In this document: piece after piece, positions 1 through 32,000 of the stretch
How positions within the stretch are numbered: position 1 is the first letter of the stretch
Layout: each line of letters opens with the position of its first letter
From: Thermofilum adornatum
GTDB taxonomy: Archaea > Thermoproteota > Thermoprotei > Thermofilales > Thermofilaceae
Assembly: GCF_000446015.1 (NCBI RefSeq)
Contig: NC_022093.1
Location: 210,001 to 242,000, forward strand
DNA: 32,000 nt
Reading direction: 5' to 3'
Notes under the pieces: generated by a model
Told to the model about the DNA's origin: nothing
Databases searched by the model: none
The model's input: only the letters and a program-made list of their open reading frames with translations
Program-made: the position numbers and the translations under genes

Positions 1-509
1 CCCTCCGCCTTTAAGATTGTGTACACGTGGTATGACTCAGAGCACCTTGGGTGAACATATACTTCAAGCATACATAAGGCAGATAAGTTGAGGAATAAAT
101 CTGTTTCGCGTGCGGGGAAAATGTGCATTGAACAAAGGAGCAATTAGGAAGGTCACATAGTTTGATGCACAACACGGCTAGGTCTAGAAGCACCACTTAA
201 AGACACAAGGAACCAATATAGATGGGTTAAACCATGCAACCGCCCCTGCGAATAGATGAACCGGAGTGTGGGTATGGGAAATGGAGCGCTAGCGGGAGCA
301 TAGATAATAAATATGGTGTAGATAACTTATCTCGCAATTGAGAAGGTACCCAAGAGAATGGTTTAGAAATTTGCTTCGACTTTTGGTCTTTGTTGGAGAA
401 CTCAACGAACTGGAGCAAAATTATCCTTGTCCAGGAGCTTTTCCAATGTGTTGGTAAATTTTCTTCCTTTATTTAGCTATTTTAAATTATGTGTTATGTT
501 ATAATTCTT

Positions 510-534
510 CTGTAATTCGTATTACGGATTACAG
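510..534. repeat. 25-nt near-perfect palindrome CTGTAATTCGTA-T-TACGGATTACAG (one mismatch)
   Basis: Read directly. The reverse complement of the left arm (510-521) is TACGAATTACAG and the right arm (523-534) is TACGGATTACAG. It is followed by a second inverted repeat, ATACGA (536-541) / TCGTAT (555-560). Confidence 0.6.
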
Positions 535-903
535 TATACGATTTATGATATCTGTCGTATGAGTTTTGTGTTACGGGTTCTCCGTTACTGACTTTCTCAC
601 CTTGTTTTGATATTCATTGAGGGTTATGTTTTGTTCGCTCCATTTGTAAAATTACTTTTGTTATTTAAAAGGCTAACATTTAAGATAAAAGGAGGCTTCG
701 TTATTTTAAACAATACGTTTATTTAAACATGTAAGGTTTTTTGGAAACGTTATTTTTAAAAAGAAGAGTGTTATAATAATCTTTGAGCCTTTTTTTGATT
801 TTAATGCCTATGTGTCTTGGATTAGTTAAACATTTATGTAGCTAATTATGTAATAATTTTTGTGATGAATCCTGAGGCATTAATGAATGCTTTGAGGGAA
901 TAA

Positions 904-1335
904 GTGGAGAAGGTAGATGAGACTCAGATCCCCTTTGAGATAGTCAATATGATGTCCATTCTTAGGGAGATTTCTAGAGCGACGGAGCCTAGACAACTCA
1001 TTGTCAACTTAGTTGAAATGAATGAATATACGGAAAGGTTGTTTAAGATCTGGATAGAGGGTGAGGAGTATGGTGAGAATGATTTTATTGTCCGTTTTAA
1101 GTACATAGGCAGGGTAGCAGAGTTAGATTGGGATCTTTTTCGTAAAGAGGGACAAGTTGTTTATCATTACAAGGATGAAGGTGAAAGGACTATTATTGAG
1201 ATTTCTGGAAGTCTGGACGAAGTGCGGAGATATGTTGTCGCCATTTTGTACTTTCTTGTTCGTTCCTTGAACTTTGTACATTTTTATGACCGCGAAAAAG
1301 CGGTTATGTTGAGTCGTTTGGTTTGGGAAAAATAG
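904..1335 (+). CDS. hypothetical protein (143 aa)
   Basis: Intact ORF with a GTG start. The composition is protein-like and K/E/I-rich. A T5 run follows the stop. I recognise no family. Confidence 0.5.
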   Translation: MEKVDETQIPFEIVNMMSILREISRATEPRQLIVNLVEMNEYTERLFKIWIEGEEYGENDFIVRFKYIGRVAELDWDLFRKEGQVVYHYKDEGERTIIEISGSLDEVRRYVVAILYFLVRSLNFVHFYDREKAVMLSRLVWEK

Positions 1336-1345
1336 TTTTTCTTCA
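1336..1345 (+). terminator. T-rich tract (TTTTTCTTC) right after the stop of the 143-aa ORF, a possible archaeal oligo-T terminator
   Basis: T5 at 1336-1340 immediately 3' of the TAG at 1333-1335. Confidence 0.3.
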
Positions 1346-1687
1346 TACCAGGTGTTTCCGGTATAGCGCGCGCTAATTCTGCTCGACATGCCTGGGTTGG
1401 CGTGTTTTGCTTTGAATATTTCGGGGTCATTATTTGTTGTTGAATTTATGGGAGAAAGGGTGAGACTTAGCTACGGGCCTGGTGAGCCGGACTAGATTGT
1501 TGTATACTCTGGGAACTCGACAGTGGTAGATGTAGGGAAGAAGTGGAAGGTTAAGTCTTAAAGTATTTTTCTTTTTGGGCTTTAGGGCTTGGATAAATTA
1601 AAAACATTTTCTTGTTTTGTTTATGTTTTTTGATTATCTTGTTGGGGAAAGCAAAAAATTTATAGTTGTTTTTGTTATGCTGTAGTT

Positions 1688-2218
1688 GTGAGCGGTGAGG
1701 AAAAGGAGACTATTCCGGAGGAGTGGCTTGATAAGTTTATTAGCGAGATGATCGAGGGCGATGAGGCTTTAAAGACAATGTCTGAGCGTTTCAAGATTAC
1801 AAGGAACCTAGGGGAGGCGCTTGATTTTGCTGTTTCTCTGCTTGACAAGTATACTGCTGTTTCGATTAGTGGTTTTCCCCGGGAGGTTATCGTTGTTAGG
1901 CTTTGGGTTGTCGAGGCTAGGCGGACTAGCGGGGAGGAGGTTGTGAGGAGCAACCGTGATATTGGGTACTATGTTGTTTACCGGTACGGTATGCCTTGGG
2001 ACCCGTACGAGAGCTTTTTTGTTGCTTCTAGGGAGGAGCTGGTTGAGCGGTTGAAGGGGCTTCTTGAGAAGCTCTTCAAAGAGGATCTTGAGAAGGGCGA
2101 GGATGTGAGCATTGACGGCAGGAATTATACTTCTGTGGAGTTTCGCGGTGATGGCTATGTGGTTTTGATGGCTTTGGCTCGTCCTCATGCGAAGACTTGG
2201 TTTATGTATATTTGGTGA
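1688..2218 (+). CDS. hypothetical protein (176 aa)
   Basis: Intact ORF with a GTG start and an E/V/G/R-rich product. It is the first gene of the G+T-rich block. I recognise no family. Confidence 0.55.
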   Translation: MSGEEKETIPEEWLDKFISEMIEGDEALKTMSERFKITRNLGEALDFAVSLLDKYTAVSISGFPREVIVVRLWVVEARRTSGEEVVRSNRDIGYYVVYRYGMPWDPYESFFVASREELVERLKGLLEKLFKEDLEKGEDVSIDGRNYTSVEFRGDGYVVLMALARPHAKTWFMYIW

Positions 2219-2288
2219 GGTTTTTGGCTGTTTGATGGTTTTTGGGCTTTGTTTTTTGGGTTTTGTGGGCTTGTTTGTGGCGCGTTAG

Positions 2289-2295
2289 TTTTAAA
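2289..2295 (+). promoter_or_regulatory. TATA-like box (TTTTAAA) about 25-30 nt upstream of the ATG codons at 2314 and 2320
   Basis: The spacing fits a leaderless archaeal promoter for the deaminase gene. Confidence 0.4.
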
Positions 2296-2319
2296 GTTTT
2301 GTTTTGTGTGTGGATGTGT

Positions 2320-3666
2320 ATGGGCCTGCTTGTTGTCCGTGATGCTGAGGCTGTTTTGACGATGGATAGTGCTGGGACTGTTTTGAGGAGGCAGTCGATA
2401 CTGATACAGGATAATAGGATTGTGGCTGTGGGTGATTATGGGTCTCTTGTGTCCGGGTTTGGTAGCCCGGACGAGGTTGTTGATGGTCGTGGTAAGCTGG
2501 TTTTGCCTGGTTTCTATGATATGCATACGCATGTTGCGATGGCTGGGTTTAGGGGGCTTGCTAGCGATGTGGGGGACGTGATTTATCGTGTTTTTTGGCC
2601 TCTTGAGCGTAGCCTGGACGGGGACACGGTTTACAGGTTTGCTCTTTTGGGTGGCCTCGAGGCAGTTAAGAGTGGTGTTGTGCTTGTTGCTGACCACTAT
2701 TTCTTTATGGACCATGTTGCCAGGGCCCTGAGCGAGGTTGGGGTTAGGGGGCTGCTTGGGCACACGTATATGGATCGTGACGGCCCGTTTACTGGGGAGA
2801 GGGAGCTTAGGGCTGGATTGGAGTTTGTTGATAGGTGGTCTGGGCACGAGCTTGTTGTTCCAGTTTTGGCTCCACATGCGCCCGACACTGTTACGCGGGA
2901 GAATTTGAGGTATCTGGGCGAGCTGGCCCGTGAGAGGAATCTTTTCCTGCACATGCACCTGGCGCAGACTCTTAGGGAGTTTAGGGTTGTGAGGGAGGAG
3001 ACCGGGTATACGCCTGTGAGGTATGTTGAGAGGCTTGGGCTTCTCGGCAGGAGGACTATTGTTGCGCATGCCAACTATGTTGACGAGAACGAGAAGGCTT
3101 TGCTGGCTCATAGTGGTAGCCTGGTTGTCCAGTGCCCTTCGACGTACATGTTGTCTGGGACGCCTTTCCATGCTTATGACTATTGGCAGCTTGGGGGTAA
3201 CGTTGCTGTTGGGACGGATGCACCGTGCTACAACGATAACTCGGACTTTTTCGAGGAGATGAGGCTACTCGTTTATGGCCAGCGGGTGAAGTTTGAGAGG
3301 AGCAGTGTGTGGAGGGCCTACGACTTGCTCGAGATGGTTACTAGGCAGAGTGCGAGGTTTGTTGGGCTGGATGGGGGCTACATTGGGAGGGGGGCGCTGG
3401 CCGACCTGGTGCTTGTCGACTTGTCGAGTGTGAGGCTTAGACCTTTCCTGAACCCGTATGCGAACCTGGTGTATGCGGCTAGTAGTGGAGACGTTGATAC
3501 GGTAATTGTTAATGGTAGGGTTGTGGTGAGGGGGAAGAGGCACCTCTTCCTGGACGAGGAGCGAGTTGTTAACCAGGCGGAGGCGGCTTCTAGGATTCTC
3601 TTGCGTAGGGCCCTCGACGAGGACCCGGAGCTGGAGAGGATAATTGGCGTGGATAAAGTAATATAG
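2320..3666 (+). CDS. mtaD: amidohydrolase of the 5'-methylthioadenosine/S-adenosylhomocysteine (5'-deoxyadenosine) deaminase family (MtaD/DadD-like)
   Basis: N-terminus MGLLVVRDAEAVLTMD...IQDNRIVAVG. Metal ligands are seen at DMHTHVAM (HxH), LHMHLAQT, VAHANYV and GTDAPCYNDNSDFFEEMR, which resembles the MtaD motif GTDGAASNN..FEEMR. The ORF-track start at 2242 adds a W/F/C/V-rich extension that I reject. The likely start is ATG 2320, or 2314. Confidence 0.75.
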   Translation: MGLLVVRDAEAVLTMDSAGTVLRRQSILIQDNRIVAVGDYGSLVSGFGSPDEVVDGRGKLVLPGFYDMHTHVAMAGFRGLASDVGDVIYRVFWPLERSLDGDTVYRFALLGGLEAVKSGVVLVADHYFFMDHVARALSEVGVRGLLGHTYMDRDGPFTGERELRAGLEFVDRWSGHELVVPVLAPHAPDTVTRENLRYLGELARERNLFLHMHLAQTLREFRVVREETGYTPVRYVERLGLLGRRTIVAHANYVDENEKALLAHSGSLVVQCPSTYMLSGTPFHAYDYWQLGGNVAVGTDAPCYNDNSDFFEEMRLLVYGQRVKFERSSVWRAYDLLEMVTRQSARFVGLDGGYIGRGALADLVLVDLSSVRLRPFLNPYANLVYAASSGDVDTVIVNGRVVVRGKRHLFLDEERVVNQAEAASRILLRRALDEDPELERIIGVDKVI

Positions 3667-3687
3667 GGGGTTGCCGAGATTTTCTTG

Positions 3688-4407
3688 ATGCCGAAGCCTC
3701 TACATATTTTAGCAAAGCCGGAGGACATTGCTCCGAGGGTCATAGCTTCTGGTGACCCTGCTAGGGTTAAACAGCTTGCTGGGTATCTCGAGGGTGCCAG
3801 GCTCGTAAACGAGAACAGGGGGTTCCTCGTATACACTGGGAAGTATAAGGGTGTAGACGTCACTGTGGCTACGCATATGATTGGTGCGCCTTCTGCAGCG
3901 ATTGTATTCGAGGAGCTCATAATGCTCGGCGCCAAGCTCATTGTGAGGTTTGGGACCTGTGGGGGTTTCCTGCCAGAGATGAGGGTTGGTGACTTTGTCA
4001 TTGCTACTGGGGCTTCCTATAGCGGGGGCGGCACGATGAACACTTATAGCCCAGGTGAGTGCATGGCGGCTGTCCCGGACTACGAGGTTCTAAAGGCGCT
4101 GGTCGACAGTGCGAGCAGGCTGGGCTTGACGTTCCACTTGGGCCCCGTGATCAGCAGTGATAATTTCTATTCTGGGCTCGAGTACTTGAATAGGTGGATT
4201 GCGAGGGGCATGATTGCTGTAGACATGGAGGCCGCAACGTTGTTCCTCGTGGGGAGGCACAGGCGGATAAAGACTGGTGCAAGCTTCGTGGTGAGCGATG
4301 TTATTGGCCACGCATACGAGAAGATGGCGACCGCCGAGGAGCTCAGGGAGGCTGTAGACAAGGCTTCACGGGCAGTGCTTGATGCCGTTGTAAGCGTGAA
4401 GGTTTAA
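3688..4407 (+). CDS. nucleoside phosphorylase, PNP/UDP family 1 (DeoD / hexameric MTA-phosphorylase-like), copy 1
   Basis: GDPARV, LVNENRGF..YTG.YKG..V.V.TH.IG, RFGTCGG, VDMEAATLF and VVSDVIG, the last aligning by eye to DeoD TVSDHI. ATG at 3688, with a TTG at 3685. Confidence 0.8.
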   Translation: MPKPLHILAKPEDIAPRVIASGDPARVKQLAGYLEGARLVNENRGFLVYTGKYKGVDVTVATHMIGAPSAAIVFEELIMLGAKLIVRFGTCGGFLPEMRVGDFVIATGASYSGGGTMNTYSPGECMAAVPDYEVLKALVDSASRLGLTFHLGPVISSDNFYSGLEYLNRWIARGMIAVDMEAATLFLVGRHRRIKTGASFVVSDVIGHAYEKMATAEELREAVDKASRAVLDAVVSVKV

Positions 4408-5189
4408 TGTCAAATGTCTCGCCTACCAATAAAATATCCTTTTTTCTGGCCCGGTTTTTCTCCCAGCTTGGGGGAAAGCTACCTCTAGAAAGCGTCGTGA
4501 TTCCCTTTGGAAGGTACAGGTTTATTGTTCCTAGGAGGTGGCTGGAGGCCAGCCTGCTTAATATCGAGCACATCTATTTGCTGGGGGACTATGAGCGGGT
4601 TCCCTGCATGACGTGTGTGGAGCCAGGCGGGGCTGTGCTTGATTTGGGGGCGTTTGTGGGCTTATTCAGTGTGAGGGTGGCTTGTGAAAACAGGGATGTT
4701 AGGGTGTATGGTGTGGAGGCTAATCCTTTTGCCTGCCGGTATCTAGAGGCTAACTATAGGCTTAACGGGGTGAGAGGGGGTGGGGTTCTCTGTGGGGCGG
4801 TTGGTGTCAGGAGTGGCGTCGCGAGGCTGTTCGTGGCTGATAATGGTGTGAATTCTTCGCTTGTGCCTGGATACGTGGATGATTATTCTGTGAAGATTGG
4901 CGAGGTAGGGGTTAGGGTCTATTCTTTGCGGGAGGTTTTTGAGAAGTTTCAGCTTGATAGGGTGGCACTTGTGAAGATGGACATAGAGGGGGCAGAGGAG
5001 GGTGTTCTTTATTCTTCTAGGGAGCTTGTTTCCCCAGACAGGGTGGAGAGGTGGATTATAGAGGTTCATCCTCCCTACTCTTCTCCTAGCAGGATCGTGG
5101 GATTGCTAGAGAAAGGGTACCGTGTCGCCACGTTTTATGACTATGATGCTCCGGGCCAAGTGTTTGTGTATGGGTGGACGCGGAGGTAA
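4407..5189 (+). CDS. FkbM-family SAM-dependent methyltransferase
   Basis: VLDLGAFVGLFSVRVA, VYGVEANPFACRYLEANYRLNG and VALVKMDIEGAEEGVL match the FkbM-family pattern. The start overlaps the upstream stop as TAATG. Confidence 0.75.
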   Translation: MSNVSPTNKISFFLARFFSQLGGKLPLESVVIPFGRYRFIVPRRWLEASLLNIEHIYLLGDYERVPCMTCVEPGGAVLDLGAFVGLFSVRVACENRDVRVYGVEANPFACRYLEANYRLNGVRGGGVLCGAVGVRSGVARLFVADNGVNSSLVPGYVDDYSVKIGEVGVRVYSLREVFEKFQLDRVALVKMDIEGAEEGVLYSSRELVSPDRVERWIIEVHPPYSSPSRIVGLLEKGYRVATFYDYDAPGQVFVYGWTRR

Positions 5190-5220
5190 AACCTATATGT
5201 GTGTTGTGGGGTTATAGGGT

Positions 5221-5928
5221 ATGCCTTTCCATATACGTGCAGAAAGGGTTTCCGATAGGGTGATCGTTGTCGGGGACCCGGGGAGGGCAAGGCTTATTTC
5301 CAGCATTCTAGAGGACGCTAGGCTCGTAAACGAGAACCGTGGGTTACTCACATACAACGGTTTCTGGAGGGGAAGAGAGGTTACTGTGGCTACCCATGGT
5401 ATGGGCGGTGCCGGGGCAACAATTGTCTTTGAGGAGCTTATCCAGCTGGGCGGCCGTTTCCTGGTTCGCTATGGGACGACTGGCGGCATAAGGGAAAACG
5501 TCGAGCCGGGAGACTTCGTAGTGCCGGTTTCCGCTTTTTATCATCCCGGGGGGCTATTCAAGCAGTATTTTGGGGATCTCTGTGTCTCGCCTGCGCCTGA
5601 CCTCGAGTTGACGTGGAGGCTGAGCGAGTCTCTTAGGGGTAGGGGTCTCCGTGTGTGGGCGGCGCCCGTTGTGAGTAGTGATGCTTTCTATGCCGAGACT
5701 CCCGAGGTTGTAAAAAGGTGGAGCGAGTTTGGGGCTGTGAGCGTGGAGATGGAGTGCGCTTCTCTTTTCGCTGTTTCGCGCCTGAGGGGTGTTAGGAGCT
5801 CATCGGTTCTCTTGGTTAACGGGAACATATTGTACCCAGGAAAGAGGATGATCTCTGAGGGGGAACTAGAGGATAGGCTTCTAGCCGGGGCTAGGATCAT
5901 TTTGGACGTGCTTGCCGAGCTGAAATGA
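5221..5928 (+). CDS. nucleoside phosphorylase, PNP/UDP family 1, copy 2 (paralog of 3688-4407)
   Basis: Shares ARLVNENRG, VTVATHGMG, IVFEELIQLG, YGTTGG, GDFVV, VSSDAFY and VEMECASLF with copy 1. It has LLVNGN where copy 1 has VVSDVI. Confidence 0.8.
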   Translation: MPFHIRAERVSDRVIVVGDPGRARLISSILEDARLVNENRGLLTYNGFWRGREVTVATHGMGGAGATIVFEELIQLGGRFLVRYGTTGGIRENVEPGDFVVPVSAFYHPGGLFKQYFGDLCVSPAPDLELTWRLSESLRGRGLRVWAAPVVSSDAFYAETPEVVKRWSEFGAVSVEMECASLFAVSRLRGVRSSSVLLVNGNILYPGKRMISEGELEDRLLAGARIILDVLAELK

Positions 5929-5938
5929 GGTCATAGAG

Positions 5939-6367
5939 ATGTCTCTAACTTATAGACGCCTTACTGAGTTTAATGTTGCTGGGAGAGAGCTCCGCGAGAA
6001 GCGGAGGCTACTGGTTTATGGTAGCTGTATATTCCACGAGTACCCGGACATATTGTCAAGGTTTAGTGAGGGACGTGTGGCTCTGGGCGTGTGTCTCGAG
6101 GCGGAGCATCTCAATGTTGTGGCTTTGAAGCTTGCATCTATTTTTGCGAGGGTCGACCTGGAGGAGGTAGTTGTTTTGACTGTTGACGGTTCTCCGCACT
6201 GTATCCAGCTTCACCATGCTGTCGAGGAGGCTAGGAAGGTTACCGGGAGACAGATCAACGTCAGGCATTTCGTGATCGAGGGGGGAGAAGCTCTAGAGGT
6301 CAGCCCCGAAGCCGTGAAAGTAGCTAGGTACTTGTCAAAGATTCAAAGACTACTGAATAAGACTTAA
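5939..6367 (+). CDS. hypothetical protein (142 aa)
   Basis: Intact ORF with the same composition as the surrounding block. It contains VDGSPHCIQLHH. I cannot confidently recognise a family. Confidence 0.5.
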   Translation: MSLTYRRLTEFNVAGRELREKRRLLVYGSCIFHEYPDILSRFSEGRVALGVCLEAEHLNVVALKLASIFARVDLEEVVVLTVDGSPHCIQLHHAVEEARKVTGRQINVRHFVIEGGEALEVSPEAVKVARYLSKIQRLLNKT

Positions 6368-6393
6368 TAATTTCCCCTCAAAATTATGATAAC

Positions 6394-6915
6394 GTGAGTA
6401 AGGAGAGCAAGAGCAGTTTAGTTATAGCTGTTTCCGCGGTCTTCGCGGCTTTAACAACAGTCCTGACATATTTGCCTGGACTCGCCTTGCCCTCGCCAAC
6501 GGGAGGATACACCAATGTAGGTGACACCATTATCTTTATTGCAGGCCTGCTTTTCGGCTCCAAAGTTGGCCTTATAGTTGGCCTAGTGGGTCCAGTGATT
6601 GCCGACTTTTTGGTGGGTTATCCTAGGTGGTATGTGACACTTGTCGCCCACGGCCTGGAGGGGTTTATCGTGGGGATGGGTGCTAGGAAAAGCTTCAAGG
6701 TGCAACTGATGATGATGGTGATTGGAGGCCTAGTGATGAGTTTTACGTATTTCGTTGTAAATGTGTATGTTAAAGGGCTTGCCCCTGCTGTTGCCTCGCT
6801 TATCAGGGACGTGTTTGGACAGACCCTTGTATCAATAATTCTTGCCTCGCTGTTGCTAAAGCCTCTTGAGAAATTAGCTGTGATCAAGAGAGTTCAGGAA
6901 GTCATCCTGGGATAA
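6394..6915 (+). CDS. ECF-transporter S-component-like integral membrane protein (substrate unknown)
   Basis: 173 aa with about 5-6 hydrophobic segments and G-rich helices (GDTIIFIAGLLFGSKVGLIVGLVGPVIADFL), typical of small ECF substrate-capture proteins. GTG start. It lies about 0.8 kb from an EcfT/EcfAA' module. Confidence 0.55.
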   Translation: MSKESKSSLVIAVSAVFAALTTVLTYLPGLALPSPTGGYTNVGDTIIFIAGLLFGSKVGLIVGLVGPVIADFLVGYPRWYVTLVAHGLEGFIVGMGARKSFKVQLMMMVIGGLVMSFTYFVVNVYVKGLAPAVASLIRDVFGQTLVSIILASLLLKPLEKLAVIKRVQEVILG

Positions 6916-6951
6916 CAAGACTTATTATTTTTCTTTTTCCTCTATATTGAT

Positions 6952-7716
6952 GTGAGTAGAGAGGCTTTTTGCTGGGAGGGGAGTCCCACTAGAATCTCTT
7001 ATCTTGGACAATATGCCAGGGCACTGGTTCCCCTTGCTTCGCTTGGCTTGGTAGCCGTTTTCCGCTGGTTCGCGGGCGACTTTCTTAGGGATGTGTCAGG
7101 AGTGGCTTCTTTTGTTTTACGTGAGATTTGGCCGGACATGCCGACTCTCGATGCCCTTATATATGCTGGAGGGGTTTTCTTGTCATTACTCTTGGGATTG
7201 CTGGTTTGGGTTGTTGCCTTGGATATTTGGGTTCTTGTTTTCGAGGTATTCGCGTATCTGGCTGTGGAGGCTGTCCGGGTTAATTTAGGTATTGGCCTGG
7301 GGCTTGCTGGGAGGGTCTTGTTTTTGGCTCTTTTTTCTTTTGCATGGATGCTCCTAGTAGATGCCCAGCGTAAGACATACAGATACTCTGTGTCTCATAG
7401 GGGTGTTGCTATGTCTGGGGGTCTTTTGAGGAGGGTCGAGAGGTATGTTAGTGGTGACGCGATTAGCGACGTTATTGTTGTGAAGCCGTTGCTTGGCAGG
7501 CTCTTTGGCTTTGGCCACGTGGTCGTTGTTACGCCTAGCCAGCTGGGCCTCGGCGAGACCTATAGTTTGGGCGGTGGGGCAACTTCTAGGAAGGGGCTAG
7601 GGGCTATAGTTGGGGGTGGGAGGGCTGTTAGGGAGGTGTTAGCTAAGCCCTGGAACTGTATATTTGGCGTAAAGAATCCTGACAGGGTGAGGGATTATAT
7701 ACTTAATGGATGCTAG
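6952..7716 (+). CDS. membrane protein with a C-terminal bacterial-type PH domain (YdbS/YdbT-like, bPH_2)
   Basis: Hydrophobic N-terminal half, then YRYSVSHRGVAMSGGLLRRVERYVSGDAISDVIVVKPLLGRLFGFGHVVVVT, which is the pattern I associate with bPH_2 domains. Confidence 0.6.
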   Translation: MSREAFCWEGSPTRISYLGQYARALVPLASLGLVAVFRWFAGDFLRDVSGVASFVLREIWPDMPTLDALIYAGGVFLSLLLGLLVWVVALDIWVLVFEVFAYLAVEAVRVNLGIGLGLAGRVLFLALFSFAWMLLVDAQRKTYRYSVSHRGVAMSGGLLRRVERYVSGDAISDVIVVKPLLGRLFGFGHVVVVTPSQLGLGETYSLGGGATSRKGLGAIVGGGRAVREVLAKPWNCIFGVKNPDRVRDYILNGC

Positions 7717-8420
7717 AATAATGTCGAGAGGTAATGGGTAGATACTAGGAAAATGATGTAAAAGATAGAGAAGTATAGGTCTTTTCTCGAAATTTTGGTT
7801 TCTTCCAGGTATGTTCTGTCAGGGTATTTACCGAAGCCTCTTGCCTGCATCGAGATTGCAATCGCTAGTGATCTTTTGACTGTTAGGAATAGGAGCGGGA
7901 ACACGTAGGATATTATGTATCGGTGTGGTTTTCTCCATGAGAAGTATCCCTTGATTTTTCTGAAGGATATCATGTTTTCCAGGTCTCTCTGTATCAGTGG
8001 TGCAAGGCGTAGGGTTATGAAGGACATGTAAGCGTATATGTATGGTACTTTGAGCTGTAGTGCTAGGGAGGTGGCGAGCGACTTTGGCGTTGTGGATGAT
8101 ACGAAGAGTATTGAGTATTCGATTATGACTAGTATTCTGGCTGTTAGGGCTAGGGACATTGATAGGGCCTTGGTAATCGTGAGGGAATAGTTGTAGATGT
8201 ATAGGGCAAAGTTTACCCATGTATAACCTATGAGTGTAGAAATTATGCCTAGGAATATTGGCTTTGTTATTCTTGGCTTCTCATATGCGAGAAAAATGCA
8301 TGCCATTGTTATGTGGAAAAACGCGATAGTTGGGTTGCCCGTTAGGGCTACTTGAAAGATTCCTATGAGGAATAGGGAGAGCTTGACGAGCGGGTTAAGT
8401 TGTTGGAGAAGGCTTTTCAT
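7713..8420 (-). CDS. ykoC: ECF transporter transmembrane (T) component, EcfT/CbiQ family (YkoC-like)
   Basis: Polytopic membrane protein with the C-terminal ...LAIAISMQARGF motif typical of CbiQ/EcfT. Its start overlaps the upstream ATPase stop as ATGA. Confidence 0.8.
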   Translation of the reverse strand: MKSLLQQLNPLVKLSLFLIGIFQVALTGNPTIAFFHITMACIFLAYEKPRITKPIFLGIISTLIGYTWVNFALYIYNYSLTITKALSMSLALTARILVIIEYSILFVSSTTPKSLATSLALQLKVPYIYAYMSFITLRLAPLIQRDLENMISFRKIKGYFSWRKPHRYIISYVFPLLFLTVKRSLAIAISMQARGFGKYPDRTYLEETKISRKDLYFSIFYIIFLVSTHYLSTLF

Positions 8421-10006
8421 TTCTGCCGGTCACCCCTCGCCAATTGCTTTAATGTTTCACGGTAGTCTTGCAGGGTCTCTTTTAGCTGAGCTGGATCCTC
8501 GGCTTCCTTCAAGAAGCTTGGCGGGTCAAAGTTTATGCGTTGCCATATGTCCCTGTTTAAGAGTAGGTCTTCTAGGCTTCCTGCGAAGACTATTCTGCCC
8601 TGGGACAGCCCATAAATTTTTGACTGTAGGAGTGTTACTAGCCATGAGTCGTGTGTTACTAGGATTACTGTTTTCCCAGAGTTTGCCAGGTGTTCTATGT
8701 TCTTTAACACGAGGAGGCTGTATTTTAGGTCTAGGCCAAAGGTTGGCTCGTCTAGGAGGTATACTGGCCTGTCCAAGAGGATCATTTCTAGTAAGGATAC
8801 GAGCCTTTTCTCTCCTTGGCTTAGCTCGTAGACAACCTTGTCTCTGAGCTTTTCTAGACCAAATCTTTTCAGTGCCTGTTCGGGGTCGAGACTGGTCCTC
8901 CTGGATCCATTTGACACAACGCTTCTGATTTCTTCTTCGACTGTTCTCTCTGTGAACTGGTGGTCTGGTATCTGTGTAACGTAGGCTACACTGGTGGGTG
9001 AGGGCTTTTTTCCTTGCACTGTTATCTGGCCATTTTTTGGCTTTATGAGGCCTGCTATTGTTTTGAGGAGGGTAGTTTTACCGCTTCCGTTGGGACCTAT
9101 TATGACAGTTGTTTCCCCTCTTTTTGCTGTGAAGTCTATGTCGTGCAGGATAATTTTTCCGCCTAATTGTACCTGTAGGGACTTTGCTTGGACTGTTGGG
9201 TCTGCATCTTCTACTGTAGGGTTGATGCTTTGGGGTTCTGTGTTTAAGCTGGGGAGGTAGCTTGCAGGTATCCAGACTCCCGAATCTAGGAGCTTTTCTA
9301 GGCCTACTTTCTCTATGAGTTCCTCCATGTTTTGTGCCATGATTCCTTGGCCATTGTCTATGTATAGTATCTTGTCAACGAGATCGAGGACATATTCTAT
9401 CCTGTGTTCTACTAGTATTATAGCCGCGCCGTTCCTTTTTAGCTGTGAGAGCTCGCTGTATATTTCCCTTGCCGTTTTGGGGTCTATGTGTGCTGTCGGC
9501 TCGTCGAGGAGGTAGATTTTTGGATCCATTGCCATTATGCTTGCCAGGGCTAGTTTCTGTTTTTGTCCCGTTGAAAGTATATCTGTTGGGTAATCCTTGA
9601 AACTGCCAAGTGAGGTTTTGTCTAGTGCTTCCTGGGCTCTTTTGATTATTTTCTCTCTAGGGGTCTTCAGGTTTTCGAGTGGAAAGGCCACCTCATCGAA
9701 TACTATCGGCATTACTATCTGTATTTCTGGGTCCTGGAACAGGAGACCAATGTCTCCAACAAGCCCGAGCATCCCGACCTCTAGGGCATTTTTTCCAGCA
9801 ACAGTTAGAATTCCTTCGACCCTTCCAGGTATATGATGTGGTATAGCGCCCGCTATAGTTAAGAGCAAGGTAGATTTCCCGCTTCCAGTTGGACCCATCA
9901 GTAGAAGACATTCTCCCCCGTCGATGCTAAAAGAAATATTCTTTACGACGGGTTTCTCGTTATTGGGGTAAAAAATAGTTATATTTTGGGCTTCAACTAG
10001 GCTCAA
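8417..10006 (-). CDS. ykoD: ECF transporter duplicated ATPase (fused EcfA-EcfA', YkoD-like)
   Basis: Two ABC cassettes. Walker A motifs are GPTGSGKST and GPNGSGKTT. Signatures are LSTGQKQKL and LSQGEKRLV. Walker B motifs are IYLLDEPT and VYLLDEPT. TTG start overlapping the ykoE stop (TTGA). Confidence 0.9.
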   Translation of the reverse strand: MSLVEAQNITIFYPNNEKPVVKNISFSIDGGECLLLMGPTGSGKSTLLLTIAGAIPHHIPGRVEGILTVAGKNALEVGMLGLVGDIGLLFQDPEIQIVMPIVFDEVAFPLENLKTPREKIIKRAQEALDKTSLGSFKDYPTDILSTGQKQKLALASIMAMDPKIYLLDEPTAHIDPKTAREIYSELSQLKRNGAAIILVEHRIEYVLDLVDKILYIDNGQGIMAQNMEELIEKVGLEKLLDSGVWIPASYLPSLNTEPQSINPTVEDADPTVQAKSLQVQLGGKIILHDIDFTAKRGETTVIIGPNGSGKTTLLKTIAGLIKPKNGQITVQGKKPSPTSVAYVTQIPDHQFTERTVEEEIRSVVSNGSRRTSLDPEQALKRFGLEKLRDKVVYELSQGEKRLVSLLEMILLDRPVYLLDEPTFGLDLKYSLLVLKNIEHLANSGKTVILVTHDSWLVTLLQSKIYGLSQGRIVFAGSLEDLLLNRDIWQRINFDPPSFLKEAEDPAQLKETLQDYRETLKQLARGDRQK

Positions 10007-10587
10007 TATTTTTTCACCGACTTGCCTACCGCAAAGGCGTCGAGTAGCGAGGATTTTTTAGCCACGTAGTCTAGTATCGCCTTTACAAGTATCCCTGCGA
10101 ATATCGCGCCGCTTACAAAATACAGGGACCAAAAGACGATTCTCTGTTCGGGCGTCAGGGGGTTAGTTATCCCGTAGAGAATTGTGTCGGCAGGAGCAGC
10201 CCAGAGGGCTGGGGCTGCTCCTGCAAGTGCCATTGTAAGCCAGTCCCACTTCTTATATCTTGTAAGGAAGAAGACTGCTTCACTCATTAGGCCCTGCATG
10301 AAGCCATACAGGAGGACTGTGGACGCAAATTGTGACCCGTAAAAGAGTTCAAGTATAGCTGCGAGAAGCTCGCCTAGAACTGCTACGTAGGGCTTGCGGA
10401 TGATATATGCTGGGATTGTTGCTCCGATGAACCATACGCCATAGATTATAGGCGTGAGTGATAAGCCTAGAAGTAGCTTTGTGGCGTCCCAGACGATGTT
10501 GGACCAGACGAGAAAGATTGCTCCTATGACTGCTGATGTTGCCGCTGTTAGTACCAGCTCTTCAATTCTTAGTTTTTCGTTCATCAT
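10003..10587 (-). CDS. ykoE: ECF S component of the YkoE family (HMP/thiamine-related)
   Basis: IYGVWFIGATIPAYIIRKPYVAVLGELLAAILELFYG closely resembles my recollection of Bacillus YkoE (IYGIWF...AYMIRKPGAALVSEIIAALVE). Operon order is E-D-C. Confidence 0.8.
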   Translation of the reverse strand: MMNEKLRIEELVLTAATSAVIGAIFLVWSNIVWDATKLLLGLSLTPIIYGVWFIGATIPAYIIRKPYVAVLGELLAAILELFYGSQFASTVLLYGFMQGLMSEAVFFLTRYKKWDWLTMALAGAAPALWAAPADTILYGITNPLTPEQRIVFWSLYFVSGAIFAGILVKAILDYVAKKSSLLDAFAVGKSVKKY

Positions 10588-10606
10588 TTTTTATTTTCTA
10601 AAACTG

Positions 10607-10614
10607 ATTTATAT
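10607..10614 (-). promoter_or_regulatory. TATA-like box (ATATAAAT on the minus strand) about 24 nt upstream of the ykoE ATG
   Basis: The spacing fits a leaderless transcript. A degenerate inverted copy of the ATAACnGAGTT motif (AACTGATTTAT, 10602-10612) overlaps it. Confidence 0.4.
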
Positions 10615-10665
10615 GCTTAACGTTTGCACTTTCCACCATTTAAGAAGAAGTTATTTCATTTCTTT

Positions 10666-10676
10666 ATAACCGAGTT
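10666..10676 (+). promoter_or_regulatory. candidate operator, copy 1 of ATAACnGAGTT (ATAACCGAGTT), embedded in TTTATAAC
   Basis: One of three same-orientation copies in the 166-nt ykoE/thiR intergenic region. Confidence 0.5.
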
Positions 10677-10693
10677 TTGAGGTAAATGAGAAC

Positions 10694-10704
10694 ATAACAG
10701 AGTT
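10694..10704 (+). promoter_or_regulatory. candidate operator, copy 2 (ATAACAGAGTT), part of the palindrome ATAAC-AGA-GTTAT
   Basis: ATAACAGAGTTAT (10694-10706) is a 5-3-5 inverted repeat. Confidence 0.5.
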
Positions 10705-10737
10705 ATAGATTACCTTTAAAAGTTTCTCGTCGTAAGA

Positions 10738-10751
10738 TTTATAACTGAGTT
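10738..10751 (+). promoter_or_regulatory. TATA-like TTTATAA (10738-10744) fused to operator copy 3, ATAACTGAGTT (10741-10751)
   Basis: The TATA box lies about 35-40 nt upstream of ATG 10778, and the motif overlaps it. This layout suits autorepression. Confidence 0.45.
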
Positions 10752-10777
10752 AAATGCAATTCTTATTAAGGATTTTG

Positions 10778-11731
10778 ATGTTTCCTGAGACAGTTGCATC
10801 TAATGTGTTTATTCCTTATCTCAGGAAACTACTGATTCTCGAGCTTCGAAGGCTTGGCATGTCTCAGACAGATATTGCTCGTCTCACTGGTGTTACTCAG
10901 GCGGCTGTCAGCAAGGTTCTTAATAAGGAGTATTTTCACAGTGAGAAGGTTTCTGGTCTGGATTTGGCTGAGCAGGAGCTGAAGGCTGTCTCGAAGAGGA
11001 TAGCGAAACTGCTGTATAATGGCAACTTGAATGAGGCTGGATATCTGGCCAATAGGTATTGGTGGCTTGTGGCTGCGAGTGGAGACGCGTGTAAGGCCCA
11101 TGAAAGGTATGGGTGGCGTAAGAGCGAGTGCTTTATTTGTACCAAGGTTGTTTACCCAGAACTCGATGTCAGCCGTGGTCTGGTGATGGCCGACCTAGAG
11201 AGAGCCCTATTAGTTTTGTCTTCGTCCGAGTATTTTGGTTTCTTGATACCGGAGGTTATGAGCAATATTGCTGTTGCTATTCCTGGCGCCAAGAGCATAT
11301 ATGACGTGGCCGCAGTTCCGGGAAGGATTTCACGTTCAAAGACGAATGAAGTTTTGTATAGGAGGCCAGAGTTTGGCGCTAGCAGGCATCTGGGCGGAAT
11401 CCTATTGTCTATCAACGGGAAATTTAGAGCTGTAATGAATATCAGATATGATGAGGTCATCCGCGAGTCACTCATAAGTATGGGTATTTCATTCAAGGAG
11501 TTTAGTAGTGAGGATTATCCTTCAGCAAATCCAGCTGCCTCTGCGGCTGCCGACTTGCTCGAGAAGTGTCCTGACTGCCGGGCACTGGTCGATGTTGGTG
11601 GGACGAATATTGAAAGTGTTGTCTATCTTTTTGGTAACCGGGCGATAGAGGTAGCGAATTTGGCTGTGTCTCTTGGTGACCTTTACTATGCGGTTTCAGT
11701 TAAATATGGGAAAAGTCTAGGGAATCTATGA
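10778..11731 (+). CDS. thiR: ThiR-type transcriptional regulator: N-terminal HTH plus C-terminal ThiN (thiamine-phosphate-synthase-like) domain
   Basis: HTH at GMSQTDIARLTGVTQAAVSKVLN. The ThiN-like part includes FGFLIPEVMSNIAVAIPGA...AAVPGRI. It is divergent from ykoEDC. The ORF track starts at 10754, but the TATA position favours ATG 10778. Confidence 0.75.
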   Translation: MFPETVASNVFIPYLRKLLILELRRLGMSQTDIARLTGVTQAAVSKVLNKEYFHSEKVSGLDLAEQELKAVSKRIAKLLYNGNLNEAGYLANRYWWLVAASGDACKAHERYGWRKSECFICTKVVYPELDVSRGLVMADLERALLVLSSSEYFGFLIPEVMSNIAVAIPGAKSIYDVAAVPGRISRSKTNEVLYRRPEFGASRHLGGILLSINGKFRAVMNIRYDEVIRESLISMGISFKEFSSEDYPSANPAASAAADLLEKCPDCRALVDVGGTNIESVVYLFGNRAIEVANLAVSLGDLYYAVSVKYGKSLGNL

Positions 11732-11813
11732 TTAATCTATATTTACTTTTATTCTTAGAATTATGACAATTAAATATTAATACTTGTTTAACAGAATATA
11801 GGAATGAAGAAGT

Positions 11814-12884
11814 ATGGGTGAAAGGGGTCCTGGAACGTTGGATGCGGGTTCCCCTAGGGATGTGGCTGTTCAACTTTTGAAGTTCCTGGGTCTAACTGGT
11901 CTTGAGGCTGAATTATACCTCTTGTTGCTTGAGAAGGGTCCAATGAGTGCTCCTGAAATATCTGACCACTTGGTTAAGCATAGGCCCCAGATTCACGTTG
12001 CCTTGACTAGGCTGTCTTCTAAGGGGTATATCGAAGAGCTGGGCGGCAGGCCTAAGAAGTATAGGGCTGTTGATCCACAATTGTTGCTGAATATTTTTCT
12101 GAAAGATTTTGATGTCTTGGCGAAGAAGGCTCTAGCCTATATGCAGTCAATTTCGAGACCATCCCCCGAGGAAAAGTACGGCGTGTGGATTATACGGGAG
12201 CCGGAGGTAGCTAAGAACAGGATGGCAGAACTTTTAGACACTGCTACTACGGATGCCTTGATAATGGGCGATATAAAGTTCATACATCTCCTCAGCGAGA
12301 AGATCGAGAATGCTATAAACCGTGGGGTCCGCGTGTATGTTCTTTCATATTCTCTTGGCGAGAGGGGAGCCAAGTTTATCTTGGAAGACATGCCGTTTCT
12401 AAAGAAGCTCAGAGTTGCTGTTTCCGGAGACCTGGTAATTGTTGTCGACTCTGAACGGGGAGGCGTTCTTAAGGCTCGCCCGACTCTTCCAACTAGGCAT
12501 GGGTACCTTATCGAGGAAAGAACGCTTACAGACTACCTTTCGCATGACTTTATGAATAGATGGGTAAACGCTAAGGTGATAGTTGATGAGGACTACGAGT
12601 TGCCTTGGAGGTTTACTTTTCACAGGATGGCCCTCTATGAGACAAAGAAGCTTCTCCTCGAGAACAGGAAATTGAGGCTGAAGGTTAAGGGCTACGAGAT
12701 AGATACTGGCGCAAGAGTCGAAATAGATGGAAACATAATAGATGCGGTGCTTGACGTTCCGGCAGGATTTGCCCATTTCAAGGTTGAGACTGATTCTGGA
12801 ATAGTTAGAGTTGGTGGACTGGACGCTATTGTAGAGGAGGTTGCCGGAGAATTTTTCGAAATATATGAGGGATCTAAGCAGTAA
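11814..12884 (+). CDS. TrmB-family transcriptional regulator (wHTH plus C-terminal effector domain)
   Basis: LGLTGLEAELYLLLLEKGPMSAPEISDHLVKHRPQIHVALTRLSSKGYIEE is the classic TrmB N-terminal winged helix. At 356 aa the size matches TrmB/TrmBL proteins. Confidence 0.75.
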   Translation: MGERGPGTLDAGSPRDVAVQLLKFLGLTGLEAELYLLLLEKGPMSAPEISDHLVKHRPQIHVALTRLSSKGYIEELGGRPKKYRAVDPQLLLNIFLKDFDVLAKKALAYMQSISRPSPEEKYGVWIIREPEVAKNRMAELLDTATTDALIMGDIKFIHLLSEKIENAINRGVRVYVLSYSLGERGAKFILEDMPFLKKLRVAVSGDLVIVVDSERGGVLKARPTLPTRHGYLIEERTLTDYLSHDFMNRWVNAKVIVDEDYELPWRFTFHRMALYETKKLLLENRKLRLKVKGYEIDTGARVEIDGNIIDAVLDVPAGFAHFKVETDSGIVRVGGLDAIVEEVAGEFFEIYEGSKQ

Positions 12885-14529
12885 ATTTGTACTTTATTAT
12901 TTCCCAAGCTAGCCGCGGAGTCAAGTAGGAGAGTACAATTTTCTTCATTGGGTAGAGCTCCTCTTCTTTTAGGGTTTCCTTGGAGTCAAAGACCCCCGCT
13001 TTTTTCATTTGTCGCGCCAGACTTATGCTCTGAATAACTGCGGCATAGTATTCGTCGTCGATGAGTCCAACCTTGTGCTTGCTCTTGGCTAGGCTTTCAA
13101 CAGCGTTGTATGTTGCTTCTGCTATTTCTCGTCTTGTCAACCACTGGGTTTCATAGTTTAACATTTCGTGCCAGTTTTTAGCAAGAAGCAGTTTCCGGTG
13201 GTCTGTCAGGGTATAGGCGTATAGCTTGTATCCATATTTTGCCGATTTGTGGAAAGCTATGCTTCCAGGATCAACGAAGGGTGCAAGTGGGGCGACGAAG
13301 GCATCAACGGTGTTTGGGGCTTCTTGCCAGAGCTCCTCGAAAAAGCTTCCAATTGGTCTTACGTTTTCAACTGTCTGGCCGGGTAGGCCTATCATAAAGT
13401 AAAGGTCTATTCTTTCGAAGCCTAGTTGCTTGGCGTTTCTTAGGAAGGTTTTGAGTGTTTGGTTTGTGTAGGGTCTACCGTAGTGTCTTCTTATTTCTTC
13501 GTCCTGAGATTCAGGCGAGATCTGAAGGTAAACTCTTTCGCTGGCTTTCCTCATAAGTTCCAAGACCTCTCTCGGTGGGGGTACGAAAAATTCGAAGAAT
13601 ACTTCCAGGTCTTGTTTTTCGCTACTTAGGAGCTTCGTTAGCTTTTCTATGTAGGTTTTTCCTAGAACCTGGAGGTCGTTGACAAAAAATATTGGCGCCT
13701 TTAACCTCTCGGTTATTTCCTTGTATTCCTCAAAAAGGGTTTCAGGCTTCTTTATTCCTAGATTTTTCCTTTGAAAGATTACGCTATAGGTAAAGTGGCT
13801 TCCCCCGCATGCTAGACAGTTGTAGGTACACCCCTTATAGGTTATTACAGCCGTGACGGGGTGCTTTAGAAATGTGCTCCATGGAAGCGAGAGGGTAACC
13901 CCGCTTCTGACCATAACTTTTACGACTATATCGTACTTGGGGCGAAGCTCGTCGAGTTCTGCTGGGACGTATTTTAAGCCTGTGAATTTTATTTTCCCGT
14001 CTTTTGTCCTGTAGGCTATATTAGGTATCTCCTTCAATTCCTCTAGGAGACCTTTCTCGAGCTTTTGAAGAAGCTGGTAGAATATGGGCTCGGTTGTGTC
14101 GCCAAGGACAATGGCGTCTACAAAGGGATAGTTTTCTAGTATCTCGCGCCAATAGTAGGTGGATGAGAGGCCGCCAAGAACAACTGGATTCCCCGTGATT
14201 TCTTTAACTAGCTTTGCAACTTCAAGGGCACCGTGGGAATGAACCAGCCAGTGGAGATCTATACCGTATACTTTGGCGTCTATTTGACGGATCAGCCTTG
14301 CTACATCTACATTGGGATCGTTCACCATTTTAGCGGCGATGTTGTATATGCCGGTCTTTATTCCTCTCTCTTCTAGGTATGAAGCCAGCGAGAAGAAACC
14401 CGCAGGATACATGTCGAAGATAGGTTTAGATGGTATAACGTCGCTTATGGGACCATAATTTACGTAGGTATGTTTCCTGAAGTCGTATACGCTTGGTGCA
14501 TGTATGAGAGCCAAGTCTAAGTGCTTCAC
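12874..14529 (-). CDS. B12-binding-domain radical SAM protein (class B-like), function unknown
   Basis: The N-terminal Rossmann-like part (VYGIDLHWLVHSHGALEVAKLVKE...NPVVLGGLSSTYYW) is followed by CTYNCLACGG (CX3CX2C). GTG start. TAATATTAA lies on the minus strand about 26 nt upstream. Confidence 0.8.
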   Translation of the reverse strand: MKHLDLALIHAPSVYDFRKHTYVNYGPISDVIPSKPIFDMYPAGFFSLASYLEERGIKTGIYNIAAKMVNDPNVDVARLIRQIDAKVYGIDLHWLVHSHGALEVAKLVKEITGNPVVLGGLSSTYYWREILENYPFVDAIVLGDTTEPIFYQLLQKLEKGLLEELKEIPNIAYRTKDGKIKFTGLKYVPAELDELRPKYDIVVKVMVRSGVTLSLPWSTFLKHPVTAVITYKGCTYNCLACGGSHFTYSVIFQRKNLGIKKPETLFEEYKEITERLKAPIFFVNDLQVLGKTYIEKLTKLLSSEKQDLEVFFEFFVPPPREVLELMRKASERVYLQISPESQDEEIRRHYGRPYTNQTLKTFLRNAKQLGFERIDLYFMIGLPGQTVENVRPIGSFFEELWQEAPNTVDAFVAPLAPFVDPGSIAFHKSAKYGYKLYAYTLTDHRKLLLAKNWHEMLNYETQWLTRREIAEATYNAVESLAKSKHKVGLIDDEYYAAVIQSISLARQMKKAGVFDSKETLKEEELYPMKKIVLSYLTPRLAWEIIKYKFTA

Positions 14530-14607
14530 AGAAAAATGGAGCCCTTAGGTTAATATTAGTTTTTTGTAAAATTTTTCCTTAATAGAAAACTAGATTTCGT
14601 TCAGGCT

Positions 14608-15678
14608 TTAGGGAATGACTTCGACCGTATTATTGTAAGGAGGGTAAAGAATGTCTTTTAGAGTAATTCTCCCCTCTTTTAAGTAGTTTTTTATGGTTGG
14701 AAGTGCCTCTAGAAGGGAATCTATGAGGCCTATAGTTGCTTTGCACACTTCTTTGAAGCCGTTTTCGCCCCAAAGCCTCTCCATGTATGCGTACAAGCAC
14801 CTTCCACCACAATACCTGTAGTAGCTACAGGAGATACAGGGTTCACCTATTTTTGGAGCAGACTCGGGGCTAAGTTTGCCTTGAGAAATATTTCCCAGCT
14901 CTGCCCATTTCTCCTCTACAGCTATGGGGCAGGCAAGAATCCTCCCATCAGTTAAAATCGAGAAAGAATTCACTCCAGCCCCACAGGGCGGAGCGGCATA
15001 ATTATCAATGAATGTTTTTGTTATGATAGCCTTAAATGGGGCAATTCCAAGTACTGTTCCCCTCGACATCTCTTCAACCCAAACATCAACCAGCTTCCTT
15101 ACCCCGGGAAGGTACGACGCATCCCTCCATTGCTGGAAGTTTTTCCATCTGTCGCTCCATACAACGTCTAGCTGCCAGTGTACATGGGTGAATAGTTTCA
15201 ATGATAAAAGATGCATGACGTCTAGATAAATATCTGTATCCTCTGTCACAGTCATCCTTGCTATTAAATCACCTGTGAAACCTATTGTCCTTAGCCACTC
15301 TGCGGTAGATATTACTTTTTCGTAGACCCCTTTTCCGCGATACTTGTCCGTAACTTCTGGCCTGCCGTCTATAGACAAGAGTATTGCATCGAACTTGAGC
15401 CAGTAATCTTTTGGAAGACTCCTGGGAATCGTCCCGTTTGTCTGAATGACAAAATGTTTCACTTTGACATTGTCAATCGCCCACATTATAAATTCAGGGT
15501 TTAGAAGCGGCTCGCCACCATAAAATGCAATGACCGCCTCGGGGTCTTTCTCAATAAACCTTTTAAGATACTCAGGGTTGTATTGTATTTTCCAAGGCAC
15601 TTTTCTGGGGTCGAAGCTTCCCCCACAATAAGCGCATTTCAGGTTGCATTGACCAGTCGTGTGCACTATGTAGAGCAT
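14608..15678 (-). CDS. radical SAM protein with a C-terminal SPASM domain (peptide- or cofactor-maturase-like), function unknown
   Basis: CNLKCAYC (CX3CX2C) at the N-terminus and FYGGEPLL. The full SPASM cysteine pattern is present: CGAGVNSFSILTDGRILAC (CX12GX4C), CISCSYYRYCGGRC (CX2CX5CX3C) and a later Cys in FKEVCK. Confidence 0.85.
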   Translation of the reverse strand: MLYIVHTTGQCNLKCAYCGGSFDPRKVPWKIQYNPEYLKRFIEKDPEAVIAFYGGEPLLNPEFIMWAIDNVKVKHFVIQTNGTIPRSLPKDYWLKFDAILLSIDGRPEVTDKYRGKGVYEKVISTAEWLRTIGFTGDLIARMTVTEDTDIYLDVMHLLSLKLFTHVHWQLDVVWSDRWKNFQQWRDASYLPGVRKLVDVWVEEMSRGTVLGIAPFKAIITKTFIDNYAAPPCGAGVNSFSILTDGRILACPIAVEEKWAELGNISQGKLSPESAPKIGEPCISCSYYRYCGGRCLYAYMERLWGENGFKEVCKATIGLIDSLLEALPTIKNYLKEGRITLKDILYPPYNNTVEVIP

Positions 15679-15790
15679 ATTTAGGGGTTCACCATTGATG
15701 TTCTATGTTCCTAGACCCGTAGCAGTAAGAGGATATAACCATTCAGCAAATAATTTTATTCTAGAAAAATTCGCTGCAGTGTTTTCTCTC

Positions 15791-16066
15791 CTAGAAGCGG
15801 CTTAAAAGATCCTCTATGCATCTCATGTAGGCATCATGTCTTTCGCACTTGAGGATTGTTACGCCGGGCACGTTTTCGTATCTAAGGTGGAGCTCGATCA
15901 CTTCTCCTTTTTCCTCGTGGAACCTTACCTTTGCCGTCTTTGTTCCCAGCTTGATTATCAGCGTTTTTTCTCCTTCTTCCTCTGTTTTTGTTACATCGTA
16001 TCCCCTGAATTGTAGCGTCTTCATTACTAGGTCAACTGCCTCTTCTACTCTCATGGTTCTCTCCAA
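15791..16066 (-). CDS. hypothetical small protein (91 aa; alternative start 16054)
   Basis: Intact ORF, E/K-rich, with two Cys near the C-terminus (KCERHDAYMRC). It lies 112 nt upstream of the SPASM gene on the same strand. Confidence 0.5.
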   Translation of the reverse strand: MERTMRVEEAVDLVMKTLQFRGYDVTKTEEEGEKTLIIKLGTKTAKVRFHEEKGEVIELHLRYENVPGVTILKCERHDAYMRCIEDLLSRF

Positions 16067-16119
16067 TCGTTAAACAAATGGATTAATTTATATTTTAGCA
16101 TCCATAACTATGAGACAAC

Positions 16120-16971
16120 ATGAGGATCGGGTTTATTGGCACAGGTCAAATGGGTTTCCCAATGGCCCGCCACCTCGCCGGAACAGGCAACGAAATAACT
16201 GTTTGGAACAGGACTATTGAGAAAGCTAAACCACTAGCCAACTATGGAGCTAGGATCGCGGGAAGCATAAAGGAGCTTGCAGAAAACTCGGACGTGATTT
16301 TTATCATGGTTGCCGACGACGAGGCTTCTAGAAGCGTCCTTAAAGAGGTTTTCAGCCATGGGAAGCCCCAAATCATTGTGAACCACAGCACAGTTTCGCC
16401 TATACATACACGGGAAGCCTACGAAAATGCTATTGCAGTCGGAACCGAGTACCTAGCCGTACCCGTAATGGGTAATCCCACAAATGTTGAAAAGGGAGAC
16501 TGCCTCTGTATTGTGGGTGGAAGCGAAAAAGCGTTTCAGCAGGTCAGCGGCTTGACTGGAAGGTATTGCAAGGAACATGTATATGTAGGCAGTCCTGAAA
16601 AGGCCTCGGCAATAAAGCTGGCGCTAAACAGTATGTATTTTATGGCTCTAGAGTCTCTCGCCGAGGCTTTGCTCTTGGTAAAATCCTGGGACGTCGGCGA
16701 GAACGAGTTTCTGGAAATTGCGAGTAAACTATGGCTTAAAGTAATCGTGGATAGATATGCACACAGGCTATTAGACGAATCGACCCCCACTAGCTTTCAA
16801 ATGAAGCTCGCTACGAAGGATCTTTTTTATGCTGTCCTATCGGGGTATCACAGGGGCCAACCACTGCCAGTAACAACGAGGCTTGCAGAGATATTCTTGG
16901 AGGCCTCCAAATTGGGGAGGCTAGGCGACAAGGACTATACGAGAATCTACAAGTTCTTAGGCTCCAAGTAG
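16120..16971 (+). CDS. NAD(P)-dependent beta-hydroxyacid dehydrogenase (3-hydroxyisobutyrate / 6-phosphogluconate dehydrogenase-like)
   Basis: MRIGFIGTGQMGFPMARHL dinucleotide-binding motif, then VWNRT...A and an AIKLALN helix typical of the HIBADH family. Confidence 0.8.
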   Translation: MRIGFIGTGQMGFPMARHLAGTGNEITVWNRTIEKAKPLANYGARIAGSIKELAENSDVIFIMVADDEASRSVLKEVFSHGKPQIIVNHSTVSPIHTREAYENAIAVGTEYLAVPVMGNPTNVEKGDCLCIVGGSEKAFQQVSGLTGRYCKEHVYVGSPEKASAIKLALNSMYFMALESLAEALLLVKSWDVGENEFLEIASKLWLKVIVDRYAHRLLDESTPTSFQMKLATKDLFYAVLSGYHRGQPLPVTTRLAEIFLEASKLGRLGDKDYTRIYKFLGSK

Positions 16972-16972
16972 G

Positions 16973-18040
16973 CTAGATTTCTGCAATTTCGACCCACCTG
17001 TGTATTTTAAGCCCAATGTAGTCCTCAATCTTTATTGGGGAGAGAACAGCTTGTCTTATAATAAAGGAAGCAAGCTGCGCTGGAATCCTCGCTTGAACCT
17101 CTCTGGGGACATTTCCTACGGAGACTTCGAGGTCAGTGTCGCGTACAGCTTCCGGCGGAAAGCCGTCAAAGCCCTGTAGTTCGAGTTTCTGGTTGAAGTA
17201 CCACCGTGCAATTATCCTCCTAGTGGTATTCTTGGCTACTACTACGGCTCGATAGCCGCCGTTTACCTTGAAGAGGTTCTCGTCTATGAAGACGACTAGC
17301 CTGCGGACTTCTCTTTTTTTCTCAAAGGGAAGCCTAGCCTTAGCTACCCAGCTTTCCAGATCGTCTAGAAAATCATGGGGGGACCTGTATTTATTTGCGA
17401 GGATTTCTTTGGGCATTCTTGCCACGGGTCTCTCAATCATTATTTCGAGTAATCTTCTCATGTTTTTCCCAGGAGCAATGACATATTGCCATGGTATGTC
17501 TAGCCAGTCTTCATACCGATCTATCAGGTTCCACTTTTTCAATAGTTTTACGCGACTGTTGAGTTGTGGATCGAGGACAGCTTCCATTTTTACATCCAGT
17601 TCTGTTTGTGTTAGTGTCCCAGCGTAGGCAATAGCAAATGCTTTTTTTGATACATGTTGTCCCGGTATAACTGCTAGAAAAGTGTCCTGGGCATATGGCT
17701 TAGCTAGCTCTGGCTTTGTTGAGTTCATTACCGCTTCGAGTAAGGAGTCTAGGTTTCCTGGTATAAAGTTGGGATGTAGCCTTATTATTCTTTCATCTAT
17801 GTAGGGAAGTTCTAGCCTAGCTGAATAGTCTTCGGCCACAATGCCCCCAACTATAAATACGTCTTGTTTTTTCGCCTCTAGGAGTTTCTCGGGGCACTGT
17901 TTGTTTAAACCGTTCTTGTCGTAGCATTTCACTGGTGTGAGGTTTTCGTCTAGAAGTATCTTGTGGAATACAGACTCGTCGCTTATTGCTATAGGGGCAG
18001 GTGATGCCCTCTTTGGGTCAGGTATGTATATTACGAGCAT
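16973..18040 (-). CDS. hypothetical protein (355 aa), fourth gene of the small-GTPase operon
   Basis: Intact ORF 9 nt downstream of the preceding gene. I recognise no family. Confidence 0.6.
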   Translation of the reverse strand: MLVIYIPDPKRASPAPIAISDESVFHKILLDENLTPVKCYDKNGLNKQCPEKLLEAKKQDVFIVGGIVAEDYSARLELPYIDERIIRLHPNFIPGNLDSLLEAVMNSTKPELAKPYAQDTFLAVIPGQHVSKKAFAIAYAGTLTQTELDVKMEAVLDPQLNSRVKLLKKWNLIDRYEDWLDIPWQYVIAPGKNMRRLLEIMIERPVARMPKEILANKYRSPHDFLDDLESWVAKARLPFEKKREVRRLVVFIDENLFKVNGGYRAVVVAKNTTRRIIARWYFNQKLELQGFDGFPPEAVRDTDLEVSVGNVPREVQARIPAQLASFIIRQAVLSPIKIEDYIGLKIHRWVEIAEI

Positions 18041-18049
18041 TAAGTCTTT

Positions 18050-18883
18050 TTACCTTTTCTGTGCATATATAAGTGTAAAGGGTCCCTGGGCATGGTATCG
18101 TATTTGTGTGAAACGTGCGTCTTGCAGGTCTCTGAGTATTTTTTCTAGGGGTGGATACTCTGGTATCTTCCATATCTTTAGAAGGGTTCTCAGGCCTTCT
18201 CTGGCGTTGTCTGGGAACATCGCTATAAGGGTTCCACGTCTTTTGAGCAGCTTTACGGCTAAATCCAGGACAGTTCTCCAACCGAGGCTCATGGCTTCCA
18301 GGGATGATGAAACAAATATATCTACATTTGTTGCCAATGATGAAAATTGCTCAGATGTTTCCAAGGTAAAGGCTTTAAGATTTAAATTGTATTTCCGGTT
18401 GTATTCTTCTATGGCTTCTTTGAATATTGTGTTTTGGAGTATCCATCTTTCAGCTAATACATGGTTATTTGTATTGAAACGTGAATTCATTTTTGCAAGC
18501 ATTATTGGAGCAACTGGGTTAACCTCGACTGCGACGGCGCTTTGCGGGACGGAGAGGATGTTTAGAGCCCATTCTTGGAGATTTTCCACAATAGCCATTC
18601 TATTGAAAAGTTCGGCAAAAAGGAGGTATGGTCTCCAGTCTCCTTCAAGGTAAACTTCTGAATAGGCCGTTATTCCATATTGGAAGATTTCTTGGAACTC
18701 TTTATGCTCTATTCCTAGCTGTGCATTGTTTAGACGTGTAGTTGCCGATGTTACAAGAGATGGAAGTAGCTTTTCGATGCTAGCTAGGTCTAGCAACTGG
18801 GGTGCAGATGTTTTTCTGAAGTTTGCCAAAGCCTCAGGAAGCAGTGTTACAGCGATGTCGTGGAAAACCTCTGGATATGACAT
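18050..18883 (-). CDS. hypothetical protein (277 aa), third gene of the small-GTPase operon
   Basis: The start overlaps the upstream stop (TAATG). The C-terminal half (VDIFVSSSLEAMSLGWRTVLDLAVKLLKRRGTLIAMFPD) faintly recalls a class I methyltransferase fold, but I see no Gly-rich SAM loop. Confidence 0.6.
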   Translation of the reverse strand: MSYPEVFHDIAVTLLPEALANFRKTSAPQLLDLASIEKLLPSLVTSATTRLNNAQLGIEHKEFQEIFQYGITAYSEVYLEGDWRPYLLFAELFNRMAIVENLQEWALNILSVPQSAVAVEVNPVAPIMLAKMNSRFNTNNHVLAERWILQNTIFKEAIEEYNRKYNLNLKAFTLETSEQFSSLATNVDIFVSSSLEAMSLGWRTVLDLAVKLLKRRGTLIAMFPDNAREGLRTLLKIWKIPEYPPLEKILRDLQDARFTQIRYHAQGPFTLIYAQKR

Positions 18884-19689
18884 TACTCTACCACCAAGTC
18901 TATTATTTTCCTTCTTTGAAGTGAGAGAAGGGCTTCAATATATGAATAAATAATCTGGGGGTTTTCCAGACCGAGAAGTTGAGAAACTTTTGTGTTTGAT
19001 ACTTCCATGACCCTGTTGATAAATCCTCCATTGTGTTTATCGAAGAGGATCATAGGCCTGTATTTACGTGCCAGCATGGCTTCTCTTTCGTGTACTTTTA
19101 CCGTTATGTTTGAAGCGTTAGTAATGAGCCAGAAGACCTGCTTAATGTACTCGAAGGGTTTCTCTTCTATGAGTACGTCTAGGAGCCTTATCGCGTTTAC
19201 GTAGTCTGCCTGGTTGAATGAGAAGGATGTATCGAGCGCCTCGGCTAAAAGCTCTAGCCATGATCTTGCTTGCTGGTAGCTAATGTCTCTTGCAAAGTCG
19301 ACTTCGAGAGTAGTTTCTCCTTTGTAAACCTTGATGCTACTTGATGGTTGTCTCAGGTATCCACTTATGCGGTAATTTATTCTTTTGCTTTCAACTGTAA
19401 AACCGGCAATGTTTCTAAGGCCTCTTAGCCACTCGTCGGGGACTTTAACTTGGTAAAAACCCTTTGCAACTGGCTGTAAAAGGGAGAACACCCTTGTTCC
19501 TCTTTCCTCTCCATTTCTGTCGACATACACAATCAGCACATGATTATCATGTGGAAAGGCTACCCCGGCTAGCCCTAAAGGATTGCTCTGCGCATCAATC
19601 AAAATCTTATCATTTACTTCCACGGTTTCGACGGTATTACAAGTAGGACATCTTATTTTAAATACCCGAACCATCCCCTGTTTGCTCAT
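18883..19689 (-). CDS. hypothetical protein (268 aa), second gene of the small-GTPase operon
   Basis: The start overlaps the GTPase stop (ATGA). The N-terminus has CPTC followed by PHDNH (a possible C2H2-type metal site), then a beta-rich region and a helical region. Confidence 0.6.
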   Translation of the reverse strand: MSKQGMVRVFKIRCPTCNTVETVEVNDKILIDAQSNPLGLAGVAFPHDNHVLIVYVDRNGEERGTRVFSLLQPVAKGFYQVKVPDEWLRGLRNIAGFTVESKRINYRISGYLRQPSSSIKVYKGETTLEVDFARDISYQQARSWLELLAEALDTSFSFNQADYVNAIRLLDVLIEEKPFEYIKQVFWLITNASNITVKVHEREAMLARKYRPMILFDKHNGGFINRVMEVSNTKVSQLLGLENPQIIYSYIEALLSLQRRKIIDLVVE

Positions 19690-20210
19690 AAACTCCCTCT
19701 TTCAATAATGTTTTTTAACAAAAAAATAAATGCCTCATTAACATTTATTCCTTTCGCTACTGAAACCTCAAAATATTCTAGCATGCCTTTTGAGCGGGCA
19801 TATTCTCTAGCCAAGGAATACGGCACGATCTTAAGCTCCTCTAAATCCGCCTTGTTTCCAACGAGTATGCTTGGAACGTTTCCGACAACTCCTTCACTTA
19901 TTTTTCTCCACTCTTCAATCTCAAGAAAAGTTTCTTCGCGTGTAAGATCAAACACATAGATAATGCCTTTTGCTCCCTTCAGAAACATGGGGGCCAAGAA
20001 ACGGAACCTGTGCTCTCCGCCTAGATCCCATATAGCTACCGAGATTTCTTTACCATCTAGAACAAGCTTCTTGAAGAAATGCTGTATCCCTACTGTTAAT
20101 TTTTCTTGTGGGTTAAATTGTTGTCCAGTAAAGTATCTTGCAAGGCTTGTTTTTCCCACGCCTCCGGGACCGCATAGGGAGATCTTAATTGGAATTGTCA
20201 ATGTAATCAC
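19686..20210 (-). CDS. Ras-superfamily small GTPase (Rab/Ras-like)
   Basis: G1 is GPGGVGKT. G2 is the Thr in LTVGIQ. G3 is WDLGGEHRF. G4 is GNKADL. G5 is VSVAKGINVNEAF. The protein is 174 aa with a GTG start. Confidence 0.85.
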   Translation of the reverse strand: MITLTIPIKISLCGPGGVGKTSLARYFTGQQFNPQEKLTVGIQHFFKKLVLDGKEISVAIWDLGGEHRFRFLAPMFLKGAKGIIYVFDLTREETFLEIEEWRKISEGVVGNVPSILVGNKADLEELKIVPYSLAREYARSKGMLEYFEVSVAKGINVNEAFIFLLKNIIERGSL

Positions 20211-20220
20211 TCTCTAGATA

Positions 20221-20269
20221 TCCTTTGGAATAATGTTAGTTTTTGAATAAAAATTTATTCCTTGGAATA
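20221..20269. repeat. direct repeats TCCTTTGGAATA (20221-20232) and TCCTTGGAATA (20259-20269) bracketing an A/T-rich TATA-like stretch upstream of the GTPase gene
   Basis: Read directly in the 70-nt gap between the aminotransferase stop and the GTPase start. Confidence 0.4.
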
Positions 20270-20280
20270 TGGTATTTATT

Positions 20281-21474
20281 CTAGCTCTCCACCCATTCCT
20301 TTATTCTCTTTATGCCTTCTCTTATCGCGTTTTCGGGCACGGCGAAAGAGAATCTAAGATGATTTATGCCTCCATCTTTGGGGAAGGCTGTGCCGGGTAA
20401 AGTTACCACCCCCTTCTCGTATAGAAGCCTGTCGACCAGTTCTCTTTCGTTTTTCAGCCCCTTCTCTTTTATGACTTGGGTGAAGTCTGGGAAAATATAG
20501 AATGCGCCCTCTGGCTTTACTGTCCTGACACCCTTAATCGATAATAGTTCCTGGTATATTAAGTCTCTCCTTCTCTTGTAGCCCTCTAGGATCTCTTTGA
20601 ACCAGTCCAGCCCATAGTCTAGGGCGCGTGCCGCGGCAATTTGCTCAAAGGTTACTGGGCACGAGTAAATGTTATTTGCGACGACGGAAAGTTTTGAGAC
20701 TAGGTCTTTGTTGGTGATTACGTAGCCTAGCCGCCAGCCTGTCATTGCAAAGGTCTTGGAGAAGCCGTTTACATAATAAACTGTTTCTCTCCAGTTAGCT
20801 GTTTGGAGAGTCGAGAAGTGTTTCTTTTCATATACAAAGTGATCATATATCTCGTCTGAGAGAATAACTATTCCTTTCTTTGAAGCGAAGTCTACTATTT
20901 CCTCTATGTCTCTTCTATCTATAGTTGTGCCTACGGGGTTCTCGGGGTAGTTTAGGACAATCATTTTAGTCTTGTCTGTAACCAGCTTCTCTATTTCCGG
21001 GAAGGTTATCTTGTAATTATTGTCTCTGTGGAGCCTTAGAAAAACAGGTTTGGCCCCTATATATCTGGCGACAGACTCATAGAGTGGATATGAGGGGTCG
21101 GGTATTATGACCTCGTCTCCGGGCTCTAGAAGTGTTATCATCCCTATAAAGATTGCAGACTTAGCTCCAACAGTTACTGCCACTTCTTCAGGCTTTACGT
21201 CGGTTCCATATTCCTGCGAGACGAAGTCGGCAATCTTTTCTCTTAGCTCTGGCATTCCAAGGCTTGGTCCATAACCGTTGAATCCCTCATCCATCGCTTT
21301 CTTGGCTTCTGCCAACACGTGGGGAGGGGGCTGAAAGTCCGGCTGTCCTATCCCGAAGGAAATTACGTCTACGCCTTTCTTCTTTAACTCGAGGCTTTTT
21401 GCAAGGTAAACAAAGGCTTCTTCTGCTCCAAACTGAGAAGAAGCCCTACTAACCCGAAATGCCTGTGGAGTCAC
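20281..21474 (-). CDS. pyridoxal-phosphate-dependent aminotransferase, class I/II (aspartate aminotransferase-like)
   Basis: NGFSKTFAMTGWRLGY (PLP-lysine motif SK....G.R.GY), NYPENPVG and GQPDF. GTG start. Confidence 0.85.
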   Translation of the reverse strand: MTPQAFRVSRASSQFGAEEAFVYLAKSLELKKKGVDVISFGIGQPDFQPPPHVLAEAKKAMDEGFNGYGPSLGMPELREKIADFVSQEYGTDVKPEEVAVTVGAKSAIFIGMITLLEPGDEVIIPDPSYPLYESVARYIGAKPVFLRLHRDNNYKITFPEIEKLVTDKTKMIVLNYPENPVGTTIDRRDIEEIVDFASKKGIVILSDEIYDHFVYEKKHFSTLQTANWRETVYYVNGFSKTFAMTGWRLGYVITNKDLVSKLSVVANNIYSCPVTFEQIAAARALDYGLDWFKEILEGYKRRRDLIYQELLSIKGVRTVKPEGAFYIFPDFTQVIKEKGLKNERELVDRLLYEKGVVTLPGTAFPKDGGINHLRFSFAVPENAIREGIKRIKEWVES

Positions 21475-21610
21475 GAGATATATCTTTGATAATGTATATT
21501 AATTGTTTTCCCTCGCGGGTATGCATCAACGCAAAGGTAAAATTAAAGATTTTTTAACTAGTTGTATATCAAATAAAACTTTATAAATATTTTTGCATTA
21601 AATTTTATAG

Positions 21611-22102
21611 GTGAAAATTATGGAGACCCTTGTCAAAAACGTACAAGAAATTTTAGCATCTATTGAGTCGGGCATCAAAGAGAAAAAGTTTCCAGAGCAA
21701 ATAAGAATATATATCGAGCAGTTGGGGAGAAATTTAAGGCAATTCCTAGAAACAATCGAGATCGCTACACAGCTAAATACAATACAGACCCCTATAAGCC
21801 CGAGCTCAAGAAGCGCTGTATTTAACTTGCGGAAAGCCTTCTATGCTATACTAACTAAAGAGATCAAGCAAAGCGGAGTAAATAAGGATAAGAGCTTGGA
21901 GGAGTGGAGGAGAGCTGCTTCGAAAATAATTGAGACATATGAGAAAAGTGGGTTGACAGAGACACCTTCAAAGATAGTTTTGAGCTACGAGATTAAAGAA
22001 GAAGGAGGAGTCAAATACATCTCATTCAAGAATGCAAAAATATTCTACTTTGAACTCGAAGGCATTCTACCAGTAGACCTGTCAACCGGAGAGAAAAGAT
22101 AA
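21611..22102 (+). CDS. hypothetical protein (163 aa; ATG at 21620 is an alternative start)
   Basis: Intact ORF with a K/E/I-rich helical-looking product. TTTATAAATA lies upstream. Confidence 0.5.
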   Translation: MKIMETLVKNVQEILASIESGIKEKKFPEQIRIYIEQLGRNLRQFLETIEIATQLNTIQTPISPSSRSAVFNLRKAFYAILTKEIKQSGVNKDKSLEEWRRAASKIIETYEKSGLTETPSKIVLSYEIKEEGGVKYISFKNAKIFYFELEGILPVDLSTGEKR

Positions 22103-22413
22103 GAGTTGAGAAGGGAGTCATCTATATCTGGGGACTCTGTATAGGGTCCAGTGTACCATCCCTTTGCTATTTTTATGAGTTCCTCCTGTGGGAGAATGTC
22201 TTCTGCCAGTTTCAGTACGTCTTCGAATGTTCCTTTTTTCCTTATTTCTCGGATTCTTTTTTTGAGATAAGGCTTCTCGTAGACAAGCATTCGGGCCATC
22301 TCTTCAAAGATTTTACGACCTTCACTGTTAAGTGAACCATTAGAAAAATAGTTTGAGTTTTGTTTTAGGAGCTTTTTCATGAGGTTCTCTACGTCACGAC
22401 CCACGTCGTCCAT
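22045..22413 (-). CDS. hypothetical protein (122 aa)
   Basis: Intact ORF with a K/E-rich product. Its 3' end overlaps the convergent 163-aa ORF by 58 nt. Confidence 0.5.
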   Translation of the reverse strand: MDDVGRDVENLMKKLLKQNSNYFSNGSLNSEGRKIFEEMARMLVYEKPYLKKRIREIRKKGTFEDVLKLAEDILPQEELIKIAKGWYTGPYTESPDIDDSLLNSYLFSPVDRSTGRMPSSSK

Positions 22414-22440
22414 TGGCTTCTAAGGTATAATAATTCGATC

Positions 22441-22560
22441 CTATTTTACTTTTACTTTGTAGAGGCTTCCATGAGACTCGATGACTATTGCTGGTGGTGC
22501 CGCTTTTACTTCTCGCACTTTAATCTTTTTGCCAGCAATTTTCCTCAAAAATTCTTCCAT
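22441..22560 (-). CDS. candidate unannotated small ORF (39 aa from the ATG; the frame stays open up to 22617)
   Basis: My own translation of the minus strand gives (ELYIVQGKTKTGGKVEELT)MEEFLRKIAGKKIKVREVKAAPPAIVIESHGSLYKVKVK*. Its composition is far more protein-like than the 77-aa plus-strand ORF on the opposite strand. Confidence 0.25.
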   Translation of the reverse strand: MEEFLRKIAGKKIKVREVKAAPPAIVIESHGSLYKVKVK

Positions 22561-22738
22561 GGTTAGTTCTTCCACTTTTCCACCTGTCTTAGTTTTGCCT
22601 TGGACAATGTATAGTTCTTACAATGCTTTTCATAGCGTCCTAAGTCCTGAATACAACTGTTTTACGACTAGAGTGCCATATGCATGTACAAAGTTGGAAG
22701 ATTATCTTAATTAATGTGGGAAAACTATTGTTGCCTGC

Positions 22739-24556
22739 ATGTGCGGGATAGTTGGGATAGCATCTTCAAATAGAAATGTTGGACCACTGATAGTCGACTG
22801 TCTAAAAAAATTGGAATATAGAGGCTACGACAGCGTGGGTGTAGCTATTGTTGGAAAGCATGGCATTCTTATTCGTAAAGGCGCAGGCAAAATAGACTCA
22901 GTAGATGAGGCAAAGTGTTTAAGGTGCCTGGAGGGAAATGTAGGAATAGGTCATACACGTTGGGCTACTCATGGTCCTCCAACTGATGAGAACGCTCATC
23001 CCCACACGGATTGTGAAGGTAGAATTGCCGTTGTCCATAATGGTATTATTGAAAACTATATGGAGCTCAAAAAGATGCTCATCGCTAAAGGTCATGTTTT
23101 CAGGAGTTCCACTGATACAGAAGTTATAGCTCACTTGCTTGAGGAAAATGCAAGAAATAATTCTGACTTTTTCGACGTGTTTCGAAGAACAGTTCGTTCT
23201 CTTTCTGGTAGCTATGCTTTAGCTGTGGTTTCGGTCATGGCTCCTGGAAAGATCTTTTTTGCCAGAAAGCATTCGCCCCTCGTTATAGGTCTTGGCAAAG
23301 ATGTCATGTTTGTTGCTTCCGATATACCGGCCTTTCTCGATTTTACAAACAAGGTTATCGTGCTTAATGACGGCGAGCTTGGCTACATTGATAGTGGAAG
23401 TGTTTACATGGAAACAATAGAGGGCAAACCGATAGATGTTTCCAGCAGGATATTAGTCGTCCCATGGACAGCTGAACAGGCAAGGAAAGAGGGGTTCCCT
23501 CACTTTATGCTAAAAGAAATCCATGAACAACCACTCGTAATAGGTGAGACTATTCGTGGCTTTGGCATAGACTATGAAAAAGGCGCGGAGATGCTGGTCA
23601 ATGGAAAAAACATTTTTGTTACAGCGGCTGGGACAAGTTTTCATGCATCACTCTACTTCGCGCTCCTCACGATGAAGCTCTCCTCCCAGAAAGTTATACC
23701 TTTTATCTCTTCTGAATACGAAGTCTACGCTCATGTAGCTAGCGAAGATGATGTTCTCCTAGCTGTGTCGCAGAGTGGTGAGACTATTGATACACTGGCT
23801 GCTCTTAGGGCCTTCAAACAGAAGGGTGCAAAAGTCGTGTCCCTAACAAATGTTATTGGCAGTGTGATTGCCAGGGAAAGTGACCGTCAGATATACATGA
23901 AGGCTGGACCCGAAATAGGCGTAGCAGCAACAAAAACATTTACCGTCCAGCTAACTGCTTTGACTTGGCTTTCCATTCTTATTTCGCACCATACAGGAAA
24001 AATAGGTGAAAATGAATTAAAAGAAATCAATTCATCACTTAAAGAGTTGCCCTCACTCGTTGAAAAGACAATTAATTTGTATAGTGGATGGAGCAAGGAG
24101 CTGTCCAATTTCATGGCAAAGAAGGCCAGTGCTTATTACTTGAGCAGGGGACTTGGTGTACCTATAGCACTTGAGGGGGCCTTGAAACTGAAGGAAATAG
24201 CTTATATACATGCCGAGGGGTATCCAGCTGGGGAAAGCAAACACGGCCCTATAGCACTTGTCGAGAAGAATTTCCCAGTAGTTTTTGTCTCAATTGAGAA
24301 ATCGCTCGAAAAGCGTCTTCATGGAAACGTTGAAGAGATGAAAGCTAGAGGTGCACATACAATAGGAATAATTCCAAAGGACTCGGAGCTACGGGAGCTC
24401 TTTGACAGGACAGCGATCCTGCCCTCCAGCAACGAGTTTTTAACTCCTATTTTAGGCGTTGTTCCTTTACAGCTACTTGCATACTACACCGCCGTGGAAA
24501 AAGGTTATGACCCGGACAAGCCTAGAAATCTTGCAAAAACAGTTACGGTGGAATAA
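22739..24556 (+). CDS. glmS: glutamine--fructose-6-phosphate aminotransferase (isomerizing)
   Basis: MCGIVGI N-terminal nucleophile, GIGHTRWATHG, two SIS domains (SQSGETIDT) and the C-terminal NLAKTVTVE. Confidence 0.95.
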   Translation: MCGIVGIASSNRNVGPLIVDCLKKLEYRGYDSVGVAIVGKHGILIRKGAGKIDSVDEAKCLRCLEGNVGIGHTRWATHGPPTDENAHPHTDCEGRIAVVHNGIIENYMELKKMLIAKGHVFRSSTDTEVIAHLLEENARNNSDFFDVFRRTVRSLSGSYALAVVSVMAPGKIFFARKHSPLVIGLGKDVMFVASDIPAFLDFTNKVIVLNDGELGYIDSGSVYMETIEGKPIDVSSRILVVPWTAEQARKEGFPHFMLKEIHEQPLVIGETIRGFGIDYEKGAEMLVNGKNIFVTAAGTSFHASLYFALLTMKLSSQKVIPFISSEYEVYAHVASEDDVLLAVSQSGETIDTLAALRAFKQKGAKVVSLTNVIGSVIARESDRQIYMKAGPEIGVAATKTFTVQLTALTWLSILISHHTGKIGENELKEINSSLKELPSLVEKTINLYSGWSKELSNFMAKKASAYYLSRGLGVPIALEGALKLKEIAYIHAEGYPAGESKHGPIALVEKNFPVVFVSIEKSLEKRLHGNVEEMKARGAHTIGIIPKDSELRELFDRTAILPSSNEFLTPILGVVPLQLLAYYTAVEKGYDPDKPRNLAKTVTVE

Positions 24557-24557
24557 A

Positions 24558-25745
24558 ATGTTGCCCGTTGTTCTGGCAGCAGGTAATCCGAGACGGATGC
24601 TTCCTTTAAACGAGGGACACCATAAGTTCCTTTTAAAGGTTGCGGGAAATCCTATATTCCTTTATTCCCTCAAGAGTCTTCTAGACGTTTCTGGTGGAAG
24701 ATCCTTGCTTGTCATAGATAGGGATATGCCACAAGAAGAGGTTCAGAAATCTCTCACTGCTAGAAAACTCCAGGATAAAGTAGACCTAGTAATCCAGAAA
24801 GGGAGTAGTCTCGAAGAGGCTCTGAGACAGGTTATAGATGAGGCGAGTGAAGAGTGGTTTCTCGTAGCTTATGGAGACGTAATTGCTCCAGCTGACGCAT
24901 TCAAGCTCATGATAAAAACACATGAAGAGACACAGAGACCTGTAGCCCTCGTTATCCCTAGACCCGAAATAACTAGCTACGGTGTAGCATATGTGTCCGG
25001 TAAATCCTTAAAGAAAGTTATTTCTCCTGAGAAAGCACATGGAGAAGCAATTGACACGAGTTTTGTTCTTGGCGGAGTATTTATTTTGCCGAGACAAACC
25101 ATTGACCTATTAAATGACGGAAACAATTTCTACGAGGCAATGAATTACCTTATCGAGAGAATGGGGATAGAGATTGCCCTATGGAGCGGCTCGTGGGTCT
25201 CCGTTGATTATCCTTGGGATCTAATAAGTGCATTGTACGAAGTCCTTGGAACTGACTGTAAGACTGTTATTAGTCCCCGTGCAAAGGTTTCGCCTCTCGC
25301 CGTTCTTGAGGGGTGCGTAAAAGTTGAAGATTATGCTTTTATAGATCATTATGCCGTGATCAGGGGACCAGCCTATATAGGAAGAGGGGCCCTCGTAGGC
25401 AAGGGCGCATTTGTCAGGGAATTCACATCTTTAGAGGAGGGCAGTGTTGTCGGAGCACATACAGAAGTTAAGAGAAGCATTTTACAGGAAAAGGCCACTG
25501 CTGGAAGTTTTTCGTTAATCACGGACAGTGTTCTGGGGCCACAGAGTGTAGCAGAGCCGAGAACAACTGTTATCAGTGACCTTCCTAGTGATAGAAGAGT
25601 TTTACGGCCTTTGCCTTTGCAGGGTATTCTTTATGAAAAGCAGAAGTTGGGCGTGTTCCTCGCTCCCAGAGGCAGGATAAAGGCTGGAAGCATTGTTGGC
25701 CCAGGTGTAAAAATATTTAGAGATGGCGGTATCGAGCACATATAG
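24558..25745 (+). CDS. GlmU-like sugar-1-phosphate nucleotidyltransferase with a C-terminal left-handed beta-helix (acetyltransferase) domain
   Basis: MLPVVLAAGNPRRMLPL is a variant of the LAAG.G.R signature. Hexapeptide repeats appear in ...IRGPAYIGRGALVGKGAFVREFTSLEEGSVVGAHTEV. ATG 24558 lies 1 nt after the glmS stop, and the track start at 24459 overlaps glmS. Confidence 0.7.
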   Translation: MLPVVLAAGNPRRMLPLNEGHHKFLLKVAGNPIFLYSLKSLLDVSGGRSLLVIDRDMPQEEVQKSLTARKLQDKVDLVIQKGSSLEEALRQVIDEASEEWFLVAYGDVIAPADAFKLMIKTHEETQRPVALVIPRPEITSYGVAYVSGKSLKKVISPEKAHGEAIDTSFVLGGVFILPRQTIDLLNDGNNFYEAMNYLIERMGIEIALWSGSWVSVDYPWDLISALYEVLGTDCKTVISPRAKVSPLAVLEGCVKVEDYAFIDHYAVIRGPAYIGRGALVGKGAFVREFTSLEEGSVVGAHTEVKRSILQEKATAGSFSLITDSVLGPQSVAEPRTTVISDLPSDRRVLRPLPLQGILYEKQKLGVFLAPRGRIKAGSIVGPGVKIFRDGGIEHI

Positions 25746-25754
25746 GAGCTGGCT

Positions 25755-26879
25755 GTGTCACACCCGAAACTCAGTGTAATAATAACGGTGTATCGAGAGG
25801 CAAAAATGTTGCCAAGCCTACTAAGCCAGCTTTCCCGTCAGAAGACGAGTTTCCCTTATGAAATAATTGTAATGATAGATGAGCCTGCAGACAAAATCAT
25901 TAGCACTCTAATTGAAGAATATAGGGGTAGAAACGTTAGGTTTGACGTTTCACATGTGCGTAGGGGAAAAGTTAGCGCCCTGAATACAGCCATAGGATTG
26001 GCCAGGGGCGATGTATTAGTATTTTTAGACAATGACGTGGAAATTAGAGACGAGTTTTTCCTTGAAAAGATAAACCGCTGGATGGAAAAATTTGATATCG
26101 CAGAAATAAAGAAAAAGATACACATAGACAGTTTTCTTAGCCGTCTAGTATATTACGACTACGTCTCTTTCGGCGTTGCCAGCTATATTTTCGAGAAGCA
26201 TGTAAAAAGATGCGCCGGCCTAAACGGTGCAGCAATGGCTCTCACCAGGAAAGCCATCAAGGATCTTGGAGGATTCAAGAACTGTATACTGGAAGACATG
26301 GACATAGGATTTAGAAGCTACTTTACAGGCTATCCTTTCAAATACATATTTGACACCGAAGTTATTGTTTATTCTCCTCACAGCATAAGGGAATGGCTAA
26401 ATCAGCGGATGCGATGGTCTGTGGGGGCGTGGCTGTGGATCAGAGAGCACTTGTTTCATTTTGCCTATGCAGGAAACAGGCACAATGTAGAAGAAAGCCT
26501 GGCCGCTCTTTTCGCTATGTTTCCGGGAAGCATCTTTTTTGCTTCAATGTTTTTTGCGAGCGATACCCCACTTGTTAAAACTCTCCCTTTTGTTCTCTCC
26601 CTGTTTGGAGGTCTGATCGCCCCGGTGATACCAATAATGACGATCTTCGAAATGTTTACTTCGCTCCTTCCACCATTCATTTTCGTATTTCTTGTTCTCC
26701 TAGTGTTATACTCGTTATTAGTGTTGCCGATTTCAGTAAAACTGGGCTTCCAGGTGCACTTAGTAAATTTTTTGTTGTATCTGTTTGTTTATTCTCCACT
26801 TTGGTTTTCAGTGCTTATAGCGGCCTTCATAAGGGTGTTTATTTTCCAGAAGAAAGATATATCAGGGTGGAAAATATAA
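25755..26879 (+). CDS. family 2 glycosyltransferase, processive type, with a C-terminal multi-TM region
   Basis: SVIITVYRE, FLDNDVEI (DxD), LEDMDIGFR and QRMRWSVGAW (Q(Q/R)xRW). The last ~120 aa are hydrophobic. GTG start. Confidence 0.8.
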   Translation: MSHPKLSVIITVYREAKMLPSLLSQLSRQKTSFPYEIIVMIDEPADKIISTLIEEYRGRNVRFDVSHVRRGKVSALNTAIGLARGDVLVFLDNDVEIRDEFFLEKINRWMEKFDIAEIKKKIHIDSFLSRLVYYDYVSFGVASYIFEKHVKRCAGLNGAAMALTRKAIKDLGGFKNCILEDMDIGFRSYFTGYPFKYIFDTEVIVYSPHSIREWLNQRMRWSVGAWLWIREHLFHFAYAGNRHNVEESLAALFAMFPGSIFFASMFFASDTPLVKTLPFVLSLFGGLIAPVIPIMTIFEMFTSLLPPFIFVFLVLLVLYSLLVLPISVKLGFQVHLVNFLLYLFVYSPLWFSVLIAAFIRVFIFQKKDISGWKI

Positions 26880-26890
26880 TTCACTTTTTG

Positions 26891-26946
26891 GATGTGATGA
26901 GGGAAGAGACGCCTGAAATAGTTGATGAATACACTAGAGGCTGAGC
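26891..26946 (+). ncRNA. box C/D sRNA (2'-O-methylation guide)
   Basis: C box GTGATGA at 26894-26900, a 12-nt guide GGGAAGAGACGC, and D' box CTGA at 26913-26916. After a 6-nt spacer comes C' box TGATGA at 26923-26928, a 12-nt guide ATACACTAGAGG, and D box CTGA at 26941-26944. The element lies in the 71-nt gap between convergent genes, with a T5 run at 26957-26961. Confidence 0.75.
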
Positions 26947-26950
26947 TTTA

Positions 26951-27457
26951 TCACTGTTTTTGCGTGGCTGTTAGGGCCTTGAGAATCAAGTTTTCCCTTT
27001 CGCGTAGAAGAGACTCAATATCATTGACTAGAGTTATTGCCTCGTTGACTTTTTCTAAAAGCTCTTTGGGTTCCAGTGTAGGGCTTAGAATTATCACTTT
27101 TTCGAACATTCTAGAGGTATAGGTTAATAGCTGAGCATCTTCTTCGAGGATTTTTGGGACCAGTTCCTCGTTTACGCTTGGCAATTTATTTGTGTCCGAG
27201 GTATAGGAGTACCTCTTCAATAGCTGGGCAACCTTCAGGAGCTCGATACGGAGATCATCAAGCCTCAGTCCAACAGAGACGTTTTTCTGTTTGACAAATG
27301 CCGATATTCTCTCCACCCTTATACGGGCTTCATCAACCAAAGATAGCAATCTTTTACGTACCAGCTTATCATCTTGGAAAAACGTGTTGGCTTTATAGCC
27401 CGTAAAACCTGGAACTGCACCTGAAATCTTTTCAACCAGCTCCGAAACATTACTCAT
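26951..27457 (-). CDS. hypothetical protein (168 aa), predicted helical / coiled-coil
   Basis: Intact ORF. Heptad-like L/E/K/R-rich sequence. I recognise no family. Confidence 0.55.
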   Translation of the reverse strand: MSNVSELVEKISGAVPGFTGYKANTFFQDDKLVRKRLLSLVDEARIRVERISAFVKQKNVSVGLRLDDLRIELLKVAQLLKRYSYTSDTNKLPSVNEELVPKILEEDAQLLTYTSRMFEKVIILSPTLEPKELLEKVNEAITLVNDIESLLRERENLILKALTATQKQ

Positions 27458-27579
27458 TCTGACACCCTGAGGCTTGGTTAAGTTGGTGATAATAGGAAAT
27501 ATATTTTTGTCTTCAAAGAAGAAATAAAAGAAAAAAATATTTTGTTTTGGTTCGCTCTAGTGCTCCTAGTGCTAGTTGT

Positions 27580-27741
27580 TTACTGTTTTACGCGGCCTAC
27601 GAACCTGTAGACTGTTGTGCCACAGTTGGGGCAGGTGCCCTTGTAGGCGAGCCTTCCGTTCTTGAGAGTTACTTGCTGTGGGTTCTTCATCTCAACGGTT
27701 TTGCGGCATTTAACACAGTATGCTGTTATTTTTTCTGGCAT
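27580..27741 (-). CDS. small zinc-ribbon protein, DUF5679-like
   Basis: MPEKITAYCVKCRKTVEMKNPQQVTLKNGRLAYKGTCPNCGTTVYRF carries the CxKC...CPxCG pattern of the DUF5679 family. The start is probably the second Met (27741) rather than 27765. Confidence 0.75.
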   Translation of the reverse strand: MPEKITAYCVKCRKTVEMKNPQQVTLKNGRLAYKGTCPNCGTTVYRFVGRVKQ

Positions 27742-27914
27742 ATTTGTCGCCAATAACTTTTTCACATGAGAGGTATATATTCCTTACGCTTCAATTTTTC
27801 TCTTTTTGTGAAAAGATAATCTTTTTTGCCGTAGTTTCTAAAAAGAGATTTTTTATTCCAATTAATAAAAGAGACCATTTTTAAAAAGAGATTTTTTTAA
27901 TTTTCTTAGTTTTC

Positions 27915-27982
27915 CCATAGGTAACTTCAATCGGAAGAGACCAACCTATGGAAATGTTTTTATTTGACAGTGTCATAGGTAA
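27915..27982. promoter_or_regulatory. candidate operator set: inverted repeat CCATAGGT (27915-27922) / ACCTATGG (27944-27951) plus a third copy CATAGGTAA (27974-27982; first copy 27916-27924)
   Basis: Read directly. The third copy lies between a TTTTTATTT element (about 27956-27964) and the GTG start at 27997. Confidence 0.4.
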
Positions 27983-27996
27983 TTCCTAGATGCAAG

Positions 27997-28308
27997 GTGT
28001 CTAGGTTTAAGGCTCCATGCGAGGAAATTAGCAAAGAATGGTTGCCAGCTGTTAGAGGTCTCCTGGTCGAGTACCTTTATCGTGAGGAAAAAAAGTCGCA
28101 GGCTCAGATAGCAAAGTTGCTTGGAATCAGTCAGTCAAGTGTAAGTAGATATCTGAACGAGCAAAGAGGAGTGTATAGGGGGAAATTTGAGAATATACCT
28201 GGCTTCTCGGAGAAAATAAAAGAAATCATCAAAGAGGTTGAGGCTGGAAAGTTGAGGGGCGGGGAGGCTCTCTGCCTTATATGTCGCTATGTCAGGTCGA
28301 CTGTTTAG
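27997..28308 (+). CDS. small HTH transcriptional regulator, paralog of the ThiR N-terminal DNA-binding domain
   Basis: EWLPAVRGLLVEYL...KSQAQIAKLLGISQSSVSRYLNEQ...CLICRYV aligns by eye with ThiR VFIPYLRKLLILEL...MSQTDIARLTGVTQAAVSKVLNKE...CFICTKV. Confidence 0.7.
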   Translation: MSRFKAPCEEISKEWLPAVRGLLVEYLYREEKKSQAQIAKLLGISQSSVSRYLNEQRGVYRGKFENIPGFSEKIKEIIKEVEAGKLRGGEALCLICRYVRSTV

Positions 28309-29734
28309 CAAGCTTGTCAAGAATCTCGCCGAAGATTTTAAGGCTTCTGGACGTTGGTTCAAGGTACGAGTCTACGCTTTCGGGTTTTTCACCTTCTTTT
28401 TGGCTTGTCGCAAAGATTATTAGACTTCCTCTTCCACTTCTTCTCGGGAAGGTTTCATAGTCTTGCTGAGGTATTTTTATGACGTCTTTGTCTGGGTCAA
28501 CGTTTTCAATGATTGTCTTGAGGAGCTGGAGGTGATTGTGTATGTTTGTGTTTGGTCCAACAAGAATAATCGTGTCTGTATATGGGTTTAGGGTTTTTGA
28601 AAGAGAGAGAAGATTTATACCTGTATTAATTAGTTTTTCCCTTTTGAATGTGTTAACTTTTGCCACCACGGTTCTAAACGCGTCGTTGCCGAGAAATGTT
28701 AGGTCTATTACATTTGGAAGCAGGTTTTTGTAGTTAAGTAGGAATATTTTCTCAACGAGCCTAAACAGCTCTGCTATGTCGCTTTGTGTCGGATGAATTG
28801 TTGAGTAGTATATTATTGGATTGCTTTCCATCAGGATCTTTTTAGCATGAATGACTGGCATTGGTGTCCCACCTAGTATGTCTCCATTTTCGTAGAGCAT
28901 TTTTCCTTCTGGGCGCTCGTCTCCTGGGACAATCTCGCCTATAACAGTTGTTTGGAACGAAAAGGGGACGTATATGTTGTCTTCTAGCTTGGTCGTTGCT
29001 AGTTTGGTTTCAGAAATCACGCCAGCGAGCAGTAGTTTTTCTGTAAAGGACAGCCAGGAGAGAAATGCTGGAGGATATATACTTGCTGGTGCTCCAAGAA
29101 CAACAGCAATCTTTAAGGGTTTTCCTCGCCTTGATGCTTCCTCTATTAAGTGTTGTATTCTGGAATTCCTGGGTACGTGTAGCAACATTGTTTTTTCGTC
29201 TACTACTTGAACCCTTTGAACTGTAATTTCCGTCTCGTCTATGCTATCCAAAGTGGCGATTATAAGTGGATTGGTCATTACAGGATACTCCTCTTGAGAA
29301 CTGTGCTTTAATGCCGGAATTAATGTGAGGTCTAGGTCGTAGCCTTGGAGAACCCTAATCGTGGAGCTTTGGAACTCTTTTACATCTGGATAGTAGTCTG
29401 CTATCCACGCTAGGGATGCAAGTAGATGAAGTTTGTCTTTCTGAATAGGGGAGAGAGGTTCAATTAGGCTTACCACTCTCGATGCCCGATTTATTATTTG
29501 TTCCTCGGACCCGGCGTTGAGAGCTAAATGGATTTTCTTGTAAAATACGTTCGTCAGAACTCTGGGTGTTTTTCCTGAGACTTTGCTGTATAGTAGAGCA
29601 TGGTCAAAATGCTTCGCAAGCTCAATGGATAGCCATGGTATCTCGAAGTCTGGCGAAACTTCATTATTTATTTCGAGGAGTTTTCCTCTCTGGAAGAAGG
29701 CCATTAATAAATCGCTTATAGTCAAATGTTTCAC
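28292..29734 (-). CDS. UbiD-family (prFMN-dependent decarboxylase) like protein, divergent
   Basis: The N-terminus LLMAFFQRGKLLEINNEVSPDFEIPWLS...ALLYSKVSGKTPRVLTNVF follows the UbiD pattern. DERPEG...PVIHAKKILMESNPIIYYSTIHPTQSD parallels UbiD ERPEGPFGE..GYY...AITHR.NPIY. The EGPFGE.TGY core is replaced by EGKMLYENGDILG. Confidence 0.6.
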   Translation of the reverse strand: MKHLTISDLLMAFFQRGKLLEINNEVSPDFEIPWLSIELAKHFDHALLYSKVSGKTPRVLTNVFYKKIHLALNAGSEEQIINRASRVVSLIEPLSPIQKDKLHLLASLAWIADYYPDVKEFQSSTIRVLQGYDLDLTLIPALKHSSQEEYPVMTNPLIIATLDSIDETEITVQRVQVVDEKTMLLHVPRNSRIQHLIEEASRRGKPLKIAVVLGAPASIYPPAFLSWLSFTEKLLLAGVISETKLATTKLEDNIYVPFSFQTTVIGEIVPGDERPEGKMLYENGDILGGTPMPVIHAKKILMESNPIIYYSTIHPTQSDIAELFRLVEKIFLLNYKNLLPNVIDLTFLGNDAFRTVVAKVNTFKREKLINTGINLLSLSKTLNPYTDTIILVGPNTNIHNHLQLLKTIIENVDPDKDVIKIPQQDYETFPRRSGRGSLIIFATSQKEGEKPESVDSYLEPTSRSLKIFGEILDKLAKQST

Positions 29735-29741
29735 CGGCAGA

Positions 29742-30167
29742 TTAGTAGCTTACGCGGAATCTTTCTTCAACTCTCTGTTGTTGCTCTCTTGGGACAAAGA
29801 ATAGTGGGTTTATTTTACCCGTCTCGGAGAGGTTTAGCAACATGTCTCTGAAGGCAGCAGTGTGTTTGATGTCTAGCTCTAGTAGTTTCTTGAGGATTTC
29901 CCAGACGTTCTTTTGGACTTCTAGCAACATTTCTCGGGGCATATGTCCCACGATGAATGGGTCCTGGAGCCATTTGTCGAAAGCTTCGATTGTCTTTATC
30001 ATGTGGTTAAAGGCCGTCCTCGTGGCAAGTATTAGTTCCAGTCTATCTGAAGTTTCAAGGTCTTTTTCCATGCTTGTTACAGTGTCGAGGAACGTTTTCT
30101 GCGCTTCTATCCAGTTTGTCAAGTTGTTTGCAAAGAGTTTTACGAATTCGCTCAAATAATTCACCAT
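29742..30167 (-). CDS. hypothetical protein (141 aa)
   Basis: Intact, helical-looking ORF. Its stop lies 8 nt upstream of the UbiD-like start. Confidence 0.55.
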   Translation of the reverse strand: MVNYLSEFVKLFANNLTNWIEAQKTFLDTVTSMEKDLETSDRLELILATRTAFNHMIKTIEAFDKWLQDPFIVGHMPREMLLEVQKNVWEILKKLLELDIKHTAAFRDMLLNLSETGKINPLFFVPREQQQRVEERFRVSY

Positions 30168-30200
30168 GCTCTTTGTAGATTTTCTGTCTTAAAAGCTTGT

Positions 30201-31736
30201 TTATCTTTCGAGGGGCACTAGTCTGGTTGGCTGGTATTGTATTTTCTCTAATAGCATTCTTCTTCCAGCTGTTCTACCCACGAGGATGGGTGTGTTTTCT
30301 TCTATGAGCTTCTCGACGAGTTGTAGCTTTGCACTGCTCGATGAATAGATAGTTATAAGTGGTTGTCCTTTCTTGACCTTCTCTCCGAGTTTTACGTGAA
30401 TATATACTCCTGCCCCTTTGTCTATCGGCGCTCCAGCTGTTTTGCCAAGGGTTGCAAGGAAAGAGTTGTCAATATAGTAGACGAAGCCCGAGTCGTTTGC
30501 ATGCAAGGTATATGTCTTGTCGCCGAGAGTTATGTCTTCTGGCTGTATGTTTGGATCCCCTCCTTGTGCCTCGATGATTTCGCGAAGCTTCTTTTCAGCT
30601 TTTCCACTCTTCAAAGCCTCTATCGCCATCTCGTAGCCGTCTTTTTCGCCAACCATTTCCAAGAGTGTGCCTGCAAGGCTTGCAGCTTTGTCTACAAGAT
30701 CTGGAGGGTTAAGAGTTTTTAATGCTTGAAGTGCTTCTCTTGCCTCCAAGGCTGGTCCTATCGCATGCCCAATGGGTTCCTCTGCATATGTGGCCACTGT
30801 CTGGAGATTCATGTTTAGCATTTTCGCTATCTCGTGGAAGCTTTGTGAGATTCTTCGTGCCTCCTCGAGTGTCTTTACCTTTGTTCCTCTCCCAGTAGGG
30901 ATGTCTAAAACAATGTGTGTAGACCCGACGGCTAGCTTTTTTGCAAGGATGGATGGTATAAAGAAGGGGTCTATTCCCAAAGGGTATTCAACCCTTATTA
31001 TGATGTCGTCTGCTGGCGCCAGATTCAGAGAACCACCCCACACGATGCACCCGTTAGTTTTGTGTATTATTTCCTCGATTTCCTCTATCGAGAAGGTCAC
31101 TGGTGCTAAAACCTCCATCCTGTCTGCTGTTCCAGCTGCCGAGGTTATTGCCCTTGAGGAAGTTTTTGGTATGGTGTATCCTAGAGAGGCAATTATTGGA
31201 ACAACTAAAAGACTGGTCTTGTCTCCTGGCACTCCTCCCAAACTATGCTTGTCAAGTATTGGCTTCTTTTTAAGGTTTAGTGTTTGCCCCGTATTTACCA
31301 TGGAGATTGTGAAGTCATAGATCTCGGAGGGAACCATTCCCTGGAAGTGAACTGCTGTAACGAATGCCGCTAGTTCTAGCTCGCTTAGTTTTCCCTCGAC
31401 AATATCTTTAACCAGGAGATAGATTTCGTCAGACTCAAGTTTTAGGCCTTGGAGTTTTTTCCTTATTATCTGGAGGGAAAGTGGTGGGCTTGTTGCCTCT
31501 ACCTCGACTTCGTCTCCTTCGGATATGCCTAAGACCCTCGCCAGGTTTGTATAAATTCCTATGGAGTCGATTGGGAAATCCTTTGCCGTATTGACGATCG
31601 CTGTTAATGAACGCCCGTTAAACCTGACAATTACGCGATCCCCTAGCTTGACGTCAAGCTTCTTTGCTACATTATGGTCAAGTATAACAGTAAAATTCGC
31701 CGATTCAAATGGAAGCAAGCGAGTTTTCAGCTTCAT
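30201..31736 (-). CDS. deoA: AMP phosphorylase (archaeal thymidine-phosphorylase-family enzyme with an N-terminal extension)
   Basis: MKLKTRLL...ILDHNVAKKLDVKLGDRV is an N-terminal domain typical of AMP phosphorylases. DKHSLGGVPGDKTSLLVVPIIASLG is the glycosyl-transferase family 3 core. About 510 aa. Met at 31736 is preferred over the track start at 31751. Confidence 0.85.
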   Translation of the reverse strand: MKLKTRLLPFESANFTVILDHNVAKKLDVKLGDRVIVRFNGRSLTAIVNTAKDFPIDSIGIYTNLARVLGISEGDEVEVEATSPPLSLQIIRKKLQGLKLESDEIYLLVKDIVEGKLSELELAAFVTAVHFQGMVPSEIYDFTISMVNTGQTLNLKKKPILDKHSLGGVPGDKTSLLVVPIIASLGYTIPKTSSRAITSAAGTADRMEVLAPVTFSIEEIEEIIHKTNGCIVWGGSLNLAPADDIIIRVEYPLGIDPFFIPSILAKKLAVGSTHIVLDIPTGRGTKVKTLEEARRISQSFHEIAKMLNMNLQTVATYAEEPIGHAIGPALEAREALQALKTLNPPDLVDKAASLAGTLLEMVGEKDGYEMAIEALKSGKAEKKLREIIEAQGGDPNIQPEDITLGDKTYTLHANDSGFVYYIDNSFLATLGKTAGAPIDKGAGVYIHVKLGEKVKKGQPLITIYSSSSAKLQLVEKLIEENTPILVGRTAGRRMLLEKIQYQPTRLVPLER

Positions 31737-31808
31737 GGGTAGCCACCGCAAGGAAAGGGAATTTTATTATCCACAAGGTAATATATTAACTTTTCCCTCT
31801 AAAAATAA

Positions 31809-31815
31809 TTTAAAT
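31809..31815 (+). promoter_or_regulatory. TATA-like box TTTAAAT about 28 nt upstream of the aor ATG
   Basis: The spacing fits a leaderless transcript starting near 31840. Confidence 0.45.
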
Positions 31816-31839
31816 ACAAGAGTTGCAAATTAGTAATGT

Positions 31840-32000
31840 ATGACAACAAAAGGTTGGTGGGGGAAGCTTTTATGGATTGACCTTTCCCGCAGAGAGGCGA
31901 AACAGGTAGAAATCGACAAAAACCTTCTATCAAGCTACGTTGGCGGGAGGGGGCTGGCTGTCAGGCTCCTATGGGACTATACGCGCCCCGGGATCGACCC
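31840..32000 (+). CDS. aor: aldehyde:ferredoxin oxidoreductase family (tungstopterin enzyme), 5' fragment running off the window
   Basis: My own translation is MTTKGWWGKLLWIDLSRREAKQVEIDKNLLSSYVGGRGLAVRLLWDYTRPGIDP. This matches the AOR N-terminal pattern (G.WG..L.V.L......V..........LGGRGLA..LL......DP). Confidence 0.8.
   Translation, partial: MTTKGWWGKLLWIDLSRREAKQVEIDKNLLSSYVGGRGLAVRLLWDYTRPGID

Follow-up and report, generated by a model that had tools for sequence, protein, structure and literature searches.

In archaea, radical SAM enzymes make and modify tetraether lipids. [quoted passage not shown] 2019, reviewed in PMC13459092) are B12-type radical SAM enzymes of ~500-550 aa from a tetraether-producing archaeon, and published screens for Grs proteins have required E <= 1e-40 and >= 400 aa (bioRxiv 10.1101/2022.08.15.504015). 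The GMGT/GDGT methylases and desaturase Gmm, Cgm (Saci_1785), Pgm, and Ted belong to radical SAM class B and work on inert isoprenoid carbons (PMC11214058; bioRxiv 10.1101/2025.10.20.683597), while Gms combines an AhbD-like SPASM core with an N-terminal COG4001 domain of ~100 aa in a protein of at least 400 aa (PMC11214058). PapB (ranthipeptides), QhpD, CteB (SCIFF), and anSME, which modify peptides or proteins, join a radical SAM core to a SPASM domain with two auxiliary clusters. Late tailoring by radical SAM enzymes is also found in quinones: MqnK, MenK, and MenK2 are menaquinone C-methyltransferases of the HemN-like class C, which has no B12 domain.

Here, we compare these systems with a locus of Thermofilum adornatum that lies in a stretch of 32,000 nucleotides (the window; contig NC_022093.1, positions 210,001 to 242,000). 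An earlier note, made from the letters of the window, had drawn attention to a pair of radical SAM genes and a small ORF and had proposed that they form either a RiPP-like or protein-crosslinking system or a lipid-tailoring system. That account is partly supported: its gene identifications are right, and its system-level readings are not supported.

Layout of the locus

Three ORFs adjoin on the minus strand, and their coordinates were checked and agree with the earlier description; both enzyme genes are intact. They encode a cobalamin-type (class B) radical SAM enzyme of 551 aa with a GTG start (12874..14529), a radical SAM/SPASM enzyme of 356 aa (14608..15678), and a small conserved protein (15791..16066) of 91 aa if read from a TTG codon. 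Both flanking genes are on the plus strand. A gene for a TrmB-family transcription regulator (11814..12884; PF11495, 199.5 bits; PF01978, 58.6 bits) is convergent with the 551-aa gene, the two sharing 11 bp at the 3' end of the latter; the regulator gene flanks the cluster genus-wide, and we count it as syntenic context and do not claim that it regulates the cluster. On the other side, a gene for a HIBADH/2-hydroxy-3-oxopropionate-reductase-like NAD(P) dehydrogenase (16120..16971; PF03446, 122.7 bits; TIGR01505, 111.5 bits, which is below its cut-off) is divergent from the small ORF, and the 53 bp between the two are AT-rich.

The two radical SAM genes are separated by 78 bp (14530..14607, minus strand), in which the AT-rich, TATA-like stretches TTTTACAAAAAA and TAATATTAA lie ~20-45 nt upstream of the GTG start, and a further 112 bp (15679..15790, minus strand) separate the 356-aa gene from the small ORF. 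AT-rich TATA-like stretches are present in both gaps, so separate promoters for each gene are plausible, in line with the earlier remark that each gene seemed to have its own TATA element and that co-regulation was unproven. Comparative gene maps place further genes in these gaps in related genomes. In other Thermofilaceae, a 108-aa gene and/or a gene for a LysE-type exporter stands in place of the 78-bp spacer. The 112-bp slot holds a gene for a signal-anchored protein of ~240 aa, without a Pfam match, in 9/9 other Thermofilaceae genomes compared; T. adornatum alone lacks it.

Both enzymes are ordinary members of catalogued families

The 356-aa protein matches TIGR04084 (rSAM_AF0577, named after AF0577 of Archaeoglobus fulgidus) with 500.6 bits against a cut-off of 225 (residues 6-356; model positions 2-347 of 347), in agreement with the resemblance to an AF0577-type family given in the earlier note, and the SPASM model TIGR04085 with 36.6 bits (cut-off 27). 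Its radical SAM motif is C11-x3-C15-x2-C18. Seven C-terminal cysteines (232, 250, 281, 284, 290, 294, and 312) match the SPASM pattern C-x13-G-x4-C ... C-x2-C-x5-C-x3-C ... C; the seven-Cys domain described before is thus complete, and together with the CX3CX2C motif it leads us to expect three [4Fe-4S] clusters. Pfam adds only Radical_SAM and a weak Fer4_12 match, and the nearest solved structures are CteB (5wgg, E 2.6e-12) and anSME (4k37). The gene is present in a single copy in the genome. TIGR04084 members that are 37-69% identical to it occur across many archaeal families, including S. acidocaldarius-like genomes, and nothing distinguishes the T. adornatum protein from them. Judged by its sequence, it is an ordinary TIGR04084 member, a stand-alone radical SAM/SPASM enzyme with three predicted clusters. 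We found no mention of the TIGR04084 accession in the literature, and no gene recurs beside this family across 24 loci from ~22 families.

The 551-aa protein likewise exceeds the curated cut-off of its subfamily model, TIGR04190 (B12_SAM_Ta0216; 720.5 bits, cut-off 500; residues 5-531, model positions 1-528 of 554). Pfam detects a B12-binding domain (PF02310, 50.9 bits, residues 38-148) and a Radical_SAM domain (PF04055, 56.3 bits, residues 228-391), which agrees with the cobalamin-binding-like domain and CX3CX2C cluster noticed earlier. The protein has exactly three cysteines, C234-x3-C238-x2-C241, all invariant in the family alignment, whose 80 invariant columns include the domain motifs. 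No hydrophobic segment reaches transmembrane level, and the genome contains no other TIGR04190 member. With its B12-binding-like Rossmann domain, its single CX3CX2C motif, and no auxiliary-cluster cysteines, the protein resembles its family and has no feature that sets it apart, but its gene lies away from the quinone genes that adjoin other members. It is an ordinary TIGR04190 member, and B12 binding is predicted from the domain. The literature that we searched held no characterised member of TIGR04190. The single [4Fe-4S] cluster would cleave SAM to yield a 5'-deoxyadenosyl radical, which would take hydrogen from an unactivated carbon atom. In the next step, the B12 domain would most likely transfer a methyl group or handle the substrate radical.

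The small protein is distributed independently of the enzymes

The small ORF proved to be real and conserved in relatives, as had been proposed, although the start given for it is probably not the right one. An ATG at 16054 is favoured over the TTG and gives 87 aa, equal to the length of the T. pendens homologue; this is the more likely start. Homologues were found in 17/61 relatives, and an alignment of 17 sequences shows an invariant pair of cysteines in the motif G-x-T-[IV]-[LV]-x-C-[ED]-x7-C. Neither Pfam nor NCBIfam contains a matching family. Worldwide, the family comprises 8 representative clusters in 1.84 billion proteins and is restricted to Thermofilaceae and close relatives. AlphaFold2 predicts an alpha-beta4-alpha fold (pLDDT 84.3), which has no significant match in the PDB.

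These properties bear on the proposal that the SPASM enzyme puts a thioether-like link on the two cysteines of the small protein and that the B12 enzyme methylates it. A small protein with two invariant cysteines, encoded upstream on the same strand, speaks for such a system, and the best-scoring characterised relatives of the SPASM enzyme (PapB, QhpD, CteB, and anSME) all act on peptides or proteins and share its domain plan. The scores themselves are far below the cut-offs of the maturase models (PapB, 90 bits against 340; QhpD, 51 against 453; anSME, 47 against 349). The 356-aa protein has neither a leader-recognition (RRE/PqqD-like) domain nor an N-terminal extension, and no precursor peptide gene co-occurs with TIGR04084 in the 24 loci. 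It is also much more conserved than enzymes of the PapB, QhpD, CteB, and anSME type, its identity across families being far above that usual for RiPP maturases. A RiPP maturation system was rejected on the grounds of the missing recurrent precursor, the missing leader-recognition domain, and the maturase scores.

The small protein fits this role no better. Its predicted structure suggests a folded domain rather than a leader-core peptide, and its family does not extend beyond Thermofilaceae and their near relatives, while TIGR04190 and TIGR04084 each have thousands of members. The ORF, with its cysteines invariant, persists in a genome without both enzymes (G014) and in four without TIGR04084 (G008, G011, G015, and G021), and in genomes that lack one or both enzymes it sits on other contigs. 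In 9/10 genomes with the cluster, another gene stands between the small ORF and the SPASM gene. The crosslinking proposal is hence largely refuted by distribution, and we regard it as very improbable. Wherever the context is visible, the small ORF is divergent from the HIBADH-like gene, and this pairing persists in G008 (L083), where no radical SAM gene lies nearby. We suggest that the small protein is a separate, lineage-restricted protein, whose partner, if it has one, would be the product of the divergent dehydrogenase gene.

Comparison with tetraether-lipid enzymes

Lipid tailoring of the Tes/Grs type was the other proposal. The B12 enzyme would modify tetraether tails, for example by methylation or desaturation, as Gmm, Cgm, Pgm, and Ted do, and C-C bond formation, as by Tes and Gms, would fall to the SPASM enzyme. 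The organism makes tetraethers, judged from its Tes and its GrsA orthologue, and the known archaeal tail-modifying enzymes are all radical SAM proteins, several of them of the B12 type (PMC11214058; 10.1101/2025.10.20.683597). In class and length the 551-aa protein has a general likeness to GrsA and GrsB, and the same type of chemistry as that of Gmm, Cgm, Pgm, and Ted is plausible for it. Both Tes and GrsA are encoded elsewhere in the genome. The Tes model NF045702 matches G000:856855-858687 (708 bits, cut-off 450) and appears neither among all 15 matches of the 551-aa protein nor among the 25 best of 56 families matched by the 356-aa protein, so we rejected both enzymes as Tes. The GrsA orthologue (G000:1313076-1314629) shares 57-58% identity with the Sulfolobales gene at the expected Saci_1585 position and 34% with that at the expected Saci_0240 position. 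Compared with this orthologue, the 551-aa protein gave E = 0.3, and searches of three Sulfolobales genomes with it returned nothing at E <= 1e-3 (protein) or E <= 1 (HMM). The TIGR04190 model also failed to match the two Grs-position genes of an S. acidocaldarius-like genome (G099), which are putatively GrsA and GrsB by locus-tag position. With no detectable similarity, the 551-aa protein was rejected as GrsA or GrsB.

The 356-aa protein was rejected as Gms: it is only 356 aa long, and a radical SAM motif that starts at residue 11 leaves no room for the N-terminal extension. AhbD-type models are not among its top matches (best 25 of 56 families), and the genome has another gene, G000:1695364-1696611, whose product is AhbD-like and extended at the N-terminus. 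For calditol synthase (Cds), we used locus-tag positions in G099 calibrated on Sac7d and the GrsA/GrsB matches. The TIGR04084 member of that genome lies at 0.323 Mb (about Saci_038x, the locus tags being inferred and not annotated), and at ~1.266 Mb, where Saci_1489 (Cds) should be, there is only a 25-bit match. On these inferred positions, the 356-aa protein is unlikely to be Cds. In the S. acidocaldarius-like genome, the TIGR04190 model touches a single gene, a 585-aa ORF located about where Cgm should lie (66 bits, E 1e-18). By this position the ORF is probably Cgm, which could be taken to favour a lipid role, but 66 bits is a superfamily-level score, and the ORF is no closer to TIGR04190 than are the HpnJ and BchE matches.

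Distribution and gene context also speak against tetraether tailoring. TIGR04084 occurs in 11/11 genomes of the family-level group that includes the S. acidocaldarius-like genomes (f31) and in many lineages regardless of their known lipid modifications. No lipid gene recurs beside either enzyme family, no grs, gms, or tes gene lies near the 551-aa gene, and the associations seen at family level point to quinone genes, not to GDGT genes. A role of this pair in a new kind of GDGT tailoring is quite unlikely.

Adjacency is confined to Thermofilaceae

The two enzyme genes are adjacent in one genus of Thermofilaceae (g1, 7/7 genomes) and in another (g4), and adjacency is limited to this family; the neighbourhood thus did not hold up across related genomes as the idea of a joint system had supposed. 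In Thermoproteaceae-type genomes (f10) with both genes, these lie on separate contigs or at distances of 70 kb to 1.2 Mb. Across a phylum survey of 301 genomes, TIGR04084 was present in 134 and TIGR04190-type genes in 22, seven of which lack TIGR04084, and outside Thermofilaceae the two families do not co-occur above the background rate. Even within Thermofilaceae, two genera have TIGR04190 only (g2 and g5) and one has TIGR04084 only (g3). The nearest homologues of the 551-aa enzyme (L123-L126, 84-86% identity) branch within the Thermofilum clade, and their loci have no SPASM, TrmB, or small-ORF neighbour beside the B12 gene. Pyrobaculum-type TIGR04190 copies nest in the same clade, also without a SPASM neighbour. 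The accessory genes are variable as well: those for the 240-aa, 108-aa, LysE, and BtpA proteins come and go within the cluster.

A Thermofilaceae-specific module could also account for the cluster. Here, the small protein, the 240-aa membrane-anchored protein, the SPASM enzyme, a LysE-type exporter or the 108-aa protein, and the B12 enzyme would together make and export a modified small molecule, and T. adornatum would carry a reduced version. Gene order is identical in 10 genomes of two genera, and since this five-gene order is kept and spacers are short in T. pendens (16-101 bp), a lineage-specific functional module is possible. In one locus (L072), the LysE gene abuts the B12 gene (stop at 4369, B12 start at 4370), and the two enzyme families lie ~5 kb apart in Korarchaeum. 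Against this, the functionally unrelated flanks (TrmB and HIBADH-like) are equally syntenic, so that the conserved order is as predicted by descent alone. The accessory genes are dispensable in T. adornatum, close homologues of the B12 gene have moved out of the cluster alone, each enzyme occurs alone within the family, and outside the family the background rate of co-occurrence is not exceeded. We consider such a module unlikely.

Overall, the best explanation is that the locus consists of three independent genes that are co-located through gene order inherited within Thermofilaceae and that they form no dedicated modification system; we give this reading a probability of roughly 0.7.

Beyond Thermofilaceae, a distance of 5-7.5 kb separates the two families in Korarchaeum cryptofilum and at two related metagenome loci. 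This is a second, weak case of proximity, and it counts against a reading by descent alone.

Some TIGR04190 genes adjoin quinone genes elsewhere

At >= 7 metagenome loci (L137, L139, L142, L146, L147, L180, and L202), MenG-like, MenA-like, and polyprenyl-diphosphate synthase genes lie ~0-3 kb from a TIGR04190 gene. Five B12 proteins that we checked, four from quinone-linked loci and one SelA-linked representative, are true TIGR04190 members (640-687 bits). Quinone-linked members are spread over at least four separated clades, one of which lies within the 31-row clade that includes the T. adornatum lineage. This clustering with UbiE/MenG-like, MenA-like, and polyprenyl-diphosphate synthase genes makes a prenylated quinone or related isoprenoid the likeliest substrate. 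From family-level gene context, we infer that the 551-aa enzyme most likely catalyses an undescribed step on a prenylquinone-type isoprenoid compound of the membrane.

Further observations speak for or against this link. Against it, the quinone-like partner proteins all score below equivalog cut-offs, and the largest sampled TIGR04190 clade adjoins UshA-like, SelA, and formate-dehydrogenase genes, not quinone genes. In its favour, searches of three named Sulfolobales genomes gave no TIGR04190 gene, and the primary quinone of Sulfolobales is caldariellaquinone (PMC11962113). Also in its favour, the T. adornatum genome has a MenA-like prenyltransferase gene and a cluster of GGR-like, UbiE/MenG-like, and hexaprenyl-diphosphate-synthase-like genes. 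Two points count against the link in this lineage. None of these genes adjoins the 551-aa gene in the window, the distance being ~32 kb for the MenG-like cluster and 1.47 Mb for the MenA-like gene, and PF02621, a marker of the futalosine pathway, is absent from all 22 Thermofilaceae genomes searched.

Discussion

Both enzymes are members of catalogued families, and the locus probably does not encode a dedicated modification system. The most probable target of the 356-aa enzyme is a conserved substrate encoded elsewhere; this would be either a side chain of a protein, as for anSME and QhpD, or a small molecule or cofactor.

For TIGR04190, the 551-aa enzyme included, we tentatively propose, at less than even odds, an undescribed cobalamin-dependent radical step on the prenylated naphthoquinone-type carriers of anaerobes and thermophiles. 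If so, the family would share with MqnK, MenK, and MenK2 both the target, a prenylated naphthoquinone, and the use of radical SAM chemistry for late tailoring; the 551-aa enzyme has no known sequence relationship to these class C enzymes past the superfamily core. The step could be C-methylation of the ring or tail, or a methylthiolation such as methionaquinone or thermoplasmaquinone-type quinones require. In that case, Thermofilum would keep a late step, along with MenA-like and MenG-like genes, without the futalosine pathway, which would imply that the head group is salvaged or comes from an unknown source.

Domain content of the three genes

The T. adornatum genome is a single contig of 1.75 Mb (99.96% complete; the window is G000:C1:210001-242000), and protein searches placed the nearest named relatives of the window's proteins in Thermofilum and Infirmifilum. 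All three minus-strand ORFs described in the earlier note are present. The first (12874-14529, minus strand) encodes a 551-aa protein with Pfam B12-binding and Radical_SAM domains, which scored 720.5 bits against NCBIfam TIGR04190 "B12_SAM_Ta0216" (cut-off 500). Its only three cysteines (C234, C238, and C241) make up a CX3CX2C motif, and the B12-binding-like domain and cluster motif noticed by eye are thereby confirmed. A PDB sequence search with this protein returned no matches. The second gene (14608-15678, minus strand) encodes the 356-aa enzyme, whose suggested AF0577-type identity proved correct: the protein scored 500.6 bits against TIGR04084 "rSAM_AF0577" (cut-off 225). It also matches a SPASM domain model and has a CX3CX2C motif at residues 11-18 followed by seven more cysteines at canonical spacing, which bears out the complete seven-Cys SPASM domain that had been claimed. 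Among solved structures, CteB (a thioether maturase) and anSME (a sulfatase maturase) are the closest (E ~1e-11 to 1e-12).

The third, a 91-aa ORF (15791-16066, minus strand), matches no Pfam or NCBIfam family. Translation probably starts at an internal ATG at 16054, which would give 87 aa, the length of the T. pendens homolog. The spacers between the three genes are 78 and 112 bp long, and both contain AT-rich, TATA-like stretches. Elsewhere in the window, the region 2000-6000 has a G+C content of 0.51-0.54 versus ~0.44 for the remainder, with strong GC skew; it is not ribosomal RNA because an Rfam scan of the window gave no match at gathering thresholds.

The small ORF is a narrow family independent of the two enzymes

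One proposal in the earlier note was a RiPP-like or protein-crosslinking system acting on the Cys-bearing 91-aa protein. We found homologs of the small ORF in 17 of 61 relatives, all belonging to Thermofilaceae or to one neighboring family, and only eight clusters (E <= 1e-3) emerged when 1.84 billion representative proteins were searched exhaustively. Homologs occur in four genomes that do not possess TIGR04084 (G008, G011, G015, and G021) and in one that has neither enzyme family (G014), while in two others (G024 and G037) the homolog and the enzymes lie on different contigs. Two cysteines are invariant in 17/17 aligned sequences, and since these include genomes without the enzymes, their conservation is independent of the enzymes. 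At every locus where its surroundings can be seen, the small ORF is divergent from an HIBADH-like dehydrogenase gene, even at a locus with no nearby radical SAM gene (L083). An AlphaFold2 model built from two sequences confidently predicts a folded alpha-beta4-alpha domain (pLDDT 84.3); a fold search of the 87-aa form against PDB gave no significant structural match. This narrow distribution, the occurrence without enzymes, and the predicted folded domain argue against the small ORF as a substrate. The ORF encodes a genuine protein that is unrelated to the enzyme pair and is not a precursor peptide.

Adjacency of the enzyme genes is lineage specific

To determine how far the enzyme pair is conserved, we compared its arrangement among relatives. 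The two genes are adjacent or near-adjacent in 7/7 other genomes of the genus and in the sister genus (61 relatives surveyed). In genomes of a more distant, Thermoproteaceae-type family that have both, the distance between the genes is 73 kb to 1.16 Mb, or they occupy separate contigs, and each family was also found without the other among the 61 relatives. In an even sample of the phylum (n = 301 genomes), TIGR04084 is present in 134, as a single copy each time, and TIGR04190-type genes are present in 22, 18 of them above the cut-off; TIGR04084 is missing from 7 of these 22. Adjacency in this sample is confined to the window's genus.

Maps of ten Thermofilaceae share one gene order: a divergent HIBADH-like gene, the small ORF, a gene for a 240-aa signal-anchored protein, the SPASM gene, a variable slot (a 108-aa protein and/or a LysE-type exporter), the B12 gene, and a convergent TrmB-family gene, with a BtpA-family gene inserted earlier in the array in the sister genus. 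The window's genome alone among the ten is missing the 240-aa gene, and the slot genes are missing there too; the loss is clean, leaving the spacers at 14530-14607 and 15679-15790. Because flanking genes of unrelated function are equally syntenic, common descent by itself would produce this order.

A metagenome scan with the family alignment returned 80 TIGR04190 loci. TIGR04084 adjoins TIGR04190 in only three, all Thermofilaceae-type; two Korarchaeum-like loci have it at a distance of 5-7.5 kb. In K. cryptofilum itself, ~5 kb and five unrelated genes separate the two. The four closest homologs of the window's B12 enzyme (complete, 84-86% identity) nest within the Thermofilum clade of the tree and have no SPASM, TrmB, or small-ORF neighbor, being surrounded by glycosyltransferase and archaeal-ATPase genes on GC-richer contigs (L123-L126: Ga0272445_1006112, Ga0315272_10001328, Ga0080008_147762, and Ga0080008_158395). 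Pyrobaculum-type TIGR04190 copies likewise nest inside the Thermofilaceae clade. These placements suggest independent movement of the TIGR04190 gene from one lineage or locus to another.

When ORFs around TIGR04084 were clustered across 24 loci from ~22 families, any gene that recurred did so in three loci at most, at a distance of 2-5 kb. Together with the distribution, this clustering identifies the enzyme pair as a lineage-specific adjacency. The idea of two enzymes and a substrate working as one system is therefore not sustained: adjacency is restricted to Thermofilaceae, close B12 homologs have no SPASM neighbor, TIGR04084 has no recurrent neighbor, and a check of co-occurrence gave the same answer. 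In K. cryptofilum (CP000968.1, L036 4716-7341), TIGR04084 is divergent from an S-adenosylmethionine synthetase gene, and a gene for a 91-aa HTH protein comes after TIGR04084.

Known tetraether-lipid enzymes are encoded elsewhere in the genome

The earlier note had alternatively considered Tes/Grs-type lipid tailoring. The genome has a clear tetraether synthase at 856855-858687 (NF045702, 708 bits versus a cut-off of 450). The 551-aa protein had no match in three named Sulfolobales genomes (protein search at E <= 1e-3; TIGR04190 model at E <= 1). Another B12-like radical SAM protein of T. adornatum (G000:C1:1313076-1314629; 517 aa) shares 57% identity with a radical SAM protein of ~506 aa found in 3/3 Sulfolobales genomes and 31% with a 532-aa paralog in Metallosphaera; it shows no significant similarity to the 551-aa protein (E = 0.3). 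It is the sole copy of its type in the genome, and relatives with 64-70% identity are abundant in Desulfurococcales. A Pfam B12-binding search in Sulfolobales yielded mostly mutase small subunits and is unsuitable for listing Grs-type proteins.

In a complete S. acidocaldarius-like genome (G099, picked by its 100% identical Sac7d), the 517-aa protein matches at 1.354 Mb (58% identity) and 0.200 Mb (34%). We mapped locus tags in G099 at ~850 bp per tag, a mapping that rests partly on the tags for Sac7d and Sac7e, which we take to be Saci_0064 and Saci_0362. Judged by position, the two matches lie at the places expected for Saci_1585 and Saci_0240. These genes are GrsA and GrsB, respectively (PMC13459092). 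By sequence, and with those positions inferred, the 517-aa protein is the predicted GrsA ortholog of the genome. Tes and this ortholog are thus other genes, and the proposal of Tes/Grs-type tailoring falls away for the 551-aa protein, as does an equation of TIGR04190 with Grs.

The main alternative for the 551-aa enzyme is still GDGT tailoring. The TIGR04190 model found only one gene in G099, a 585-aa ORF at 1.551 Mb. The GDGT methylase Cgm (Saci_1785; bioRxiv 10.1101/2025.10.20.683597) would be expected close by but not at precisely this spot, and the 66 bits of the match are at superfamily level, like matches to HpnJ or BchE.

For the 356-aa enzyme, G099 has a TIGR04084 member at 0.323 Mb (600 bits), a position that, by locus-tag spacing, fits neither calditol synthase (Cds, Saci_1489) nor Saci_0343; at the expected Cds place, there is only a 25-bit match. 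On this positional ground, neither identity is likely. GMGT synthase (Gms) is ruled out by architecture, as it is at least 400 aa long and joins an AhbD-like core to a COG4001 extension of ~100 aa (PMC11214058). Elsewhere in the genome (1694441-1696611), the gene for a MenA-like UbiA prenyltransferase (310 aa) runs into the start of an AhbD-like radical SAM/SPASM gene (415 aa, with a ~65-aa N-terminal extension), a candidate Gms-like, quinone, or heme enzyme. Both proteins score under their equivalog cut-offs.

TIGR04190 genes recur beside putative prenylquinone genes

At seven metagenome loci, the B12 gene has three partner genes at a distance of ~0-3 kb. One encodes a UbiE/MenG-like methyltransferase and another a polyprenyl-diphosphate synthase; the third encodes a MenA-like UbiA prenyltransferase, which scores best against DHNA polyprenyltransferase models. 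Five B12 proteins that we checked, four quinone-linked and one SelA-linked representative, are true TIGR04190 members (640-687 bits). In a maximum-likelihood tree, the quinone-linked sequences are spread over four or more well-supported clades that are separated from one another, one of which lies inside a 31-row clade (support 97/98) with Korarchaeum-like and Thermoproteia sequences, including that of the window. A large, probably bacterial clade has the fixed order UshA-like, B12 enzyme, SelA, RluD-like, and FdhE-like, with formate-dehydrogenase subunit genes nearby; it comprises many metagenome loci (L150-L201, e.g., L190 and L191), and the UshA-like protein is a phosphoesterase.

The quinone link is weaker in the Thermofilum lineage than at these loci. 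No quinone genes adjoin the 551-aa gene in T. adornatum, and TIGR04190 neighbors in Thermoproteota genomes are common to close kin only. The MenA-like prenyltransferase (1694441-1695373) scores 150 bits, under its cut-off. About 32 kb from the B12 gene, at 256397-259550, there is a same-strand cluster of geranylgeranyl-reductase-family, UbiE/MenG-like, and hexaprenyl-diphosphate-synthase-like genes, ~14-17 kb past the window's right end. The content of this cluster hints at production of a methylated prenylquinone whose tail is saturated, despite the futalosine marker PF02621 being found in 0/22 Thermofilaceae genomes. De novo menaquinone synthesis by the futalosine route accordingly shows no simple co-occurrence with TIGR04190 in the lineage. 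The primary quinone of Sulfolobales, with no TIGR04190 in the three named genomes, is caldariellaquinone (PMC11962113). Literature searches found no paper tying a B12-type radical SAM enzyme to menaquinone and none on TIGR04084 or TIGR04190.

ThiN-domain genes lie near TIGR04190 in two lineages: an HTH-ThiN regulator gene in the window (10754-11731) is ~1.1 kb from the TIGR04190 gene, and in a Thermoproteaceae-type genus (L090 6564-9510, L092, and L093) a 455-aa ThiN-sharing ORF follows the B12 gene by 2-23 bp on the same strand. This proximity could reflect ancestral synteny or a thiamine-related link.

Discussion

The best-supported account is that the locus consists of three independent genes kept together by family-level synteny, and both enzyme genes are ordinary members of catalogued, uncharacterized families. 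For the 551-aa enzyme, we propose radical chemistry that depends on cobalamin and acts on a prenylquinone-type isoprenoid, most likely by transferring a methyl group; each step of this tentative reading is inferred, and we put its probability somewhat below one-half, at roughly 0.35-0.45. For the 356-aa enzyme, we go no further than a radical SAM reaction that uses three clusters and acts on a conserved substrate encoded at another locus; a protein side chain is the candidate target suggested by its nearest characterized relatives.

For the locus itself, the result is mainly corrective: no annotation as a RiPP, crosslinking, or GDGT-tailoring cassette is warranted, and the real lipid genes of the genome (Tes and the predicted GrsA ortholog) are elsewhere. 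Both radical SAM families, TIGR04190 and TIGR04084, are large and well conserved, and neither has a known substrate. Since S. acidocaldarius has a clear TIGR04084 ortholog (~0.323 Mb), a genetically tractable laboratory archaeon could serve for a knockout. In separate clades, MenG-like, MenA-like, and prenyl-synthase genes turn up repeatedly beside TIGR04190, which offers a concrete hypothesis that can be tested: a new reaction that tailors quinones. Such a reaction, if true, would bear on anaerobic respiratory chains and on quinone biomarkers.

Follow-up and report, generated by a model that had tools for sequence, protein, structure and literature searches.

Four consecutive genes of the hot-spring archaeon Thermofilum adornatum (family Thermofilaceae) encode a Rab-like small GTPase (G) and three proteins of uncommon sequence (B, C and D). 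On balance, they probably form a Thermofilaceae-specific, vertically inherited operon with its own promoter, giving rise to a soluble protein assembly controlled by a GTP switch. They lie in the 32,000 nt stretch of contig NC_022093.1 analysed here (the window), and their positions in it, with that of the putative promoter, are:

19686..20210, minus strand: G, Rab-like small GTPase (174 aa, GTG start)
18883..19689, minus strand: B, orphan protein (268 aa)
18050..18883, minus strand: C, divergent class I methyltransferase-like protein (277 aa)
16973..18040, minus strand: D, orphan protein, fold unassigned (355 aa)
20246..20256, minus strand: TATA-box-like A/T-rich element AAATTTTTATT, putative operon promoter, read from the sequence

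The listing of open reading frames and the sequence place the four genes one directly after the other, and the tight coupling proposed in a first-pass annotation of this DNA was verified at each junction: G and B overlap by 4 nt (ATGA), B and C by 1 nt (TAATG), and C and D are separated by 9 nt in the window. Independent gene callers (JGI, NCBI and ENA records) predict the identical four genes, and dN/dS values against close relatives are between 0 and 0.2 across all of them (G, 0–0.03; C, 0.05–0.18; D, 0.05–0.2), so these are real genes and not chance ORFs, and all four are under purifying selection. An alternative start codon for G (TTG at 20201) would shorten the product to 171 aa, in agreement with the start in most orthologues. 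The TATA-like element lies inside the 70 nt spacer between the stop codon of the upstream aminotransferase gene and the start of G, and T/A-rich boxes are found about 35–55 nt upstream of the G start in at least ten orthologous loci. This element is the putative promoter of the operon, and the four genes are presumably co-transcribed from it. Hydrophobic segments of transmembrane grade are absent from all four window proteins (19-residue Kyte–Doolittle maximum 0.94–1.24); among their orthologues the maximum reaches up to 1.72.

Judged by its sequence, G is a genuine member of the Ras superfamily and is Rab-like. It matches the Pfam Ras model (PF00071) over its full length with E = 1.8e-38 (132.1 bits, cut-off 21.6), and also Roc (E = 2.2e-25) and TIGR00231 (E = 4.5e-22; 78.6 bits, cut-off 42.5). 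All five motifs are present: G1 (GPGGVGKT), G2 (Thr39), G3 (WDLGGEHRF), G4 (NKAD) and G5 (SVAK). Among the 60 PDB matches listed, nearly all are Rab, Ypt or Sec4 proteins, with Rab11B at the top (E = 2.2e-30), and the closest solved relatives in that list are Rab11, Rab1 and Ypt1. The segments VGIQHF, AIWD, RFRFLA, FLKGA and YVFDLT resemble, by eye, what we take to be RabF1–5, so that both nearest similarity and RabF-like motifs point to the Rabs. The C-terminus (...NIIERGSL) carries no Cys, the only one in the protein being C13, and thus offers no prenylatable tail.

The HMMER alignment of G to Rab11B sets 'iwdlggehrfr' over 'iwdtagqeryr', which places Glu66 at the position of the catalytic Gln of the Rab G3 motif (DTAGQE), as the first-pass annotation had stated. 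The same residue is found in 13 of 13 orthologues, and the Asp of G3 is kept (WD62LGGE). It had further been argued that the change from Gln to Glu implies catalysis supplied by a partner. This has little to support it, because the Q61E substitution in Ras is reported to raise intrinsic GTPase activity (PMC2987813, PMC10515638).

The GTPase itself is not new. Its T. pendens orthologue, Tpen_0080 (171 aa), has been catalogued as 'Rup Unc', an unclassified Rup GTPase, with its neighbourhood given only as '<Rup' and no conserved neighbours or partners reported (Wuichet & Sogaard-Andersen 2014, PMC4316618). A second survey predicted one Rab-like protein each in T. pendens and Thermofilum sp., clustering with two Lokiarchaeum sequences, and the Rabifier label for the T. 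pendens orthologue of G was 'Rab-like', again with no partners reported (Surkont & Pereira-Leal 2016, PMC4915359). That study reported an unresolved phylogenetic position, detected no homologue of a eukaryotic Rab regulator when it looked for them, and did not treat the operon.

Of the three partners, B shows the highest conservation. Its N-terminal domain contains a CPxC knuckle (C14/C17) and an HxxH knuckle (H47/H50), followed by the invariant stretch Y55-x-D57-xx-G60-x-E62-R63-G64-x-R66-x-F68. The four knuckle residues are invariant in 11–12 sequences, down to 24–25% identity, and the T. pendens protein has just two Cys and two His in total. In the AF2 model (pLDDT 79, pTM 0.60; one of five models confident) CPxC lies between strands E8-13 and E20-25, and HxxH between E40-46 and E50-57. 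Together with weak Pfam Zn_ribbon matches (best E = 0.02), this suggests a zinc-ribbon-like domain, and zinc binding is predicted. A second beta-rich subdomain (about 79–132) and an alpha-helical C-terminal half (138–259) follow. Searches of Pfam, NCBIfam, PADLOC, PHROGs, PDB sequences, PDB Foldseek and BFVD gave nothing significant for B, the Foldseek matches to sigma-adaptin and zeta-COP being weak (prob ~0.5, TM 0.37, E 0.3–0.4).

C consists of an N-terminal helical extension (about 1–110) and a core with a predicted methyltransferase fold (about 112–277). The faint methyltransferase likeness of its C-terminal half, remarked on in the first-pass annotation, was supported by a profile of 12 sequences: nine PDB matches were obtained at E ≤ 10, and all nine are class I methyltransferases. 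The best of them, CmoM (4htf/8joz), is marginal (E = 0.0027–0.003 across the profile searches) and aligns over 'VDxxxxxxL...LLKPxGxL', corresponding to the 'D-x-hydrophobic...LkPGG-x-L' segment that the C-terminal half shares with class I enzymes. Pfam Methyltransf_23 matched only two of eight members (E = 0.063), no Pfam methyltransferase model reached E = 0.01, and the UniRef name of the T. pendens protein, 'Class I SAM-dependent methyltransferase', is an automated label. The predicted order of strands and helices fits, and C probably has a divergent class I methyltransferase fold.

Unlike class I methyltransferases, C has the extra helical region of about 110 aa at its N-terminus, and most of its members lack the Gly-rich motif I. 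The window protein has 'VEVNPVAPIML' in place of this SAM loop, and 'E(V/A)N.(V/A)AP' or a similar sequence replaces it in 10 of the 11 lineages compared, motif I being degenerate also in the distant representatives P0015 and P0016. The exception is a distant orthologue (P0018, lineage L004) with a canonical motif I, 'VDLYGGPGVAS', and an acidic motif II, 'VFEDDE'. Most members keep the acidic residue that ends the putative beta2 strand. The complete list of invariant residues is A47, Y69, E91, A209, L213, G217 and P224, and no conserved catalytic motif was found after beta4. Methyltransferase activity appears to have been lost in most lineages; because one lineage retains an intact motif I, C might be catalytically active at least in that one, or in all of them by way of an atypical pocket.

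The second of these options leads to a different view of the locus, as a methyltransferase-centred modification enzyme in which C is active but atypical, B is a zinc-binding activator, D binds the substrate, and the GTPase controls whether or when the reaction runs. Trm112 plays an analogous activating role with Mtq2, Trm9 or Trm11, and the small predicted zinc module of B does adjoin a methyltransferase-like gene, while the PDB profile matches of the C core, the intact motifs of the one lineage and the retained beta2 acid are all as such an enzyme would have them. We nevertheless think it unlikely, given the replaced SAM loop in all other lineages compared, the failure of Pfam methyltransferase models and of any conserved motif past beta4, and the lack of detectable similarity of B to Trm112 or any other family.

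D, like B, had been described as unrecognisable, and both remained so: for D no match was found in Pfam, NCBIfam, PADLOC, PHROGs or PDB. Its AF2 model is poor (pLDDT 55). The most conserved parts, derived from 10 sequences, are ERPV (203–206), KN..R...(A)RWYF (270–282), D..PPEA (292–298) and K..RW.E.A (345–353). Across lineages D starts 5–11 nt after C, and in most of them the gap carries a GGAGGT-like motif. The UniRef label of the T. pendens orthologue, NurA nuclease, was rejected, since seven members showed no NurA match at E ≤ 10 and lineage L004 does not retain the D253/E254 pair.

Conservation of the gene order in related genomes had been set beforehand as a test of the four-gene unit, and the order G-B-C-D was found in every Thermofilaceae locus that could be examined, about 20 in all (among them T. 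pendens Hrk5, an ENA MAG, a Thermofilaceae MAG, 12 metagenome loci, and the contexts of P0016 and P0015). Partner identity across these loci falls to 21–27% (C of the Thermofilaceae MAG, 21–22%), and the type of junction is kept down to this level, the ATGA overlap of G and B being present in 8 of 10 lineages. An exhaustive HMM search of 1.84 billion (1.84e9) proteins returned seven representatives of the C family, and each one whose context was checked sits in a G-B-C-D module; the distributions of B and D come from a word-indexed search. As far as these sequence searches reach, the module is confined to a single archaeal family, the Thermofilaceae, which belongs to the Thermoproteota, as the first-pass annotation had guessed, and is vertically inherited.

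Synteny across the family extends to the neighbouring genes (aminotransferase, two small hypothetical ORFs, GlmS and NTP-transferase), so the G-B-C-D order is partly due to shared ancestry, and compact archaeal genomes often have short overlaps between genes. The four genes could then be mere neighbours held together by inherited synteny and genome compaction, with the GTPase and the orphans functionally unrelated. We consider this rather improbable: contiguity, order and junction type persist at the lowest partner identities although the gene that follows the module downstream varies between an NAD-dehydrogenase, a 414-aa hydrophobic ORF and Maf, and B, C and D were always found together, and with the GTPase wherever the contig was long enough.

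The C-terminal end of B (about 221–267) raises another possibility, a GTP-controlled switch in transcription or nucleic acid binding. AF2 assigns it helices H221-229, H235-239 and H244-259 and a strand, E263-267, a helix-helix-strand arrangement that could be winged-helix-like and set by the GTPase; R259 and R260 are invariant, and partners containing wHTH domains have been proposed for Group 3 MglA (Wuichet 2014, PMC4316618). With a pI of 6.4 this segment is not basic, and B has neither an HTH or winged-helix match in Pfam, even at E ≤ 10, nor a Foldseek match to winged-helix proteins, which makes such a switch quite improbable. That the locus is a mobile island, or a system of anti-virus defence or conflict, with the small GTPase as sensor, is scarcely credible: conflict systems typically pair an NTPase with orphan, fast-evolving partners, but PADLOC gave only two sub-threshold matches (E = 0.014–0.026), short of any known system, PHROGs gave none, all lineages keep the module at the same place in the chromosome, dN/dS is low, and no integrase, repeat or tRNA was found near the operon.

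In the GTP-switched assembly that we favour, the switch would be G, as a Rup-family Rab-like GTPase, and Glu66 may serve as a built-in general base, in line with the effect reported for Q61E in Ras. The start/stop overlaps would allow B, C and D to be made in fixed proportion, and the three most likely bind G or each other. The leading candidate for a direct partner of G, as a regulator or an effector, is B, since its gene overlaps the G stop codon, it is the best conserved, and its zinc-ribbon-like domain precedes the invariant E62-R63-G64-x-R66, a potential source of an arginine finger. C, with its SAM-binding glycine loop lost in most lineages, is probably a scaffold or adaptor pseudoenzyme, and D would be a further subunit or effector. 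A more specific proposal, which we put forward only tentatively, is that B, C and D are a new set of GAP, GEF and/or effector proteins for a non-Asgard archaeal Rab-like GTPase, with B representing a new zinc-ribbon-based, GTPase-binding fold with an arginine finger and C a pseudoenzyme adaptor. If true, archaeal Rab-like GTPases would thereby gain their first partner set defined by an operon. The locus offers a rare case of such a GTPase with obvious candidate partners, whose functions are presumptive.

Several known systems invite comparison. G shares with the Rup family the eukaryote-like G1–G5 motifs and the retained G3 Asp, and with Rup Group 1 the absence of the catalytic Gln and a GTPase gene beside three conserved partner genes (PMC4316618). 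However, its T. pendens orthologue falls outside both Group 1 and Group 2, and the Gln is replaced specifically by Glu. B, C and D bear no relation to the partners of Group 1, which are a coiled-coil protein, an OmpA-linked protein, and a GGDEF/EAL protein or histidine kinase with an N-terminal Gln. Pfam and NCBIfam searches detected none of these domains in B, C and D, and the window proteins lack membrane-grade segments; the locus is thus not a Group 1 module. The MglA–MglB pair provides the concept of an operon-encoded regulator, a prokaryotic small GTPase encoded beside a dedicated partner. G differs in its G3 Asp, being Rab-like rather than MglA-like, and so is not placed in the MglA family. 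A Pfam search found no Robl_LC7 signature in B, C or D, in keeping with the first-pass view that no MglB or roadblock-type partner is evident, and in T. pendens an MglA/MglB pair exists apart from this locus (Tpen_0253; PMC4316618).

The small GTPases of Asgard archaea are likewise archaeal members of the Ras superfamily with eukaryote-like features, and have been described along with proteins of the roadblock, longin or TRAPPC3 type (Tran et al. 2024, PMC10933270). Operons that join a GTPase gene to a candidate regulator are generally lacking in Asgard MK-D1, so that pairs are hard to assign (PMC10933270), whereas G sits in a fixed operon and its partners have no significant longin or roadblock similarity. 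The absence of a C-terminal prenylation Cys is common to G and all archaeal 'Rab-like' GTPases reported (PMC4915359); relative to that study, B, C and D are new families, and the operon is now described.

The GTPase gene (G) and its three downstream partner genes (B, C and D) are encoded on the minus strand, with a TATA-like sequence ahead of them:

20246–20256, minus strand, TATA-like sequence AAATTTTTATT, in the A/T-rich 70-nt spacer from the end of the aminotransferase gene (20281) to G
19686–20210, minus strand, G, Rab-like small GTPase of 174 aa, GTG start
18883–19689, minus strand, B, 268 aa
18050–18883, minus strand, C, 277 aa
16973–18040, minus strand, D, 355 aa

All four genes were also predicted by independent gene callers. 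An alternative TTG start of G at 20201 would give a product of 171 aa, and fits most orthologue starts better. The junctions in the window are exactly those reported in the first-pass annotation, i.e., an ATGA common to G and B, a TAATG common to B and C, and 9 nt between C and D. Across lineages, ATGA is found at the G/B junction in eight of ten, the B/C overlap is 1 or 4 nt, and the C/D gap is 5–11 nt (8/10). A bacterial promoter and terminator scan gave scores no higher than those of shuffles. A convergent NAD-binding dehydrogenase-like gene downstream of D ends at 16971, and no tRNA, repeat or mobile-element features were seen near the operon. The C-terminal residues of C (AQKR; window 18050–18062) are invariant in the orthologues as well, and are coded by ...CAGAA(A/G)AGGTA(A/G). 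The same 3′-end sequence forms a Shine-Dalgarno-like motif (GGAGGT/AAGGT) 5–11 nt ahead of the D start, so that a translational signal may account for part of the tail's conservation.

G matches the Pfam Ras family over its full length (E = 1.8e-38), as well as Roc (2.2e-25), Arf (1e-8) and TIGR00231 (E = 4.5e-22). The 60 matches listed among PDB sequences are nearly all Rab/Ypt/Sec4 proteins, led by Rab11B (E = 2.2e-30). The P-loop, GPGGVGKT, is Ras-like, and G also has the switch I Thr, NKAD and SAK; it has no C-terminal Cys. In the Rab11B alignment, Glu66 of G falls on the catalytic Gln, and this Glu is invariant in 13 orthologues. It had been proposed that the substitution implies catalysis by a partner. 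The increased intrinsic GTPase activity reported for Ras Q61E (PMC2987813, PMC10515638) makes this doubtful. The T. pendens orthologue, Tpen_0080 (171 aa), was classified as 'Rup Unc' without conserved neighbours, separate from an MglA/MglB pair at Tpen_0253 (Wuichet & Sogaard-Andersen 2014, PMC4316618). One 'Rab-like' sequence each from T. pendens and Thermofilum sp. was found to cluster with two Lokiarchaeum sequences (Surkont & Pereira-Leal 2016, PMC4915359). Neither study discusses the genes downstream of the GTPase, and a literature search for Tpen_0077-0080, of which Tpen_0079 to Tpen_0077 are presumably the three downstream genes, and for this operon found no paper.

A hydrophobic segment of transmembrane grade is absent from all four window proteins, the 19-residue Kyte-Doolittle maximum being 0.94–1.24 (up to 1.72 in orthologues). 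On balance, and with moderate confidence, the four genes are read as an operon confined to Thermofilaceae and inherited vertically, whose products would form a soluble complex under GTPase control, in which B would be the likeliest direct contact of G, C a pseudo-methyltransferase acting as an adaptor, and D a further subunit or effector.

The methyltransferase likeness that the first-pass annotation sensed faintly in the C-terminal half of C was supported by profile matches of marginal strength. Profiles built from 8 and 12 sequences matched almost exclusively class I methyltransferases among solved structures, and with the 12-sequence profile every structure matched was of this class. The matches include CmoM (the best, E = 0.003), TTHA0223, TaqI, the RRP8-like 2zfu and Tam, and in all of them the aligned region is the 'VDxxxfxSL...LLKPrGxL' segment. 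The best E-value against Pfam methyltransferase models was 0.06. An exhaustive HMM search of 1.84e9 representatives returned seven proteins and no ordinary methyltransferases. A comparison by hhalign with the window's own FkbM/TRM5-like methyltransferase gave no match; with a single sequence as the target, this carries no information. The best description of C is a fold derived from class I methyltransferases, extended at its N-terminus by a further helical region of ~110 aa. In its most distant orthologue, that of L004, motif I is canonical ('VDLYGGPGVAS') and 'VFEDDE' comes after it, as would suit an active methyltransferase holoenzyme gated by the GTPase. We regard such an enzyme as unlikely; at the motif I position, sequences of the 'E(V/A)N.(V/A)AP' type stand in every other lineage, and SAM binding has probably been lost in most lineages.

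Conservation of the gene neighbourhood was checked across related genomes by hmmsearch of six-frame ORFs, and the order G-B-C-D was kept in every locus examined. These include T. pendens, an ENA MAG (L003), a Thermofilaceae MAG (L004) in which C is only 21–22% identical, and 12 metagenome loci. The same order surrounds the most distant C-family representatives looked up, P0016 (three loci, L020–L022) and P0015 (L023, where the contig ends within G). Identity to the window proteins is 49–73% in T. pendens Hrk5, and overall falls from G (55–86%) to B (25–75%), then C (21–75%) and D (27–70%). Against a 96–99% identical relative, dN/dS was 0.00 for G, 0.03 for B, 0.18 for C and 0.22 for D; against a 70–86% identical relative it was 0.03–0.05 for G, C and D, the dS of B not being estimable. 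A fixed order is compatible with the four genes lying together by synteny alone, which is decidedly unlikely: the downstream neighbour differs (the dehydrogenase, a 414-aa hydrophobic ORF, or Maf) and the four genes remain together, and where contigs were long enough B, C and D were never found without G.

Other features of these loci are also maintained. A class I/II aminotransferase gene (window 20281–21474, minus strand) lies directly upstream of G in every locus examined, with a spacer of 40–170 nt, and is kept even where the downstream neighbour differs. Two convergent hypothetical genes, 21611–22102 (plus strand, 163 aa) and 22045–22413 (minus strand, 122 aa), share 58 nt at their 3′ ends and match nothing in Pfam. 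T. pendens, L003, L004 and L020 carry counterparts of both at the corresponding site ahead of the aminotransferase, making them a second conserved orphan pair within the syntenic block. Frameshifts within C or D in three metagenome contigs (L014, 5035–7051; L008, ~6650–6675; L013, ~5820–6000) look like assembly indels and not biology; an apparent C-D fusion ORF in L014 is produced by these frameshifts and was rejected.

B was initially called unrecognisable and remained so, with no significant match in Pfam, NCBIfam, PADLOC, PHROGs or PDB sequences. Among 5.8e9 proteins, a word-indexed search turned up just four clusters, all Thermofilum-like, and 16 metagenome contigs carry exact copies. Twelve sequences together with that of L020 define the invariant residues C14, P15, C17, H47, H50, Y55, D57, G60, E62, R63, G64, R66 and F68; the T. 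pendens protein has just two Cys and two His in its 268 residues. One of five AF2 models was good (pLDDT 79, pTM 0.60). It places CPxC between strands 8–13 and 20–25, and HxxH between strands 40–46 and 50–57, giving two hairpin knuckles as in a zinc ribbon, followed by a second beta-rich subdomain (79–132). The conserved C/C/H/H set, the modelled knuckles and the lack of significant matches led us to class B as an orphan that probably has a zinc-ribbon-like domain of C2H2 type, and its invariant ERGxR could be a candidate arginine finger. In the model, a helical half (138–259) comes after these subdomains. A GTP-controlled regulator that binds nucleic acid through these C-terminal helices is very improbable, and Foldseek found nothing significant for the model in PDB or BFVD.

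Several other assignments for B were set aside. A longin, roadblock or PCNA-like fold reached only E >= 0.1 and TM <= 0.37 against PDB (E 0.3–0.4 and TM 0.37 for the longin proteins sigma-adaptin and zeta-COP), and the zinc-ribbon reading is preferred. The Brix-domain match (1w94, E = 0.62) was taken as noise, BFVD and PHROGs gave no significant viral relatives, and hhalign between subdomains (<1% probability) spoke against an internal duplication. A WVELL Pfam match in 9 of 11 members (best E = 0.0012, below the cut-off) stems from a short W-[LM]-E-L-L helix and carries no functional meaning. The JGI name 'truncated hemoglobin YjbI', given to a cluster 99% identical to B (P0001), has no supporting match and is probably a propagated misannotation. 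In L004 (JALURH010000075.1, 6198–6477) the N-terminal zinc-ribbon-like part of B follows in frame straight after the GTPase stop, with no ATG, GTG or TTG start and with ATA or ATT as candidate starts; in this MAG of about 2x coverage, this reflects either a sequencing error or a non-canonical start.

D, likewise unrecognised at first, had no matches in Pfam, PDB, PADLOC or PHROG, and a word-indexed search gave five clusters, all Thermofilum-like. Its conserved motifs (ERPV, KN..R...RWYF, D..PPEA and K..RW.E.A) lie mostly in the C-terminal third, which AF2 failed to fold (pLDDT below 50); the model as a whole is poor (pLDDT 55), rendering the Foldseek output void. No Pfam support for UniRef's name 'NurA domain-containing' was seen in seven members, and the DE pair is not conserved; the name was discarded. 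A defence system is scarcely credible and was rejected, given the absence of significant PADLOC matches and the fixed synteny.

Research on archaeal Ras- and Rab-like GTPases treats them as possible forerunners of eukaryotic membrane-traffic switches. Asgard GTPase genes usually do not lie beside candidate regulators (PMC10933270), and the partners of such archaeal GTPases are therefore essentially unknown. The operon, with its fixed order and translational coupling, is an instance of a prokaryotic small GTPase with operon-encoded partners, and offers a direct, testable list of candidate interactors for a Rab-like GTPase in a cultivable genus (Thermofilum pendens Hrk5). The system is thermostable and lends itself to biochemical and structural study. 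B, C and D belong to no recognised family, adding three protein families without recognised relatives, one an apparent methyltransferase-derived pseudoenzyme. The GTPase was already known; the three conserved partners and their tight coupling seem not to have been described. The significance is tempered by the narrow taxonomic range, a single archaeal family, and by the earlier cataloguing of the GTPase; the function of the operon is predicted from its genes.

Elsewhere in the window, positions 2001–6000 show a clearly raised G+C (0.51–0.54 vs about 0.43) and a GC skew that is strongly positive (0.26–0.40). This region is not rRNA, since Rfam gave no match there; its plus strand codes for an amidohydrolase, two PNP/UDP-family phosphorylases and the FkbM/TRM5-like methyltransferase, and horizontal acquisition and codon bias are both possible reasons for the shift. 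Two radical-SAM genes lie side by side at 12874–15678 (minus strand). The product of one is a B12-binding protein of 551 aa, and that of the other has 356 aa and a Cys-rich C-terminus; T. pendens and L003 both keep the two genes in this neighbourhood.
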